Notes under the pieces: generated by a model
The model's database searches: none
What the model was told of the DNA's origin: nothing
What the model saw: only the letters and a program-made list of their open reading frames with translations
Position numbers and translations under genes: made by a program
Origin: Dictyostelium discoideum
Lineage: Eukaryota
Reading direction: 5' to 3'
Length of the DNA stretch: 64,000 nt
Assembly: GCA_000004695.1 (NCBI GenBank)
Contig: CM000153.2
Span: 2,464,001-2,528,000 of the forward strand
Shown here: piece by piece, positions 1-64,000 of the stretch
How positions within the stretch are numbered: the first letter of the stretch is position 1
Layout of the letters: each line of letters opens with the position of its first letter

Positions 1-134
1 ACAACTATTAATAATTTTTAAAAGTAAAAATAATAATAACTAAAATAAATAATAATAACTAAAATAAACATATAGTAATAAAAATAAAAAAATAAAATAG
101 TAATAATAATAATAATAATAATAAAAATGTAAGT

Positions 135-171
<37 letters not shown>

Positions 172-379
172 GACTGAAAACAAAAAAAATAAAAATAACA
201 ATAATGTTATTTTATTGTGCTTTTTTTTTATTATTCACCTATTCTATAAAATAAATTTATGGTTGGTGCTTATTTAATTTTGTGTTATTTATGAATCGTT
301 TTCTTCCACTCGTTCTCATATATACATTAAAAATAAAAATAAAAATAAAAATAAAAACAAAAATAAAATTAAAAAAAAA

Positions 380-411
<32 letters not shown>
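380..411. repeat. (CA)n dinucleotide microsatellite (~16 units)
   Basis: Read directly: 'cacacacacaca...' in the gene-free AT-rich leader region. Confidence 0.9.
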
Positions 412-413
<2 letters not shown>

Positions 414-877
414 CACATATACACATATAGAATATCGATCAAATTGGTGATGGAGAAAGTTTACTACAGTTTGATCTCAATACAAATATGGATATATTAA
501 AGTTTTATTTTAAAATAATACATTGATTAAATAAAATAAAATTAAAAAAAATAAAAAAAAAGAAATAAAAAGAAATAAAAAGAAATAAAAAATGAAAAAA
601 AAAAAAATAATAAAGTGTTTAAGAAAAAAAAAAAAAAAAAAAAAAAAAAACCAGGAAATTTAAAAAGGAAAAAAAAAAAAAAAAGAAAAAAAAAAATTGA
701 AGTAATGGAGTGATAATCAAAAACAATTTAAAATAATTGTCATTTAATTAATTTAATAACGTGATATATAATCATTTTTTTAAAATTAAAATATTTTTTT
801 TTTGACCCAATTTTATTTATATAATAATTATTGTTTCCTTAATATTAAAAATAATAATAATAATAATTTAAATTATT

Positions 878-908
<31 letters not shown>

Positions 909-1113
909 TTATTATTCTTCTTTACTTTGTTTCCAATAATAAGAAGTAATTGATGCAAATACCAGTTTATATTCGTGAGGGGTTTGTGTGTTGTGTTTTC
1001 CCCCATTTTTACAACAAATTTTGTTTATCTTTTGTTTTGTTTTGTTTTTGTTTTGTTTTGTTTTGTTTGGTAAAATTTTTTTTTTTTTTTTTTTTTTGGT
1101 TTGTTTATTTGAA

Positions 1114-1145
<32 letters not shown>

Positions 1146-1306
1146 TTTATTATTTTAAAAAATCAACCTTTAATGATACAAAAATATTCAATTCATCAAT
1201 TTCCAATTCGCCTCACTAATAGGTACACACTATATATAACTTTGGCGAAATAAATAAAATCCAATTTTACACTCACATAAAAAGTAAATCTTAAAGTTTG
1301 CACTCA

Positions 1307-1342
<36 letters not shown>

Positions 1343-1458
1343 TCATTTCAATCAAATCATGTATGGGTGTTTATCATTATTGTTGGATTTTAAATTAATA
1401 TTGGTATTATAAAAAAAAATTAAATAAATAAAATAAATAAATAAATAAATAATTAAAT

Positions 1459-1492
<34 letters not shown>

Positions 1493-1507
1493 TTGTGGTT
1501 ACCCCCC

Positions 1508-1539
<32 letters not shown>

Positions 1540-1639
1540 AAATAAAAAAAAAAAAGTATCACACTACAGCCAAAAATAATTTAAATAACAATATAAATTT
1601 ATCCTCACTATTTTATAAATAAATATTATAATACATATA

Positions 1640-1701
1640 TTTATTTTTATTTATTTTATTTATTTATTTATTAAATTTATTTTATATTTATTTATTTATT
1701 T

Positions 1702-1749
<48 letters not shown>

Positions 1750-1752
1750 TTA
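1640..1752. repeat. (TTTA)n tetranucleotide microsatellite
   Basis: Read directly: 'tttatttatttattta...' for about 110 bp, inside the 3-kb non-coding desert 1-3000. Confidence 0.9.
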
Positions 1753-2361
1753 ATATATTAATATATTAAATGGAAATAAAGTTTTAGAGTTTCTTTTTTT
1801 TTTTAAAAAAATAATAATAGTAATTATAAATCAGAACTTTTTTTTTATTTTTATTTTTTTTTGACAATTTTTTTTTTTCATTAATTTAATTGTAAAATAT
1901 CAAAAAGTTTTATTTTCACAAAAAAAAAATCTTATTTTCAGCTTTTCAATCAAAAAAAAAAAAAAAAAAAATTTTATTTTTTTTATTTTTTTTTTATTTT
2001 TTCTTTTTTTTTTTAGTTTCAATAATAAAAATAATTTAAATTAAAATCCAAATTAAACCTTAAGGTTTATAATAATAAATATTTAAATAATAGTTTGTTC
2101 ACTTTATTAAAAAAAAATAAAAATAAAAATTAAAAAAATAAAAAAAAAAAAAACTGGCATGTGTGTAAGTCACTTGATATTTTTTTTTTTATGTAGATCT
2201 AAAAAAAAAAAAAAAAAAAAAAAAAATTATTATAAATGAATTAATTTATAAACGCACACACATATCACACACACATCATATCATTATTTTTTATTTTATT
2301 TTATTTTATTTTTTTTTTCTCTCTAAAATCACACTGCCCCAAATTAATTTGTTATACAGGA

Positions 2362-2406
<45 letters not shown>

Positions 2407-2632
2407 AAAATAAAATAAAAATAAAAATAAAAAAATAAAAATAAATTTTTGATGTTTTTTTTTAAAATTTTTAAAAAAAATTTAAAAAAAAAAGGGGTTT
2501 TTTTATGGCAAAAAAAATTTTTTTTCCCAAAAAATTTAAAAAAAAAAAAATTTTTTAAATATTAAAAAATTTTTTTTTTTTTTTTTTTCAAAAAAAAAAA
2601 AAAAAAAAAAAAAAACCCCAACTTTTTTTTTT

Positions 2633-2670
<38 letters not shown>

Positions 2671-3018
2671 AATAGTAACAAAGATACAGTCACAACAAAT
2701 CGGAACATATAGAAATAATAATAATAATAATAATAATAATAATTAAAGTAATAGTAAATAATAATAAATAAATAATAATTTAAATTATTAATAGTTTTGT
2801 AGTATAATAAATTGTATTTTTAAGTCAAATCTCTATATTTAGAAATCAAATAGAAAAAAAAAAAAAAAAGAAAAAAAAAGAAATAAAGAAAGAAATAAAA
2901 GAAATAAAAAAAAAAAGAAATACAATATAAAATTTTAAAAAAAGAAAATATAATATAATTTATATATATATTATATATAAAAAATATATATATAAATAAA
3001 AATAAAAATTAAAATTAA

Positions 3019-4467
3019 ATGACAAAAGAAAAAACAATTGTTGTTGAAGAAGATGAAGATGATGAAATAGAGTCAGTGAAAGGGCCAACAAGAAGTAGTC
3101 CATTTCATTTATTAGGAGCATTTTGTTTTATAACGGCTATTATAGCAGCAGTAGTTTGTTGTTTAGTATCGACATTGATAAAGGGGATTTCATCACAGAC
3201 TAGAGGATATATATTTTTTGCAACATTTGCAACCTTTATAGTGTTGTTATTCTTTTGTCTCTGCTGTACCTATTATTTGGGTGCATCAAGAGAGGCATGG
3301 GAGACACCACAACATACAGACGTTCGTTGGAATTTCACCAATATCGTGGCAATGGCAGGTTTGTTTGTAGAGTTTGTTCAGATTTGTTCATTTTCATTCA
3401 ACGAGTCGTTTGGGCCTTACATGGGTTCCTATATATTTAGATATTTCAATTACACAGCAACACCCTATCCAAAGGGGCCAGGCTTTGAAATCGCCTATTG
3501 GGTTATGTTTGTTGTGGCTTTCTCGCCCTATATCTTTGTAATTGCAATTCGTATCCTCATCTATATGTATGGCATTAAGAAGGGTGCAGACTCTGCCGCT
3601 GGTGTGGTCGAGCGTTATCAAGATAATATCTACTCTGTACTTTGGTTCCTTGTAAATACTTTATATTTCCCAGTCATCACAATGATGTTAACAGGTACAA
3701 GTTGTACCTTTTCAAAGAGTGATAGTGAAGAAGACATCATATCGTCACTTTCAAGTGCTGGTAGTTCTTTAATTAATTCAACCATTGGTAGTAGTAGTTC
3801 TTATTTACCAACATTGGATGCAAATAAAGATATCGTATGTCTTCAAGGCAAACATGTAGCATTTTTGGTTTGTACAATGATTGCATTGATCATCTATTAT
3901 CCTGCCGCCTCTTTTGCTCAATCTCAAACTCAAAACATCTCTGATATCAAATTTAAACCAAAGGTTGTGTTTGTCATGTTGCAAGGTAAATTCCTTTTGG
4001 GTGCACTTTGTGTAAGTTTTGGTAATAAACAATACGTTGTCTATCTCATAACGGTGGTGGTAATCAATTTCTTCTTTTTGGTTCTAAACGTTTGGTTCCA
4101 ACCTTGTCTATTACCTTGGGTTAATCGTCTACGTACTCTCTTCTTTAGTTTATCCGCTTGGGCTTCTTTGGTTCTTGTCATTAGTCATAGAATGTATTAT
4201 CCCGCTAAAGATGTTGATAATCGTGTACTACCTCTCATTCTTTTATTGGTTGGTTGGGGTATAATTATAGCGTTTTTAGTCGTTTTCTTTGCTGGTTACT
4301 CTAAATTCTTAAATAGAACTAGAGATTTATTCAATAAGAAATTTAAAAATCAACGTGGTACTAATATTCAAGCTAATCAACAACAACAACAACAACAACA
4401 AGCTAATCAACAACAACAACAACATCACCACCACCATCAACAACAACAACAACAACAACAACACCAA

Positions 4468-4510
<43 letters not shown>

Positions 4511-4599
4511 CACAAAATAATTATAATATAAAAGATGATTCCTCTGATGAATCAATGGAGATGGAAGATATGAGTGGTGCTAATGTACGTAGTCAATAA
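3019..4599 (+). CDS. Multi-pass transmembrane protein (at least 8 hydrophobic helices) with an acidic N-terminus and a C-terminal poly-Q/His tail; family not recognised
   Basis: 526-aa ORF starting at a genuine ATG and showing no introns. There are repeated hydrophobic segments (for example FCFITAIIAAVVCCLV, IFFATFATFIVLLFFCLCC, IAYWVMFVVAFSPYIFVIAIRILIY). The coding GC content is noticeably higher than flanking DNA. The CAA/CAT repeats at 4380-4510 encode Q/H. Confidence 0.6.
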
Positions 4600-4690
4600 A
4601 AAAAAAAAACAACAAAAAAAAAAAGTTAAAAAAAGAAGGCATCATTCGAATGTAGAGTTCAATCAAGCATTAGAATTTAATGATAAAAAA

Positions 4691-4741
<51 letters not shown>

Positions 4742-5558
4742 AAAGAAAAAAAAAAAATACTTTGATTTTTACATTTTTACACAAAAATAAAATAAATTAA
4801 ATTAAAAAAAAAATTAAATAATAAAAAATCAAGTTTTATTTCTTTTTTTTTTTGTAAACCTTTTTTTTTTCATTTTTATTTTTAGATTTTTATTTTTAGA
4901 TTTTTATTTTTTCAGATTTTTATTTGAAATTATTATTATTATTATTTATTTAATAAACGTTTATTAAAAAAAAAAATAATAAAAATTAAAACCACTTTTT
5001 TCTCTCAGATTATTTAAAATAAAAATCGATTATCTTAATCTAAACATCTACTTTTTTTATAAAAGAAATCAATTTTTTATTATTATTTTAGAGTCATGTT
5101 TGGGGTGTTTTTTTTTTTTCTTTTTTTTAATAATTTTATTAATTTAATATGAATTAAATAGGAACTAGCAAATCATATTAATTCTTTATTATATTAATGT
5201 TTTTTTTTTTTTTTTCCATATAAAATTTTTTTTTTTTATTTTTTTTTGTATTCTAGTGCTTTATCTGTGTGGTTGAGTGGGTGTAATAATCTTTAAAAGT
5301 TATTAATTTTCAATAAAAAAACAATATTTAGTATGAAAGTAATCAAATGATTCTGCTTTTTTTTTTTTTCACATAATATTGAGTTATTTGTTTTTTTATT
5401 TATTAATTTTTTTATTATTTTTTATTATTTTTTTTTTTAAATAAAAAAAAAAAAAAAATAAAAAAAACTATTCCATTCCCTTCTCTTTTTTATTGAATAA
5501 GTAAAATAAAAATTTTTATTATTTTTATTAATACAGATACAGATAAAAAAAAAAAAAA

Positions 5559-7892
<2,334 letters not shown>

Positions 7893-8132
7893 AAATAAAA
7901 AAAATAATAATAATAATACCTTTAATAGTTTTTTTTTTAAGATATTAATATTTTAAAATCTTAGCAAAATAATAAAATATAATCAAGATTCATTTATTTT
8001 TAGATTGGAAAATATAATACAATTCTAAAGATTAAAAGATATTAAATAAAAAAATATAAAAAGTTATTATACAAATTTTTTTTTAATTTTTTATATTTTT
8101 TTTTTTTTTGATTAATTTAAAAATAAAATATT

Positions 8133-8166
<34 letters not shown>

Positions 8167-8578
8167 AGAATGATTACATTCATTTTTTATATTTTAAATA
8201 ATTTTGTGTATTTTTGAGTGTTCTATTTATACATACTAAGTTCATATTAAAAATAAATAAAATTTAATCAAAAATAAAAAAATAAAAAAAAAAATAAAAA
8301 AAAAAAAATAAATGATAAACTTAAATTAATAAAACTGTTTTTAATTTTATCAATATTGATTGTAAATGAAAACTTGAAAATTAATTTTTTTTAAACATTT
8401 TCATAAATATAATTATTTGTTGTAAAAATTCAAAGAATTCGTTGAGTCAAAACTTTTTTTTTTTTTATTTTTTTTATTTTTTTTATTTTTTTTATTTTTA
8501 GGACAAATATAAAAATCTAATTTTTTCAGTTTTTTTTTTTTTTTTTTATATCAAATATATATATATTTTTCACAAAAA

Positions 8579-9541
8579 ATGAAACATAATTATTATATTT
8601 TATTTTTAATATTAATATCAAGTTTATTTTTATCAAATAAAGTTGTTGAATCATATGGACATCGTAATAATAATAAAGGTGGTGATTCAAAGATTTTATT
8701 AAAAGATGTTCAAGTTTTAACATTAAGATCAGGTGAAATGACAAAAGCCCGAAGATCTTCACCAATCCAACAAATGGAATGTATTGGTGGAACAGCAACA
8801 AAGGAATTAGAACTTTATCCAAAAACAATACAATGTTATAATATGGGATCAAATGGTGTTGATGTTCAATGGAAATGTGAAGCAACATTAGATTCAACAG
8901 TTAGATTAGGTACTATCGATGTAAGTTGTGAAGGTTATTCTTATCCAGAAGATCCTTATATCACTGCTGATAGTTGTGGTGTATTCTATCAATTAGAATA
9001 TACAAATGAACAAAGAAGAAAAGCAGCATTAGCTGAAGAAGAAACATCATGGGTACAAATCATTTTTTGTATTGCATTTATAGGTTTAATTTTATATGCA
9101 GTATTTAATTGGTGTGGTTCACCTCAAGGTGATGATGATAGTAATACTGCTCAAAATAATACTGCAACTGATAATAATTATCCAGGTGGTTTCCCAGGTA
9201 ATAATAATAATAATAACAATAATAATAACAATAGTAATAATAACAACTATGGTGGAAATTATCAAGGTTATCCAAATTTAAATAACAATAATAATGCAGG
9301 TGGTTGTGCTCAACCAAATAATGGCGGTGGTGGTGGTGGTGGTTGGTTTCAACCAGGTTTATGGACAGGTTTAGCTTCTGGTTATCTTTTTGGAAGAATT
9401 CATTCAAATAGGAATCATCATCATTATTATAATCCATCACCTTCATATAATAGACCTAGAAGTTCTTATAGTAGTGGTAGTAGTGGTGGTAGTGGTATAT
9501 CTTCAAGTTCTTCCTCTTATTCTGGTACTTCAAGAAGATAA
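8579..9541 (+). CDS. SARAF/TMEM66-like (DUF1183) single-pass membrane protein with an N/G/S-rich tail
   Basis: 320-aa ORF with a signal peptide. The lumenal domain 'KILLKDVQVLTLRSGEMTKARRSSPIQQMECIGGTA...KTIQCYNMGSNGVDVQWKCEA...IDVSCEGYSYPEDPYITADSCGVFYQLEY' aligns with the conserved SARAF lumenal region, with cysteines in register. A TM helix 'WVQIIFCIAFIGLILYAVFNW' follows. Confidence 0.7.
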   Translation: MKHNYYILFLILISSLFLSNKVVESYGHRNNNKGGDSKILLKDVQVLTLRSGEMTKARRSSPIQQMECIGGTATKELELYPKTIQCYNMGSNGVDVQWKCEATLDSTVRLGTIDVSCEGYSYPEDPYITADSCGVFYQLEYTNEQRRKAALAEEETSWVQIIFCIAFIGLILYAVFNWCGSPQGDDDSNTAQNNTATDNNYPGGFPGNNNNNNNNNNNSNNNNYGGNYQGYPNLNNNNNAGGCAQPNNGGGGGGGWFQPGLWTGLASGYLFGRIHSNRNHHHYYNPSPSYNRPRSSYSSGSSGGSGISSSSSSYSGTSRR

Positions 9542-9807
9542 TTAAATTATAATAAATAAATAAATAAACCTTTTTGTACATTTATAATATTTGAAATTTT
9601 TTTTTTTTTTTTATTTAATTTTTTTTTAAATTTATTCAATCATATCATTAATATCAACCTTAATTTGTTGATCAGGGAATTCCGATTTTCTAATTCTAAT
9701 ACTAAAGCATACTAAATATATATTAAGAGAAAAAAAAAAAAAATTAATTAATTAGTAATTAATAATTATTAATTTTATTATTATTATTATTATTTTTTTT
9801 TTTTTTT

Positions 9808-10450
9808 TTATATATATTTACATTTTTCAATCTTTTTTAAACTTTCTTCCATTGTATTCATTTTTGAAGTAATATCTTTATTTAAATGACATTTTTTGAA
9901 ACCACTACTCATTGACCTAATGAAATCACAAATTTTAAAACATTCATCGTATTTACCAACAGTGACACAACCAGTTGAATAACGCATAAGTTCACCAGAT
10001 AAATCACAAATACCCAATGCATAATCATCGATAGAGATATTGAATTGACCTAAACTATCTAAATTCAATGCTTCTTTGATTGGTATTAATATTGAATCCA
10101 ATGGTATTAAAGCACCAAACTCTATATAATATTGAAATGAAACTGCTTCAATATATTCTTGAACACCATTTGTAAATGCTTTTTGAAATTTCCAATATTC
10201 TTGTTGATCCAATTCCTTTATAATATTACCAAATAAATTGAAAATTGGTTGAAGATTTTGTTTACTTTGTTTTAATATCTCTTGTTTATCCTCCCATACT
10301 GCACGTTGTAATAATGAAATTACTCTTTTACTTGCAATCGTTATATCTCTACTATTTTTTACAATTCTTTCTCTTCTATCATTCTAAAAAAATAAAATTA
10401 AATAAAATAAAATAATAAAAAGTTAGTGAAAATCTAAGTTTGAATTAGAT

Positions 10451-10527
<77 letters not shown>

Positions 10528-10831
10528 GATTATTACATCTTCATCTAATTTTTTACTAAATGATGAAAACATTGATTTAATTTTTGGTTCATTAAATATT
10601 GATTCTTTTTCATTATTTTCATTTTTATTATTTTCATTTTTATTATAAATGTTATTTCGATTATTATTGTAGTTTGATCTAAATCTTTTCTCTATTATTA
10701 TTATTATAAATATTTTAGTTTGTTTGTACTTATATTAATAAAATAATAATAGTAATTAACTATAAAAACATACCCTCTCCTTTTTTTAAAGGTTGTTGGT
10801 CATCTCTTTTGTTATTAACATTTGTTGACAT
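9808..10831 (-). CDS. Translin-associated factor X (TRAX)-like protein, 3 exons
   Basis: Exon 1 runs from the ATG at ~10831 down to ~10774 (MSTNVNNKRDDQQPLKKGE, donor GTATGT). Exon 2 is ~10691-10537 (...SIFNEPKIKSMFSSFSKKLDED, donor GTAATA) and is followed by an intron holding an ~75-nt poly-A/T run. Exon 3 is ~10383-9808 (NDRRERIVKNSRDITIASKRVISLLQR ... DYALGICDLSGELMRY ... stop). The translin-family motifs 'SRDITxxSKRxI' and 'DYLLGxxDLTGELMR' are present. Confidence 0.7.
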
Positions 10832-11145
10832 TGTTTTTTTTTTTGCAATATTTTTTTTTTTTTTTTTTTTTTTCCCATTTCGCTTTTTTTTTTTTTTTTT
10901 TTTTTTTAAATTATTTTTTTTTTTTTCAATTTTTTTTTTTTTTTTTTTTTTTAACACAAAATTTCCAAATAAATAATTTTCTATAATTAGAATTTTTTAA
11001 CATATTAATGGTATTTTATTTAACTTTGTTTATTTAATAAAAAAAAAAAACTAAAAAAAAATTGTTTTTTTCCAAATTCTCCCATAACTTTTTTTTTAAA
11101 TTTTTTTTTTTTTTTTAAATTAGGAATTTAAAAAATTATTTATTT

Positions 11146-11233
11146 GCGTGTTTGATCGCTATCTGGGGATGCGTGTGGACTTCAAATCCATAGCTCGATA
11201 ACTCGAGAGTTGTTCGATTCAACCTGACGCGCG
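11146..11233 (+). tRNA. Selenocysteine tRNA (tRNA-Sec, anticodon TCA reading UGA)
   Basis: An 88-nt GC-rich island in AT-rich DNA: GCGTGTTTGATCGCTATCTGGGGATGCGTGTGGACTTCAAATCCATAGCTCGATAACTCGAGAGTTGTTCGATTCAACCTGACGCGCG. A 6-bp anticodon stem (TGTGGA/TCCATA) carries the loop CTTCAAA, giving anticodon UCA. The long variable arm is CTCGA-TAAC-TCGAG. The T-arm is GTTG-TTCGATT-CAAC. A 9-bp acceptor pairs to ...CTGACGCGC with discriminator G. It aligns block-by-block with vertebrate tRNA-Sec (GCCCGGATGATCC..TCTGGGG..GCTTCAAACCTGTAGC..AGTGGTTCAATTCCACC..CGGGCG). A TTTATTGTTTT run lies immediately 3', and an AT-rich TATA-like stretch lies about 25-30 nt upstream. Confidence 0.8.
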
Positions 11234-11244
11234 TTTATTGTTTT
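11234..11244 (+). terminator. RNA polymerase III T-run terminator for the tRNA-Sec gene
   Basis: 'tttattgtttt' directly follows the discriminator base. Confidence 0.5.
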
Positions 11245-11440
11245 AAAAAAAAAAAAAAAAGAAAAAAATAAAAAGATATCAAAAATTCTATCTGTAATCC
11301 CAAGAAAGAAAAAGATACAGATAATTGATCACTCTAAATAATAATCATATTAATTAAATATTAATAAATAAATAAATAAAAAAAAATAAATTAATATATT
11401 AAACAATTTAAAAAAATAAAATAAAAATAAAATAACTAAA

Positions 11441-11471
<31 letters not shown>

Positions 11472-11499
11472 AAAACTAATGGTTTTTATTATTTTATTT

Positions 11500-13179
<1,680 letters not shown>

Positions 13180-13292
13180 TTTACTAAAATAATTATATAT
13201 ATATACATATATATATATATTTTTTGTTATTGCACACTAGTAAATAATCATTTTTTTTTTTTTTTTTTTTTTTATGACCCTTGGTCACTTAC

Positions 13293-13327
<35 letters not shown>

Positions 13328-13532
13328 AAAAACAAAATTAAGAACTTAAAAAATTAAAAAATCTCAAAAAAATAAAAAAATTTATATTTTAAAAAGTATT
13401 TACGTTTTTTTTTATTTTTGTTATTTTAATATATATCTTATTATTATTTAAGAAGTGAAATAAATTTTATTCCCTCTAAAAATTTTTTTTTTTTTTTTTT
13501 TTTTTTTTCCCACAAAAAATTAAATAATAATT

Positions 13533-13895
13533 TTATTCATTTTTACTGCCATTTGGATATTTTCTTTCACCATATGCTGATATATAGTTTATATCATAGT
13601 CTTTTGATTTAATAATTTGTTTTAATTGTTCAATTTCTTTTAATTTTTCTTTAAGGATTGAAACTACCAAGTTACTGGAGATATGGTAATCACCATTTTC
13701 TAAACCATCCAATTGTGAGGGATGAGTAATATTTTTATATGCATTTGGTTCTTCTAATGGAGTATTTGATAACCAAGTTTCTTTATTATCAAATTCAACA
13801 GAACATAAATTTTTATTTTTTAATGCATCATTTAATTGATTTGTTGTTTCAATTCTAATTTTTAAATTTTTTTTTATATAATTTAAAATATCCAT
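13533..13895 (-). CDS. Small hypothetical protein (~120 aa), paralog of the N-terminal domain of the 11500-13179 gene
   Basis: The real ATG is at ~13895 (MDILNYIKKNLK...); the 37 residues the track places before it start at a non-ATG codon. It shares 'HPSQL' and 'S(I/V)L(S/K)EKL(E/K)(D/E)I' with its neighbour, in the same orientation, about 350 bp upstream. Confidence 0.5.
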   Translation of the reverse strand: MDILNYIKKNLKIRIETTNQLNDALKNKNLCSVEFDNKETWLSNTPLEEPNAYKNITHPSQLDGLENGDYHISSNLVVSILKEKLKEIEQLKQIIKSKDYDINYISAYGERKYPNGSKNE

Positions 13896-13906
13896 ATTTT
13901 TTTTTC

Positions 13907-13942
<36 letters not shown>

Positions 13943-14050
13943 GTAATAAAAAAATAAATGAACTAAAATAAATAAATAAATAAATATAAAAATAAAAAAA
14001 AAACAATAGTTCAAAAATTGATTTGGCAAAGATGAAAAATAAAAATAAAA

Positions 14051-14084
<34 letters not shown>

Positions 14085-14885
14085 AAATACAGATTTAACA
14101 CAAATATTGTGTTTTTTTTTTTTATTATTTTTAATCCAAAATTAGTGTGTTTTTATTTTTATTTTTATTTTTTTATACATAATTTAAAATTTTAAGTCAA
14201 GTCTTGAAAAAATGGGTGTTATTATAATAATAATTTCAAATACATTTTTGTAAAAATAGATTCTCATAGATGTAGTGAAGTTATATAATTAAAAGAAAAA
14301 AAAAAAAAAAAAAATTATCTCATTTTTTAATTTTCAAATTTTTTTAAACTACTATTTTTTTTTTTTTTTTTAATTAATATTATTATTTTAATAAAATAAC
14401 CATTATTATTTATTATTTTTAGGATGTTTTTAAAATAATATTAATTTATTAAAATTATAATTTTTTTTTTTTTTTTTTATCCATTACAATTTTCAATAGG
14501 AAATTTCAATTTTTTTTATTTTTTTTTATTTTTTTTTTTTCTCCAAGTTCCAAAAATTCGAAATCGGTGATAAAAATAGGACAATGTTGAAAAAACGATA
14601 ATTTTTTTTATTTTTGTAACTTGGTAACCCACCCAACACACAACAAATAAAATAAAAAAAATATAAAAAAATAAAAAAAATAAAAAAAATAAAAAAAAAA
14701 CAATAATACCACAACAAAATTTAAAAAAAAAACAATAATAAAAAAAACAACAACAAAAATAAAATAAAATAAAAATTAATTAAAAATAATAATTACAATA
14801 TTGTAATTATTATTTTTACAGATTGCTTCCAAAAAAAAAATAAAAATAAAAATAAAAAAAAAAATAAAATAAAATTAAATAAAAA

Positions 14886-14934
<49 letters not shown>

Positions 14935-15164
14935 TCTACCATAATGAAAATATTATTGTTTTATTAATTTTTAATTTTACCATTTTAAATAAAATTAAAT
15001 AAAATTAATTTTTATTTATAATTTGAATAAAATTAATTTTTATTTATAATTTAAATAAATCTTTAAAAAATATAATTTTGGAATTAAATAAAAAAAAAAA
15101 ATCTAAAAAATAAAAAATTTTGTTTAGAAAAAATAAAAAAAAAAATTAAAAAAAAAAAAATAAA

Positions 15165-16976
<1,812 letters not shown>

Positions 16977-17016
16977 TTTAACAAATAAAAAAATATATAT
17001 ATTGTAAAGAAATTAA

Positions 17017-18785
<1,769 letters not shown>

Positions 18786-19005
18786 TCCAATTGATTTTTT
18801 TTTTTTTTATTGAAATTTTTATTTTTCACTTTTTTTTTTTATTTTTTTAATTTTTTTTTTTTTTTTTAATTAATAATGTTAAAAAAAAAAAAAAAAAAGG
18901 TTGTAATGTTGTTACTTTTAAGTAAATTTTTTGAGCGTTGTCATGTTTTTTAGTTTCTAAAACCTCATTTATTGAAACTCGAATGATTTTTTTTTTTTAA
19001 AAAAA

Positions 19006-19076
19006 TGGACCTTGAGGGGATCGATCCCTCCCTGCCAGTTTGCGGAACTAGAATGCAACCTATACATCAAAGGCCC
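19006..19076 (-). tRNA. tRNA-like element with alanine identity features (G3:U70, A73, anticodon CGC); atypical, and possibly a pseudogene
   Basis: A 71-nt GC-rich island on the minus strand: GGGCCTTTGATGTATAGGTTGCATTCTAGTTCCGCAAACTGGCAGGGAGGGATCGATCCCCTCAAGGTCCA. The 7-bp acceptor contains a G3:U70 wobble. The D-stem is ATGT/GCAT. The anticodon stem CTAGT/ACTGG carries the loop TCCGCAA, giving anticodon CGC. The T-arm is GAGGG-ATCGATC-CCCTC. The discriminator is A. A T7 run lies directly 3' on that strand. Deviations are C33, A54 and a weak A-box. Confidence 0.4.
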
Positions 19077-19194
19077 GTTGGGACATGAGCTGCCTTAAGA
19101 AAAATTTTAAATTTAATAGACATAATTTTAATTAAAAGAATATATAAATAAATGTTTTATTTATTTTTTATTATTGTTAACAATTTTTCTATTT

Positions 19195-19584
19195 TTAATT
19201 TTTAATTTTAAATTTTTCTATTTTTCTATTTTTATTTTTTAAATTTTTCTTGATATGACTAAAATATTCTTTATAAAATTGTTCAAGTTTTAATATCAAT
19301 TGTTCCCTTTCTATTTTCAATTGTTCCCTTTCTATTTTCAATTGTTCCCTTTCTATTTTCAATTGTTCCCTTTCTCTTTTCAATTGTTCCCTTTCTCTTT
19401 TCAATTGTTCAATTATTAATTCCAATTGATCGTTTTCTTGTTCCAATTGTTGCATTTCTTGTTCCAATATTTCCGGTATGTGATTTGAGTAAGTAACTAC
19501 TACTGTATTATTTGTAATATCTATTGTATTTTCAGCAAGGAAAAACAATATAATGAAATCTAAAATATAAAAAAAAAATTTCAA
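19195..19584 (-). CDS. Coiled-coil ORF built on 27-nt tandem repeats encoding (REQLKIERE)n; the gene model is uncertain
   Basis: 129-aa ORF. Its first codon is TTG, not ATG. An 'atattttag' motif a few codons into the ORF could be an acceptor, but the hydrophobic ILDFIILFFLA segment lies downstream of it. Nucleotide repeats of 'ttgttccctttctattttcaa' (4-5 copies, 19300-19400) lie on the plus strand. Confidence 0.3.
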   Translation of the reverse strand: MKFFFYILDFIILFFLAENTIDITNNTVVVTYSNHIPEILEQEMQQLEQENDQLELIIEQLKREREQLKREREQLKIEREQLKIEREQLKIEREQLILKLEQFYKEYFSHIKKNLKNKNRKIEKFKIKN

Positions 19585-19811
19585 ACTATTAAAATATTTT
19601 TACCCCTTTTATTTTTTATTTTTTATTTTTTTTTTTTTAAATTTTAAATTAATAAATTTAGTAATATCCATTTATATAGTAAATTTTAATAAAGGGTTTT
19701 TTAATTGAAACAGTTGTTTAAAAAGAAAAAATATTATAATAAAAAATATAATAGGAAAATATTAAAAAGAAATACATTTTTATTAATAAGAAATTAGTTT
19801 TATTTATTTTA

Positions 19812-19845
<34 letters not shown>

Positions 19846-19925
19846 AAATACTTTTTATTAATAAGGAATTTGTTTTTTTTTTTAAAATGATATTTCAAAA
19901 ACATAGTTTAAATTTATAAATAAAA

Positions 19926-22128
19926 ATGGGATATAAAAAAATAATTTATTATTTTATTCCATTAATTATTTTAAAAAAAAAAAAAAAGATGAAACAACTC
20001 TTTTTATTTATTTATTTAATATTTGTTTATTTAATTAATACTTCATTTTGTCAAGTTTATCCAAGTGGAGAAATTAAAGATATTCAAGGAAACTGTTTAA
20101 CTTCTCCAAATAATGTGGGTGAAATAATCACAATTGAAAATTGTTTTGATTCTCAATCAACAAATAAGTCACAACAACAATGGATATTCTCATTAGGTAA
20201 TAAAAACGTACCAACTCTTCAATCATTAAATGGATTATGTGCTGAAATTTCAAATAATAATTTAATTACAATTCAATGTACAACAATATATAAATCAAGT
20301 TCATTCTTATCAGTTCGTTATATTGAAGGTTCATTCATAATTAAATCAGTAATGTCTCAATCATGTTTACAAAGTCCTTTTAAAATTGGTGAATCACCTT
20401 TTTTCACATATAATTGTGATGCTGATGAAAATCAAAAGTTTTTTATTGATTTAACTTCTAAATCATTTTGTAAGTAAAAAAAATAGGAACTTTAAAATTT
20501 TTTTTTTTTTAAACATATTAATAATTTTTTATTATTATAAAAAACAGTACCTGTTTATAATCAAAAAAAAATTCCATTGACCATGTCATCAAATATAAAT
20601 TATTTCCTTGATAGTATGGAAGTAAATGCTCAATCTGGTGTATATAAAGGTTGGGAAAGAAAATTACCAGGTTTTTAGTAAAGTTTAATACTGATTGTAC
20701 TCTAACCATTTCTGATGATAATTCAGTTCTTTGGAAAAATGTTGATGAACCACCATCAGTTTGTAAACCTTCTGCTGTCTTAAAATTACATAATGATGGT
20801 AAATTATGTATATATAATCATGAAAATAATCCAGTTTCAAGTTGGTGCTCAGACTCTAAATCATTAGGTGGTCGTTATTACCATATGGTTCTTATGGAAA
20901 AAGTAAGTGAAAATAATAATTTTTTATTTTATTAATTTAAATTTAATTATAAACTTTAAAGTAAAAAAAATCAATTTATTTAATATTAATTACAATAATA
21001 TATATTAAGGATGGGGATTAGTTATTCAATCAGAAAATGGTGCAATGGTATGGGCAAAATGGGGTGAATCAATTTATCCAGATGCAAATTATAATTTAAT
21101 TCCTGGTAGCTACTTTGATGAAAATTATGGAATTAATACTAATAAATATATTACAAATGGAAGGTAAAGTATATTACATGTTCTAAGTTTAAATTTTCAT
21201 TAATTTTAAAAACAAAACTAATCATATTCTTTCATTTTTATTATTAAATTTTAAAAGAGATTTTTTATATTTTAATATAAAATATGGATTACAATATTTT
21301 ATTGGTAATCCAAATATGCAAGGAATACCTAATAGAGCTTGGAGTTCAATACCAGAACCAAGTTATGGTGAACGACCTGTTACATTAACATTATATATTA
21401 ATAATGATAATGTAACTATTCAAGGAAAAAAAATAATAGAAATAAAAACCCGAGACCTTACTGGATGGAAACACATTTTAATAGATGTTACATTATGGAA
21501 TACTCAAATACCATTGAAAGGTTGTAAATTCATTCATTTACCAATTTTAAATCAAAATGATTATGATAATTGGGGTTGGGTAATTAAAAATAAAGGTTTA
21601 AAGATTATATATGGTAATTTTAATTATCAACCTACAAAAATTAGCTCTTCAAATAATTTCTTAATTGGTAGTCCAACCAATCCATTAAATCCAACAAAAC
21701 AATTATATTCAGATATTTTAAAATTCGAATTACGTCCTGATGGTGTTTTAGAATTTAGAAATTTAATTACTGGTGAATTATTGTTCCCATACTCATATTC
21801 ATCTGTTTTAATACCAACTAGTGGTAATGGTACAAATCAATGTCCAAATAGAAAATATTTAGGTTATTGGGATAATGATAATAATTTAAGTATTAAAGTT
21901 GTTGGTTGTGAAAAGTATAGAGATACTTGTAATAAAACTGATTCAATCCAATGTAGAAGTAATCCACAGCTATGTAATGAAAATGATAATAACAAATGTT
22001 TTACTTATTTCACTTTCTTTCCAAATTGTTACCAATTTGGTCAAGCATCATTAGTAATTCAATATGGACTTCCTGAAATTATGTTTATTAGCTATGATAA
22101 TATTTTAGTTTCAAATTATTTGTATTAA
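19926..22128 (+). CDS. Secreted lectin-like protein: N-terminal ricin-B (QxW) domain followed by bulb-type (B-lectin) mannose-binding-like repeats; about 5 exons
   Basis: Exon 1 is 19926-~20472, donor GTAAGT. It holds a signal peptide (MKQLFLFIYLIFVYLINTSFC) and the motifs QQQWIF and ENQKFFI. Exon 2 is ~20549-20677 (PVYNQKKIPL...VYKGWERKLP). Exon 3 is ~20757-20905 (...SVLWKNVDEPPSVCKPSAVLKLHNDGKLCIYNHENNPVSSW..., donor GTAAGT). Exon 4 is ~21021-21167 (DGDLVIQSENGAMVWAKWGES...). The last exon is ~21278-22128 (...LKFELRPDGVLEFRNLITGELLFP...). The QxDGxLVxY-like motifs typical of B-lectins recur. Confidence 0.55.
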
Positions 22129-22259
22129 TTTTTTAAAACATGTTTAACATATGTATAAAAATAAAATAAGATAGATCTTTATAAAATAAAACTAATAGTT
22201 TTTGAATTAAAAAAAAAATAAAAAATAAATGATACTAAATAAAGATTTTATTATTATTA

Positions 22260-24180
22260 TTATTGTGGTGGTGGTGGTAAAATATCAACTGGAATAAAAG
22301 TTCTTGGAGGATTTGGAGGTACTCCAATACTTTTGAAATAACTTAATAATTGTCCTGGAATTTCTTTTAAGGTTTCTTGAGCTAAAGCATTAATATTACC
22401 TGAATATTTATTGAATGGTACAAATTGAACGATATCTCTTTTAGCTCTATTACCTTTGTAATCCACTAAACAACCATTATCACCATCTAATAAATTCATA
22501 TTTTCAAATGAACTTAAACCTACACCAACAATTACAACTGATAATGGTAAATTTGATGCTTGAACTAAACATTTTATAGTTTCATCCATATCACAAATTT
22601 CACCATCAGTTATGATTAATAAAACTGTATATTTTTGTTGATATGGTAAACGACTTTCTGAAGCTCTAGCAATTGCTTCTTGAATAACTGATGCAAAATT
22701 AGTTGGACCACTAAATGGAATCTTTGAGATGTTTCTATTATACATTTCTAAAACACCTGCTACACCAAAAGCTGATGGAACATTTGGATCCAATGAAAAT
22801 GGGAAACAATGTGATGTACGACCTTGATATTCACCACCAAATCCAAATACATCAATAAAACCATCAGAATCATATGATGATAAAACACCTAAATTATTTT
22901 AAAAAATTAAAATAAAAAAAATAAAAAAAAAAAGAAAATAAATTAGTAATTAAAAAAAAAAAAAAACTTTAAAATAATAAATAAAAAATACAAACTTCCA
23001 ACAGATGCAATTGAACGTGCATAAGCACTACCACCCTTTTCAAGATCATTATAATGAAGACCTGAAAATGAATTAACTGAACCATTACTACCTGTACAAT
23101 CGATTGCTGTCATTAATGAAATTTCACAACCACCTGCTAAAAATTCTAAAAAGGTATGAGTCTTTTCTAAACGAACTTTATAAAACTTTAAGATACCACT
23201 ATTTTTGTAACCAGATTTTGAGGTTTTCTTTGGATTAATTAATGGATATTCAATGACACCTCTAAGGATTGCATCGGTTGTTGTACGTGTGATACCAATT
23301 AAATCATGTGCACCAATACTATCATAATCATAAACTTCAATTAAAAGCTCTCTAAACATATCACCCCCATTAAATTTTTCCAATTCCATGTGTAATTCTG
23401 GCCAAAGTGGATTAACATTACTTTTAATAACAATACTTTGGAAAACTAATAATTGTTCACCATTTGGATTGGTTTTATAGATTTTATAATATGGATCTGA
23501 TGAAAATAAATCTTTTTTATCAAGACCAATACCTTCAGCACTTAAAAAGATATGATGATTGGTTTGACAAATCTCTTCTGCTGAAATTTCAATTTTACCA
23601 GTAACTTTACTATGATGAATTAAATCTGCAACAATTTTTCTACCAGGTCTTGATAAAATATTTGATAATGATGTTGTCTTTTTTTTATTTAAATAAATAA
23701 ATAAATAATAAAAATAAAAATTAGTAAATAATTTTATTATTATTATTGTTATTTTTTTTTTTATTTTTTTTTTTTTTTAATACTCACAAATTCACCAATT
23801 TTATCATTTTTATCTAAATCACCAAACAATGTGATTTCTTTATCAATATCCATAACAGTGAATGTTAAGGTTTGGATTTCTTCAAAATAATAATCGAGAG
23901 TAATGGTTTTTTTAAATTCTGGTGATAAATTGTTTTTGATTTTTTCAGTACAATCAACAAATTGGAAACCTCCTGGACCTCTCTTTTCACTAATAAAGAT
24001 TTGTGGATCAGATTTACTAACGATATCTAAAATAAATAAAAAATAAAAAAAAAGAATAAGTAAAACATGAAAGTTGGAAAAAAAAAAAAAAAAAAAAATT
24101 GTTTAATTACCTAAATTCTTTAAATGATGACATCTGAATCTTAATTCAACTCTTGAATTTGGTTTTGACGATGGTATCAT
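22260..24180 (-). CDS. Copine family protein (two C2 domains plus a vWA-like A domain), 5 exons
   Basis: Exon 1 is 24180-24111 (MIPSSKPNSRVELRFRCHHLKNL, donor GTAATT). Exon 2 is ~24037-23788 (DIVSKSDPQIFISEKRGPGG...FTVMDIDKE..., donor GTGAGT). Exon 3 is ~23693-22990 (C2B 'GLDKKDLFSSDPYYKIY', then 'GGCEISLMTAIDCTGSNGSVNSFSGLHY', donor GTTTGT). The last exon is ~22880-22260 (...LPLSVVIVGVGLSSFENMNLLDGD...RDIVQFVPFNKY...). The copine signatures 'DFTASNG...SLHY' and 'RDIVQFVPF' are present. Confidence 0.8.
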
Positions 24181-24251
24181 TTTTATTTATATATTTATAT
24201 ATTTATATGATGCAAGTATTTAATAATTGAAATACAACGAAAAGAATTTTT

Positions 24252-24289
<38 letters not shown>

Positions 24290-24605
24290 AAAAAAAAAAA
24301 AAAATCTACTTTGATCAGTTTTGTGTCAGTTGATTTGAAAAAAAAAAAAAGATATTTATAAAAATAAATTTTTTTTTTTTTTTTTTTTTTATATTTAATT
24401 TTATGCTAATTGGTGTTAGTTTAACGAAAATGTGATAAAAAATCTTAAGAAAAGATTGAATATATTACCAAAAGTTGAGATAAAATTGGGAAATAAAAAA
24501 AAAAAAATTAAAATTTTTTATCCAATGACCAAAAATAATTTTTTTAAAATATTAATTTTACATTTCATCACCAAACTTTTAATTATTAATTTAATGGTAA
24601 TAAAT

Positions 24606-24645
<40 letters not shown>

Positions 24646-24839
24646 TTATTTAATATTACACACATAGGTGAGTTCATATTTTTTTAAATTGTTGTGGTGG
24701 AGATAAATTTAAAGAATAAGAAATTGTTTTACTCTTTTATAAATTTTTTTTTTTTTTTTTTTAACCTAGAGCTTTTATACATTTATTACTTTTTTTTTTT
24801 TTTAAAAAAAGTTTAATTATTTAAATTAATTCTATTATT

Positions 24840-25259
24840 TTAAGACATAAAAATACCTGATGGTTTTTCACCTTTAGCTTGGAGTTGCATTGTTTGTTGG
24901 TGAACAACACATAATGTACAATAACATACTGCACAAGAATCACCACAAAAATTACCATCAATACCATGTTTTTCTCTAATTTGAGAACGAGTTAAGCAAG
25001 TAACTAATGGGAAAAAAAAAGTAGCCAAAAGGCAATCAGTAGCCTCACACTGACGATTATCCACAGTTGCTCTCTGTTGCATAATTTGTAGGCCCTTGAA
25101 ATGAATAATGAAAATTGAAAATAAATATTCATTCTTTGACAATTATTAATATTGTTTGGAAAAATAAATAAATAATTAACTTACTGGCCATAAATAACTG
25201 ATACAACAAACTCTACAATCAGATGTACAATCGCATAAACCGTGTTCCCAATTTGCCAT
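24840..25259 (-). CDS. PLAC8 / FW2.2-like cysteine-rich domain protein, 2 exons
   Basis: Exon 1 is 25259-25185 (MANWEHGLCDCTSDCRVCCISYLWP, donor GTAAGT). Exon 2 is ~25105-24840 (GLQIMQQRATVDNRQCEATDCLLATFFFPLVTCLTRSQIREKHGIDGNFCGDSCAVCYCTLCVVHQQTMQL...). The CCxxxxCP...cysteine pattern is typical of PLAC8. Confidence 0.7.
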
Positions 25260-25685
25260 TTTTTTATTTTTTTATTTATTTTATTTGTGTTTAGATAATG
25301 ATTAAAAATAAAAAAAAAAAACTTTCCTTTTATACTTAAAATTTTTTTTTTTTTTTTGTTTTTTTATTAAATTTTTATTTTTTTCTTTTCTTTTCTCAAA
25401 ATTGTTCTAGTTTTGATTTTCTAAAAAAAAAAATCTTTTTTTTGGGGTTTCAAAAAAAATTTTTGAAAAGGTAAGAATTTTTTTAAAAATTTGCTTTTTC
25501 AAGAAAAAAGGTATGAAAGTCTTTCTTATTGGATGCCAAAATTAAAAAAAAACATAATTAAAAAATAAAAAAAAAAAACAATTGCGATATTTTTAATTTC
25601 GAAACACAAAAAGTCGCTTTTTTTTTGGTTTATAAATTAAAAAAACACTTCAAATAAAAAATTCTAATAAAAGGAGGTGATTTGC

Positions 25686-25728
<43 letters not shown>

Positions 25729-25742
25729 TTTTTTTTAATTTT

Positions 25743-27196
25743 TTAATTATGGTTTTTAGAATTGATTAGATTTAATAATTCAGTGTCCCAATTTAATAGT
25801 TTTGATAGGTTGAGAACTGATTCTTGACAATCACCAATCATTTTGAAATCAAAATTTTTATTATTATTAAAATTGAAACCACCAAAACTATTTTCACCAA
25901 CAATTTGATTATTTATTAATAATCTTGGGATATTTTTAAAATGAGGAAAGAAATGAACCATTGATGCAATTGGTTGAACTTTTAAAGAGGTACCAATCAC
26001 AATTAGACAATCACATCTATTAATATCGTCAAGTATATTTTGATTAAATATTGGTGGTAAAGATTCACCAAAGAAAACAATATCAGGTTTAATTACAGCA
26101 TTATTACATTGAACCACTTTACAACGTGGTACAACACTTTTCAAAGGATCATTATTGAAAATTGAATCTTTAATATATTCTTGAGAATATTCTAAACCAC
26201 AATTTGTACATCTTGAAACTGCAAAAGAACCATGAGCTTCAATTAATTTATCCAATGGTATACCAGCTATTCTTTCAAGTGTGTCAGCATTTTGTGCATA
26301 ATTCCTTAACAGTAATCCTTTATCTGATAAAAGTTTAATAAAATAATGAACTGGTGTACATTTAAATTTACCCGATGGGTAGAGGTCTTTTGAAAGTTGA
26401 TAAAATGGTTCAGGATTGAATTTAAAATAATCAATATCAAACACTGCCTCTTTAAATGGTAATTTAAATTTTGAAACATTTTCATTATTATATAAACCAG
26501 TTTCAACTGATCTAAAATCTGGTATACCACTCGCAACTGAAATTCCAGCTCCTGTCAATACAATAATATTCTTACATTTATCATTTTTAATTAATTTTAT
26601 AAATTCTTTAATTTTATTATTTTCAATTTCAATTTCATTTTCAATTTTAATTTCATTTTTAATGATATTACTATTCTTTATAATATCTTTAATTGAATTA
26701 TCAATTGAGTCGAAATTTTTATTATATTTTAAATTTCTTTGATCATAATAAATGAATAATTTCATTACTTTGAATAAATTTTCAATATCTTTTAATTTTT
26801 TATTTATTAAATCACTATTTTTGGTGCATTTTTCAATCATTGTTGATTCTTTAATTAATTCATTACAATCATTACACCATAATGTTTTATCATCACCATG
26901 AAATATTTTAAAAATTGAATGATTGGAATGTAATTTACAATCTTCCATACAAACAACAATTCCACATTCTAAACAAATTAAAATATTATCTTGACTTGAA
27001 CATTTATAACAATTTGGTATTGTTACTTTTTTTTTTTTTTTTTTTTTTTTTGTTAATTAACAAAAATTTTATTGATTTTTAAATTAAAATATTAATAATA
27101 TAACTTACTATTTTCATTATCATATAATTGAATATCAATTGATTCATAATTTATATTACAATTTTCAATATGTACACATTGTGTTTGTTTTGACAT
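25743..27196 (-). CDS. Sir2-family NAD-dependent protein deacetylase (sirtuin) with an N-terminal UBP-type zinc finger, 2 exons
   Basis: Exon 1 is 27196-27109 (MSKQTQCVHIENCNINYESIDIQLYDNEN, donor GTAAGT). Exon 2 is ~27025-25743. It opens with 'ITIPNCYKCSSQDNILICLECGIVVCMEDCKLHSNHSIFKIFHGDDKTLWCNDC', a zf-UBP pattern (C..C...CL.CG..C...H...H...W.C..C). The sirtuin core follows: 'GAGISVASGIPDFRS', 'HGSFAVSRCTNCGLEY' and the Zn-ribbon cysteines. Confidence 0.8.
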
Positions 27197-27548
27197 TTCC
27201 AATTTTATTTGTTTATATGTTCAATCAATAATAATAAAAAAAATAAAAAAATAAAAAAAAATAAAAAAAAATAAAAAAAAATAAAAAAAAATAAAAAAAA
27301 AAAAAGATTTCTCATTTTTTGACCATTTTCAAATGCCTGGCTGATGTCAAATTAAAGAAGTTAAACCAAAGCAATTTGTGGTAATTGATCGCAAAAACGA
27401 TAGACATGTCTATTGCAAAAATCATGATCCAAATCACCATAAAGTTGATCAAGATTCTTCTCTCTCTTAGCGTAGGTTAATCATGCTCTTGGTTGGGCTC
27501 TCACAGCTAATACACTGGAAAACATAATTTAAGAATATTCATCATTTT

Positions 27549-27920
27549 TTGAGAGATTTTGCTTAGGGTAATTAAAAAAAAGATATTATATTTTAATAAT
27601 ATTTATAACAATAATATCAGTAATTAATAAAATTTAAATAAAAAATAATTAAAAAATGATAAGATTTAAGAATTCTTATTAATAAATAATAATTTATTTC
27701 TCATTTAATAATAAAAAGTTAATATATTTATCATTTTATGAGATTTTATGCTAGGGTAATTTCTCACTTTTTATAACATAATATTATAATTTAATAATAT
27801 TTTAAAACAAAATAATACAAATTATTATAAAAATTAATACATTTATTAGGTTGTAGAAAATTTTACTATTGTAATATCTCATTTTTTAAAATATAATACT
27901 ATAATTTAAAAATATACAAA
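27549..27920. repeat. Three degenerate tandem units (~150-185 bp) of an AT-rich element
   Basis: Each unit begins with a conserved head: 'ttttgagagattttgcttagggtaatt' (27549), 'ttttatgagattttatgctagggtaatttctcac' (~27733), 'ttattaggttgtagaaaattttactattgtaatatctcat' (~27845). A similar AT-rich body follows each head ('ataatattataatttaataatatttta...'). No ORF is present. Confidence 0.5.
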
Positions 27921-28143
27921 CCAATTAATAAATAAAATATCAAATATTATTAATTTATTATTAAAATATGATAAAAAATAATCAAATTGTAATAAATGTT
28001 TAAAATAATAAAAAAAAAATCAATAAAATATAAGAATGTTAATTTAAATTAAACAATTTTTTTCTTATTTTATTATAAATATTATTAACAAAAAATGTTC
28101 CTAATTTTTTTTTTTTTTTTTTTCCAAAAAGTAATAAACATGT

Positions 28144-28428
28144 GTGACCACCAAGGATATTATGAATGCTCAAAGAAGTTTGATTTTAACAGGGGATTTA
28201 ACTGGAGACCTCGAAAATTTCCCAGTTATTAAAAAAGAATGTACTGAAGACTGCAAAAAAATGATGATTGAAATTGTTGAAAAAACATTAAGAGATTTTA
28301 CTACCATAGCCACAAATTACTTTAAAGATGCTAAAATTGGAATAAAAAGAAAGGATGAATGTGATGGTGTTAACTATTTCTTTATTGTTGTGGAGAGCTT
28401 GATGATGAAGAAGATCATGAATTTTTAG
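28144..28428 (+). CDS. Small hypothetical ORF; the model is uncertain
   Basis: The track start is GTG. The first ATG in frame is ~28162 (MNAQRSLILTGDLTGDLENFPVIKKECTEDCKKMMIEIVEKTLRDFTTIATNYFKDAKIGIKRKDEC...). After a frame change at ~28390, another frame continues as ...CGELDDEEDHEFLEDVEKAMNVKRINGKVVHLNNQENDNKLESSTNK. This suggests a small intron or a frameshift. Confidence 0.25.
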   Translation: MTTKDIMNAQRSLILTGDLTGDLENFPVIKKECTEDCKKMMIEIVEKTLRDFTTIATNYFKDAKIGIKRKDECDGVNYFFIVVESLMMKKIMNF

Positions 28429-29101
28429 AAGACGTAGAAAAAGCGATGAATGTTAAAAGAATAAATGGAAAGGTAGTTCATTTAAATAACCAAGAGAATG
28501 ATAACAAATTAGAATCTTCAACCAATAAATAAATAAATTTATATCTCTTATATAAGAGATGTAGTTTATTTTTTTTCTTTAAATTTTTAATTTTTAATTT
28601 TTTTTTTTTTTCTTTTTATTTTTATTTTTTTTCTTTTTTAATTTCTTGCACCTCTTTTACGTGCAAAGTTACCAGGTTTGGGTATATATCGTCGAGCTTC
28701 TTGTGCAGTTGCATAAGTTCTAATTGGCTCTTGTCTTTCTCTGTTTCTTTGCAATCGTCTTCTTTCACTTGTTTTAGTCAAATTTCTATTTTTATTTTAT
28801 TTTTAATTTTTTTATTTTTAATTTTTTTTTCTTTATTCCAATGCCACCCAAATTAAAAAAAAAAAAAAAATAAAAATTTAATAAAATAAAATTTTTAAAA
28901 AAAAAAAAAAAAGTTATAACTTTGATAACTTATTTTATTTTTATTATTATTATTATCATCTATTTATTGTTGTTTTTTTTTTTTTATTTTTTTTTTATTA
29001 TTATTATTATTATCATCTATTTATTGTTGTTTTTTTTTAATATTTTATTTTCTTTATTTTCCTTAATTTTGAGTTTAACCACCTGCGGGTAAGATTTAAA
29101 A

Positions 29102-29135
<34 letters not shown>

Positions 29136-29485
29136 CATTTTTTTTTTTTTTTTTTTTTTTTTATAAAATTTTTTTTTTTTATAAAATTTTTTAATATTAA
29201 AAAATAAAAACCAAACAGATTCGCATATACACCCAATCAATCAATAATATCTTTCACTTTTTTTTTTTTTTTTTTAATTATTATTATTATTATTATTATT
29301 TTTTTTTAATGGGGTTTGGTCTAAAAAAAAAAAAAAAATTTTGTTCCAATCTGTTAAAAAAAAAAAAAAAAAATAATACAAAGAAATTTTAAAAAAAAAG
29401 AAAAAAAAAAAATAAAAATAAAGAATAATATATTTATATATAAAAAAAACAAAATTTTCTATTACTACACATAATAATAATAATA

Positions 29486-29566
29486 ATATAAATATAAATA
29501 TAAATATAAATATAAATATAAATATAAATATAAATATAAATATAAATATAAATATAAATATACATA
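29486..29566. repeat. (ATAAAT)n hexanucleotide microsatellite (~14 units) immediately upstream of the NDR-kinase start codon
   Basis: Read directly: 'aatataaatataaatataaat...'. Confidence 0.9.
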
Positions 29567-29583
29567 TACATATACTGTAATTT

Positions 29584-31453
29584 ATGAGTCGTAAAGAAAA
29601 TTTAAATAGAAGTAGTAGTAGTAATAGTATAGAATTTAATAGAGATAGAGATAGAGATAGTAGTAATATCAGTAATAGTAGTAATATAAATTGTAATAAT
29701 AGTAGTCAAACTCCACCTATTCCACAACATAATAGTTTAAGTGGTAGGTCAAAGCATTCGTCACCAATACATAGTTTAAAGAAAAAAGGTTCATTAGTTA
29801 GACAAGGTATTGAAGATTTATTTAGTTCACTTAGTGTGGATACACATTCAAGTAGTAATAGTAATAATAATAGTAGTAGTAATAATAATAATAATAATAA
29901 TAACCATAATATTAATAGTTCATCGGAATCATCAACTCCTACAACACCAAGATCATCTTTTACACCTCAAGTTACAATGAATAGTAATCAAAGTAGTGGT
30001 AATAATTCACCTCAGTTATCAAGTAGATCTAGTTCACAATCAACTTTAATACCCTCAAATGAACCAACTGTATGTAGTAAATTAATAACCCACCCCACTT
30101 TTATAATTCTCCATATATTTATTTCCTATTACCATATAATTAACTAACAAATAAAATTTATTATTGTTATTTTTATTATCACTAAAAGAAATCATTGGCA
30201 AAATTTTTTTTATTAGCACAACAAGTTGATTATGTTGGTGATTCAAGTTCAACTTTATTACCAGTTGAAAATTTAGGATTATTAAGTATACAATGGAAAA
30301 CATATTTCACAATTGGATTGAATTCAACTACTACTGGATATGACGTTTTAAAATATATATCAATTAAAACTAATAGAGATTTAAAATCATTAACATTGGC
30401 AGATTCAGATGGTAAAATCATTGATAATGATTATATATTAACTCAACAACGTTGTAAAAAATTTGTTGTAGTTGAAGATTTAAATATTGATGATTTAAAA
30501 ATGAAACAATTAAATCATTTACAACAACTACCACCACCATCACAACAACAATTACCACCACCACAATCACACCAACAACAATTATTGCAACAACAATTAC
30601 AACAAAGATTACAAAATCAAAATCAAAATCAAAATAATAATTCAAATTCAAATTCAAATTCAAGCTCAAGTTCATCATGTTCAACACCACAATCTATAGT
30701 ATCACAACAACAAAAATTACATCAAATGCTATTAAATCAACAACAAATTCAATCATCACAAAGTACGACACCAACTAATTCATCACAAAAATCATCACCA
30801 AATAAAGTGACTGATCATCAACATGTTGAGAATTGTAATTTTACATCACCATCACCATCATCACCCTCTTCACCATCATCACCATCGAGTGGTATGATTT
30901 TGGATGGATTCAATTTGGATGGAAATGGTGGTAGACCTACACCATTAATTATAACACCATCTTCTCCATCATCTATGAGAAAGAATCCACCTGCAATTCC
31001 ACCAAGATCACCTTCAAGTTTTAGTGGTGGTAGTCCTTTAAATAATATTTTATTAAATAATACTGAATTAATTTCAGAACCTGTAACAACAACAACAACA
31101 ACAACAACCACCACTTCATCCTCATCATCATTATCAGTAACAACAACAATTTCAAATCCAAATTATACACAAAATTTACCAACAACACCATTATCTAATA
31201 GTAGTAGTAATAATAACAATAATGGATCATTTATAACATTACAAGATACTACAAATAATAAATCAATTATAAATAATAATAGAGAATCACCACCAGAATC
31301 ACCAATGGGTAGTAGAAAATCATCAGGTAGTTCAAATACAACATCATCTACTACTAATACCACTACACCATCATCATCATCATTAACAACATCATCAGGT
31401 AAAGAAAGTAGAGATAGAGATAGTAAAGATAAAGAAAAAGATTTAATTGGTAG

Positions 31454-31511
<58 letters not shown>

Positions 31512-33197
31512 GTTGAAAAAGAAAAAGAGAATTATTGTAAATTTTTAGACGCTGTAAATAGTTTTAATATGGTTGGTAATAATGGTGTATTATTTAATGG
31601 TGAAGCCAATAGGAATATGAAGTTAACCAATGCACAAGAGGAGAAATGTAAGATTTTAGATAATTATTTCAATCATTATTATCAAGAGTTATTTAAATAT
31701 CTTCATCAAAGACATAGAAGAATTAAGACCATTGAGGATTTCACTGTTGAATCTAGAATGGATAGACAGGGTGCAGAACAATGGATGAAGAAACAATTTG
31801 AAAAGGAGACTAATTTCCTTAGGAATAAAAGAGCCGGTATGAAATTAAAAGAATTTAAAATACTAACTCAAATTGGTAAAGGCGGGTTTGGTCAAGTGTT
31901 TTTAGCACAGAAAAAAGATACCGGTGATATTGTAACATTAAAGAGATTAAAGAAACAGACAGTGGAATGGGCCAATCAAAGAAATCAAGTCTCTCAAGAA
32001 AAGAGTGTAATGCTGGTAGATAATAAATGGATCACCAAATTGTTGTATAGTTTTCAAGATGCAAATTATCTCTACTTGGCTATGGAGTATCATTGTGGTG
32101 GCGATTTTAGAGCATTGTTAAATAATTTAGGTACACTCTCTGAGGATGAGGCCAGATTCTACATGATTGAAATGATAGAGGCAATCTCTTCACTTCACGA
32201 GATGGGTATAGTTCATAGGGATTGCAAGCCTTCCAATTTCGTATTGGACAAGTTGGGTCATATCAAGTTAATCGATTTCGGTCTATCCAAGGAAGGTATT
32301 GAAAAGAGAAATGGTTGGAATAAGGCTACGATGAATGAATTGAGAAAGAGTTGTCTAAGTGCCTCTTTCACTTCGAATACAATGAAAGCAGCCTCTGCCT
32401 ATCTATCAGGTGGCACCAATGTTATGGCATATCGTCGTCCAATTGCACATTCTGCTGTTGGCTCACCGGAATATATGTCACCCGAGATTGTCAATGATCA
32501 AGGCTACGATATGACTTGTGACTATTGGTCGTTGGGTTGTGTTTTCGTCGAGATGCTTTGTGGCTTCAATCCATTCTGTGCAGATACACCAAATGACGTT
32601 TTCATCAATATTCTACGTTGGAAGGAAACTTTGGATTGGCCATTATTCACTCAAGAACTTTCGGTGGAGGCAGCTGATCTACTAAAGAATATGTTGATGG
32701 AGCAACCCCATCGTTTAGGTGGTAAAGGGAAACAAGACTTTAAGAACCATCCTTTCTTTAAAAATCATAATTGGGATGAAATCGTAAATGGTCAAGTGAA
32801 ACCACCATTCGTACCAAAGGTTGAGAGTGATATAGATACCTCTTACTTTGAAGATGCCGTTAATAATGATTCCTCAACTTGGGATATCGATGATAACGAT
32901 TGTGGGGGTTATGGTAGTGGTGGTTATGGTGGTGGTGGTCCTCAAGCTAGAGATCCTTTCAATAATTTAAAAATACCCTTTTTCACCTATAGAAAATCTT
33001 CCGCCCTTAGTTTAAGTATGAGTTCAGAAATTGCTCAAAGTTTAAATTATAACAATGGTAATACTTATTCAAACTATACTAGTAATAATAATAATAATAA
33101 TCTTCATAATAATCAAATTCACGAAAGTGATGATGAAAATTATGATATCAATAATATAAATAATAATAATAATAATAATAATAATTTCATTAACTAA
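29584..33197 (+). CDS. NDR/LATS-family serine/threonine protein kinase (AGC group) with a long S/N/Q/T-rich N-terminal region, 2 exons
   Basis: Exon 1 is 29584-30069 (MSRKENLNRSSSSN...PSNEPT, donor GTATGT). Exon 2 is 30189-33197 (KSLAKFFLLAQQVDYVGDSS...). The kinase domain shows GKGGFGQVFLAQKKDTGDIVTLKRLKK, HRDCKPSNFVLD, DFGLS, and the NDR-type insert between subdomains VII and VIII before GSPEYMSPE. An AGC C-terminal 'FFKNHNWDEI...FVPKVESDIDTSYFED' follows. The track's second ORF begins at TTG, inside exon 2. Confidence 0.85.
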
Positions 33198-33269
33198 AAT
33201 TTTAACACAAAACTCATTCGTCTCAAAATAACTTTTTCACATACACATCCCATATAAAATCATAAATAT

Positions 33270-33330
33270 TCATTCATTCATTCATTCATTCATTCATTCA
33301 TTCATTCATTCATTCATTCATTCATTCATT
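33270..33330. repeat. (TCAT)n tetranucleotide microsatellite (~15 units) in the NDR-kinase 3' flank
   Basis: Read directly: 'cattcattcattcatt...'. Confidence 0.9.
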
Positions 33331-33419
33331 TTACATACACTCTCATATAATTTATAATCACAAATAATTCATCATCCAAAATTATTATTTTTTTTTTTTT
33401 TTTTTTTTTTCAAACTGTA

Positions 33420-34100
33420 TTGTTATTGTGTTGCTTCTATTTTTTTTTAAAAAAAAAATTGAAAAAAAAAAAAATATATATATATAAAATAATTAATTTA
33501 TATTGTTTTCAAATAGAAAATGGTAATAGTGGATATAATCATTTTCACTTTGATTCAATAGAACAACAAAATCAATATCAACTTTCATTGTTATCACCAA
33601 ATTCATCCGATAAATCGATAGGCATGATTCAATATATTAAAAAGTTTAGATATCAACAATTACAACAACAATTACAACAACACTTTCAACAACAAAATCA
33701 TTTACAACAATTAAAATCAAATCATAGAAAATCACCAACTAGACAATTAATTTCTTCACTTTTATATAAAGGTGATGATAAAACTTCAATTTTACAAAAT
33801 TATTCCTCACAATCACAACCATCTCTAGCTAATCAATTACAATCATCATCATCATCACCATCGCCTTCTTTACAGTCACAATCACAATCACCCTCTTTAC
33901 AATCATCTTCAAAATCAACTCCAAATCTATCCTCTTCTTTATTAGAAAATCCTGTAAAAGAAGAATTAGAATATAAAAACCAAACTGAAAATGAAGTTGA
34001 AATTAAAAAAGAAAACGAAAGTGAGGAAATTCAATCATTAAGAGATCAATTAAAAGAAATTATAATTTATGAAGATTATGACCAAGAATATAGTATATAG
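33420..34100 (+). CDS. Q/S-rich low-complexity ORF; possibly an exon of a gene with an undetermined start
   Basis: 226-aa ORF whose first codon is TTG. The first in-frame ATG is ~33621. A possible acceptor 'tcaaatag' lies at ~33508. An acidic C-terminus ends in a stop at 34100. No recognisable domain was found. Confidence 0.3.
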   Translation: MLLCCFYFFLKKKLKKKKIYIYKIINLYCFQIENGNSGYNHFHFDSIEQQNQYQLSLLSPNSSDKSIGMIQYIKKFRYQQLQQQLQQHFQQQNHLQQLKSNHRKSPTRQLISSLLYKGDDKTSILQNYSSQSQPSLANQLQSSSSSPSPSLQSQSQSPSLQSSSKSTPNLSSSLLENPVKEELEYKNQTENEVEIKKENESEEIQSLRDQLKEIIIYEDYDQEYSI

Positions 34101-34303
34101 TAAAAAAAAAAAAAAAAAAAAAAAAATTAAGAGAATTAAACTTTTTGTAAATGATTAATTTCAAAACAAAAAAGAATTTTTTCCATCACTTTCCAAAAAT
34201 ACCAAAAATTATTGTGTACTTTAACACAGTAAATGACAAATAAATAAAAAATTATATTTCTCTATTGTAATATAAAATTTGTATTACTATTTATATAAAA
34301 TTT

Positions 34304-34335
<32 letters not shown>

Positions 34336-34542
34336 CCAAACAAATTTGAAATAAACATAAATAATAAAATTGACCCCATATATTTTTATAATTTTTAATT
34401 TTTTTTTTTCCATTTTATTTTTAGTTTGATTTTAGTTGTAATTTATATTTAATACTGTTACTTTTTAATATTAAACCATTTTTTTTTTTTTTTTTTTTTG
34501 TACTATTATTATTTATTTATTTATTTATTAATCATATATTCT

Positions 34543-35047
34543 TTAAAGGAATTTTGGAGCAACAAGTTTATCGAAACACTCGTTGAATGCTTTATTCTCT
34601 TCTTCGCAAGGAATTGTTCTCATATTATTTTCTTCTATACATTTAACTGATTCGTTTAATTCTTTTTGACAATTTTTGACAATTTCTCTCATTCTGTAAA
34701 TAATTGAAAAGATATTTAGTATATTAAAGAAAACACACACACACCAAATAAATTTATTTTTAAAACACACCACACATCACACTGCCATCCAAAACCACCA
34801 GCAACAAAACACACACACATACACATATGAATTTTACTTTAATTGTGATAAAGTAAGTGAATGATTGAATATATTATAATTACACTTTTTGTGAACATCC
34901 AACAACTGCAGTTGATTCTCTTAAACAAAGTTCTGGATCACTACCTTTTTCCATTCTACATTTTTCATAGGCTTCAAAAACTTCACCACAAACAGCCCAA
35001 ACGCCATCTCTTTGTGCTACTAATTCTGCTCTTGTGAATGATTCCAT
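34543..35047 (-). CDS. CHCH-domain protein with two consecutive twin-Cx9C motifs, 2 exons
   Basis: Exon 1 is 35047-34884 (MESFTRAELVAQRDGVWAVCGEVFEAYEKCRMEKGSDPELCLRESTAVVGCSQK; C-x9-C twice; donor GTAATT, phase 2). The intron is ~190 nt and rich in (CA)n/(GT)n. Exon 2 is 34693-34543 (VMREIVKNCQKELNESVKCIEENNMRTIPCEEENKAFNECFDKLVAPKFL; C-x9-C twice). Confidence 0.65.
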
Positions 35048-35781
35048 TGTTTAATTGAATATATGAAATAATTTTATGCGTAAATAAAAAAAATAAAAAA
35101 ATGCTTGAAGAAAAAAAAATAAAAATTTTATTTTTATTTTTTTTTTTTTTTTTCAAAAAATAAAAAAAAATTAAAAAAAAATAAAAAAAGAAATATTAAT
35201 CAAATTTAACTTTTTTTTTTTTTTTTGAAAATTAGAAAACTAAAAAAAGAAATAATCATCAAATATCACTTTTTTTTTTTTTAAAAATTTTTTTTTCACC
35301 ATAAACATTTGAATTACTTTTTGAGGTTGTTTTGTTTTTTTTTATTTTTTTTTTTTTTTTTTTTGGAATATTAAATAAAAATAGTGTAAAAAAAATAAAA
35401 AAAAAAAACAATATTCTTTTTTTAAAACTATCTTTTTCAGTCATTTTTTTTTTTATTATCTATAAAAAATAAAGATACAATGAGCTTAAATACCACTTTA
35501 TTTTTAACAAAATTCTAAATAAAATTAAAAAATAAAAAAATCTATATAAGTATTATTAACCATAAATAGTAAAAACAAATTTATTTTTTTTTTATTTTTT
35601 TTTATTTAATTAAACAAAAATTTTAAAAATATTTTTATTTTTTTTTTTTTTTATTATTTTTATTTTTTTTTTAATTAAAAAACTTTTTTTTTTTTTTTTT
35701 ATAAAATGTCCGACTTCATTAAAATTCCAACTTTAATTTTTTATCAGAATAATTTTAAAAGCAAAAAACAATACATTTAAA

Positions 35782-36479
35782 ATGAAATTTAAAAGAGATG
35801 AAAATCAAAATAGTACCCACCATAGAGGTAATAAAAATAATACCAACAATGACGACGATGATAAAGAAGAGGAAGAAGAAATAATAAATGATACAACAAT
35901 GCCACCATTAAACAATGAAGAAAAATATTTTTTAAAAAAGATTTTTCCCTTTTTACCAAGTAGATCAAGTTCCAGTACATCGAAATTAATTTTTAGTTTA
36001 ATTTTAGATTTAGTTGGATTCTTTACACAGATTATACCAATATTTGGTTTTGCATTTTGGCCATCAATTTCAACTTATTTAATTTTTAAAGTTTATGGTT
36101 CAGGTTTACATTTATGTGTTTCATTTTTAGAAGAAACTGTAACTATTTAATTTAATTTTTAGAAAATAATAAAAAAAATAATAAAAATAAAATAAAAATT
36201 ATTAATTATATATAAAACTATTTCTTTATTATTAAGATACCAGGATTAGGTTTCATACCAACTGCAACTTGTTGTTGGGCAAATGAAAAATATAATATAA
36301 TTCCAAAAGTTGATAGGTACCTACCAACAAGATATATTAAAATGGTCAGAAATTTTATTTCAGCATTTAAAAAAATTGCAATTGCTGTTGCACTAATTGC
36401 AATTTATAAAATCATTTCATATTTTTCACCCTATTTACCATTCTTTGGTGGTAGTAAAAATCATCAAACTTCATATTAA
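35782..36479 (+). CDS. Small membrane protein, DUF4112-like, 2 exons
   Basis: Exon 1 is 35782-~36138 (acidic N-terminus, then LIFSLILDLVGFFTQIIPIFGFAFWPSISTYLIFKVYG..., donor GTAACT). Exon 2 is ~36237-36479 (IPGLGFIPTATCCWANEKYNIIPKVDRYLPTRYIKMVRNFISAFKKIAIAVALIAIYKII...). Confidence 0.5.
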
Positions 36480-36892
36480 TATTAAAAATTAAAAACAATA
36501 AAATAAAAAAAAAAAAAAAAAAAACATTTGTAAATAAATCACATCTGTATTTTTCAACTTTGTGATTTTTTAAAAAAAAAAGAAAAAGAAAAGGAAATTT
36601 GGAACAACTTCATATATAATTATTGGAATCTTATAATTGTGAAACAGTTTTGGTAATAATGAAAGGTTACCATCCCTCAGCCATTACCACATTAGATTAT
36701 TGGACAAACAAGTAATTAGACTATAGTAGAAGAGGATAATCTGCCAAAAAAATAATAATAACAATCTATAAAATTGTAATTTATAATACAATTAAAATAT
36801 AATTAAATAAAACCAGAACACATCCCAAATGGATGAGGTTATTAAAAAAAAAAAGTAAATTTGAAAATTTTTTATTAATTTATTTTGTTTAG

Positions 36893-37669
36893 TTAATTTG
36901 GAGTACAAAAAACTTCATTAAAATTATCATCACCAGGAGTGCATGGCATTGTTACATCTTGTTGACTACATGAAGATGAAGATGAAGATGAAGAATCATC
37001 ACCATCTTTGCATATTAAAACACTTGCATTACCGTTTGAGCATTGAATTGTTACGCTGTTTGGATCATTTGAATCATTTGATGAGAATTTTAAACCAGAA
37101 GTTGAATAAGTCATATAATATAAAGATGATGAACTATCACTACCACTATCATTAGCACTATTACCACTATTATCACTATTACCACTACTACTACCACAAC
37201 CATTATAACCACCATTATCAAATTGTGAATAAACTTGAGTATTTGCAATGTATAATGGTGAATTTGTAATTGTTACCAATGAATATTGATTTGATAATTG
37301 ATATGAATTAATTGAACCATTGAATGTAATGAAACCTGGTGTTTGAATGCATGAACCGTTCTTGTATGAATTTGCATTGACAAAGTTACCTGAACAACTG
37401 TTATTATTATAATTGTCAAATTGAGCTACACCAACTCTTAGTGCATCAACTATCACTAAAAAACTACTCTCTTTTTGTACTAATCCATTATGTGCTATAT
37501 TATAAAAACAATTTTCTGGTTGGAAACTAAATCCAAGTCCACTAACTTCACTTGAACAACTACTATCAACACCATATGGAATAAAATTTGCATAAATATT
37601 TTTTGGTAATTGACATTTTACAAATGTACAAATTAATAAAATATTTAAAATTATAAATAATAATTTCAT
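36893..37669 (-). CDS. Secreted Cys/Ser/Asn-rich protein with a signal peptide
   Basis: 258-aa ORF beginning MKLLFIILNILLICTFVKCQ. By my count the ATG sits 1 nt inside the track boundary. It has many cysteines and an S/N/G-rich middle (NSDNSGNSANDSGSDSSSS). There is no C-terminal hydrophobic tail. Confidence 0.6.
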   Translation of the reverse strand: MKLLFIILNILLICTFVKCQLPKNIYANFIPYGVDSSCSSEVSGLGFSFQPENCFYNIAHNGLVQKESSFLVIVDALRVGVAQFDNYNNNSCSGNFVNANSYKNGSCIQTPGFITFNGSINSYQLSNQYSLVTITNSPLYIANTQVYSQFDNGGYNGCGSSSGNSDNSGNSANDSGSDSSSSLYYMTYSTSGLKFSSNDSNDPNSVTIQCSNGNASVLICKDGDDSSSSSSSSCSQQDVTMPCTPGDDNFNEVFCTPN

Positions 37670-37827
37670 TTTAAATTAAAAAATATTTGTATTAAATAAA
37701 AAATGAAAAAAATAAAAAAAATAAAAAAAAAAAAAAGTTAAAAAAAGATATTGTTTTGAAAAAAAAAAAAAAAAAAAAAATCTAAAATGCAAAATATCTA
37801 TAAAAAAAATCAGAACGTTCTTTCAGA

Positions 37828-37861
<34 letters not shown>

Positions 37862-37890
37862 ACAAATTTAATTTAATTATTTTTTTTTTT

Positions 37891-40732
37891 TTATAAATTA
37901 TTATTAATTTCTTTTAATTTTTTCTCTAATAAAGTTTGAGTTTTACTTAATTTCACTCTTTGTCTGGTAATAAAGAAAGCTGAAACTATTAAAGCAGCAC
38001 CACCAATACCTACACCAATACCAACACCAATTTTCCAACCATTTTCAGATTTTTTATTATCAGTATTTCCATTTTGAGAACCGTCCTGTGAGGTACAACT
38101 ATTGATTGATGGTTCACGAACTACAGCAGTTGAATAAGCAGTTAAATCTAATTCAAAACTAGCACTTTGACAATCGTATGCGTTTACTTTAGTTACCATT
38201 TTATTGAATAAACCAGAAATACCAACTGAATTTGAAGTTACACCACCATTACCACTTTGACCATTTACAATTGCAACTTTTGGAAATCTACCAAAATATT
38301 CAACATTGTAAGTATTTAAAGTAAAGAAACGAGTATCCACTGATGAACCAGTTGGATTACCAAAAATAATTGGAAGATTTTGACATTCTTTTGGATATTG
38401 ATCAAATTCAAATAAAAATTGAGGATTATTAACAGTTAATGAACTTCCAGAATAATAATCTACTCTATATGTTAAACTATTCAATGGGAATGAAATAAAT
38501 TGATCACTTGAACTAATTTGATTTTGTCTAATTGTAACATTTATATTCTTTTGATTGGCTCCATACCATTGATATAAAGTTGTATATTGATCGATTGGAA
38601 TTGATTTCCATTGATCAATTAAAATTTCATTTTGATTTTCAATTATTGAAACTAAATATAATTTCATTGAAGATGTGGTTTTTGCATCATCATTTAATTG
38701 TGGTGTCATTGTTATAGTTGCATTATTTTCACCAAATTCAAATTTTGATACAATGGTAGATAGTGAACAATCTGCACCAGTGAAATTACTATTACAAATA
38801 CACATTCCAACATCACCATCACAATAACCATTACTACCACAATTATTTGGACAAAATGATGGATCCATCATTGTTAATAAATTTGAAATTGCACCATATG
38901 ATAATTTATTAACAGTGACTGAAACATCCAATTGACCAGCTGGTAAAATAAATGGTGTTTTTGGGAATTTACATGTTAAAATTGTATGATTTACTGATTG
39001 AACTGGACAATCGATAGAACCCTGTACCAATACTTGTACCATTGAAGTATCATTCCAAAAATTTGAACCAAAAATGGTAACTATTGATTCAAGTTTTGTT
39101 GGAATTAATTTAGTTGATGTACTTTTAATTAATGGTGGTGAATATAAGAATGTAAAAGCTTGATTTCTATTATCTTGACCACTGACACTAACAACAAATA
39201 TACCACCATCAATACCACTTGGTAAATCACATGTTAAAGTTTGATAAGCATTTATTACTTTTACATTTGTGCATTCAATTTCTGTGCCTTTTTTATTGAT
39301 TAATCTAACATAGTTATTTGAATCAGTGGTGGTTCTAGTTGCAATCCAAAAGTTTGTACCATAAATTGTAGCGGTACCACCAATTGTTGGCACAGGTGTA
39401 ATGGAAGCAATACTTGGTGCATTATATTTAAATGAAATTGAAGATGATGGTGCAGGAGTTACATCATTTAATACATTCAATGTTAAAGTACCTTGACCAT
39501 ATATGAATGGATTACTACATGATATTAAAGTGCCAAATTGTTGAACTTGACAATTCAATGGTACAGCACCATTTACATTCTCCATTGAAATACTAATGAA
39601 AGGAATGAATGCACCTAACATTGTACCTCTGATTTGAATACTAAAATCCAATGAACTAATTGGTGTTGTAATACTTGCAATTGTTGGTGAACAAGTTCCC
39701 ATTGGTCCAAATTTAGCCTGATCATATAAAATTCTAAAACTTGTTGATGTACTTAAGAAAACTGATTTTGGTAAACAATAAAATGATGATGGTAATTCAC
39801 CACCAGCAGCACCTCCGATATTAGTTGAAGTTATATCTAAAAAGTTTAAACCACCAGCTAAAATATCATTTGGCAATGCACCTGTGAATGCTGTATTTGA
39901 AATGAAAAGTTGAGTCAATTTAGAACGTGATCCAAATTCTGATGTAAATGAACCAATTAAATTTGGATTATTTTGTGAATACCAAATTCTTAAATTTGGT
40001 AAATAGAAAAACTCTGGATCTATAGTACCAATAATAGCTAAATTATTAAGTGTAACAGTTTGTAATGAATCCCAACTAACCTCTCCAATTCTTGGCATTG
40101 TCTTATTGGCTCCAAAATTTAATAAAAATAATTGAAGTGTTGTTAATGTTGATGGTAATTTATAAAATACACTAAAACTAATTGAATAACCATTACAATA
40201 TAATAAAAATGTTTGTAAACTTGTTGAATTTTTAAATAATGTTGATTGAAGTGATACTGAACTAATTGGTGCAACTTGTAATTGTAAATAACTTTTTTTT
40301 TTTAAAATAAAAAAAATAAAAAAAATTAGAAATATGAAATAAAAAATATATATATACCACTACTACTACTATTACTTACAATGTTAATAAATTTGGGGTA
40401 AAGATTTCAAATGGAAATCTTGCTTGTGTAGCTGCTGTATCATCGGAATGGTAATAACTATTTAGAATTAAAAAAAAAAAAAAAAAAAAAAAAAATATAT
40501 ATTAATAGATAAAATAAAAAATTAAAATAATAATTAAATAAATATAAAATTTACTTACAAATTTTGAAGAGAAGTTGGTAATAAAGGCATTGTTCCCACA
40601 ACTGGTTGAATATGTAAATATTTTAAAGATACCATTTTGGTCCAATCATTTAGTCCATTATCAGTGGTAATTTTAAAATTGTATGTTGAAATTGATTGAC
40701 TAGAAAAAAAGAAATTATTAGTAACAACGTTT

Positions 40733-40767
<35 letters not shown>

Positions 40768-41211
40768 CTCTTTAAATAATCTTACAATTGTTCTAAAACT
40801 GGATGTTGATAAATTGTAATAGGTACATTTTTAACATCAACATTATGTAAGTATAAAATTTTCAAAGCTGGAAATGCATCAAATACATTATTTAAACCAC
40901 AATCTGATACTGCATCAATATCACTTTTTATTTTTATTTTTATTTTTATTTTTATTTTTATTTTTATTTTTAATTTCATATGAAAAAAAGTTAGTATTTA
41001 TATTTTATTTTGATTATTATGTATAAAAAAATATTTACATTCTATTAATATCACCATTTTCGTCACATTTAATACTGTTTGCTAAAAAGATTGATGTGGA
41101 AGTTGCACCACATTCTAATGATGTCCATTGAAATCCACACTGACTTGAAATAGTATTCAAAGCATTAACTAATAATAATTATTTTTTTTTTTTTTTTTTT
41201 TTTGGCGTTAG

Positions 41212-41263
<52 letters not shown>

Positions 41264-41359
41264 TCTTACTTTGTTGGGTTGTAAATGTGGATGAAGCAAT
41301 TGATATAAAAAGTACCAATAATACATTTATCTTTAAAATAAAAGATGAGAGCTTTCTCA
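37891..41359 (-). CDS. Receptor-like type-I membrane protein: signal peptide, leucine-rich repeats, IPT/TIG-like beta-sandwich repeats, an EGF-like module and a single TM; about 6 exons
   Basis: Exon 1 starts at the ATG ~41359 (MRKLSSFILKINVLLVLFISIASSTFTTQQ, donor GTAAGA). Exon 2 is ~41165-41035 (INALNTISSQCGFQWTSLECGATSTSIFLANSIKCDENGDINR). Exon 3 is ~40925-40790 (...DCGLNNVFDAFPALKILYLHNVDVKNVPITIYQHPVLEQ, donor GTAAGA). Exon 4 is ~40720-40575. Exon 5 is ~40465-40385. The last exon is ~40290-37891 and contains 'CPNNCGSNGYCDGDVGMCICNSNFTGADCS' (EGF-like) and 'IGVGIGVGIGGAALIVSAFFITRQR' (TM). Phase-2 donors of the GTAAGT type were matched across the junctions. Confidence 0.6.
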
Positions 41360-42039
41360 TTTTATTTATTTTTATTTTTATTTTTATTTATTTTATTTGT
41401 ATTTATTTTTTTATTTTTTTTTTTTTTATTTGGTTGTTAATGGATCAAAAAAAAATAAAAATAAAAAAATAAAAATAAAAATATAAAATAAAATTTCGAC
41501 ACCAAAAAAAATCTGCAAAACATTTTAAAAAAAAAAAGAAAAAAAAAAAGATATTTATAATTTCCAAATTAGTAACCATTGAAAAAAAAAATCTTTTTAT
41601 TATTTTTATAATACCTGGTTTTTTAAAAAATATGTGAAGGTTATATTGCCGAAAAAAATCTTTTTTTTTTTTTTGCTAAATTTTATTTTTGGTGGTTGAT
41701 TACTTTTTTTTTTTTTATTATTATAATGGTTTTCATCATGTGATTGCGCAATATTAAATCAACAAAAATGAATAAAAAAAAAAAATTAAAAAAATAAATT
41801 CTCGAAAATTAATACTTTTTTTTTTTTCTCTTTTACTCATCCTTTCACCAAAGAAAGATTGATGATTTTTGAAAAAAAAAAAAAAATAAATGAAATAAAA
41901 TAAAATAATTGAGACATTTATTTTTTTTTTTTTAGATTTTTTAAACCAGTTTTGTTCTATTTTATTCTTTTTTTTATTTTTGGTTTTGGTGTTGCCTTAT
42001 TTTTTTATATTTATTTATTTATTTTAATTTAATTTAATT

Positions 42040-42788
42040 TTATTTCTTTAATTCAAATGAAATTTTACAACCACATGATTTTATTGTATTTGGGTTTGAG
42101 GCAACAACAAAAGAACTTCTCATTAATGCTGTTTCATAATCAATGATTGAACCTTCCATCATTTCTAATGAAATTTTATCTATAATTACTTTAGCCCCAT
42201 TCCTAATAAATAATCTATAAAAAAAAAATAAAAATAAAAAAATAATTGTTAGCATGAATATTATATATATTTTTTTTTTTTTTTTTATAGATTATTTATT
42301 AGGAATGGGGCTAAAGTAAAAAAGTAAACTTACACATCATCATCTTGTAATTTATTTTCAACCTTTATTATATATTGATAACCACTACAACCACCCATAT
42401 CTACCATTACTCTAAGGAAAATATCAGTTGAGTCTGATTTCTTTTGTACACTATTTAATTCCTTAACGCAACTATCTGTTAAAGTTATATTATATTTTGT
42501 GATATTTTCATTAATTTCTTCTGCTTCTTTTGATAGTTGTTGTTGTTCAGTTGATGGTGTTGTTGTAGTTGTTGTAGTTGTTTGTTGATGTATTGGGTTT
42601 GATGTTGTAGTTGTTGTAAAAAATTTAAAATTGAAACTTTGTATATTTTTTATTGGTGTGTTGATATTATTATTATTATGATTATTATTGTTAATAATTG
42701 GTGTTATTATACTATGTGGTTTTGTAATAAAACTCCTTTTAAGGAAATATGGTAATGATGAATTTTTTTTAAAAATTGATCTTATCAT
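42040..42788 (-). CDS. Iron-sulfur cluster assembly protein, IscA/HesB family (mitochondrial type), 2 exons
   Basis: Exon 1 is 42788-~42334 (N-terminal presequence-like region, then ...NITLTDSCVKELN...RVMVDMGGCSGYQYIIKVENKLQDDD, donor GTAAGT, phase 2). Exon 2 is ~42214-42040 (VLFIRNGAKVIIDKISLEMMEGSIIDYETALMRSSFVVASNPNTIKSCGCKISFEL). The GGCSG and CGC motifs are conserved. Confidence 0.8.
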
Positions 42789-43256
42789 TTTTTTTTTTAT
42801 TTTTTTTTTTATTTTTTCTTTGTTTTTTTTTCTTGTTTTTTGTTTTGTGAATGAAAAAAAAGTTTTTTAAATTAATTAATTAAAAAAAAAATTAAAAAAA
42901 CGATGACAGTGCGATGATGTTTTGAAAAAAAAAAAAAAAAAAAAATTTAAAAAAAAATTTAAAAATATAAAATAAATTAATTTTTGGTAGTTATTTTACC
43001 TTTATTTATTTGGTTTTTTTTTTTTTTTTTTTTTATTATTATTATTATTCTTACCTAAAATAGAGGTTACTATTATCAAAAAAAAACTATTGTTGTGATT
43101 GTGATTGTGTTGTAATTGGTTGAGATTGTGTTTTGTTGGTTAGGGTGGTTGAGGTGAGATTTATAGTGGTTTTTTTTTTTTTATTATATTTATAAATTGA
43201 AGCTAAAAAAAAAATATTTATACAAAATTATTTTATTAAGCCAAGTAATATATAAA

Positions 43257-43287
<31 letters not shown>

Positions 43288-43681
43288 GAAATTTTAATTT
43301 AATTTAAATATTTAATTTTTTTTAAATTTTATTATTAAATTCATATTAAATAAAATAATTGCCCAAAAAAATAAAAAATAAAAAAAAATAAAAATAAAAT
43401 TAAAAATTAAAAAAATATATATATATAAATTAATTCAAAATTAAAAACCAAATCTTGTATATTCAATAAAAATGATTTTAAAAATACAGTATCTTAATTT
43501 AAAGGTATATTTGTGGTACAAATTAATTTCAAAAAAAAAAAAAAAAAGGGTAAAAAAAAAAAGTTGTAAAAAAAAAGGTAATTATTTAATTAAAAATATT
43601 TTTTTTTTTATTTTTTTAATTTATTCGTCTTTTCCAACACACCTAATTTTTTGTTTTTGACAAAATTTAATCAAAAAGTTT

Positions 43682-43716
<35 letters not shown>

Positions 43717-43766
43717 AAAAAAAAAAAACGAAAGGTAGTTATTACTCAATTGAAAAGAAATACAGA

Positions 43767-44314
43767 ATGGAAAATAATCCAAACCCACACACACCATCTT
43801 CTTCAATACCAACACCACCAACACCACAAACACCAACACCAACACCAACACCACCAATCCAAACAACAACAACACAATCATACACTGTATCATCAATACA
43901 ACCACCACCAGAAATTAATAATGAAACTCATCCAAATTTTACAATGAGAGGAGCATTACCAAATCAAGGAGGTACATATGACTCAAATTCATTTCGTAAT
44001 AATGCCACACCAAAAGTTTATAAACCAGTATTATCAATGGGAAAATTTAGAGTAATTGCAGGTATTTTATGTGCAACTGCATTTTATGTCTCAATCGTAT
44101 CGGAATATGGTGACCATAATAATCAAAAGAAAAATGTAACTTCTGAATTTAGAAAGGCACATGATGAAATTGTATCAAGTTGGTTAGGTTTTGATATTAG
44201 AGAGAAATTTAGAAGTTTAGAAAATAATTATATGGCATTAAGAGATAAAAAGGGTAACACTGTTGATATAGAATCATTAATTCCAAATTCTTCAAAATTA
44301 ACCATTACAAATCC

Positions 44315-44364
<50 letters not shown>

Positions 44365-44648
44365 ATGATACTACAACCACTAATACTACTACTACTGATA
44401 AACCTGAAAAAGTAAATTCATTTTTAAATACTGCAACTGGTGGAAAAATGAATTCAGTTTCATACACTCCAGAATTTGAATCTGGTGCTAAAAAAGTGGA
44501 ATCATTAATAAAAGAAAGTGAAAAAAGATCTTTAAGACTTGAACAATTAGTTGAAAAACAGTTTGAAGAATTACTCGAAAAATCATATGGACCATCTTCT
44601 TCATCATCATCATCCTCCTCCTCCTCTTCCTCTTCCTCTTCAAAATAA
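43767..44648 (+). CDS. Hypothetical single-pass membrane protein with P/T-rich N-terminus, poly-Thr tract and poly-Ser C-terminus
   Basis: 293-aa ORF from an ATG. It has a TM segment FRVIAGILCATAFYVSIVSEY. No recognised domain was found. Confidence 0.5.
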
Positions 44649-44787
44649 AATACAAATAATGTAATATATATAGCCTTTTTTTAAAAAAAAAAAAAAAGAG
44701 TTTTTGTTGTTATTTAAAATTTTTTATACAGGGGTTTATATTTATTTTTATTTTCATTTTCATTTTTACTTGAAATATTTTATTTTT

Positions 44788-45056
44788 TTATTCTTCTTTA
44801 ATGATTTCACCATTTCTAACGATTGTAACTCTACCTTGACCAACTGGTTTTGAATAATCTATAGTTTTATAAGTAACATCCTTACGGTCGATTTTGAATG
44901 GATTTGTGTCAGGGTCCATTTGATCAATATATAATGCTGATGCTGATAATGCAAATAAACCTAAACTAAAAAGAATTCTTTTTTTTGGATCTACATTCTG
45001 TGTGTGGTGTGTGAGTGAGTGTGTGGGTGTGTGGGTGTTTGCATATGCAAGGTGTG

Positions 45057-45091
<35 letters not shown>

Positions 45092-45215
45092 TTTTATTTT
45101 TATAAATAAAAAAAAAAAGTTAATAATTAATTTTTAAGATATCTTAAAAATATGTTAATTAAATTACAATCCACTTTTGCCAAAGAGATATTTTTTTACT
45201 TGGATCCTCAATCAT
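44788..45215 (-). CDS. Small (~85 aa) single-TM protein, 2 exons; family not recognised
   Basis: Exon 1 is 45215-45168 (MIEDPSKKISLWQKWI, donor GTAATT). The intron holds a (GT/CA)n-rich tract and ends ...cacacag. Exon 2 is 44997-44788 (NVDPKKRILFSLGLFALSASALYIDQMDPDTNPFKIDRKDVTYKTIDYSKPVGQGRVTIVRNGEIIKEE*). Confidence 0.45.
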
Positions 45216-45373
45216 GATTTGGAATTTTCTTGTGAAAAAATAAAAAATAAAAAAAATAAAAAAAAAAAAAAAATAAAAAAAAAAAACTGAATTTTTGAAA
45301 AAATAAAAAAAAAAAAAATATAAAAAAAAATAAAAATAAATAAAAATTAAAAAAAAAAAAAAAAAATTATATC

Positions 45374-45417
<44 letters not shown>

Positions 45418-46139
45418 GCAAAACAAAACAAAACACATACGATAGTGGTGATGTGTTGAATAAAAAAATTAACACATTTTTTTTTTTTTATTTTTTGCCA
45501 AACACACACACTTTATCATTGTTAGTTGCTATTATATGCCAATTATAAATTTTTTATTTTTTTTTTATTTTTTTTTTAAAAATTTTTTTTTATTTTTTTT
45601 TTATTTTCAAAAAATTAATAATAATAATAATAAACCTATATACATTGTTATATAAATAAAATAAATAATAATAATAATAGATAAAAGTAAAAATTCCCTT
45701 TCAACACACACACCAACACACATTTAATCTTTTACTATTAGTTATTAAAAAAATAAAAAAAAAAATAAAAAAAATTATACACTATTTTTAATTTATTATT
45801 ATTATTTTTTTTTTTTTTAAATAAAATTTGGCACTCCACTTAAATAATAAATTTTATTTCCCCCTCAATTAATTGTTGTTGTTTTTTTTATAAATTTTTT
45901 TTTTTTTAAATTTTTTTTTGATATTTTAAACTTTTTTTTGTTTATTATTTTAAATAACACTATTTTTTTATAAATAAAAAAACAAAAAAAAAAAAAGTAG
46001 TAAATAAGAAGATTATAAATAAAAGAATTTCAAAATTTTTTTAAAAAAAAAAAAAAAAAAAAACAAAAAAAACCAATATAATTAATTAAATAGCAACTAT
46101 TTTCTTAAAAAAATAAGAGGGTTGAACCAAATATCAAAT

Positions 46140-47782
46140 ATGAATTCGTGGTCATTAGAGAGTGAAACAGATACAGCATCATTTATCAATAGCGAACTAG
46201 CAATTGAAAAACTAAAGGATCTGTTATTAAAAGAAAATCAAATCCAAAAATATAACGATGAAGATGATATTGATGGGGAAGTAGATGATGAAGACGATAA
46301 TGAAGACGATAATGAAGAAGAAGAAGAAGAAGAAGATTTAGATTACGAAGAGGATGATGAAGACGATTATGACGAAGAGGAGGAAGAAGAGGATAAATTA
46401 ACAAATGAAGAAATAGAGGACGAGGGAGAAGAAGATGGGGGAGCAGAAGAAGAAGAAATAGAAGAAGAATTATTACCAATTTCATCACCAACATCATCCA
46501 CAACAACACCAGATATAATACCAGAATCATCATTGGATAAAGAAGATGATAAACAAATTTCAACGGAAAATAACAACAACAATCAAAAGAAACCAATAGA
46601 TTTAAATGAACCTGCTTATTTAGAATATGAATGGGTATTTTACTATGACGATAGTACATTAAAGGGTCAAAATTCAGAGGATTATCAATCATATATTAAA
46701 AATTTAGGTTCTTTTAATACTGTCCAAGTAAGTTTTTTTTTTTTAAAAAAAAAATAGAATTGTTTATTTATAATAGATCTATAGGTTATTTTATATAAAA
46801 TAATATAAAAATAGAATGAATATTAATAATAATAATAATGATGATTATGATTATAGGGGTTTTGGGAATATTGGAATAATATAATTAATTCATCAATGTT
46901 TCCTGATGGCGCAAATTTAAGATTATTTAAACAGGGTATAGCACCAATGTGGGAAGATCCATGCAATGAAAATGGTGGTAAATGGACACTATCATGTTAT
47001 AGAGAACAATCTCATAATATAGCTTTGAAATCATTATTAGCATTGATTGGTGAACAACTAGACCATTCTCATGATATTGTATGTAAAACTAATCATTTTA
47101 AAAACAAACAAACAAACAAACAAACAACAACATACAATATACAATATATATATTTATTATTTTTGATATTAATAAAATTTATTTATTATTCGATTAATTA
47201 CTATTTGGCAGTGTGGGTTTGTATTATCGGTTAGAGCAAGTAGACATGTTATTAGTATTTGGAATAAATCAGGAGATAATAAAGAAATACATGATAGAGT
47301 GAGTGAACAGTTAAAGGAATGTGTATTTGGTAGAGTTTTTAAATATTATCCACATAAACAATTTAGTGGTTCTGTACCACAAAGTCCAATGACACCATCT
47401 GTTAGTTCAAATAATCTTTCAAGTTATAACAATAACAATAATAATAATAGTTCAACACCAATGAAGAGGGAATATTCATCTCCAATGATTTCTTCAAATA
47501 ATGGTGGTCATAACTACAATAATAACAACTACAACAACAACAGATTATCAAATTCATGTAACATTAATAGTGATTCTAAGGAAGATAACAACAGCAATAG
47601 TAATATTGAAAATAATAATAACAATAATCAATGTAATAGTAATAATTTAATCTCATCTTTTGAAAATGAAAATGATAGAAAAGAAACATTTAGACATAAA
47701 AAAAGCCAATCAACTTCTTCAATTTATGGTAGTTCTATAAAATCACCTTTATCAAATAGTAGCAATAATTCAAATTATTTTA

Positions 47783-47827
<45 letters not shown>

Positions 47828-47838
47828 GTAATTGTAAC

Positions 47839-47885
<47 letters not shown>

Positions 47886-49041
47886 ACCATTAAAACTTTC
47901 AAGAGATAATTCATATAATAACAACAATAGCAGTTTCAATAATAATGGAAGATTAAGAAAGGAAAATTCAAAATCAAATATTTTATCTTCAAAAGATAGT
48001 AAGCTTGATGAAAATAGTATAGCAGTTCAACAAAAACAACCACAACCACAACCACAAACACAAACACAAACACAACCACAAACACAACCACAACCACAAC
48101 TACAGCAACAACAAACACCACAAAAGAAATTATATAAGAATGAATCAAGGGATAAAATAAATTTCCATTCAAATTCATCTAAACCGCCATTAAGAGATAG
48201 AAATAATAATCATACATTAAATACTACTCAGTCTGTAAATGAAACAATAACAACATCATCATCGTCATCGTCATCATCATCACCAGCATCATCACCATCA
48301 TTATTACTATCATCATCTACAAATATAAATACACCAATTGAATTAGATGTAATTAAAAAAGAAGAAAAGAAAGAAAAGAAAGGAGAAAAAGAAGAAAAAG
48401 AAGAAAAAGAAGAAAAAGAAGATGATATTATTAAAAAGAATGAAACAGAAGAAGAGAGTATTACAGATGAGATTTTATCAGATTCAAATATTTCAACACC
48501 AATTGGTAGTAATGTAAATGATGATATTGAACGTGGTTGTTTATTCAATTCGAATGAAGAGAAAATTATTGATTCATCACCAAATGAAAATGAAGGCTCT
48601 GATAATTTTACAATTGATGAATTGGTTGAAAATATTTCTGAAGTTTCAGATTTCCACACTGATGAATCTTCATCAGTTTCTTTAAAGAGTGGTTCCAATT
48701 GTAATCAAAAATCAAAGAAAAAGAAATCAAAACAAAATAAATCATCGTCATCATCAAATAATATAAATACAAATAGTAGTGGTAAAGTTTTATCATCACC
48801 ATCATCCTCTTCCAAAGTTAATTCAAAACCATCAACAAATGTTAGAAAGAATTCAAAAGTTAATAGTAAAAATCAAAGTCATACAAAAGGTAAATTCTTA
48901 TCTTATGAAAATGATAATTCACTTGGTGATAAAAATTCCAGCTTTTTCAATTCACCAACATTTAAATTCTGTAAAGAACATTTTGTTGTTATCATAATGA
49001 TTTTTGCTATCGTTTCAATAACAGTTATATTACAAAAATAA
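46140..49041 (+). CDS. eIF4E-family cap-binding protein with a long acidic N-terminal extension and a very long low-complexity C-terminal extension, 3 exons
   Basis: The real ATG is at 46140; the track's start at 46122 is TTG. Exon 1 runs to 46727 (D/E-rich, then ...PAYLEYEWVFYYDD...YQSYIKNLGSFNTVQ, donor GTAAGT). Exon 2 is 46857-47078 (GFWEYWNNIINSSMFPDGANLRLFKQGIAPMWEDPCNENGGKWTLSCYRE...LALIGEQLDHSHDI, donor GTATGT). Exon 3 is 47212-49041 (CGFVLSVRASRHVISIWNKSGDNKEIHDRVSEQLKECVFGRVFKYY..., then ~500 aa of N/S/Q-rich sequence ending in a hydrophobic C-terminus). The eIF4E core motifs are intact. Confidence 0.8.
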
Positions 49042-49042
49042 A

Positions 49043-49111
<69 letters not shown>

Positions 49112-49156
49112 TAGAGAGCCCAACTACTATAATACATAATTAAAAAATAGAAAAAG

Positions 49157-49202
<46 letters not shown>

Positions 49203-49553
49203 AAAAGAAAAAGAAAAAAAAAAAAACAAAACTAACAATGCAAATAAGAATAGTTTAAATAATTAATAGTAATAATCTCTAACCCTTCCAATAGTATATA
49301 TTTTTTTTATCAATAAATAAATAATATTATTTGTTATAAAAAAAAAAAAAAAATGGAGATTTATAAATTCCTAAATTTTATTATTTTTTTTTTTTTCTAA
49401 ACATTTTTTTATTTTTTTTTTTTATTTATTTTTTTTTATCAATGTGTGTTTAAATTTATTTTTAAAAATTTTTTTTTTTATATTTTTTAATTTTTTTTTT
49501 TTAATTTAAAAACAATTATATGAAAATAAAACCCCACATAAACAATTTTTTTC

Positions 49554-49585
<32 letters not shown>

Positions 49586-49603
49586 TATATATATCAAATA
49601 AAA

Positions 49604-50371
49604 ATGTTTAATAAAATAATTTTATTGTTTATATTTTTTCAAATTTTAACAATTCAAATAAAATTAATTCATTCATATGAAATTAGATATTTTGTATTTA
49701 GTGATTCAGAATGTAATTCAACAAATATTAAAATAATGATCAGTGCTACAAAATGTTCAGATTTTGGATTGGTTCAAATTATTAATAATAATAAAATCAT
49801 AATTAATAATAATATTAATTCAATAAATGATTGTTTATCTCCTTCTTCAAAGATCTCAAGTAATTCAATTGAAAAAGAATTAAATAAATGTTATTATGAT
49901 CAGTCAAAGAATGAATCTTACTTGTTTCAATTATCAAAAAATGAACAGCCAATTTCAATTGAATCATTTTGCACTCAATTTAAACAATTAAATGATGATA
50001 GTAATAATAATAAAAATAATAATAAATATTACATGATTTACTCTCATAGAAATGGTAGTTGCCAATCAGTAGGAAATAATAAATTTACACAGTTGTATTG
50101 TATTGGAGATAAAATCCATGAATATAATTGTATTGATAAATGTAAAGATGATTATGATGAAGATATAATTTTAAATGAAAATAATAATTGCCAATTTGTA
50201 AAATCATATTTATCAAATTCAACAAATAATTGTAATAGTAAATCAGTTAAAGTATCAAAATTATTAAACAATAAAATTCAATTAGAAAATTCAAGTAGTA
50301 GTAGTACATTCAATCTCTTTTTATTATTACTTGAAATTATAATTATTATTAATGTGGTTAATTATATTTAA
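49604..50371 (+). CDS. Secreted cysteine-rich protein with a C-terminal hydrophobic tail (GPI-anchor-like); member of a tandem paralog pair
   Basis: 255-aa ORF from an ATG. It has a signal peptide (MFNKIILLFIFFQILTIQIKLIHS) and conserved Cys positions shared with 51068-51796 (SATKCSDFGLVQI vs STSMCSEYGLIQY; FCTQF vs FCNSITF). The hydrophobic C-terminus is LFLLLLEIIIIINVV. Confidence 0.55.
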   Translation: MFNKIILLFIFFQILTIQIKLIHSYEIRYFVFSDSECNSTNIKIMISATKCSDFGLVQIINNNKIIINNNINSINDCLSPSSKISSNSIEKELNKCYYDQSKNESYLFQLSKNEQPISIESFCTQFKQLNDDSNNNKNNNKYYMIYSHRNGSCQSVGNNKFTQLYCIGDKIHEYNCIDKCKDDYDEDIILNENNNCQFVKSYLSNSTNNCNSKSVKVSKLLNNKIQLENSSSSSTFNLFLLLLEIIIIINVVNYI

Positions 50372-50626
50372 AAAAAAAAAAAAAGAAAAAAAAAAAAAAA
50401 AAAATTAAATAATTAAATAAAAAAAAAAAAAAAATAATTAAATAAAAAAATTAGTTTTACATAAACTATATTTATATTTATATTTTAGTTTATAATATAT
50501 CCAAAATTAAATATTATTATAAAAAGTTATTATAATAATTTTTTTTAATTGAAAATCTATTTTTATATATATTTTAATTTATATATTTTTTTTTTATTTT
50601 TTCTAAATATAACCCCCACCCAATTT

Positions 50627-50662
<36 letters not shown>

Positions 50663-50839
50663 AATTAAGATTTTGATTAAAGATTATTACAAATAATTTA
50701 ACCAATTCAAATAAAAGATATTGATTTTTAAAACCTAGCTTCAATCTTTATCATTTGTAATGTGGCTATCATGACAACAATAGATCCTTTAAAAAGAAAC
50801 ATGTTTTTATTATAACACATAATTTTTAACTACTTTTTT

Positions 50840-50881
<42 letters not shown>

Positions 50882-51067
50882 CCAAACTTTATAAATAAAG
50901 AAAAACAAAAAAAAAAAAAAACCTTAACCAAATTTAAACCTGTACACATAAATAAATAGTTTTTCCTTAAAAATAATAATAATATTTAAAAAAAAAAAAA
51001 AAAAAAAAAAAAGTTAACTTAGAATAAATATATATATGTATAAATATTAAAAAAAAAAAAAAAAAAG

Positions 51068-51796
51068 ATGGATTTTAAAAAATTAATTATATTTTGTATT
51101 TTTTTTGTATTTTTTGTTTATAAAACTCAATCATTTGAATATAGAGAATATCATTATGGTAGTGATAATTGTAAAGATAAGTTACATCATATATATTCAA
51201 CATCAATGTGTTCAGAATATGGGTTAATTCAATACAATTCAAGTGAATCAAAAGTAACAATTATAAAGAGTATTAATTATAGTACATGTGAAATCGATTC
51301 AAATAAAACATTAGTTAGTACAAGTTATTTTGTAAATAAATGTACAAAACTTAATTCAGTTTCAAGTGTTTTCATTAGAGTAGAACCAGATGATAATCCA
51401 TATAAATTAACAGATTTTTGTAATTCAATTACATTTATAAATAATAATTGTGATAATGTTATTGTAAAATCTTTTAAAAATAATACATGTTTCAATGCAA
51501 ATGATTATGATTTAAATAATAATAATAATAATAGTAGTAATAATAACAATAATAAAAATTCAACTGAAATTAATAATTTCAAAAGAATAAGTTGTAGAGG
51601 TAGCTATATTGATATTGATATTTGTAATGGTGGGTGCTCTGATATTCAATGTAAATTTAATGCAACAATAGATTCAAACTCTGCAAGTTGCCCAGAAATT
51701 CAGTATCAAAATTTACATAACAACAGTCAAAAATTAAATAATAGTTCAATTTTATTATTTTTATTCTCAATTATATTAATTTTATTAATTTTTTAA
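51068..51796 (+). CDS. Secreted cysteine-rich protein with a C-terminal hydrophobic tail; paralog of 49604-50371
   Basis: 242-aa ORF from an ATG. It has a signal peptide (LIIFCIFFVFFVYKTQS), the same Cys framework as its neighbour, and the C-terminus SILLFLFSIILILLIF. Confidence 0.55.
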   Translation: MDFKKLIIFCIFFVFFVYKTQSFEYREYHYGSDNCKDKLHHIYSTSMCSEYGLIQYNSSESKVTIIKSINYSTCEIDSNKTLVSTSYFVNKCTKLNSVSSVFIRVEPDDNPYKLTDFCNSITFINNNCDNVIVKSFKNNTCFNANDYDLNNNNNNSSNNNNNKNSTEINNFKRISCRGSYIDIDICNGGCSDIQCKFNATIDSNSASCPEIQYQNLHNNSQKLNNSSILLFLFSIILILLIF

Positions 51797-52901
51797 ATAA
51801 ATTATTATAATTTTTTTATTTTTTTTTAATTCAATTAAAAAAATTTTATTGTTTTTTTTTGTGTATTATTAATATATAATAAAAAAAATAAAAAAATTGT
51901 AACAGATAAAAATAATTGGGCAAAGTATAAATAATATATTGTAAAATTTTATCATTCCACAATTTGCGAGTTTTTCTCTTTCTATTTATGAATATTTTAC
52001 AAATTTGCTGACGCGACTTTTAAAAGATATGTAAAAATTGTTATAAATTTTTATTATTTTTTTTTTCTCAAAAAAAAAAAAAAAAAAAGTCAAACTATTC
52101 AAAAAATATAATTGACCTGATTAACATTTTTTAATTTATTTAACCTTTATTGTATATTTGTAAATTAATTATAAATTAATTCAAATAAATTTATCACTTT
52201 TTAATACCACGCCAACCAGTCAAAGGTGGGTTAATTTTTTATTTTTTTTTAATTTATTTATATTTATCATGATGATCATATAAAATAAATTAATTTAAAA
52301 TCTAACCCAACTTCTCACTAATTTGTGTGGTAAAAAATAATATTGATAATGATAATAATAATAATAATAATAATAATAAATTGAATAATAATAATAATTA
52401 TTAAATTAATAAGAATAGAATAAATAACAATAAACGTGGGTTTTTCAAGAAATAATAAAAAAATTACCTACATACACACATATTAACACACCCACATAAA
52501 AAATCAATGTTAATTTTTTAGTACCCCTTAATATTAACCCACAAATTACCCCTTCACATGATGAATTTCACGACAGTCAATATTATAAATTTTGAATTTT
52601 ATTAAATTTAATGAAAAAAAAAAAAAAAAAAATGAAAAAAAAAAAAAAATAGAAATACCAAAACAAGCTCCAATGAAAGTAAGTTAACAAATTGTTATAA
52701 TTTATTAAGTTAAATTAAAGAAAAAAATGAGTCGCGATATCATTATATATATTAGTTTTTACCAATTGATTTTAAAATATTTTCAAGTGGTGTTTTTTTC
52801 TCCCAAACCATTTTTTTTTTAATGAGAAACCAAATGGTGTTAGCATCATATTTTTTCCAAATTATTTGTTATTATTTCCAATATTTGTCATGTCGATTAT
52901 C

Positions 52902-52932
<31 letters not shown>

Positions 52933-53387
52933 TATATCGTCAAACACTTCCAAAAATCGTATATAAAACATTAAAAAAAAAAAAAAATAACAATTTTGTA
53001 TTTATGATATCAGACTGTTTTCAAAAAATTGTGTATAATAGAACAAATTGTACTAGTAAAATAATAATTTCCAAAAAAAATTAAAATTTCAATTAAATAA
53101 ATTATAATAATAAAAATTATAAAAAAAAAAAAATAAAAAAAAAAATAAAAAAAATAAAAAAAAAAAAGTGTATAAATAATCATTTAATTTTATCTTTTCA
53201 TTAAATAAATAATAAACAAAGTAAAAAAACAAAAATTCCAAATTAAGTAAATCATAAACTAACAAATCTTATCAATATCCCTTAAAAAAATAAAATAAAA
53301 TAAATAATATTAAATAAAAAATAAAAAAAAAAATAAAAAAAAATTATTTGATTAAAAAATAAAAAAAAAAAATAAAAAAAAAAAAAA

Positions 53388-53414
53388 ATGAAAGGACAAT
53401 TAATTTATAATAAA

Positions 53415-53445
<31 letters not shown>

Positions 53446-54403
53446 CCAATATTAAAATTAAAAAATCTAATAATAAAATAAATTGCATAAACTCAAAATT
53501 TTATTCTAAACTAACCAAAATGAATCATAACAAAACATATAATATTCTAAACTTGAATAAACAAATTAAACAATTAGAAATCTGTAATAATATTTATTTA
53601 ACTGATAATAAAAATAATAATAACAATAACAATAACAATAACAATATAGATAATAATATGGATCATACTTGTAATAATAATAATAGTTTTCATATTTATG
53701 ATAACTATATGTTATCATTAAAAAAATTAACAATTAATGTTATTAAAATTTTAATTCATTTCAAACAATTCACTAGTATTTCAATAAAAGATATTTCAAA
53801 TTATCTAAATGTTTCAACAGAATCTATTTCTTTTATAATTAAAATTCTATATATATTGGAAATTGTTGAAAAAGATAGTAATGATGAGACTCATTACATT
53901 TGGAAAGGATTATATGATAATCAAGATTTTATTGAAACTATTGATTATATTTCAAATTCAAAATCAAATTTTGTAACAAATCATTCTGAACCATTTTTAA
54001 ATATTTATGACAATTATCATCCATCTATAAATGATATTGAAAGTAATAATCCAAAATACAATAAAGATATCGGTTCAATATTACATCAATTTTTAAAGAA
54101 TTTAATTAAAAGGGATTATGTTTCATTTTTACATTTGAAAAATAATATTTATTTAATTGATTCTCAATGTAATTATTAAAAATTTTATTTTATAATTAAT
54201 TTATAGCCTTATTAAAAATTTTCTAATAAAAAAAAAAAAATCTTTTTTTTTTTTTTTTTTTTCTTTTTTTTTTAAAAATAGATTACCACATTGTAAATAT
54301 TTCAAAAGTTTTATATGCCCTCGGTTTAATTTCAATTGAAGTTTCAAAGAACAATAATTTAATATATTTTAAATGGATTGGTTTTATTCCAAAAGAACAG
54401 TAG
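53388..54403 (+). CDS. E2F/DP-type winged-helix protein with two tandem E2F-like DNA-binding domains (atypical E2F7/8/DEL-like architecture), 2 exons
   Basis: Exon 1 is 53388-54168 (N-rich N-terminus, then ...DISNYLNVSTESISFIIKILYILEIVEKDSNDETHYIWKGL..., donor GTAATT, phase 1). Exon 2 is 54282-54403 (YYHIVNISKVLYALGLISIEVSKNNNLIYFKWIGFIPKEQ*). The second domain matches the E2F consensus '[28 protein letters not shown]'. The first domain shows the same pattern more weakly. Confidence 0.5.
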
Positions 54404-54593
54404 TAGAAAATATTATTAAATTTAAAAAAAAAAAATAAAATAATTAAACATTTAAATATTGTAAATAAAAAATAAAATAAATATATAAACTGTAGATTTT
54501 TTTTAAGTTTTTTTTTTATTTGAAATATAATTAATCTTGATTATAATAATTTATTTACAAAATTGTATTATATGTTATAGATTTGTTATTTTT

Positions 54594-54624
<31 letters not shown>

Positions 54625-54686
54625 TTTCTATATTTTAATAGTTTTTTTTTTTTATTTATTTATTTTTTTTCATTTGAAAGTTAAAT

Positions 54687-55487
54687 TTATTTTCTACCAC
54701 CAGCTCTCTTGCTTTTACCTGGTCTTGATTGTTTAGCAGCACGTGAACCACCTTTACCAGCACCACCACTACCACCTCTACTAGCACCACCTTTACCAGC
54801 ACCTCCTTTACCACCTTTGTTCATTTTACCACCTTTACCTCTTGAGTAATCTCTATCTTCATTATTTTTCTTTACACTAAAGCCACTCATATCATTAACA
54901 GAGCCTTTATCGTTTGTCTTTGCATATCTCTTTTTACCACCAAATCCATATTTAGCATCTTTCTTCTTTCTCTTATCACCTTTAACTGGTAATTTTGATT
55001 TTTCAACTTTCTTTCTATCTTTTTTAGCAGCTATATCATCAATTAAATCAATATTAAATTCATCTGAAACATTACCTTTTTCACGATCTAAAATAATTTT
55101 TAAAAAAAAAAAAAATTATTAATATAAAAGTTGTGCGGAAAAAAAAAAAAAAAAAAAAAAAAGAAATTTAAATTTAAATAATATAATATGTTACTCTTTC
55201 TCCATTTTTTAACAGATTCAATGGCATCTGATTTTTGTTTTTGTCTTTCTTGTAATTTTTGAGTTTGAACTTGTTTGCCAAACTTTTTGATTTCTCTCTT
55301 CTTTCTAATCATCTCTGAAGTTTCAACTCTCTTCTTCTCTGATTGAATATTTGTTTTAATTTTGTGCATTTGTTGATCAGATTTAATCATCTCTGCAAAG
55401 AAATCTGGTTTTCTTCTAACTGTTAAACCATTTTGAGCACATAATTTTTCACATTCTGTAACTGATTGTAATGTTTGTTTATAACTA

Positions 55488-55524
<37 letters not shown>

Positions 55525-55744
55525 AGTATTTTTAATAAAAAAATAAAATAATAATAAAACAATAATAAAATATAAAAAAAACACATACAAAGCGATTTCT
55601 CTATGAAAATCATCATGAATATCTTCAATGTCTAATGGTGTTTGTGATGTAACTGCTAATGTATGAACCCATGGAACTTTACCACTTGATAATTTAAAAT
55701 CTCTTAATTTACTTTTCATACCTTCCTATAATATTTAAATTTAA

Positions 55745-55843
<99 letters not shown>

Positions 55844-56706
55844 GTATTTATAATAATAATTATTAATTTATTTATATTTATATTAATACATACAATATCA
55901 TTTACAACATATTTTTGACGATTTGATTTTAAATGTTGTTGTTCTAATCTTTGTTTTTTTTCTTCTTTATCCATTTCATTTTCTGAATCAAGTAATTCAC
56001 CATCTTCATCAATGAGTTCTTCATCAGAATTGATTTCTCTAATAATTTCTGGTGCTTTTCTTGGTTTTTTAGCTTCTTCTTTAAGAATATCAGAAACTGA
56101 AGCAAAACCTTGGAAAGCATTACCTGACATTTCAATCTTTTTACTTAATTTTTTATTTGTTTTTGGTGCTTCAATTTCTTGTTCTTCCTCTTCCTCTTCT
56201 TCTTCTTCTTCACTATTCATTTCATCAAATAATTCATCAACATCTTCATCTTCACCATCTTCATCTTCTTCTTCCTCCTCTTCATCATCTTCTTGTTCAT
56301 TTAAATCATCACCATAAACATCATCATCATCTTCTTCATCACCTTCAAAATCATCTTCACCATCATCTTCACTATCATCGAAATCCATAACTTGTTGGTT
56401 ATCATCTTCAGATGAGAAATCATCTTCATCTTCATCATCAAAATCACCACTATTTGAAATCATTTCTTGGAGTTGTTTTTTTAATGCATTTTCATCAAAT
56501 CCTTCAGATTCTTTCTTTTTGTTATTTGATTTCTTTGCTTGTTGTTGTTGTTGTGCTGCTGGTTTTTGATTGGTTTGTTTCTTTTCAACGACTGGTGCTA
56601 CTGATTTCTTTGATAATTGTGTTACATTTTTAGCTGCTGCTACTGGTTTCTTTTGATTTTGTGCAACTACTTTTTTATTACCTGCTGTATTACCTTTAAC
56701 TGCCAT
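54687..56706 (-). CDS. rRNA-processing protein EBP2 (EBNA1-binding protein 2 homolog), 4 exons
   Basis: Exon 1 is 56706-~55894 (MAVKGNTAGNKK..., long D/E-rich acidic region, ...KYVVNDI, donor GTATGT). An intron containing a (TAA)n repeat follows. Exon 2 is ~55725-55589 (EGMKSKLRDFKLSSGKVPWVHTLAVTSQTPLDIEDIHDDFHREIA, donor GTATGT). Exon 3 is ~55484-55195 (YKQTLQSVTECEKLCAQNGLTVRRKPDFFAEMIKSDQQMHKIK...VKKWRK, donor GTAACA). Exon 4 is ~55086-54687 (...DAKYGFGGKKRYAKTNDKG...GKGG...SRPGKSKRAGGRK*). The 'PWVETL' and 'FGFGGKKR' Ebp2 signatures are present. Confidence 0.8.
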
Positions 56707-56966
56707 TTTTTTTTTTTATATTTTAATTTTATTTCTTTCTATCTAAATATATATAAATATAATAAAAAAAATAAAAAATGAATAATTAAAATAATAAAAA
56801 TTTAAAAATAAAAAATAAAAAAAAAAAAATTAAAAAAAGAAAATTGAAAAAAAAAAAAAAAAACGAAAAACGACAAAAAAAAAAAAAAAATTAAAATAAA
56901 ATAAAATAAAAAATAAAAAACGAAAATGATTTTTTTTTATTTTTTTTTATTTTTTTTTTTTTTTGT

Positions 56967-58046
56967 TTATTGTGAAATTTCAATTGTTGGAGTTGGATTA
57001 CTTGGTAATAATTGTTTTTTTTCATTTTTAGGGTTACTACTACTACTTGCAACATTATAATCATCAGCATCTTCATCATTTCCTTCATTATCCTCATCTT
57101 CGTCATCCTCTTCATCACGATTATTATTACCAAAGAATCGGTTTAAGAAATGACCATGGTTATGATTATATTTTGGACGGAATAAAAACAATAATAAAAT
57201 GAAAAATATTGTATTAATTAATAGATTCAATATGGTTACAACTCTATACTTTATATATGGATCAATGAAATGAGCAACAATGATTACAATTGGATGCAAA
57301 AGGAACCAATTTAGGAATACAACAGTGAAAATGAACATCAACTTCTTTTTAGAACCATCAATTTCAATACGATAATATAAATGATTACTAAATAAAAAGA
57401 ATCCAACTATTACACCATACAATGAGACCAAAATGTATCCTGGTGTTGTATCTAAAAAATAGCTATAATTATTACTATTATTATTATTATTGTTTGCATT
57501 AAATTCAACATCAAAAACAAACATTATATAAATTGTCCAACTTAAACCAATCATTGATAACGTTATTAAATAGTTTAAAATTCTTTGGAAAACATTTACA
57601 CCATATTGGGTACTATTTGTCCATCCTTGTCCAATTATTAATAATAATAATAAAAATAATCCATTTCCTAAAATATAAAATACTATTTTTTTCAATTAAT
57701 TTAGAATTAATTTTTTTTTTTTTTTATTATTTTTTTTTTTTTAAAATACTAAAAACATACAATTTCCAAATAATTCAACATATGGAATTTCTTTTGAAAA
57801 ATGAATTATACTTAACCAATTTGTTAAAAATAATATTTGACTTATGATGAAAATTAATAAAACTCCTGAAAAATATTCTAGGATTTGACATCGAATTCCA
57901 TTACTCCATCTTGAAATTATATAATAAAGTGATACACCAAAAAGTCCAACAAAAACACATAAAAATATTAATTGAACTCTTGGTATTACATTTTCATCAC
58001 TATTAACATCATTTAATTCACTACTATTAAAAAATTCCTCTATCAT
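56967..58046 (-). CDS. GPR107/GPR108/TMEM87-like (lung seven-transmembrane receptor family) paralog lacking the N-terminal lumenal domain, 2 exons
   Basis: Exon 1 is 58046-~57760 (genuine ATG; MIEEFFNSSELNDVNSDENVIPRVQLIFLCVFVGLF...WLSIIHFSKEIPYVELFGN, donor GTATGT, phase 1). Exon 2 is ~57693-56967 (LFYILGNGLFLLLLLIIGQGWTNSTQYGVNVFQRILNYLITLSMIGLSWTIYI..., acidic C-terminus). It is collinear with exons 2-3 of the divergently oriented gene at 59362-60794; the LND...GQGW...LGWS motifs and the intron position are shared. Confidence 0.6.
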
Positions 58047-58601
58047 TTATTTTCAATTTTATTATTATTTATTTTTTTAATTATTAAATTTTTTTTTTTA
58101 TTTTTTTTATTTATTTTTCTACAATAAAAATTAATTAAACTGCTTTTTAAAAAAATAAAAAAATAAACAAATAAATTTTAATAAATGATTTTATTATTTT
58201 TATTATTTTCTTTAAAAAAAAAAAAAAAAAAAAAAAATATGGTAATTTTATTTTATTTTTTATAATTTTTATTTTATAATTTTTATGGTTAAATAATATT
58301 AATGATAGTAGTAAAAAAAAAATTATGAAAGAAATGTTGATAGAATTTTATTACTAATGATTATTAATGCTACATTGATTTTTAGTGGGTAATAGTATGT
58401 TTAGATATGTGTGTTAAAAAAAAAAAAAAAAAATTATTCATTTTTTATATTTTTTATTTTTTTTTAAACTTTTTAATGCAAATATTAAAAAATTATAATT
58501 AAATTATTTTTAATAGAAATCTGATTGTTTTTAAAATTTATTTAATTTCATTAAGGTACTAGTTAATAAAAATATTACTTTAGTAATTATTATTAAATCT
58601 C

Positions 58602-58632
<31 letters not shown>

Positions 58633-59361
58633 TCTCAATAAATTTACGCATAATAAATACACAACAAAATATGTTTACTATAAGTTCATTTTTATTTTAT
58701 TTTTTTAATTTTTATTATTTATTTATTTATTTTTTTTATTATTAATTTTTTTAATTTATTTTTTTTATTTTTTTTTTATTTATTTTTTTTTTTATTTTTT
58801 TTTTTTTATAAATCTTATTCATGTAAATGATTAAAAAGGTTAAAATCATTGAAATTAAAAAATATATATGGAGAACACAAAGTGGTTGGTAGCATGGGGG
58901 ATTTTCTATTTTGAGAAAGATGAATTTTTTTTTTTTTTTATTGTGTGTGGGTGTATTTGTTTATTTTTTATTTAAAAATATTATTTTTTTCATTTTTATT
59001 TCCCACATTGGGAAGGTGTTACTTTTGGAAATCATAAAAAATATATAAAAAAAAAATAAATAAAAATACAAAAAAATAAATATTGAAAAAAATAATTTAT
59101 CCACCTCCCAATTCAAGGTAAAGAGTGCTAAAGTGTGTTTTTAAGTGTGTATTTGTTTTGATAATTATTTTTTTTTTTTTTTTTTTAATTATTTATTATT
59201 TATTATTTTTTTAAAAAATTGAATCAAATTGAAAAAAAATCTCTATATAAAGCTAAAATTTTTTTTTTTAATCATTATTCACATCCTATTATAAATACAA
59301 TAAAAACAATAATTACAAAAAAAATTGTCAAATAATTAAAAAAAAAAAAACAAAAAAAAAA

Positions 59362-60794
59362 ATGAATCATTTAAAAATATTTTTATTAGTCTGTTTAACA
59401 ATTTTAGTTTCCACGGTTGGTTCTATGAGGCTAAGCGGTGAAATCTCTTCCAAAGGTACCTTTACTCAATATATTGGTAAATTCTGTTACAATGATAATG
59501 GTGGTAATATTATAGTGGATCTTAACTGGGATCATTATAATATCGATACTGCAAAATTATTATTATTCTCTGATTCAATTGAAAATGTTTTAGAAAAAGT
59601 AGAGTCTTTATCATGTCAAAATACAGTATGTTTTTATAAATATTATTATTATTATTATTTTTTTTTTTAAATATTAATTTTTTTTTTTTTTTTTTTTTTT
59701 AATAAATAAATAAATATAAAAAAAGGTAACACCAAGTTATGTGTTTAATAAATACTCTAATCTTAGTAAAATCTATGAAGTAAAAGGACAACGTGATAGA
59801 TATTGGTATTTGGTTATTCAAAATTGTGAAAAGTTTCCAAGTAATTTAAACTATGATATCAGTCTCTTAAATGATGGTGATTCATTTGATAAATTTCTCT
59901 CAGCTGATCATCAATCTGTACCACAAGCTCATATTTTTTACTTTTTATTCGGTATGGTATTAATTATGGTTTCAATTGTATGGATTGGTCAATACTTTAG
60001 AAGAAATAAATTAAATGGTTGGGTAATTGAATGTTTAATTTTGATAATGATTCTATCATTAATGTCTATATTTTTATATACATTAAATTGGATTTATATA
60101 ATTTATAATTTACCACTTGGTAAAAATATTTTTGAAATTGCAAATTGTAAGTAATAATAAAATATATATAAATTTAAAAATTATTAACAATATTTTTTTT
60201 TTTTTTTTTTTTTTTAAAATTTTATTTTTATTAGGGGTTTATGTTTTAGCAAAGAATTTATTTTTCTTATTGTTAATTTATGCTGGTCAAGGTTGGACAA
60301 CATCAATTTATTCTAAGTCAAAATTAAGAAATTGTATCAATATATTCTTAATTGTATTTAATATTTCATTGGGATGGTCATTAAGTTATATTTATGATTA
60401 TTCGAAACCAGATATTAGACCATACAATTATTATTTAGATTGTTTACCTGGATACTTTTCTTATGTTGCATACGGCTTATTAACGGTCTATTTTATTTAT
60501 TGCAATATAATTTCCTATAGATCATTAAATGATGCTGAGCCGGCTAGAAAAACATTTTTAAAAATTTTCACATTGGTTTTCTCAATATATATGTTGAGTC
60601 CGATTTTGGTTGGTATCATCTCCCATTTCCTTGTGGATTATATGAAATTCAAAGTTTCAACTATAATGAATCACACTTTGGATTTCATATTTTACATTAC
60701 TCTAATGGTGTTCTATAGGCCTACAGCTGGAAATATTTTAGTAACAAAATTAGTAAACCCTTATAATATTGAATTAAGAGAAATTAAATATTAA
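59362..60794 (+). CDS. GPR107/GPR108/TMEM87-like lung-7TM-receptor family protein (signal peptide, lumenal domain and 7TM), 3 exons
   Basis: Exon 1 is 59362-~59627 (MNHLKIFLLVCLTILVSTVGS...SLSCQNT, donor GTATGT). Exon 2 is ~59725-60145 (VTPSYVFNKYSNLSKIYEVKGQRDRYWYLVIQNCEKF...LNDGDSFDKFLSADHQ...IFEIAN, donor GTAAGT). Exon 3 is ~60232-60794 (GVYVLAKNLFFLLLIYAGQGWTTSIYSKSKL...). 'YWYLVIQNC' compares with GPR107 'YSLYFHKC', and 'AGQGW' with 'IGTGW'. Confidence 0.65.
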
Positions 60795-61344
60795 TTAAAT
60801 TTCAAAAAAAATCGATTTTTTTTGAAATTTAATTAATATTTAATTTCTCCAGACCTTTAATTTTTAATAAATAAATAATAATTTAAATGTTTTTTTCTTT
60901 ATACTAAAATAATTTTTAATATTTTTTAATTTTTTTTTTATTTATCTTTATTTTTTTTTTTATTATAAAAAAATGGTTATTAATAATTTTTATATTTTAA
61001 CTTTTTGCAAATATAAAAAAAAAAAAAAAAAAAAAATGGTTATTAATAGTTTTTATATTTTAACTTTTTACAAAAAAAAAATAAAAAAAAAATTATTCAA
61101 ATGAGGTAAAACACCAGTGTTAATATATTTATTTTTTTAAAAAAATAATAATAAAAAATATTAAAAAAATCAACGCGAAAATTGGTGTGAATTTAATCAC
61201 AAAAAAAAAAAAAAAACAAAATAAATAAAAAATAAAAAATAAAAAAAAAAAAAAAAAAAAAAAAAGAAAAAATTTTGAAAATTTTTTCATTTTTTTTTTT
61301 TTTTTTTTTTTTTTTTTGTTTCATAAACATAAATACATAATAAA

Positions 61345-61737
61345 ATGAACTCATTTTTTAGATTAGCTAGAACTTCATTCAACCAAACCAAAACCATCGC
61401 TCAAAGAGGTGGTCATGGTCCAGTCGTATGTATTCATTAGTTATTAAAGAAAATAAAAAAATAAAATCAAAAAAATATAAAATCTAATCAATTTTATTAA
61501 ATTAACACTCAATAATAGGAACTCGGTACCTCTGAATACAGTTTAAGCCCAAGCGTTCATGCTGCTATTTCCCTTTCAGTTAAATTATCAGCTTTTGCCT
61601 TTTTCTTTGCTTACCCATTTGCTGTTATCAGATACCAAAGGTAATATTAAAAAAAATAAAATAAAATAAAACCTATTAAAAAACATTAACTAACCCCACT
61701 ATTTATTTTTTTATAGATCTAAAAAAGAATCTGGTTA
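61345..61737 (+). CDS. Cytochrome c oxidase subunit 7C-like (COX7C / yeast Cox8 family) small mitochondrial protein, 3 exons
   Basis: Exon 1 is 61345-61425 (MNSFFRLARTSFNQTKTIAQRGGHGPV, donor GTATGT). Exon 2 is 61519-61640 (ELGTSEYSLSPSVHAAISLSVKLSAFAFFFAYPFAVIRYQ, donor GTAATA, phase 2). Exon 3 is 61716-61737 (RSKKESG*). This compares with human COX7C '...[45 protein letters not shown]'. Confidence 0.65.
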
Positions 61738-62024
61738 AACTTTTTCTTTAAATAATATAATGAATACAGAATATAAAAATAAAATCAAATAAAATCAAGT
61801 AATATATAACATTTAAATTTTTAAAATTTCATTTTTCTCTCAATCTTTTTGTTTATTTATTTATTTTTATTTTTTACAGTTTATCAATATATGTTTTGGA
61901 TTTTAATAAATTCACAATAAAGAGATATTTCTCAAATTTATGGAAATTGGAAATTTTTTTTTTTAAAAAAGTTATATATATATGTTTTTTTTTTTTTTTT
62001 TTATTATTATTTCAATTTAAAATT

Positions 62025-64000
62025 TTAAATTGGTGAAGGTATACCAATTGTTGATGGTGGAGTTGTTGAAGGAGTTAAAGATGAAGGTGAGGAAGGTGAT
62101 GAAGTAGTAGCGGAAGAAGGACCAGAAGTGATTGGAGCAGTTATTGGGAAATTACTTGAACCAGAAGCAACTGAATGAATATAATCGACATAATTTCTAT
62201 CGGAAGAATAACGATCAACGATTTCTTTGATACGGAATTTTCTGAGTACATAAGGTTTTGAATAATTTGGAGTATTATGACGAACATAACGATAGGCATT
62301 GATAGCGGTTTGACGAACCAACAATGGTAACAATTCCTTATTGACAGCCATACCATGAATTAATGGACCAAATAATGGTACTTTTGATTCTTTACGATAG
62401 ATTTGAATTCTGAATAAACCATTTGGTAGCGGATAAACGATGACCAAAGCATCATTGAATTGAGAGGTGATAGTGGTACTATTGTAATCACGGATATGTT
62501 CGGACCAAATGATGTTTACAATATCATTACCCACATGACGTTTCTTATGAATTTGTTGTGAATCGGTTGGATTGGTTGGCATTAATGTGATATCGTGAAA
62601 GATGGCCTCAACCGATGGAGTTGCATAATATGGAGCATAGACACCAGTTGTCTTTTTACGATCCAAACCACCCATATAGCCTTGATGTTGAGCCAATTCA
62701 ACTGGCCAACCTAAACCATCGACAAATTGACGATAGAGATTTGAAGTGTGAGCATTGGCACCACCTTGACTATTGTATTGTTTGGTTTGGTCATTTCTAA
62801 GGATCTCTTTTTGGTCATCTTGACCTTCGCATGTATAGATGACACCAATCTTTAAGATTTCACGACCAGGAGTGATATCCAATTGAGTTAGAGCACGACT
62901 TAATTTATTTGTTGATTCCAATTGACGTAGAGTGTTGGTATAGATATTAACATCCAAGAAACCTAAATAAGATAAAAGTAAACGACAACTTTGAGAGACA
63001 ATCGATTTTGCTTTATCAGGGATTTGAGCATTCCAAGTGCTACCAATTGGTGGTAATGCGTATTTCTCTTGAGTATTTAATGAATCTTCCCTTTGAATGA
63101 ATGCATTCAATTCATTTTGATTCTTTGTAAAGATATCAACTAGATTTGCTTTCAAACAATTCAATGGTTGATTTAAGAATTTTCCTTGACTTGGTAAACA
63201 TTCTGGATGTTCAACAGAGAGATTCTCCAAGAGTTTATTTAATTTTTCATCCTTTTCAACCGGTTTAACTGTTAAATCATTTGAATATTTATTGATTAAA
63301 TGATAACTATTTTGATTGGAATCTAAAACCATTAGATTACTATTTGTACCCTCCAATAGTGATGGGAGTGGTGATTGTTTAATTTGATTCTCCAAATCAT
63401 AATCACAATCAAAGTTCCAAACATATTTACCGGTTGCGTCACGTATAAATAATCTTGCATAGGAACCTGATCCATTTGGTTTAGGAATTTCAACAACGCT
63501 AATTAATGCATTCTCGTTCAATACACAAAATAATGGTAATGTTGAAATATTAGTTGGTGGTGATGCATTAATTTGTGATGATGATGATTGTTGTTCATCA
63601 TTTTCATCAAATAAAGTTTTATCATCTTCTTCATCAATCATTGAACTAATGAATTCTGCACCTTGTTTTGATGGGAAATTATGAGTGAAATTTAAACAAT
63701 GATTTAATAAAGTTTCACAAGCATCATGTATTACAACGAATTTTGTAGTTTCTTCCTCCTCTTGATTGGTTGAAGTATTTGTTGATTTATCACCACTATC
63801 TCTAAATTTATCATTAATCTTTGAGATAACATTCTTTTTAATTGTTAAATTTTTAGTAACACCTTTAATATGATCCTTTGAATCACCACCGGCATTTAAT
63901 GCATTAGCGGCGGCGGCAGCAGCTTCTTGTTTTAAAATATTTGAAAATGAATTTGAACTCCACATTTCATCTTTTAGACCTAAACCTTCTTCAATACAAC
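62025..64000 (-). CDS. Rap/Ran-GAP domain protein (tuberin/RalGAP/Rap1GAP-like); C-terminal portion only, gene continues beyond the window end
   Basis: The ORF is open to coordinate 64000; the 'M' at 63965 is internal and the frame continues upstream as ...CIEEGLGLKDEMWSS. The Rap-GAP domain reads 'KIGVIYTCEGQDDQKEILRNDQTKQYNSQ...FVDGLGWPVELAQHQGYMGGLDRKKTTGVYAPYYATPSVEAIFHDITLMPTNPTDSQQIHKKRHVGNDIVNIIWSEH' (compare 'IGVLYVxEGQ...GGLD...TG...IFHVxTxMPT...KKRHIGNDxVxIVF'). An S/P/T-rich C-terminus follows. Confidence 0.75.
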   Translation of the reverse strand, partial: CIEEGLGLKDEMWSSNSFSNILKQEAAAAAANALNAGGDSKDHIKGVTKNLTIKKNVISKINDKFRDSGDKSTNTSTNQEEEETTKFVVIHDACETLLNHCLNFTHNFPSKQGAEFISSMIDEEDDKTLFDENDEQQSSSSQINASPPTNISTLPLFCVLNENALISVVEIPKPNGSGSYARLFIRDATGKYVWNFDCDYDLENQIKQSPLPSLLEGTNSNLMVLDSNQNSYHLINKYSNDLTVKPVEKDEKLNKLLENLSVEHPECLPSQGKFLNQPLNCLKANLVDIFTKNQNELNAFIQREDSLNTQEKYALPPIGSTWNAQIPDKAKSIVSQSCRLLLSYLGFLDVNIYTNTLRQLESTNKLSRALTQLDITPGREILKIGVIYTCEGQDDQKEILRNDQTKQYNSQGGANAHTSNLYRQFVDGLGWPVELAQHQGYMGGLDRKKTTGVYAPYYATPSVEAIFHDITLMPTNPTDSQQIHKKRHVGNDIVNIIWSEHIRDYNSTTITSQFNDALVIVYPLPNGLFRIQIYRKESKVPLFGPLIHGMAVNKELLPLLVRQTAINAYRYVRHNTPNYSKPYVLRKFRIKEIVDRYSSDRNYVDYIHSVASGSSNFPITAPITSGPSSATTSSPSSPSSLTPSTTPPSTIGIPSPI

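Follow-up and report, generated by a model that had tools for sequence, protein, structure and literature searches.

The single selenocysteine tRNA (tRNA-Sec) gene of Dictyostelium discoideum AX4 is preceded by a strict match to DUSE, the upstream element of dictyostelid noncoding RNA (ncRNA) genes, and the distance between element and tRNA is held at 66-67 nt from D. discoideum to Polysphondylium violaceum. The tRNA-Sec gene itself, and the use of selenocysteine (Sec) by this organism, are already known, having been established in 2005-2007; the new point is the conserved snRNA-type DUSE at -66, which suggests an external promoter like that of the vertebrate genes. We regard it as very probable that the locus is a functional, single-copy nuclear tRNA[Ser]Sec(UCA) gene, whose predicted promoter is mainly external and built on DUSE and whose likely polymerase is RNA polymerase III (Pol III). 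Here we describe the gene, its fold and its flanking sequences, compare them with those of orthologues in related taxa, and weigh other readings of the locus as the evidence that bears on them is presented.

Identity and genomic setting of the gene

The window analysed, a 64-kb stretch of D. discoideum DNA whose own numbering is used throughout, carries on its forward strand an 88-nt tRNA-Sec gene with anticodon UCA (Table 1). A preliminary description, made from the sequence without database searches, had proposed such a gene at about 11146-11233 and had named a Sec-specific covariance model as the means of checking it. The Sec-specific Rfam model RF01852 aligned here over its full length (1-91 of 91) with 64.2 bits, above its gathering score of 47 (E 9e-11); it was the best match for this interval within clan CL00001, beating the general tRNA model, and a custom dictyostelid model, R1, gave 115.7 bits. 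Folding energy was not discriminating (the cloverleaf, at -25.9 kcal/mol, is the minimum free energy structure, with z = -1.0 against dinucleotide shuffles), and we therefore turned to the covariance model and to covariation instead. ARAGORN, proposed earlier as a further check, called tRNA-SeC(tca) at the locus when run with a relaxed threshold (-ps), whereas at its default threshold it returned no genes over the window and so missed this one because of the bulged D-stem described below. That zero-gene result is a threshold artefact, as relaxed thresholds bring the call back, and the loss of this gene to ARAGORN at default settings is a practical lesson. The covariance model, the cloverleaf anatomy and the cross-species covariation together support the identification as tRNA-Sec(UCA) as correct.

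The gene stands out as an isolated GC-rich island, as had been remarked, with 51% GC inside it and 5-17% in its flanks. Its reported placement between a TRAX gene on the minus strand and a poly-Q gene was likewise borne out, the former being DDB_G0284837 and the latter a poly-Q/poly-N ORF. Neither Rfam nor R1 detected a second copy in the 64-kb window, and according to the literature the genome holds only one tRNA-Sec gene, in agreement with the single-copy status first assumed. The window belongs to D. discoideum AX4, as an exact match to XP_638399.1 and the neighbouring DDB_G0284837 show. Because the organism (AX4) is the same and this is the only tRNA-Sec gene of its genome, the locus must be the D. 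discoideum tRNA[Ser]Sec published in 2005 by Shrimali et al., as represented in papers citing that work; with identification resting on organism and single copy, no difference from the published tRNA is expected.

Table 1. Features of the tRNA-Sec locus, in coordinates of the 64-kb window; negative positions are relative to the first nucleotide of the mature tRNA
Feature	Position	Strand	Remarks
Translin-family gene DDB_G0284837	upstream	-	UniRef name: translin-associated protein X (TRAX)
Invariant upstream block TCTCCCATAACTTTTTTT	11078-11095	+	18 nt; same in five Group-4 taxa
DUSE motif TCCCATAA	11080-11087	+	-66 to -59; fits [AT]CCCA[AT]AA
TATA-like TAAATTA	11116-11122	+	-30
tRNA-Sec (tRNA[Ser]Sec) gene	11146-11233	+	87 nt plus discriminator G; RF01852, ARAGORN -ps, R1, covariation
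Acceptor stem, 5' strand	11146-11154	+	9 positions; partner strand 11224-11232; 8 standard pairs plus one U.U
D-arm	11157-11173	+	6-bp stem CGC-AUC/GAU-GCG, bulged U 11160, 4-nt loop UGGG (Rfam alignment, pair list)
Anticodon arm	11174-11192	+	6-bp stem 11174-11179/11187-11192
Anticodon loop CUUCAAA	11180-11186	+	anticodon TCA (UCA) 11182-11184
Long variable arm	11194-11207	+	5-bp stem CUCGA/UCGAG, loop UAAC
T-arm	11209-11223	+	4-bp stem GUUG/CAAC, loop UUCGAUU
B-box-like TGTTCGATTCA in T-arm	11211-11221	+	read from sequence
T-rich 3' flank TTTATTGTTTT	11234-11244	+	candidate Pol III terminator; T4 begins 8 nt past discriminator
Poly-Q/poly-N ORF	11500-13179	-	downstream of tRNA-Sec

Orthologues and covariation

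Orthologous tRNA-Sec genes adjoin TRAX in D. cf. discoideum, D. citrinum, D. dimigraforme and D. firmibasis (RF01852, 61-65 bits) and in P. violaceum (54.8 bits). The six taxa compared are thus five Group-4 Dictyostelium, including D. discoideum, and P. violaceum, and owing to the close kinship of the five they amount effectively to two independent lineages. TRAX homologues were matched by a 190-aa exon query, a 134-aa exon query giving no match. At the TRAX-anchored loci of D. purpureum, T. lacteum and A. subglobosum, no tRNA-Sec was detected within 10 kb (Rfam gathering and E-value thresholds, model R1), nor was one detected at the SARAF-anchored loci of P. violaceum and D. purpureum, the latter a 5.9-kb contig. 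One TRAX contig from a soil metagenome begins 38 nt before the ATG, so that its upstream region is absent. Over 120 loci matched the pattern GGACTTCAAATCC-N(12-32)-GTTCGATTC in a metagenome scan; every one was a GC-rich prokaryotic tRNA-Sec gene, with zero dictyostelid-like sequences.

Covariation among the six taxa was assessed on a model-based alignment, a MAFFT version having been set aside because its indel fell in the acceptor stem. Compensatory double changes occurred in 12 of the 30 pairs and were spread over all five helices, and 96% of cells in the alignment pair. None of 500 shuffles reached the observed level, and slid registers gave 0-2.

Fold of the RNA

The RNA folds as a eukaryotic 9/4 cloverleaf. 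Eukaryotic tRNA-Sec is defined by a 9-bp acceptor joined to a 4-bp T-stem (13 bp in all) and by a 6-bp D-stem with a 4-nt loop (PMC5330540), and in the D. discoideum RNA nine acceptor positions and a 4-bp T-stem likewise make up a 13-bp acceptor-T helix, with covariation against P. violaceum in 6 of its 13 pairs. The 9-bp acceptor first described stands as nine positions, of which eight are standard pairs and the eighth in order is a U.U (11153 opposite 11225) that is unpaired in 6/6 taxa, four neighbouring pairs showing covariation. We take U6:U67 of human tRNA-Sec to be the counterpart of this dictyostelid U.U. The D-arm had been drawn as weak, with 3-4 bp; it is indeed irregular, having a bulged U, but its stem is really of 6 bp and closes a 4-nt loop (TGGG in the gene), a variant of the canonical form in which the bulge measures 1 nt in D. 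discoideum versus 2 nt in P. violaceum. Two D-stem pairs, one on either side of the bulge, covary with P. violaceum. Both irregularities, the acceptor U.U and the D-stem bulge, are kept across the dictyostelids sampled.

The remaining parts agree with what had been read from the sequence, namely a 6-bp anticodon stem, a 5-bp variable arm (CTCGA/TCGAG), a T-loop TTCGATT and a G discriminator. The anticodon loop, for which re-reading had been advised, does present TCA at its centre, and CUUCAAA is identical across the six taxa. In the variable-arm stem, three of the five pairs show double changes, with G.U intermediates in D. citrinum and D. firmibasis. The long variable arm is thus accompanied by G73 (at 11233), the combination associated with SerRS identity; CCA is absent from the gene.

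A sceptical reading would hold that this is not a working tRNA-Sec, and that the locus is instead a pseudogene or encodes some other tRNA with a long variable arm, of the opal-suppressor or serine type. To its credit stand the rejection by ARAGORN at default settings, the bulged D-stem, which departs from the canonical eukaryotic model, the acceptor U.U, and a re-analysis of ATAC-seq data in which the gene lay in a nucleosome-free region at no stage and was termed 'constitutively repressed', pointing to closed chromatin (PMC13063481). We consider this reading highly improbable. Conservation extends to both the U.U and the bulge, compensatory evolution in all helices points to purifying selection on the fold, the 13-bp acceptor-T helix and the 6-bp D-stem with its 4-nt loop are Sec-specific (PMC5330540), and the Sec model outscores the general tRNA model. 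Moreover, this is the sole tRNA-Sec gene of a genome that makes selenoproteins, five in number (SPS2, SelK, Sep15, MSP and a deiodinase-like protein), with 75Se labelling (PMC2375036).

DUSE at a fixed distance upstream

DUSE, with the consensus [AT]CCCA[AT]AA, is reported at Dictyostelium ncRNA genes, about 60-63 nt before the RNA start, as a motif conserved across species, its three consecutive Cs being reported for Groups 1 and 4 (PMC3188802; PMC7919456). At the D. discoideum locus a strict match lies on the tRNA strand, starting at -66 and ending at -59 from mature position 1. The motif starts at exactly -66 in 5/5 Group-4 taxa, inside an 18-nt block that all of them share unchanged, while the spacer around it has diverged, and in P. 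violaceum, whose flanks are not alignable to those of the other taxa, ACCCATAA is found at -67; the conservation of DUSE at tRNA-Sec documented here covers Group 4 and P. violaceum. Strict matches number only six in the 64-kb window (both strands). Over roughly 259 kb of dictyostelid sequence they number 39, among which only the six at tRNA-Sec genes head an AT-rich spacer followed by a GC island. At a motif density of 7.5e-5 per strand position, the probability of a match in a 5-nt window is about 3.8e-4 per lineage. A proximal element shared with snRNA genes is thus present at a fixed distance upstream (-66/-67). No TGTG box was seen at the tRNA-Sec gene.

The preliminary description had also proposed a U6-like external promoter, citing a TATA-like stretch about 25-30 nt 5' of the gene and a T-run immediately 3'. 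Both strings exist (TAAATTA and TTTATTGTTTT), but in DNA of about 90% AT they are nearly uninformative, and it is DUSE at -66/-67 that lends support to the proposal. The strict match at -66, which that description overlooked, is the decisive feature for the predicted external promoter, and on the comparative evidence an external, snRNA-type promoter for tRNA-Sec appears well supported. No report linking DUSE with tRNA-Sec was found in the searchable literature, key older papers lying outside the search.

TATA-like string, T-run and internal boxes

TAAATTA is found exactly at -30 in four of the five Group-4 taxa, D. dimigraforme having TATATTA at -34; in P. violaceum there is no TATA-like box between -40 and -18. 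The background chance of a TATA-like string in that interval is 0.54, as estimated from AT-rich parts of the 64-kb window. Four or more consecutive Ts occur within 20 nt of the discriminator in 5/6 taxa (0-8 nt past it), against a background of 0.40 obtained in the same manner. Because of these background frequencies we downgraded both the T-run and the TATA-like string as support for Pol III, and TAAATTA at -30 is best viewed as a suggestive candidate for a promoter box.

Of the two internal boxes, the A box (TRGCNNAGTGG, expected at positions 8-19) has no match within the 5'-most 30 nt of the tRNA-Sec gene as read from the sequence, there being no T[AG]GC, because the 9-bp acceptor and the 6-bp D-stem displace it; such displacement is also described for vertebrate tRNA-Sec. 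The B-box-like TGTTCGATTCA agrees with the consensus GGTTCGANTCC at 9/11 positions and was termed deviant or deficient in D. discoideum by Aeby et al. 2010, and the P. violaceum sequence, GGTTCGATTCC, agrees at 11/11. No B-box-like GTTCGA string occurs downstream of the D. discoideum gene.

These internal sequences bear on the suggestion that the gene has a type 2 promoter, using internal A and B boxes and TFIIIC, and that the upstream block is unrelated to it, being for example an element of the divergent TRAX gene, whose ATG lies on the opposite strand at a distance of no more than about 250-315 nt. Such a promoter would make use of the B-box-like sequence (9/11 in Group 4, 11/11 in P. violaceum), and use of the B box is also described for the Xenopus tRNA-Sec gene (Carbon and Krol 1991, as cited in a later paper). 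An A-box match is, nevertheless, absent from the tRNA-Sec gene, as is GTTCGA from the sequence downstream of the D. discoideum gene, and the geometry ties DUSE to the tRNA rather than to TRAX: it lies on the tRNA strand, at a distance typical of DUSE-driven RNAs, and is separated from the tRNA by a constant 66-67 nt while its spacing to the TRAX ATG ranges over 179-538 nt. A type 2 promoter is accordingly a quite unlikely account of the locus.

Predicted transcription and choice of polymerase

For a mainly external promoter, we infer from the arrangement of these sequences that DUSE TCCCATAA would serve as the core of an snRNA-type promoter that mainly drives tRNA-Sec, with probable help from TAAATTA at -30 and possible help from the B-box-like sequence inside the gene. 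Given the usual gap of about 60-63 nt between a DUSE and the beginning of its RNA, initiation would be expected at, or a few nucleotides from, mature position 1. Termination probably takes place at the T-run immediately 3' of the gene, which would make the enzyme Pol III, and transcription of D. discoideum tRNA-Sec by this polymerase is likely.

DUSE does not itself identify the polymerase, since in D. discoideum it precedes ncRNA genes of Pol II and of Pol III alike, as stated in the part of PMC7919456 that cites Hinas 2006. The same observation would allow a tRNA-Sec gene that is genuinely DUSE-driven and yet transcribed by Pol II, like the U1, U2, U4 and U5 snRNA genes and the tRNA-Sec of trypanosomes. 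Aeby et al. 2010, having seen the deviant B box of D. discoideum, floated Pol II, and consistent with this the gene departs in ATAC-seq from the behaviour of 95% of tRNA genes (PMC13063481) and its P. violaceum counterpart is without a TATA-like box at -30. We judge transcription by Pol II unlikely on indirect grounds, namely the run of at least four Ts 0-8 nt past the discriminator in 5/6 taxa, the retention of TAAATTA at -30 in four of five Group-4 taxa (a TATA box being what commits vertebrate PSE promoters to Pol III), and the perfect B box kept in P. violaceum. A literature search for SNAPc binding or for the polymerase acting at tRNA-Sec yielded nothing for Dictyostelium.

In the eukaryotic Sec pathway, SerRS charges the tRNA with serine, PSTK phosphorylates the serine and SepSecS converts it to yield Sec-tRNA. 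The product of this gene would then be delivered by eEFSec to SECIS-programmed UGA codons in the five selenoprotein mRNAs of D. discoideum.

Comparison with known systems

As an RNA, the dictyostelid molecule resembles the tRNA-Sec of vertebrates (Xenopus, human) in its 9/4 fold, 6-bp D-stem with 4-nt loop, 5-bp variable stem with 4-nt loop, G73 and CUUCAAA loop, and differs from it in the bulge of the D-stem. Vertebrate tRNA-Sec genes have a type 3, U6-like Pol III promoter in which a PSE at about -70 and a TATA box at -30 are combined with an upstream activator element and, inside the gene, a B box. Their geometry is matched at the D. discoideum locus by the snRNA-type element at -66 to -59 and the absence of an A box and, as candidate counterparts, by the TATA-like string at -30, the B-box-like sequence of the T-arm and the 3' T-run. 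In contrast to the vertebrate genes, the dictyostelid element is the 8-nt DUSE, with no evident sequence similarity to the PSE, and no equivalent of the activator element or Staf site was identified in D. discoideum.

With the DUSE-driven ncRNA genes of dictyostelids, which encode snRNAs U1-U6 and Class I and II RNAs, the locus shares the strict [AT]CCCA[AT]AA motif, its three Cs and the upstream spacing; unlike them, its product is a tRNA and it is without a TGTG box. The tRNA-Sec gene of Trypanosoma brucei (Aeby et al. 2010) is, similarly, non-opisthokont and has a B box off the consensus, but it is transcribed by Pol II inside polycistrons, whereas the dictyostelid gene is a solitary intergenic GC island with an upstream element and a T-run of its own.

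Implications

As a gene, the locus is of value only for correct annotation, marking D. discoideum as a user of selenocysteine. As a promoter, DUSE at a fixed -66/-67 from D. discoideum to P. violaceum provides a concrete and testable hypothesis for the transcription of amoebozoan tRNA-Sec. The broader proposition, that dictyostelids use one element, DUSE, to drive both tRNA-Sec and snRNA genes, so that Amoebozoa would have snRNA-type wiring of this gene as vertebrates do, is one that we put forward tentatively, at somewhat less than an even chance. If true, it would answer how a D. discoideum gene with a deviant B box is transcribed, a question arising from Aeby et al. 2010, where transcription of this tRNA-Sec was stated as not analysed, and it might account for the 'closed' appearance of the gene under an ATAC-seq criterion of the kind applied to tRNA genes. 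Such wiring would then either date back to the ancestor of Amorphea or have arisen by convergence, perhaps since the 9/4 fold destroys the A box, and the parallel between tRNA-Sec and snRNA promoters would extend beyond vertebrates.

Identity and structure of the tRNA-Sec gene

A preliminary description assigned an isolated GC-rich island of 88 nt (11146-11233 (+); 51% GC, in surrounding intergenic DNA of 5-17% GC) to a selenocysteine tRNA (tRNA-Sec, anticodon UCA), and this assignment is borne out by the Sec-specific Rfam model RF01852, which aligns over its full length to 11146-11232 (64.2 bits, gathering score 47, E 9e-11) and provides the only above-threshold Rfam match in the entire 64-kb window. 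ARAGORN, which recognises just 3 bp of the D-stem owing to a bulged U, reports no gene at its default threshold and calls tRNA-SeC(tca) once the threshold is dropped to 95%. The Rfam alignment and ARAGORN anatomy agree on all points with the structure first described, and the bulge within a 6-bp D-stem accounts for the D-arm pairing that had been reported as weak. In common with eukaryotic tRNA-Sec generally (Secmarker; PMC5330540), the D. discoideum gene has the 9/4 fold, a 13-bp acceptor-T helix, the 6-bp D-stem with its 4-nt loop, and G73. Since folding energy is uninformative (-25.9 kcal/mol for both the cloverleaf and the MFE; z = -1.0 versus shuffles), the identification depends on the covariance model together with comparative evidence.

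Features of the tRNA-Sec locus; negative positions are counted from mature position 1 of the tRNA
Feature	Position	Strand	Description
ORF	8579-9541		Exact match to XP_638399.1, Dictyostelium discoideum AX4
TRAX gene (DDB_G0284837)	10831-9808	-	Apparently 3 exons: ~10831-10774, ~10700-10537, ~10383-9808
DUSE	11080-11087	+	TCCCATAA; starts at -66
TATA-like box	11116-11122	+	TAAATTA; at -30
Acceptor stem	11146-11154/11224-11232	+	9 positions: 8 standard pairs and U.U at the eighth
Linker			AU, between acceptor and D-stem
D-stem		+	6 bp, CGC-AUC/GAU-GCG; bulged U 11160; 4-nt loop UGGG
Anticodon arm		+	6-bp stem, loop CUUCAAA; anticodon UCA 11182-11184
Variable arm		+	5-bp stem CUCGA/UCGAG, loop UAAC
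T arm		+	4-bp stem GUUG/CAAC, loop UUCGAUU
Discriminator	11233	+	G; CCA not encoded
T-run	11234-11244	+	TTTATTGTTTT; directly 3' of tRNA-Sec
Downstream gene 1	11500-13179	-	Very long poly-Q and poly-N tracts; GC down to 0.00 around 12100-12199
Downstream gene 2	13533-14006	-	Shares N-terminal motif with gene 1

Genomic setting

Directly upstream of tRNA-Sec lies a Translin-family gene (translin-associated protein X, TRAX, by its UniRef name), whose exon boundaries were judged by eye on a three-frame translation. Only ~315 nt separate its ATG from position 1 of tRNA-Sec, and the two divergent genes thus have a short intergenic region in common. The two genes downstream carry a common N-terminal motif (..HPSQL....SIL.EKL.EI..), which suggests that they are tandem paralogues; a large gene followed by one of ~120 aa recurs as the same pair in three syntenic loci (L001, L002 and L005).

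Comparative analysis of the fold

Orthologous loci were fetched by anchoring on two proteins encoded nearby, SARAF and TRAX. A syntenic tRNA-Sec, divergent from TRAX, was found in D. cf. discoideum, D. citrinum, D. dimigraforme and D. firmibasis (61-65 bits), which belong with D. discoideum to Group 4, and also in Polysphondylium violaceum (54.8 bits). A model made from the five Group-4 sequences, with which all six were structurally aligned, detected no additional tRNA-Sec either in the window or among the fetched loci. In this alignment, in which Group 4 and the P. violaceum complex amount effectively to two lineages, standard pairs occupy 96% of cells, and compensatory double changes affect 12 of 30 pairs, across all five helices. 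None of 500 shuffles reached what was observed, and only 0-2 doubly changed pairs were left when the 3' partners were shifted by 1-3 columns. The sole position that never pairs, the U.U of the acceptor stem, is kept in all six taxa. The bulge in the D-stem persists too, as a single nucleotide in Group 4 and as two in P. violaceum, with covarying pairs on both sides. As judged from these sequences, covariation together with the conserved U.U and bulge strongly favours a functional RNA over a pseudogene.

No tRNA-Sec occurs within 10 kb of TRAX in D. purpureum (L127), T. lacteum (L129) or A. subglobosum (L130), so that the two genes are not universally linked; in D. purpureum, the contig anchored on SARAF (L006) stops short of the expected position. 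A metagenome scan for tRNA-Sec yielded prokaryotic genes only. Some 2.5 kb from TRAX in A. subglobosum lies an ordinary tRNA (L130, 13323-13395 (+); RF00005, 68 bits; loop CUGUUAA, anticodon GUU, Asn).

A positionally conserved upstream element

Overlooked in the preliminary description was a strict match to the dictyostelid upstream element (DUSE, [AT]CCCA[AT]AA), a motif that published work places ~60-63 nt ahead of snRNA and Class I/II RNA genes (PMC3188802; PMC7919456). All five Group-4 taxa share, without change, an 18-nt block, TCTCCCATAACTTTTTTT, whose DUSE starts at exactly -66 and around which the spacer has diverged; P. violaceum, with flanks unalignable to those of the other taxa, has ACCCATAA at -67. 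At the density of 7.5e-5 per strand position found in ~259 kb of dictyostelid DNA, a chance match in a 5-nt window has a probability of ~3.8e-4 per independent lineage. An AT-rich spacer followed by a GC island accompanies only six of 39 DUSE matches, all six upstream of tRNA-Sec.

Only six strict matches occur on both strands of the 64-kb window. The other five, at 2525 (+), 4002 (-), 7200 (-), 38966 (-) and 46867 (-), all lack a GC-rich island ~66 nt downstream, three sit in a coding-like GC context, and they look like chance occurrences. The spacing of the element varies from 179 to 538 nt to the TRAX ATG but is constant at 66-67 nt to the tRNA; DUSE thus belongs to the tRNA-Sec gene rather than to TRAX. 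Neither the window nor any fetched locus contains the Class I RNA motif CCTTACAG. No paper linking DUSE to tRNA-Sec was found in the literature searched; an earlier mention would be likeliest in Shrimali 2005, Hinas 2006 or Aspegren 2004, and we claim no priority for the observation.

Other promoter signals

The U6-like external promoter proposed earlier relied on an AT/TATA-like stretch and a downstream T-run. Both are present, but in AT-rich sequence of the same window 54% of intervals of relevant size contain a TATA-like heptamer and 40% of 20-nt windows a run of at least four T, so that neither counts as evidence alone. The TATA-like box at -30 is retained in four of five Group-4 taxa. Inside the gene no A-box match was found, and the internal B box, TGTTCGATTCA, termed deficient by Aeby et al., agrees at 9/11 positions; P. 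violaceum has the consensus GGTTCGATTCC. In D. firmibasis (L003, ~13032-13044) a B-box-like string, GAGTTCGAACCCC, lies ~40 nt downstream of tRNA-Sec, where Rfam calls no tRNA; the D. discoideum gene has no comparable downstream string. The string resembles the external 'ex-B' boxes that lie 3' of many Dictyostelium tRNA genes.

Implications for transcription

DUSE, probably acting together with the TATA-like box, would set the start of transcription at mature position 1 or very close to it. Beyond transcription, the established Sec pathway proceeds through SerRS, PSTK and SepSecS to eEFSec and SECIS-dependent delivery. Either Pol II or Pol III may transcribe the gene: DUSE serves both polymerases, being linked to Pol II as well as Pol III genes (PMC7919456), and Aeby et al. 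explicitly raised the possibility of Pol II for D. discoideum.

The D. discoideum genome encodes five selenoproteins, backed by 75Se labelling (PMC2375036). In a 2026 tRNA study, ATAC-seq placed tRNA-Sec outside nucleosome-free regions at all stages, and the gene was labelled 'constitutively repressed' because its body never falls wholly within a peak (PMC13063481). This label stands against 75Se incorporation into selenoproteins, and the ATAC-seq result conflicts with the supply of all five by a sole tRNA-Sec gene. The peak criterion may be ill-suited to a gene whose promoter lies upstream and is of the snRNA type and, more speculatively, the pattern may reflect a promoter type unlike that of TFIIIC-bound tRNA genes.

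The tRNA-Sec gene is conserved and structurally constrained, and its upstream element, of the snRNA type, is conserved in position. The sequence at 11146-11233 is a correctly identified and already known gene, published by Shrimali et al. (2005) according to papers citing that work, and the promoter observation is a small, testable addition; annotation pipelines running ARAGORN at its default would overlook dictyostelid tRNA-Sec.

Follow-up and report, generated by a model that had tools for sequence, protein, structure and literature searches.

A conserved tRNA-Ala(CGC)-like gene with C33 in place of U33 in Dictyostelium

A 64-kb stretch of the Dictyostelium discoideum genome (assembly GCA_000004695.1, contig CM000153.2, positions 2,464,001 to 2,528,000; hereafter the window) carries on its minus strand a 71-nt element that is best explained as a functional, single-copy nuclear tRNA-Ala(CGC) gene. 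It would be transcribed using RNA polymerase III (Pol III), charged by alanyl-tRNA synthetase (AlaRS), used to read GCG codons and held under selection in at least three group-4 Dictyostelium species. We place the probability of this reading, which is drawn from the DNA sequence, at about 60%. It is built on a cloverleaf, a covariance-model score, a set of identity marks, conservation limited to 71 nt and structure-preserving substitutions, all of which are directly observed. We propose that an unusual primary sequence has caused annotation to pass over the element.

The window has a GC content of ∼20% and contains open reading frames with the poly-N and poly-Q tracts typical of Dictyostelium. 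Intergenic DNA is ∼10–15% GC (about 14% near the element), compared with 52–54% GC in the 71-nt body in three species. The element has the sequence GGGCCUUUGAUGUAUAGGUUGCAUUCUAGUUCCGCAAACUGGCAGGGAGGGAUCGAUCCCCUCAAGGUCCA, and tRNA index n corresponds to window position 19077−n. The minimum-energy fold of the minus strand is the cloverleaf; the plus strand has no comparable fold and folds no better than shuffled sequences. The element and its immediate surroundings comprise the following features.

19006..19076, minus strand: tRNA-like gene body of 71 nt, with stems of 7 bp (acceptor), 4 bp (D), 5 bp (anticodon) and 5 bp (T) and a variable region of 4 nt
19070..19076, minus strand: 5′ strand of the acceptor stem, GGGCCUU, which pairs with 19007..19013 (AAGGUCC)
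19042..19044, minus strand: anticodon CGC (Sprinzl 34–36), from the Rfam alignment and the ARAGORN call
19059..19069, minus strand: A-box-like segment TGATGTATAGG (tRNA positions 8–19), weak, matching 5 of the 9 specified positions of the textbook TRGCNNAGTGG
19017..19027, minus strand: B-box and T-loop segment GGATCGATCCC (Sprinzl 52–62, with A54), matching 7 of the 8 specified positions of GTTCRAnYC
18999..19005, minus strand: T7 run resembling a Pol III terminator, directly after A73 (an A run on the plus strand)
19077..19099, minus strand: 5′ flank CTTAAGGCAGCTCATGTCCCAAC, 23 nt, 52% GC, free of T runs and with T5 at its upstream border

The anticodon loop is the 7-nt UCCGCAA (U32-C33-C34-G35-C36-A37-A38), with C33 at 19045 and A37 at 19041, and is the same in D. 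citrinum and D. firmibasis. The near-invariant tRNA bases U8, A14, G18, G19, G53, U55, C56, A58 and C61 are all present in the model alignment. The initial annotation, made from the sequence of this stretch, had described an atypical alanine-like tRNA on the minus strand within 19000–19100, and the cloverleaf at 19006..19076, with its score of 38.9 bits against the tRNA model, bears this out; the G3:U70 wobble, A73, CGC anticodon and directly 3′ T7 run that it listed are all in place.

The G3:U70 wobble is the main determinant of alanine identity. In the element it is formed by 19074 and 19009, is invariant in three species, and is joined by the discriminator A73 at 19006 and an NGC anticodon (CGC), which completes the alanine identity set. 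In place of the usual G10, A21, U33 and T54 the element has A10, U21, C33 and A54, and U15/G48 is a further departure from the tRNA norm. Hence the elongator marks U33, G10 and A21 are missing, with C33 invariant in three species and position 21 being C in D. citrinum and D. firmibasis. C33 and A54 had both been singled out as deviations in the initial annotation. The former stands, at 19045 and without change in any of the three species. A54 is indeed present, but it is no defect for the alanine isotype, being a signature of the class that also occurs in D. discoideum tRNA-Ala(UGC). Published descriptions assign A54/A58 to initiator tRNAs and to a large class of eukaryotic tRNA-Ala (PMC7566577, PMC9023262), and the reverse primer for D. 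discoideum AlaUGC reads ...AAGGGATC on the sense strand (PMC5391098 S1 Table), where ...AAGGTAAAGGGATC in sense orientation corresponds to G53-A54-U55-C56. In the A54/A58 class of tRNA-Ala, R15/A48 is always an accompanying feature (PMC7566577). The element lacks it, with U at position 15 and G at position 48, though A54 and A58 are present. C33 is reported in published surveys (including PMC9023262) only in the initiator tRNA-Met of multicellular eukaryotes. None of the initiator marks tested was found in the element: its anticodon is CGC, pair 1:72 is G1:C72 in the Rfam alignment and the anticodon stem is CUAGU/ACUGG. The real deviations are C33, A10 and Y21, with C33 the main oddity.

The Rfam tRNA model RF00005 matches the element at 38.9 bits (E=2e-7) over model positions 1–71 with no gaps and no non-standard pair; the gathering score is 29 bits, and the match was obtained on a 111-nt input, for which the Infernal speed filters are lax. 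The orthologous copies score 37.3 bits (D. citrinum) and 38.4 bits (D. firmibasis), both above the gathering score. The initial annotation had named the lack of a tRNAscan-SE hit as a refutation, and the covariance model gives full-length matches above threshold in three species. ARAGORN with its threshold lowered to 90% (-ps90) calls tRNA-Ala(cgc). With default settings, ARAGORN called nothing in the 64-kb window, and Rfam cmscan left the element unreported whether its input was the whole window or a 500-nt stretch containing the element. The D. citrinum copy was dropped by the Infernal speed filters even on a 111-nt input (13755..13865 of the D. citrinum locus, L002). The silence of default cmscan is attributed to these speed filters: a tRNA structure is combined with a primary sequence odd enough for the element to fail sequence-based prefilters. 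Other RNA families were considered for the GC-rich island and its flank and were rejected, as a permissive Rfam search gave wcaG, a trypanosomatid LSU model, D12-methyl and bxd_5, all far below threshold. The sole report of cmscan on the whole window is a tRNA-Sec at 11146..11232 on the plus strand (64.2 bits), found at L002 6402..6488 in D. citrinum and at L003 5645..5731 in D. firmibasis, which was likewise missed by ARAGORN with default settings. At a threshold of 85%, ARAGORN returned three extra calls, a tRNA-Pro(ggg) at 2572..2646 (minus strand), a tRNA-Ile(gat) at 17262..17357 (plus strand) and an undetermined tRNA at 39549..39636 (minus strand). Their surroundings are very AT-rich or poly-Asn coding sequence, and all three are probably false positives.

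Published D. discoideum tRNA sets hold no counterpart of the element. The complete set comprises 405 annotated genes in 42 families, with rows for AlaAGC and AlaUGC and none for AlaCGC, ProCGG, ArgCCG or GlyCCC (PMC5391098 S2 Table). A 2026 analysis with tRNAscan-SE 2.0 gives 407 tRNA genes with 42 anticodons; 20 anticodons are missing, four are covered only by U:G wobble, and the three tRNA pseudogenes (undetermined, Ser-TGA and Leu-TAA) include none for Ala (PMC13063481). The wobble-only anticodons agree exactly with the four families lacking from the 405-gene set, and Ala-CGC is among these four missing C34 anticodons. The comparison with the annotated tRNA-Ala genes that the initial annotation had suggested thus yields AlaAGC and AlaUGC and no Ala-CGC. 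The annotation used in a published LOTTE-seq analysis is also without the element, and a text search of the literature for its sequence returned unrelated papers only. Judged from the published tRNA sets, the element appears to be unannotated, and its absence is ascribed to the filter behaviour of tRNA finders. GCG accounts for 2 of the 217 Ala codons in the long open reading frames of the window, for 0 of 54 in D. citrinum and for 3 of 79 in D. firmibasis, and the eight D. discoideum tRNA-Ala(UGC) genes could read it by wobble.

Comparison loci were fetched around orthologs of a 603-aa LRR gene used as an anchor, and three fairly close species were compared, represented by the window, D. citrinum (L002) and D. 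firmibasis (L003). The anchor protein has orthologs with 79% identity in D. citrinum, 72% in D. firmibasis, 53% in D. purpureum and 40% in Polysphondylium violaceum, and the window itself is 99.66% identical to record CM142510.1 of GCA_054883475.1 across 21.8 kb; the element falls within positions 3064957–3086768 of that record. The gene order SARAF, translin, tRNA-Sec, 603-aa LRR gene, XLF homologue, copine and PLAC8 is common to D. citrinum, D. firmibasis and the window. Conservation of the cloverleaf among dictyostelids, another check named in the initial annotation, was found at the syntenic place in both of the other species.

L002 13766..13836, same strand as the window copy: D. citrinum ortholog, between the XLF gene and the copine gene
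L003 17797..17867, same strand as the window copy: D. firmibasis ortholog, between the XLF gene and the copine gene

Of the 71 columns, 66 are invariant in this three-species comparison and the bodies are 93–99% identical in pairs, whereas the 150-nt flanks on each side have 45–61% identity, which is the level of shuffled sequence. The conserved block begins exactly at G1 and stops exactly at A73. The neighbouring tRNA-Sec, a single-copy bona fide tRNA, shows the same level of conservation as the element (84 of 87 positions invariant). The variable positions are the following, numbered within the tRNA.

Positions 6 and 67: acceptor-stem pair, U:A in the window and A:U in D. citrinum and D. firmibasis
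Position 9: junction, G in the window and A in the other two (R to R)
Position 21: D loop, U in the window and C in the other two
Position 60: T loop, A in D. citrinum and C in the other two

Each species has standard bases at every one of the 21 pairs (63 of 63 pair cells, versus 33–49% with slid partners). None of the five substitutions disrupts a pair, and two of them together make up the A:U/U:A exchange at 6:67. With random placement of the substitutions (four and one on two lineages), all pairs remained standard in 4% of trials, and they did so with a double change within one pair in 0.3–0.4% of trials, the covariation having as its basis three sequences and one double substitution. A very low rate of change, sharp borders and structure-preserving changes point, despite the small number of sequences, to selection on an RNA. 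The conservation pattern argues against a decaying pseudogene, a DNA-only site and a coding exon.

A rare tRNA-Ala(CGC) isoacceptor, a tRNA pseudogene and a tRNA-derived element had all been offered in the initial annotation, and the first of these is now favoured. A tRNA pseudogene, or the disused remnant of what was once a tRNA-Ala gene, would be in keeping with rejection of the element by the default ARAGORN and Infernal filters, its deviations at U33, G10 and A21 and its absence from the annotated tRNA sets; moreover, such exceptions are published mostly for low-scoring, probably pseudogenic genes (PMC9023262). Yet a relic would have had to keep 52–54% GC and 93–99% identity across three species in which the flanks are randomised, with zero broken pairs, one pair changed on both sides and a conserved block bounded exactly by G1 and A73, and we regard this explanation as highly improbable. 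Even less can be said for a chance structure, or for a small plus-strand coding exon from the ATG at 19005, a reading whose probability is next to negligible. A 27-codon ATG-initiated open reading frame on the plus strand does overlap the element, and the D. citrinum annotation begins a gene there. However, this frame is cut to 21 codons by a stop in D. citrinum, and the substitutions do not follow a codon-like pattern. Shuffled sequences fold at least as well as the plus strand does, and chance is opposed by the E-value of 2e-7 for the tRNA model. The D. citrinum gene in question (438 aa, GCA_054859145.1) starts at L002 13765 on the plus strand with an ATG that is the complement of the tRNA 3′ end (CCAT); its first exon runs antisense over the element and is probably a spurious gene start.

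The genes around the element differ among the three species. In D. firmibasis a 1076-aa gene with a Ras/Roc domain (Roco-type; L003 14171..17497, plus strand) separates the XLF gene from the element, and in the window and D. citrinum other plus-strand genes sit between the element and the copine gene, so that the tRNA-like gene has kept its place while the gene content next to it was reshuffled. In the window the XLF/Cernunnos homologue (17017..18785, minus strand, three exons) lies directly 3′ of the element, with its ATG ∼220 bp away, and contains a long poly-Asn tract; PF09302 is recorded on its D. firmibasis ortholog. Just upstream of the element and on the same strand is a 129-aa open reading frame (19195..19584, minus strand), in which 22-nt tandem repeats (caattgttccctttctattttc, at ∼19290..19400) encode EREQLKI repeats. 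It has no gene call in GCA_054883475.1 and no counterpart in D. citrinum.

Searches beyond these loci returned no further copies. The anchor-gene loci of D. purpureum and P. violaceum are not syntenic and contain no copy of the element, and protein searches with a copine exon and the XLF head domain returned no dictyostelid proteins. Two Logan contigs reached via copine matches, one of which (L006) is GC-rich, also had no copy. A model built from the three orthologs matched these three alone in 162 kb of sequence, with no paralogs, and a 37-nt core allowing 3 mismatches occurred once in the window. The pattern CTAGTTCCGCAAACTGGN7GGATCGAT had no match in collections of metagenomes or of viral and bacterial/archaeal genomes, nor did GGGATCGATNCCCTCANGGTCCA match anything in metagenomes. 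The anchor protein is absent from the exact-sequence cluster collection.

The internal promoter of the putative gene is uneven. The A-box-like segment has U8, A14 and G18G19, with G10 and A21 replaced by A10 and U21, and the poor A box noted in the initial annotation is apparent in its match to 5 of 9 specified textbook positions. The palindromic core of the B box, GGGATCGATCCC, is also found in D. firmibasis. D. discoideum B boxes have the core GTTCRAnYC with a 'GTC' signature 5–7 bp upstream (PMC3159450), and this signature is absent at that distance from the B-box core of the element. The A54 within the B-box segment also occurs in tRNA-Ala genes that are functional. A search for an external B box downstream gave ATTCGAGTT as the best candidate, ∼21 nt past the terminator and matching 6 of 8 positions of GTTCRAnYC by eye; it has no conserved counterpart in D. 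citrinum or D. firmibasis and was rejected. The near-perfect, palindromic B-box core also raises the possibility that the element acts as DNA, as a TFIIIC/TFIIIB site (of the 'extra TFIIIC' kind or a boundary) for chromatin or retrotransposon targeting, with its RNA irrelevant; isolated B boxes of D. discoideum do attract TRE5-A (PMC3159450, PMC5391098). We consider this highly improbable, as conservation extends over all 71 nt and takes in stems distant from both boxes, the exchange in the acceptor stem keeps an RNA pairing that DNA binding does not need, and the position relative to neighbouring genes varies (the Roco-type gene is interposed in D. firmibasis).

On the 3′ side, a T run starts at the base after A73 in all three species, as T7 in the window, T25 in D. 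citrinum and T24 in D. firmibasis. A Pol III leader has to avoid T runs. The stretch before +1 without a run of four or more T is 23 nt in the window, 27 nt in D. citrinum and 18 nt in D. firmibasis, with T4–5 at its upstream border. In DNA this AT-rich, a leader free of T runs therefore looks GC-enriched, and the GC-rich flank is probably the initiation and leader region and not a separate element. The initial annotation had called this flank downstream and unexplained. It is GC-rich (52%), but it is downstream only on the plus strand, lying 5′ on the strand of the gene, and it is not a conserved element: only TTTTCTTAAGGCA is common to the window and D. citrinum, 4 nt further from +1 in the latter, and the D. 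firmibasis flank is a different sequence with 33% GC. A positional promoter element in the flank was rejected on the same grounds, with CTTAAGG at −23..−17 in the window, at −27..−21 in D. citrinum and absent from D. firmibasis. No Rfam family matched the flank. In DUSE-driven Dictyostelium non-coding RNAs (Class I/II RNAs and snRNAs) the DUSE, [AT]CCCA[AT]AA, lies ∼63 bp upstream and is accompanied by the motif CCTTACAG (PMC3188802). A DUSE or Class I RNA reading of the flank was rejected, there being no DUSE in the 80 nt upstream in any of the three species and no CCTTACAG. The neighbouring tRNA-Sec has a DUSE upstream (∼11080..11087), conserved at −66..−59, which suggests an external promoter for that gene.

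For the favoured tRNA-Ala(CGC) gene we infer transcription, processing, charging and decoding as follows. TFIIIC would bind the internal B box GGATCGATCCC and the weak A box, and Pol III would initiate within the 18–27 nt free of T runs before +1 and terminate in the T run after A73. The ends would then be trimmed by RNase P and RNase Z and CCA added, and alanyl-tRNA synthetase would charge the RNA via G3:U70 and A73. The product would decode the very rare codon GCG, with C34 pairing with G alone. As a speculation, the unusual C33 and the pairable U32/A38 may tune an all-G:C codon–anticodon helix. Against decoding stand C33, A10, U/C21, U15/G48, the weak A box, the missing 'GTC' signature and the lack of a convincing external B box, and selection for GCG decoding alone seems weak for conservation so tight.

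It is because of this tiny demand for GCG, set against tight conservation, that decoding is not given a higher probability and that a second reading is retained as a clearly less likely but appreciable alternative. According to this alternative, the element encodes a functional tRNA-shaped RNA that is transcribed and probably alanylated and whose main role is not routine decoding; it might be a Pol III transcript with a regulatory function, give rise to tRNA-like fragments, donate Ala outside normal elongation or act as a P-site-type ligand. The RNA is tightly conserved though GCG is nearly unused, C33 and A54 occur jointly elsewhere in initiator tRNAs, a class that takes no part in elongation, and A10, Y21 and U15/G48 are off elongator norms. 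In addition, the anticodon arm and the T arm (save position 60 of the T loop) are invariant, whereas the acceptor stem accepts an exchange. Conversely, the anticodon loop has the standard 7 nt, includes A37 and presents a sense anticodon otherwise missing from the repertoire, and all the tertiary anchors of the L shape (U8, A14, G18G19, G53, U55, C56, A58 and C61) are in place. The element also fits no known non-decoding class, having no DUSE promoter and no conserved upstream host transcript, and it has none of the initiator marks (A1:U72, three anticodon-stem G:C pairs and CAU). We continue to favour a tRNA-Ala(CGC) that reads GCG, and hold the relic, DNA-element and chance readings to be unlikely even when taken jointly.

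By supplying Ala-CGC, the element would change the stated D. discoideum repertoire, in which 42 anticodons are encoded and U:G wobble stands in for four with C34. It is also a concrete case of a tRNA that is clearly under selection and scores above threshold with the full model, yet is lost with ARAGORN defaults and Infernal speed filters; tRNA censuses of AT-rich genomes may miss similar genes. A conserved C33 outside initiators is a natural test of the nucleotide requirement of the U-turn, and strong conservation with negligible codon demand raises the question of the real purpose of the RNA. A further reading, less likely than not, is that the element is either the first known C33 elongator, tuned for all-G:C pairing, or an alanine-accepting tRNA-like RNA outside ordinary decoding, in both cases naturally selected, cytosolic and without U33; the latter is suggested because it is conserved so tightly despite almost no GCG codons. 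If this were true, filter-based finders would systematically hide such genes, and hidden counterparts for Pro-CGG, Arg-CCG and Gly-CCC might exist.

The element can be compared with four known systems. Among annotated D. discoideum genes, the single-copy C34 genes ThrCGU-1, SerCGA-1, ValCAC-1, GlnCUG-1 and LeuCAG-1 (PMC5391098 S2 Table) resemble it in providing one gene per rare NNG codon, and their codons, like GCG, are also readable by a U34 isoacceptor. Unlike the element, these genes are annotated and found by standard tools, and the codon of the element is rarer still. The mascRNA at the 3′ end of MALAT1 is likewise tRNA-shaped, with off-consensus loops and a location in non-coding DNA. 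In contrast to mascRNA, the element has an anticodon loop that is invariant and of standard size, an acceptor with a synthetase identity pair and a Pol III terminator-like T run directly after it, and no conserved host transcript lies upstream.

No natural class other than eukaryotic initiator tRNA-Met has been reported to combine C33 and A54/A58, as the element does. The element shares with this initiator A50:U64 in the T stem, a pair that has a role in initiator tRNAs. Unlike initiator tRNA-Met, the element has no CAU, no A1:U72 and no G29–G31:C39–C41 run, A60 is missing from the copies in two of the three species, and the identity marks are those of alanine. There are also parallels with the A54/A58 class of eukaryotic cytosolic tRNA-Ala (Westhof et al. 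2020, PMC7566577), which likewise has G1-G2-G3:U70, A73, an NGC anticodon, A37 and a GGGAUCGAU T arm with A54. A purine at position 60, another described feature of the class, is present in the D. citrinum copy, and the T-stem GAGGG of the element resembles the AAGGG of D. discoideum AlaAGC and AlaUGC in the primer sequences. The element differs from the class in having U15/G48 for R15/A48, C33, A10, Y21 and a 4-nt variable region, and no relation is seen between its D arm, anticodon stem or variable region and those of D. discoideum AlaAGC and AlaUGC, as far as these are visible in the primers. The absence of R15/A48, together with the different anticodon stem and variable region, therefore points to an old, diverged tRNA-Ala lineage and not to a recent copy with a mutated anticodon.

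What the first reader, a model, noticed from the sequence alone, without database searches (positions are those of the whole stretch)
25743..27196. Sirtuin with an N-terminal UBP-type zinc finger
The two-exon model places a zf-UBP (C..C...CLxCG...C...H...H...W.C..C) directly ahead of a canonical Sir2 catalytic core. zf-UBP modules normally bind free ubiquitin C-termini; they are known from HDAC6 and the USPs. Fusion to a class-III deacetylase is an unusual domain combination, and it suggests ubiquitin-linked regulation of this sirtuin.
Basis: partly seen in the sequence, partly recalled or inferred. Interest (0 to 1): 0.5.

Follow-up and report, generated by a model that had tools for sequence, protein, structure and literature searches.

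The report
Dictyostelium sir2C: sirtuin with eroded ZnF-UBP
This is the already annotated Dictyostelium discoideum gene sir2C, a SIRT2-type deacetylase whose N-terminal zinc finger really derives from the ubiquitin-binding ZnF-UBP domain but has lost the residues that grip ubiquitin's tail, so it is a correct but largely ordinary observation.

Summary
A two-exon minus-strand gene (27196-27109, 27025-25743; 83-nt GT..AG intron) encodes 456 aa, not 430. It is 100% identical to D. discoideum Sir2C (XP_638409.1 / Q54P49).

Residues 165-450 are a SIRT2-like catalytic core (Pfam SIR2 6.6e-54; human SIRT2 1e-75). Residues 7-88 are a ZnF-UBP-derived zinc finger. On its own it falls below Pfam's threshold, and B-box scores slightly higher. 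Four deeper tests all give ZnF-UBP and never B-box:
- a Sir2C-only profile against PDB and against 1.84 billion proteins;
- hhalign to the paralogue Sir2A (97%, E 7e-11);
- an AF2 model searched with Foldseek;
- an intron position shared with Sir2A.

The fusion is not rare. PF02148+PF02146 is precomputed for SIRT2 homologues across Amoebozoa and chytrids. A reversed SIR2+2xZnF-UBP arrangement occurs in three further proteins, the only named one from a dinoflagellate transcriptome.

The "ubiquitin-linked regulation" reading is not supported for this paralogue. All five Sir2C-clade proteins replace the HDAC6 residues needed for ubiquitin binding (R1155→E57, Y1184→N81, W1143→L45, Y1189→L86) but keep the zinc ligands. 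Sir2A-type proteins keep the pocket.

Best reading: an active SIRT2-type deacetylase with a ZnF-UBP that no longer reads ubiquitin tails and now serves as a scaffold or interaction module. Low novelty.

The parts
27109..27196 (-). sir2C exon 1 (codons 1-29 plus the first base of codon 30). It encodes the C7-x-H9 pair of the ZnF-UBP.
   Evidence: The start matches the published Sir2C cDNA forward primer atgtcaaaacaaacacaa (PMC6475656). Against another D. discoideum assembly it shows only 2 substitutions in 88 nt.
27026..27108 (-). Intron, 83 nt, GTAAGT...AG, phase 1. It lies inside the ZnF-UBP, between C-x-H and the first CxxC.
   Evidence: splicing here restores a single 456-codon ORF; the splice sites are conserved in the second strain and the indels are confined to the intron's A-run; the intron is at the homologous position in Sir2C of P. 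violaceum and T. lacteum, and in Sir2A.
25743..27025 (-). sir2C exon 2, including the TAA stop at 25743-25745.
   Evidence: The published reverse primer ttaattatggtttttagaatt matches the 3' end of the CDS.
26850..27178 (-). Degenerate ZnF-UBP domain, residues 7-88 (spans the intron). Proposed zinc ligands: C7, H9, C80, C83 / C35, C38, C55, H62 / C47, C50, H65 plus H72 or C59. Positions that form the ubiquitin pocket in HDAC6 are replaced: L45, E57, D58, N81, L86 (W79 retained).
   Evidence: The full-length AF2 model of the exact protein gives pLDDT 80-89 over residues 31-90.
26622..26825 (-). Long predicted helix (residues 97-128) followed by an Asn/Ile/Lys/Glu-rich low-confidence linker (129-164).
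   Evidence: helix H97-128; pLDDT below 50 at residues 128-134 and 149-162. A 4-residue indel between strains falls here.
25764..26621 (-). SIRT2-type Sir2 catalytic core, residues 165-450: GAGISvasGIPDFRS, (A)QN(A)D, catalytic H294 (26232-26234), zinc-ribbon C302/C305/C331/C336.
   Evidence: Pfam SIR2 6.6e-54 over residues 188-381. The best solved relative is human SIRT2 at 1.2e-75, with the motifs aligned. In 35 homologues G188, A189, G190, S192, R201, Q274, N275, D277, H294 and the four Cys are invariant. dN/dS is 0.07 against the second strain.

Best explanation
The locus is the D. discoideum gene sir2C (DDB_G0284795). It encodes an NAD+-dependent lysine deacetylase of the SIRT2/Hst2 class, and every catalytic and NAD-binding motif tested is intact.

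The N-terminus is a three-zinc ZnF-UBP domain inherited from an amoebozoan ZnF-UBP-SIRT2 ancestor. That ancestor duplicated in Dictyostelia into Sir2A and Sir2C. Sir2A keeps an HDAC6-like ZnF-UBP with a complete pocket for the free ubiquitin C-terminus. Sir2C sits on a long branch. It kept the zinc-binding scaffold but replaced the pocket residues.

The Sir2C finger therefore most likely no longer reads unanchored ubiquitin tails. It probably serves as a structural or protein-interaction/targeting module. It joins the catalytic core through a long helix and a flexible low-complexity linker. This would be analogous to the non-ubiquitin-binding ZnF-UBPs of Ubp8/USP22, USP39/Sad1 and USP33.

Shown here: gene identity, gene model, Sir2 core, ZnF-UBP homology, pocket substitutions, conserved zinc ligands, paralogy.

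Inferred: loss of ubiquitin binding, zinc stoichiometry and the replacement function.
For: Identity:
- The spliced product equals XP_638409.1 / Q54P49 sir2C.
- The published Sir2C cDNA primers match both CDS ends.

Sir2 core:
- Pfam SIR2 6.6e-54 and human SIRT2 1.2e-75.
- Catalytic residues are invariant in 35 homologues.

ZnF-UBP homology:
- A profile of Sir2A plus Sir2C N-termini hits the HDAC6 ZnF-UBP at 1.4e-26.
- A Sir2C-only profile hits Ubp8, USP33, HDAC6, USP20, USP39 and USP49, and no B-box.
- hhalign of Sir2C-type against Sir2A-type N-termini: probability 97%, E 7e-11.
- 14 of 16 family N-termini hit PF02148. Only the two D. discoideum Sir2C sequences hit B-box.
- The exhaustive search of 1.84 billion proteins gave 8 non-family hits. 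Five are bona fide zf-UBP domains lying under the match. The other three are spurious or unrelated.
- AF2 pLDDT is 79.6 for the domain model and 81.4 for the full-length model. The top 38 Foldseek PDB hits are all ZnF-UBP.

Pocket loss: the table, read against the HDAC6 R1155A/Y1184A result in PMC3268394.

Paralogy:
- In an NJ tree the Sir2C clade (94% bootstrap) sits beside the dictyostelid Sir2A clade (87%), inside amoebozoan ZnF-UBP-SIRT2.
- The intron position is shared.
Against: - On its own, the window's protein does not reach Pfam's gathering score for zf-UBP, and B-box scores marginally higher.
- The AF2 model was built with an alignment that contains canonical ZnF-UBP sequences, so the Foldseek result is not fully independent.
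- Loss of ubiquitin binding is inferred from sequence only. W79 (equivalent to W1182) is retained, and an altered pocket could bind ubiquitin or another tail in a different way.
- One of the histidine ligands of the third zinc site is deleted or shifted, so zinc stoichiometry is uncertain.
- The catalytic motif reads AQNAD instead of TQNID in D. discoideum. No activity data for Sir2C were found.
Confidence: 0.85

Rival explanations
1. One reading: the N-terminal finger is a working ZnF-UBP that binds free ubiquitin C-termini. Sir2C activity or localisation would then be regulated by unanchored ubiquitin, as with HDAC6.
For: - The domain is homologous to the HDAC6-type ZnF-UBP.
- W79 (equivalent to HDAC6 W1182) is retained.
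- The paralogue Sir2A and the other amoebozoan and chytrid homologues keep a complete pocket, so the ancestral function was probably ubiquitin-tail binding.
Against: - E57 replaces R1155 and N81 replaces Y1184. The R1155A/Y1184A double mutant abolishes ubiquitin binding in HDAC6.
- The equivalents of Y1156, W1143 and Y1189 are D58, L45 and L86.
- The same five positions are lost in all five Sir2C-clade proteins.
- A charge reversal (R to E) at the residue that pairs with ubiquitin Gly75/Gly76 is hard to reconcile with binding a C-terminal carboxylate.
Confidence: 0.1
2. The finger is a B-box (TRIM-type) zinc finger, not a ZnF-UBP.
For: - Pfam zf-B_box scores slightly above zf-UBP for the D. 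discoideum sequence: 18.1-22.4 bits against 15.6-20.1.
- The spacing C35-x2-C38-x8-C47-x2-C50-x4-C55-x3-C59-x2-H62-x2-H65 resembles the B-box1 pattern (recalled from memory).
Against: - It is below the B-box gathering score of 24.1.
- C59, which creates the resemblance, is absent from the other Sir2C orthologues, and none of them hits B-box.
- There are no B-box chains among the PDB profile hits.
- The first B-box in Foldseek is at E = 2.7, after 38 ZnF-UBP hits.
- None of the hits in the 1.84-billion-protein search is a B-box.
- The flanking C7-x-H9 and W79-C80-x2-C83 are ZnF-UBP features.
Confidence: 0.03
3. Exon 1 is not part of the mature protein (a mis-modelled 5' end). The real product would start within exon 2 and carry only a partial finger.
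For: - The longest unspliced ORF (25743-26948) starts at M56.
- No RNA-seq data could be examined.
Against: - Sir2C was PCR-amplified from cDNA with a forward primer on the exon-1 ATG and a reverse primer on the stop, and it gave a product of the predicted size.
- Exon 1 and its splice sites are conserved between strains, and the differences concentrate in the intron.
- The intron position is conserved in orthologues and in Sir2A.
- Exon 1 supplies the C-x-H pair that is conserved family-wide.
- Starting at M56 would cut the finger in half.
Confidence: 0.02

Closest known systems
D. discoideum Sir2A and the amoebozoan/chytrid ZnF-UBP-SIRT2 proteins (PF02148+PF02146)
   Same: Same architecture: N-terminal ZnF-UBP, low-complexity linker, SIRT2-type core. 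The intron is at the same position inside the finger. The catalytic cores are 55-60% identical. The two are sister clades in the tree.
   Different: Sir2A-type fingers pass Pfam's threshold (best E 9e-22). They keep the equivalents of W1143, R1155, Y1184 and Y1189. Sir2C has L45, E57, N81 and L86, a 7-residue deletion in the His-rich helix, and a shorter linker.
HDAC6 (class IIb deacetylase with a C-terminal ZnF-UBP)
   Same: A lysine deacetylase fused to a ZnF-UBP. Among solved structures, HDAC6's finger is the closest relative of the amoebozoan sirtuin fingers (95.8 bits, against 61 for USP49 and 44 for USP33). The zinc-ligand spacing C-x2-C-x8-C-x2-C-x4-C-x6-H is identical.
   Different: The catalytic fold is unrelated (Zn-dependent arginase-like rather than an NAD-dependent Rossmann fold). 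In HDAC6 the finger is C-terminal and binds unanchored ubiquitin (PMC3268394). Sir2C lacks the binding residues.
ZnF-UBPs that do not bind ubiquitin: yeast Ubp8/USP22 (SAGA DUB module), USP39/Sad1, USP33/USP20
   Same: These are the top PDB hits of the Sir2C-only profile (Ubp8 1.3e-3, USP33 1.7e-3). They keep the ZnF-UBP scaffold. From my own knowledge of the literature, not tested here, they lack or do not use the ubiquitin-tail pocket and serve as assembly or interaction modules.
   Different: They are attached to USP protease (or pseudo-protease) domains, not to a sirtuin. No partner of the Sir2C finger is known.
Human SIRT2 / yeast Hst2
   Same: Closest solved catalytic core (1.2e-75). The protein is distributed across the whole cell rather than being nuclear (PMC6475656).
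   Different: SIRT2 and Hst2 have no ZnF-UBP. Sir2C has C-x2-C / C-x4-C zinc-ribbon spacing and an AQNAD motif in place of TQNID.

Membership tests
Sirtuin (Sir2) family, class I, SIRT2/Hst2 subgroup | Match to the Sir2 family profile above the curated threshold | tested here: met
   PF02146 scores 183 bits against a gathering score of 24, E 6.6e-54, over residues 188-381 and the full length of the model.
Sirtuin (Sir2) family, class I, SIRT2/Hst2 subgroup | NAD-binding and catalytic motifs: GAGxSxxxGIPDFR, QNxD, catalytic His, Cys4 zinc ribbon | tested here: met
   G188-A-G-I-S...G196-I-P-D-F-R201, Q274-N275-A-D277, H294, and C302/C305/C331/C336 all align to human SIRT2 and are invariant in 35 homologues. 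D. discoideum has AQNAD instead of TQNID.
Sirtuin (Sir2) family, class I, SIRT2/Hst2 subgroup | Closest to SIRT2 rather than to other classes | tested here: met
   In PDB, SIRT2 scores 1e-75, better than SIRT3 (1e-66), SIRT1 (2e-56) and Hst2 (1e-52). The non-amoebozoan database hits are named SIRT2 or Hst2.
Sirtuin (Sir2) family, class I, SIRT2/Hst2 subgroup | NAD+-dependent deacylase activity | not testable with these tools
   No enzymatic data for Sir2C were found. PMC6475656 reports only localisation and an overexpression phenotype.
ZnF-UBP (Pfam PF02148, zf-UBP) | Profile match above Pfam's gathering score | tested here: not met
   The score is 15.6 bits for the full-length protein and 19.5-20.1 bits for the N-terminus alone, against a gathering score of 22.7. 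The precomputed Pfam annotation for the Sir2C cluster lists only PF02146.
ZnF-UBP (Pfam PF02148, zf-UBP) | Demonstrable homology to bona fide ZnF-UBP domains | tested here: met
   hhalign to the Sir2A-type finger gives probability 97%, E 7e-11. A Sir2C-only profile places only ZnF-UBP chains in the top 16 PDB hits. The same profile hits zf-UBP domains of USPs and other sirtuins at E 1e-10 to 2e-5 among 1.84 billion proteins.
ZnF-UBP (Pfam PF02148, zf-UBP) | ZnF-UBP fold | tested here: met
   The AF2 model has pLDDT 79.6 and beta strands at residues 44-47, 53-55, 67-70, 77-80 and 85-88, followed by a C-terminal helix. Foldseek ranks 1-38 are all ZnF-UBP (HDAC6 2.6e-4, USP49, USP39, Ubp8, USP16, USP5). 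Caveat: the alignment used for the model includes canonical fingers.
ZnF-UBP (Pfam PF02148, zf-UBP) | Cys/His ligands for the zinc sites | tested here: inconclusive
   C7, C35, C38, C47, C50, C55, C80 and C83 are invariant, and H9, H62 and H65 nearly so, across 16 sequences. The equivalent of H1164 falls in a deletion. H72 or C59 could substitute. The assignment of ligands to sites follows my memory of the HDAC6 structure. Zinc content was not measured.
ZnF-UBP (Pfam PF02148, zf-UBP) | Pocket for the free ubiquitin C-terminus (HDAC6 R1155, Y1156, W1143, W1182, Y1184, Y1189) | tested here: not met
   The equivalents are E57, D58, L45, W79, N81 and L86, so five of six are replaced, including both residues of the binding-dead R1155A/Y1184A mutant. 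This feature defines the ubiquitin-binding subclass, not the fold.
B-box zinc finger (PF00643) | Profile match above threshold, conserved across orthologues | tested here: not met
   The score is 18.1-22.4 bits against a gathering score of 24.1. Only the two D. discoideum sequences of 16 hit B-box. There is no B-box among the PDB profile hits. The first Foldseek B-box is at E 2.7.

The most novel reading that the evidence does not exclude
ZnF-UBP-SIRT2 enzymes of Amoebozoa and chytrids (Sir2A type) may be functional analogues of HDAC6, that is, deacetylases recruited by unanchored ubiquitin tails. Sir2C would then be a neofunctionalised paralogue. Its remodelled, acidic pocket (E57/D58) would recognise a different ligand, such as another protein's tail, or would let Sir2C act as a ubiquitin-blind partner or competitor of Sir2A. 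Nothing in my evidence excludes this. No paper in the searchable library discusses the fusion.
Probability: 0.25. Interest if true: 0.55.

Novelty: already known. Interest (0 to 1): 0.28.

Why it matters
The practical value is annotation. Sir2C's N-terminus should be labelled a degenerate ZnF-UBP rather than a B-box or an unannotated region, and it should not be assumed to bind ubiquitin.

More broadly, two unrelated deacetylase families (HDAC6 and SIRT2-type sirtuins) carry the same ZnF-UBP subtype. Sirtuin plus ZnF-UBP fusions also occur in at least two arrangements in distant eukaryotes. This points to a recurrent selective link between deacetylation and sensing of free ubiquitin ends.

Dictyostelium has an intact copy (Sir2A) and an eroded copy (Sir2C) in a genetically tractable organism. 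That gives a natural pair for testing what the finger contributes to a sirtuin.

Tried and rejected
- A word-indexed homologue search with the N-terminal 128 aa returned nothing, not even the 97%-identical strain protein. This was a wasted search, probably a word or composition filter.
I used the 97%-identical P0001 N-terminus instead, and later the exact protein P0121.
- A single-sequence phmmer search of the finger against PDB gave only noise. Profiles were needed.
- B-box assignment: considered and rejected.
- dN/dS between two D. discoideum assemblies was meant to test constraint on the finger. There are only 4 substitutions in 95 codons (ratio 0.59), so it is uninformative. The Sir2 core gives 0.07.
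- Literature searches for a described sirtuin/ZnF-UBP fusion found nothing relevant. The Acanthamoeba Sir2 paper concerns a class IV YEATS fusion.
- The neighbouring genes (PLAC8, copine, protein kinase, ricin-B lectin) give no functional clue, as expected for a eukaryote.
- An upstream ORF with an in-frame TGA was checked for a SECIS element. None was found.
- I could not read model coordinates, so zinc-site geometry and pocket shape in the AF2 models were not measured.
Full report
**What is at the coordinates**

The interval 25743-27196 is a complete minus-strand coding sequence in very AT-rich (Dictyostelium-like) DNA.
- The longest unspliced ORF (25743-26948) starts at an internal Met.
- Upstream, an ATG at 27196 opens an 88-nt exon that ends at a GTAAGT donor (27108).
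- An AG acceptor at 27026 restores the frame.
- The product is identical, residue for residue, to RefSeq XP_638409.1 / UniRef100_Q54P49, 'NAD-dependent deacetylase sir2C' of D. discoideum.

The primers published for amplifying the whole Sir2C (DDB_G0284795) coding sequence from cDNA are atgtcaaaacaaacacaa and ttaattatggtttttagaatt. They match the two ends of this CDS, and the Flag-tagged product had the predicted size (PMC6475656).

**The intron**

RNA-seq could not be examined, but three lines support the junction.
- In a second D. discoideum assembly (97% protein identity), exon 1, the donor and the acceptor are conserved, and the indels fall inside the intron's A-run.
- tblastn of orthologues onto their own loci puts an intron at the homologous spot (LYDNxx|[IV]) in Sir2C of Polysphondylium violaceum and Tieghemostelium lacteum. 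It is also at the aligned position of the paralogue Sir2A.
- Exon 1 contributes a C-x-H pair (C7, H9) that is conserved across the whole family.

**The Sir2 core**

- Pfam SIR2 matches residues 188-381 at 6.6e-54, full model length.
- The best solved relatives are human SIRT2 (1.2e-75), then SIRT3, SIRT1 and Hst2.
- The GAGIS...GIPDFR loop, Q274/N275/D277, catalytic H294 and the four zinc-ribbon cysteines are invariant in an alignment of 35 homologues.
- Between the two D. discoideum assemblies the core has dN/dS 0.07.
- The full-length AF2 model of the exact protein has mean pLDDT 81.4 and pTM 0.84. It shows a confident finger (pLDDT 80-89 over residues 31-90), a long helix at 97-128, a low-confidence linker (below 50 at 128-134 and 149-162), and a confident Rossmann plus zinc-ribbon core.

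**Is the N-terminal finger a ZnF-UBP?**

Pfam alone leaves this ambiguous. zf-UBP scores 15.6-20.1 bits (gathering score 22.7) and zf-B_box scores 18.1-22.4 bits (gathering score 24.1). Five further tests settle it.

1. *Family-wide Pfam scan.* Of 16 N-termini from Sir2C- and Sir2A-type proteins, 14 hit zf-UBP (best E 9e-22). Only the two D. discoideum Sir2C sequences hit B-box. The B-box resemblance depends on C59, which the other orthologues lack.
2. *Profile-profile comparison.* Sir2C-type against Sir2A-type N-termini gives probability 97%, E 7e-11 over 95 columns.
3. *PDB profile search.* A profile built only from Sir2C-clade sequences places only ZnF-UBP chains in its top 16 PDB hits: Ubp8, USP33, HDAC6, USP20, USP39 and USP49. 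The combined profile hits the HDAC6 finger at 1.4e-26.
4. *Exhaustive search.* The Sir2C-only profile against 1.84 billion representative proteins gives 11 hits at E ≤ 1e-3.
   - Three are Sir2C proteins.
   - Five are proteins in which a bona fide zf-UBP (42-122 bits in Pfam) lies exactly under the match.
   - One is an Asn-rich repeat artefact.
   - Two are unrelated, weak hits.
   - None is a B-box.
5. *Structure prediction.* An AF2 model of the finger (pLDDT 79.6) gives Foldseek ranks 1-38 that are all ZnF-UBP. The first B-box is at E = 2.7. The alignment behind the model contains canonical fingers, so this last test is supportive rather than independent.

**Is the combination unusual?**

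No.
- The precomputed Pfam pair PF02148+PF02146 is attached to SIRT2-type proteins from six dictyostelid genera, from Cavostelium, Planoprotostelium and Pelomyxa, and from the chytrids Rhizoclosmatium and Podochytrium. Several unnamed metagenome and transcriptome proteins carry it too.
- The exhaustive search also found three proteins with the opposite order, SIR2 followed by two zf-UBPs. One comes from the dinoflagellate Durinskia dybowskii transcriptome.
- An NJ tree of the catalytic cores puts a Sir2C clade (94% bootstrap, long branch) beside the dictyostelid Sir2A clade (87%), inside the amoebozoan ZnF-UBP-SIRT2 group.

Together with the shared intron, this indicates that Sir2C arose by duplication of a ZnF-UBP-SIRT2 gene in the dictyostelid lineage.

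**Does the finger still read ubiquitin?**

In HDAC6, R1155 and Y1156 are the gatekeepers that close over ubiquitin's Gly-Gly. The R1155A/Y1184A mutant is folded but no longer binds ubiquitin (PMC3268394). The role of W1143, W1182 and Y1189 as further pocket residues is from my memory of the HDAC6 structures, not from a paper read here. I aligned 20 sirtuin fingers to HDAC6.

| HDAC6 pocket residue | Sir2A-type, other amoebozoan and chytrid sequences | D. discoideum Sir2C | The five Sir2C-clade proteins overall |
|---|---|---|---|
| W1143 | W | L45 | L/I/V |
| R1155 | R (one K) | E57 | E/N/D |
| Y1156 | Y or H (also D, N) | D58 | D/H |
| W1182 | W or F | W79 (kept) | W/N/H |
| Y1184 | Y | N81 | N/L/F |
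| Y1189 | Y (one I) | L86 | L/P/N/T |

- All five Sir2C-clade proteins keep the cysteine scaffold C35, C38, C47, C50, C55, C80 and C83, plus H62.
- Keeping the zinc scaffold across the dictyostelid radiation while losing the pocket is the signature of a domain retained for another purpose.
- I infer that Sir2C does not bind free ubiquitin tails in the canonical way. No binding experiment exists to confirm this.
- The third zinc site is uncertain. The equivalent of H1164 lies in a 7-residue deletion, and H72 or C59 may substitute. The assignment of ligands to sites follows my recollection of the HDAC6 structure, not a measurement.

**Most likely mechanism**

Sir2C is an active SIRT2-class NAD+-dependent deacetylase found throughout the cell (PMC6475656). 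The same paper reports that overexpressing Sir2A or Sir2C slightly delays development.

The N-terminal finger is a ubiquitin-blind ZnF-UBP. It probably acts as a docking or structural module, connected by a helix and a flexible linker. From general knowledge, the ZnF-UBPs of Ubp8/USP22, USP39/Sad1 and USP33 behave this way, and they are the closest PDB hits of the Sir2C-only profile.

Its finger is most similar to HDAC6's among solved structures.

**Novelty and score**

The gene, its model and its name are in RefSeq and UniProt. It has been cloned and overexpressed. The architecture is machine-annotated for many homologues. I found no paper in the searchable library that discusses the sirtuin/ZnF-UBP fusion, so the biology is unexplored, but the feature itself is already known.

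The small increments here are:
- the sub-threshold finger of Sir2C is shown to be a ZnF-UBP and not a B-box;
- its ubiquitin pocket has eroded across the whole clade;
- sirtuin/ZnF-UBP fusions recur in two arrangements.

Interest is low to moderate.

Noticed in passing
window 11146-11232 (+): A selenocysteine tRNA gene (Rfam RF01852 tRNA-Sec, 64.2 bits against a gathering score of 47, E 9e-11). ARAGORN reported no tRNA anywhere in the window.
   Followed up: no
window 27340-27525 (-), within a GC-richer island at 27300-27560 (34% GC against about 12-18% in the flanks): About 100 bp upstream of the sir2C ATG lies a short ORF with an in-frame TGA: MFSSVLAVRAQPRA*LTYAKREKNLDQLYGDLDHDFCNRHVYRFCDQLPQIALV*. 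A permissive Rfam scan found no SECIS-like element, so it is probably not a selenoprotein gene. Its nature is unexplained.
   Followed up: partly
window ~27290-28770, compared with L001 ~3880-3960: About 1.45 kb between sir2C and the upstream kinase-side sequence has no counterpart in another assembly labelled D. discoideum (GCA_054859355.1). There, homology resumes almost directly (window 30400-28772 aligns to L001 2251-3882 at 83% identity). This is an insertion/deletion polymorphism that includes the GC island and a 94-aa ORF (28144-28428) with no Pfam hit.
   Followed up: partly
window 26282-26296 (-), Sir2C residues 273-277: D. discoideum Sir2C has AQNAD where human SIRT2 and all other homologues examined have TQNID. 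From my own knowledge, the Ile lines the nicotinamide/acyl pocket in other sirtuins, so activity or nicotinamide sensitivity may differ.
   Followed up: no
P0185, P0186, P0187 (no loci fetched): A second sirtuin/ZnF-UBP architecture: an N-terminal SIR2 domain followed by two C-terminal zf-UBP domains, in proteins of 680-830 aa. One is from the dinoflagellate Durinskia dybowskii transcriptome.
   Followed up: partly
P0157 (Rhizoclosmatium), P0165 (Podochytrium): Chytrid fungal SIRT2 homologues carry an N-terminal ZnF-UBP with an intact ubiquitin pocket, so the architecture spans Amoebozoa and early-diverging fungi. In the NJ tree their cores group with fungal Hst2. The fusion is therefore either ancient in Amorphea or arose twice.
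   Followed up: partly
P0124 (Cavenderia fasciculata, 987 aa): This protein is annotated as 6-phosphogluconate dehydrogenase but carries zf-UBP + SIR2 + 6PGDH domains. It is most likely two adjacent genes merged in the gene model.
   Followed up: no
window 17000-34100: Neighbouring ORFs: ricin-B lectin (19926-20477, +), copine C-terminal part (22260-22793, -), PLAC8 family (24840-25142, -), and a protein kinase (30195-33197, +). PLAC8 and copine lie downstream of sir2C in the same order in the second assembly, and a long unannotated gene lies upstream where the kinase sits in the window.
   Followed up: partly

Follow-up and report, generated by a model that had tools for sequence, protein, structure and literature searches.

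A three-exon gene on the forward strand of the analysed 64,000-nucleotide stretch of Dictyostelium discoideum DNA (the window) was found to encode an 879-aa protein, in which an eIF4E domain lies between an acidic N-terminal extension and a long C-terminal extension ending in a hydrophobic helix (Table 1). From the numbering of the neighbouring genes we infer that the locus is DDB_G0284813. The initial annotation had described a protein of ~960 aa with a C-terminal extension of ~500 aa; the former figure proved too high and the latter too low (~560-570 aa). The acidic N-terminal extension, given there as ~150 aa, covers ~155-160 aa, 43% of which are Asp or Glu.

Table 1. Features of the eIF4E-family gene; positions are those of the window, amino acids (aa) those of the 879-aa protein
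Feature	Position	Strand	Description
Three-exon gene	46140-49041	+	encodes 879-aa protein
Exon 1	46140..46727	+	aa 1-196; start codon, acidic N-terminal extension, first eIF4E strands
Acidic low-complexity N-terminal extension	46140..46604	+	aa 1-155; E 26%, D 17%, net charge -59
eIF4E domain	46620..47322, split by both introns	+	aa 161-307; Pfam PF01652
Y182 codon	46683..46685	+	position of human cap-stacking W56; aligned to Trp of wheat eIF4E
Intron 1	46728..46856	+	129 nt, phase 0, GC 10.9%, GTAAGT...TAG
Exon 2	46857..47078	+	aa 197-270; W199 (W73 equivalent), GIAPMWED, NENGGKW
GIAPMWED	46935-46958	+	exon 2
NENGGKW	46965-46985	+	exon 2
Intron 2	47079..47211	+	133 nt, phase 0, GC 16.5%, GTATGT...CAG
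Exon 3	47212..49041 incl. TAA	+	aa 271-879; last third of eIF4E domain, C-terminal extension, anchor; single open frame
KREYSSP block	47464..47484	+	aa 355-361; K-R-E-x-S-S-P invariant in four dictyostelid genera (alignment)
RKETFRHKKSQSTSS	47677..47721	+	aa 426-440; holds family motif H-[KR]-[KR]-[ST]-x-S at H432-S437
Acidic SE(V/I)SD..TDESS block, then basic KSKKKKSK block	48616..48732	+	aa 739-777
Putative tail anchor	48970..49038	+	CKEH (aa 857-860), helix FVVIIMIFAIVSITVIL, two-residue tail QK
Hydrophobic helix FVVIIMIFAIVSITVIL	48982-49032	+	aa 861-877; 17 residues, ends 2 before the stop

The gene model was supported by several features of the sequence. The GC content of the exons was 25-32%, as against the much lower values of the two introns, and GC by codon position was 0.355/0.324/0.141 for positions 1, 2 and 3. 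Reading through the GTAAGT donor of intron 1 at 46728 meets a stop codon at 46755-46757. The length of intron 2 is not divisible by three, hence an unspliced reading changes frame, and splicing restores colinearity with the orthologues (...SHDICGFVLSVR...). The open reading frame track had started this gene at a TTG, which the initial annotation rightly took for a mis-start: the TTG at 46122 lies upstream of the first ATG, there is an in-frame stop further upstream at 46083, and the orthologues likewise start with MN(S)W. Exon 1 is colinear with the orthologues P0020, P0021 and P0023. Exon 3 contains a 609-codon open frame with a chance probability of ~1e-22 at the stop-codon frequency of the window (7.9%); its remaining two frames contain 24 and 144 stops. 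The only public contig matching the gene was L001, which is unspliced genomic DNA. Two antisense open reading frames (46186-46692 and 48228-48698) were dismissed as shadows of GAA/AAG repeats, and no tRNA genes were found in the window.

The Pfam scan proposed in the initial annotation placed the eIF4E core where it had been expected, over the end of exon 1, exon 2 and the start of exon 3 (PF01652, IF4E; E 8.6e-43; 146.2 bits, with the curated threshold at 28.7; match over profile positions 2-147 of 158), and both of the short motifs named there were present in exon 2. Among proteins of known structure the sequence matched plant eIF4E (1e-32), 4EHP (3e-29; 5nvk, E 2.7e-29) and, less closely, eIF4E3 (4b6u, 4.8e-17). 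The AlphaFold2 (AF2) model of the core had a pLDDT of 90.9, and Foldseek aligned it with Drosophila, wheat and human eIF4E and with 4EHP at TM scores of 0.88-0.92 and an rmsd of ~2 Å (TM 0.92 for the 4EHP structure 2jgb). The core is thus predicted to adopt the cupped-hand alpha/beta fold of the family, and membership in the eIF4E family is solid.

Alignment, for exon 2 with wheat and melon eIF4E, revealed that a set of residues contacting the cap or protein partners is kept (W165, W199, W228, E229, K238, W239, R278 and W287). The putative m7G pocket would consist of the aromatic pair Y182/W228, corresponding to human W56/W102, together with E229 (E103), W287 (W166) and R278 (R157), the only departure from the usual set being Tyr in place of W56. 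The W-rich cap-binding motifs described in the initial annotation are therefore not Trp throughout: human W56, one of the two cap-stacking tryptophans, and W46 are both replaced by Tyr and W130 by Ala. In addition, human K159, K162 and E132 correspond to S280, V283 and K254. Together with Y182, these changes could weaken cap or eIF4G binding.

The C-terminal extension is rich in Asn, Ser and Gln, and ends hydrophobically, as the initial annotation had pointed out. The 17-residue helix at its end had a mean Kyte-Doolittle hydropathy of 3.26 and was the sole window above 1.0 in the whole protein; the next-best 19-residue window (0.93) lies inside the eIF4E fold. A full-length AF2 model computed from four sequences was of low confidence (mean pLDDT 37) and was used for the terminal helix only, which was predicted with the highest pLDDT of the model. 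Hydropathy and this low-confidence model together suggest that the helix is a transmembrane segment. Tail-anchored proteins carry a single C-terminal transmembrane segment no more than ~30-40 residues from the end, and such a placement was found here; the N-terminus is acidic and lacks a signal peptide, and hydropathy pointed to no further membrane segment. Anchors of like position and character were present in P0020, P0021, P0023, P0025, P0026, P0027 and P0030, among others. The first three of these proteins end in C(K/R)(E/D)H followed by a 17-residue hydrophobic stretch and ILQxx.

An exhaustive HMMER scan yielded four top matches of 743-1215 aa, with the domain located within aa 140-355 and a core identity of 59-78%. 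Three of them came from D. purpureum, P. violaceum and A. subglobosum. The remaining one, P0022 (1215 aa), lacks the shared terminus; its gene model was judged to run on into a multi-pass membrane protein encoded downstream. The D. purpureum gene (P0020) is syntenic and has the position of intron 1 in common with the D. discoideum gene; the same layout was seen in the syntenic or close orthologues of Polysphondylium and Acytostelium. In Trinity transcripts of Cavostelium, Protostelium and Mastigella the core, the linker and a C-terminal transmembrane domain (TMD) were found in one mRNA. The orthologues are annotated only as 'hypothetical protein'. D/E-rich N-termini of 147-182 aa were found in the dictyostelid orthologues, as against only 4-60 aa in remoter relatives; the acidic N-terminus is lineage-specific and limited to dictyostelids. 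Word-index protein searches were far less informative. With the core as query they retrieved only a prokaryote-style open reading frame of exon 2 and eIF4Es of distant relationship; nothing matched the C-terminal 240 aa, and a profile of the clade described below retrieved short class I-like proteins. Since such searches overlooked P0020 despite a shared exact word of 21 residues, these negatives weigh nothing.

The 144 eIF4E cores obtained in the exhaustive HMMER search were used to construct a neighbour-joining (NJ) tree from 156 columns. All 41 proteins bearing a C-terminal TMD fell into one clade of 60, whereas none of the 84 cores outside it had one (Fisher 1e-21); the bootstrap value of this split was 61/100. 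In 36 of the 41 anchored proteins the TMD lies no more than 20 residues from the C-terminus. No anchor was detectable in 19 clade members, several of which are fragments or fall just below the threshold. The column of W56 is occupied within the clade by Tyr (36), Phe (11) or Trp (5), while W43 (60/60), W73, W102 (50/60), E103 and W166 (58/60) are usually kept. A Peronospora protein (P0221) that looked like an anchored eIF4E was discarded, because comparison with P0230 showed it to be a class I protein whose model reads through an intron. A clade of its own within the eIF4E family is thus marked out by the domain-spacer-anchor layout, which occurs in Dictyostelia, in other Amoebozoa (Cavostelium, Protostelium, Mastigella) and in further eukaryotes. 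The anchored eIF4Es form a whole family of which the D. discoideum protein is one member, not a lone oddity, a point that the initial annotation had missed along with the linker motifs. Its suggestion of a specialised, non-canonical eIF4E-family protein, perhaps membrane-tethered or regulatory, is supported. The membrane tether is the part of it with the best support, the helix being specific to one eIF4E clade and keeping its place and nature all the way from Dictyostelia to Archamoebae.

The spacer portion of the C-terminal extension (~540 residues) is compositionally biased and predicted to be disordered. Poly-N, poly-S and PQ/TQ repeats, which are typical of the D. discoideum genome, fill much of the extension. 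Embedded in it are the short conserved blocks listed in Table 1. KKSQST is invariant among dictyostelid orthologues, and D739, S749, D754, S757 and K772-774 of the acidic and basic blocks are invariant in all four of them. The motif H-[KR]-[KR]-[ST]-x-S occurred 36 times in the linkers of the clade compared with 0.29 expected (~120-fold; at most 3 in 500 shuffles), and its last position was Ser in every occurrence. The consensus of NDR/LATS kinases, HxR/KxxS, demands a His at -5 and has a link to 14-3-3 (PMC4320110); as a motif match only, H432-K-K434-S-Q-S437 agrees with H-x-[RKH]-x-x-[ST], including the -5 His. No YxxxxL-phi 4E-binding motif was found in the extensions of the 879-aa protein and none is conserved in the orthologues, for which reason the idea that the extensions bind the eIF4E domain intramolecularly was dropped.

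We consider it reasonably probable that the protein is a tail-anchored, probably ER-bound cap-binding tether serving local translational control. The lack of a signal peptide combined with a terminal transmembrane helix would imply post-translational insertion into the membrane, possibly by a GET/TRC40-type route, leaving the cap-binding domain exposed to the cytosol at the end of a long flexible linker. The m7G cap would be held between Y182 and W228 with the participation of E229, R278 and W287, and a subset of capped mRNAs could thereby be kept at the membrane surface, while the conserved dorsal residues V195, W199, L253 and L257 may recruit a partner with a 4E-binding motif. Since Tyr takes the place of W56, as it does in 4EHP, and human E132, K159 and K162 have no conserved counterparts, we prefer, by a narrow margin, a regulator that acts locally in holding or repressing mRNAs to a general initiation factor. 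An NDR/LATS-type kinase might phosphorylate the H-K-K-S-Q-S site of the spacer, to which 14-3-3 might then possibly bind. A wider proposal, which we put forward only tentatively, is that the clade represents unrecognised ER tail-anchored eIF4Es that station mRNAs on endomembranes in a cap-dependent, SRP-independent manner, with NDR/LATS phosphorylation and 14-3-3 switching between capture and release.

The site of anchoring bears on the alternative that comes closest to this reading. The same tail-anchored protein could be inserted into the mitochondrial outer membrane, or that of another organelle, and serve local translation of mRNAs for mitochondrial proteins. Tail anchors of the mitochondrial outer membrane are short with basic flanks, and the anchor here has only 17 residues, with K858 and H860 upstream and K879 downstream; mRNA tethering at that membrane is also known elsewhere (AKAP1/MDI, SYNJ2BP). 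Across 36 anchors of the clade (median length 20) the mean upstream charge was +1.0. However, hydropathy is very high, not only in this protein but also in the clade (mean 2.47), and the tail charge is +1 at most (clade mean 0.0). In surveys of mammalian and yeast proteins high hydropathy with low tail charge goes with the ER. A very hydrophobic helix with a near-neutral two-residue tail would thus favour the ER or the nuclear envelope over mitochondria, by a rule of thumb that derives from mammalian and yeast tail-anchored proteins. We regard a mitochondrial or other location as unlikely, though less so than the readings that follow.

It could also be argued that the eIF4E fold has ceased to bind caps and that the protein is a membrane scaffold docking proteins with 4E-binding motifs through its dorsal surface only. 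The replacements of W56, W46 and W130, the divergence at K159, K162 and E132, and the loss of W102 in 10 and of E103 in 9 of the 60 clade members would all agree with this. Nevertheless, each of the m7G-contacting residues is either aromatic or conserved here, 4EHP binds the cap with Tyr at the W56 position, and the degree to which W102 and W166 are retained in the clade is unexpected without selection for cap binding. A scaffold devoid of cap binding seems rather improbable.

We consider it very improbable that the protein is an ordinary soluble eIF4E paralogue whose extensions are neutral low-complexity expansions and whose hydrophobic end arose by chance from AT-rich codons. The abundance of repeats usual for this genome and the restriction of the acidic N-terminus to dictyostelids fit such a view, but four dictyostelid genera agree in where the hydrophobic end lies, how long it is and what flanks it; it occurs also in GC-rich relatives such as Mastigella and is missing from 84 of 84 non-clade eIF4Es examined, and the short linker motifs are both conserved and statistically over-represented. 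Finally, a split into two genes, one with the eIF4E exons and the other with the long 3' open reading frame, is extremely improbable: the exact 879-aa sequence had no match in the protein collection searched, a failure that means little given that word-index searches overlooked even known orthologues, whereas exon 1 joins the acidic region to the first strands of the domain, the final 37 Pfam-matched residues share one exon and one frame with the whole extension, there is no in-frame Met between M1 and the domain, and annotated and transcript-derived orthologues have the identical layout, all of which bears out the earlier view of core and extensions as one gene.

A tail-anchored cap-binding tether would be of some consequence. 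eIF4E is among the most studied translation factors, and to our knowledge all characterised members of the family are soluble proteins; no description of a tail-anchored or transmembrane eIF4E, in Dictyostelium, Amoebozoa or protists in general, was found in the searchable literature. Membrane-localised translation is usually ascribed to the targeting of nascent chains or to RNA-binding proteins reading coding or 3'UTR elements. If our reading is true, a tail-anchored cap-binding domain would localise mRNAs in another, very direct way, giving amoebae and possibly other protists a cap-dependent means of stationing mRNAs on endomembranes. The gene resides in a genetically tractable model organism and the proposal is hence testable.

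Compared with class I eIF4Es (human eIF4E1, wheat eIF4E) the D. discoideum protein has the same fold (TM ~0.9, identity 32-38%) and conserves W43, W73, W102, E103, W113, R157 and W166 as well as dorsal V69, L131 and L135. It differs from them in its length (879 aa against ~210-230 aa), in Tyr at W56 and W46 and Ala at W130, and in its added parts: an acidic N-terminus of 155 aa, a linker of ~560 aa and, at the C-terminus, a predicted transmembrane anchor. Class I proteins have Trp at both the W43 and the W56 equivalents; here W165 is present but residue 182 is Tyr, and in the NJ tree, which contained no bona fide eIF4E3, the protein fell outside the class I group. Class II (eIF4E2/4EHP) resembles it in structure and sequence no less closely than class I does, and shares with it Tyr at the W56 position. 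By analogy with 4EHP, the role of the D. discoideum protein may be that of an mRNA-selective regulator and not of a general factor. Class II, however, combines W56 to Y/F with replacement of W43 by Y/F/L; only the W56 half fits, the W43 equivalent being retained as W165 and kept in 60 of 60 clade members. Moreover, 4EHP is a soluble protein of ~245 aa, and dictyostelids have a separate class II-like paralogue (L002). By the definition of Joshi et al., repeated in PMC3388326, where the class is described as chordate-centred, class III (eIF4E3) keeps W43 and changes W56 to C/Y, and W165 and Y182 conform to it as far as this residue rule goes. Yet eIF4E3 has neither linker nor anchor, and the match to its solved structure was far below those to classes I and II; the likeness to class III at a single position is probably convergence.

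Long proteins with eIF4E cores occur in other protists: trypanosomatid EIF4E3 and EIF4E4, among others, have N-terminal extensions of >150 aa (PMC3388326, PMC5862402). Those extensions are N-terminal and soluble, whereas the Dictyostelium protein adds a C-terminal extension and a putative anchor. The words 'transmembrane' and 'hydrophobic' do not occur in the main review of protist eIF4Es, and the existing schemes (classes I/II/III, protist clades 1-3) fail to capture the domain-spacer-anchor architecture.

In terms of the proposed job, holding mRNA at the surface of an organelle, the closest parallels are the membrane-anchored mRNA tethers p180/RRBP1 and AEG-1 at the ER and AKAP1/MDI and SYNJ2BP at mitochondria, the last of which is also tail-anchored. 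An eIF4E fold is present in none of them, nor does any recognise the 5' cap; the likeness is one of mechanism, not of homology.

Three co-oriented open frames, found by reading 45500-49600 together with the ORF listing, are joined by canonical introns into one coding sequence of 2640 nt (879 codons plus TAA). The earliest start-like codon past the in-frame stop at 46083 is the TTG at 46122, which the initial annotation had regarded as a mis-start; the first ATG lies at 46140, and the N-termini of the orthologues (MNSW.., MNW.., MNSLSW..) resemble the protein beginning there. Reading from this ATG to the TAA gives 879 aa instead of the ~960 aa assumed originally. Because no further in-frame Met occurs between M1 and the eIF4E domain, translation has to include the acidic N-terminus. 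The region is strongly AT-rich (GC 14-33% in windows), with 25-32% GC in the exons and 10-13% in the flanks, and the coding sequence, rich in Asn, Ser and Gln runs, has a GC content of 0.355/0.324/0.141 by codon position. Stops account for 7.9% of the + strand codons; at that frequency a frame of 609 codons, as in exon 3, would stay open by chance with a probability of ~1e-22. The remaining two frames of the exon hold 24 and 144 stops. The gene is real and intact. Two antisense ORFs lying in coding exons (168 and 156 aa) were rejected as leucine-/serine-rich shadows of GAA/AAG coding repeats. An (AAT)25 microsatellite starts at the stop codon and is followed by an A-rich run of ~90 nt; these repeats (49037-49231) probably break short-read assemblies of the gene.

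Features of the eIF4E gene and its neighbourhood (window coordinates)
Feature	Position	Strand	Remarks
DDB_G0284773	3019-4599		exact look-up of ORF
Family-10 fucosyltransferase	5559-7892		Pfam
DUF1183 protein	8579-9541		exact look-up of ORF
Sir2-family deacetylase	25743-26948		Pfam
Protein kinase, long N-terminal region	30195-33197		Pfam
ISCA2-like Fe-S assembly gene	42330-42788	-	
Exon 1	46140-46727	+	
Intron 1			129 nt, GTAAGT..TAG, GC 11%
Exon 2	46857-47078	+	
Intron 2			133 nt, GTATGT..CAG, GC 16.5%
Exon 3	47212-49041	+	
Linker motif H432-S437	47695-47712		
Rejected antisense ORF	46186-46692	-	
Rejected antisense ORF	48228-48698	-	
(AAT)25 microsatellite	49037-49111		
A-rich run	49142-49231		
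Rap/Ran-GAP	62025-63965		Pfam

By all computable criteria the protein belongs to the eIF4E family, as proposed initially. Pfam IF4E matched aa 161-307 (E 8.6e-43). Compared by sequence with solved structures, the core scored 1e-32 against plant eIF4E, 3e-29 against human 4EHP, 1e-25 to 1e-27 against human and Drosophila eIF4E, and only 5e-17 against eIF4E3. An AlphaFold model of the core, based on a family alignment of 27 sequences, predicts the eIF4E fold (pLDDT 90.9; TM 0.88-0.92 to Drosophila eIF4E, wheat eIF4E and 4EHP). Residue equivalences were read from the alignment. Human W43, V69, W73, W102/E103, W113, L131, L135, R157 and W166 are retained as W165, V195, W199, W228/E229, W239, L253, L257, R278 and W287. 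The replaced residues are W46 (Y168), W56 (Y182), R112 (K238), W130 (A252), E132 (K254) and K159/K162 (S280/V283). Judged by these equivalences, the cap pocket is aromatic and complete, with Tyr at one stacking position, and the dorsal surface for partner binding retains its core. Trp is present at W165, W199, W228, W239 and W287, and the W46, W56 and W130 equivalents are Tyr, Tyr and Ala; the initial statement of intact W-rich motifs is corrected at the W56 equivalent.

The core is flanked by the predicted extensions, an acidic one at the N-terminus (aa 1-155, 43% Asp+Glu, net charge -59) and a low-complexity one with a hydrophobic end at the C-terminus. The latter comprises ~560-570 residues, not ~500, is N/S/Q/K-rich and consists in part of triplet and hexamer repeats. 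It contains the one strongly hydrophobic window of the protein, FVVIIMIFAIVSITVIL at aa 861-877 (Kyte-Doolittle mean 3.26; next-best window 0.93), after which come QK and the stop. A full-length AlphaFold run on a shallow alignment was unreliable overall (pLDDT 37); it gave no structure for the linker except a short KE-rich helix, and its confidence was highest at the terminal helix 861-878. The predicted topology is that of a tail-anchored membrane protein.

When 1.84 billion representatives were scanned exhaustively by HMMER, 4609 matched the core. The four best matches are likewise long, and their domain is equally placed: P0020 of D. purpureum (808 aa, core identity 78%), P0021 of Polysphondylium violaceum (748 aa, 69%), P0022, known by a eukprot gene id (1215 aa, 62%), and P0023 of Acytostelium subglobosum (743 aa, 59%). 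P0020, P0021 and P0023 are labelled 'hypothetical protein' in NCBI/UniRef. A word-index homology search returned neither P0020, which shares an exact stretch of 21 residues with the query, nor any D. discoideum record; the orthologues were found by the HMMER scan. In the gene model of P0022 the expected tail anchor is missing, and the model appears to run on into a multi-pass membrane protein encoded downstream. A four-way dictyostelid alignment showed conservation of KRExSSP (aa 355-361), (R)K(E/D)xF(K/R)HKKSQSTSS (aa 426-440), an acidic S-E-x-S-D..T-D-E-S block followed by KSKKKK (aa 739-777), and the extreme C-terminus, C(K/R)(E/D)H plus 17 hydrophobic residues plus ILQ. Both the terminal hydrophobic helix and short motifs in the linker are conserved. 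Distant relatives with the same core-linker-anchor layout are encoded by Trinity-assembled transcripts of Cavostelium, Protostelium and Mastigella and by one MMETSP transcript. As these sequences are transcript-derived, domain and anchor lie on one mRNA in the orthologues; together with the uninterrupted frame of exon 3, this strongly indicates that the core exons and the long 3' ORF belong to one gene.

The D. purpureum orthologue is syntenic (window 37891-50371 against contig L003, GL871297) and has an intron at the intron 1 position. In both species the eIF4E gene is preceded by a TIG-domain gene, the ISCA2-like gene and a small gene, and the small genes that follow it are homologous. The Fe-S gene is most likely ISCA2, since its D. 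purpureum counterpart (77% identity) carries Pfam Fe-S_biosyn and the locus numbering agrees with ISCA2 being DDB_G0284809 (PMC7554988). Going by the numbering of the neighbours, the eIF4E gene is probably DDB_G0284813. A separate class II-like paralogue is encoded at 525-1886 of L002, a dictyostelid contig (Logan SRR33188695), indicating that dictyostelids have several eIF4E types. Both its W43 and its W56 equivalent are Tyr, the gene has one intron, and the N/S/P-rich tail of ~200 aa carries no anchor.

From the HMMER matches 144 near-complete cores were taken and aligned, and a 17-residue window of hydropathy >= 2.0 located C-terminal of the domain in the parent protein was scored as an anchor. 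Forty-one proteins were positive, and in 36 of them the anchor was at most 20 residues away from the C-terminal end. Neighbour joining, with one class II sequence as the root, put all 41 into one clade of 60; none of the 84 class I-/II-like proteins outside it was positive (Fisher 1e-21). The core-linker-anchor architecture is specific to this clade, whose monophyly is likely but not secure because the split had a bootstrap of only 61/100. Several of the 19 anchor-negative members are plain fragments; P0112 (1.98) and P0029 (1.80) fell narrowly below the threshold at the extreme C-terminus, and the terminal SYTHLTLPTT of P0024 is presumably translated sequencing-adaptor sequence. All clade members with an organism name are Amoebozoa. 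The W43 and W73 equivalents are invariant (60/60), W102, E103 and W166 are retained in 50, 51 and 58 members, the W56 position is occupied by Y (36), F (11) or W (5), and FW(R)YWN is the typical motif past W73. The anchors have a median length of 20, a mean hydropathy of 2.47 and a mean tail charge of 0.0. A divergent subgroup (P0068, P0137, P0084, P0098) has an extra hydrophobic N-terminal segment, e.g. MISIKNIFLLILSSVLTSF, which suggests a signal-anchor or a different topology. Outside the clade, the apparent C-terminal transmembrane segment of P0221, a class I eIF4E of Peronospora farinosa, is probably an intron left unspliced in the annotation; P0230 of a sister species lacks the 24-residue insert. 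The suspicion of a non-canonical, perhaps membrane-tethered protein is supported by the conserved terminal helix and the single clade; put more precisely, the protein belongs to a clade of predicted tail-anchored eIF4Es.

Clade counterparts of the dictyostelid HKKSQS include HKRSAS, HRKSTS, HKKSSS and HRRSFS. H-[KR]-[KR]-[ST]-x-[ST] occurred 36 times in the 60 C-extensions, with Ser at the final position in every copy; 500 residue shuffles gave a mean of 0.29 copies and a maximum of 3. Linkers of the clade, including P0025-P0045, carry 1-5 copies of H-[KR]-[KR]-[ST]-x-S per protein, and even [HRK][RK][RK][ST]x[ST] was absent from the extensions of non-clade proteins. Relative to its final Ser the motif has a basic residue at -3 and His at -5; it thereby matches the NDR/LATS consensus HxR/KxxS/T and is a putative site of these kinases. 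This consensus demands the -5 His, and 14-3-3 sites can arise through phosphorylation (PMC4320110).

A protein of this design would be inserted post-translationally with the eIF4E domain on the cytosolic side, the ER being the favoured membrane because of the high hydropathy and near-neutral tail. It could capture capped mRNAs at the membrane, recruit a partner via W199, V195, L253 and L257, and be regulated at HKKSQS. The 4EHP-like Tyr and the replacement of the E132, K159 and K162 equivalents make us lean slightly towards a protein that holds or represses mRNAs; activation of local initiation is nearly as likely.

Extended protist eIF4Es have already been described, notably the trypanosomatid EIF4E3/4 with N-terminal extensions (PMC3388326, PMC5862402). 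The protist eIF4E review does not mention a transmembrane or hydrophobic terminus, and the searchable literature contained nothing relevant on an anchored or transmembrane eIF4E, an absence that does not prove novelty. By residue definition the protein belongs neither to class I (Y182) nor to class II (W165). It formally fits the class III rule, but since its similarity to solved eIF4E3 is far below that to class I and II, this match is treated as a probable coincidence at one position. Tyr at the W56-equivalent stacking position (Y182) is a feature that it shares with 4EHP.
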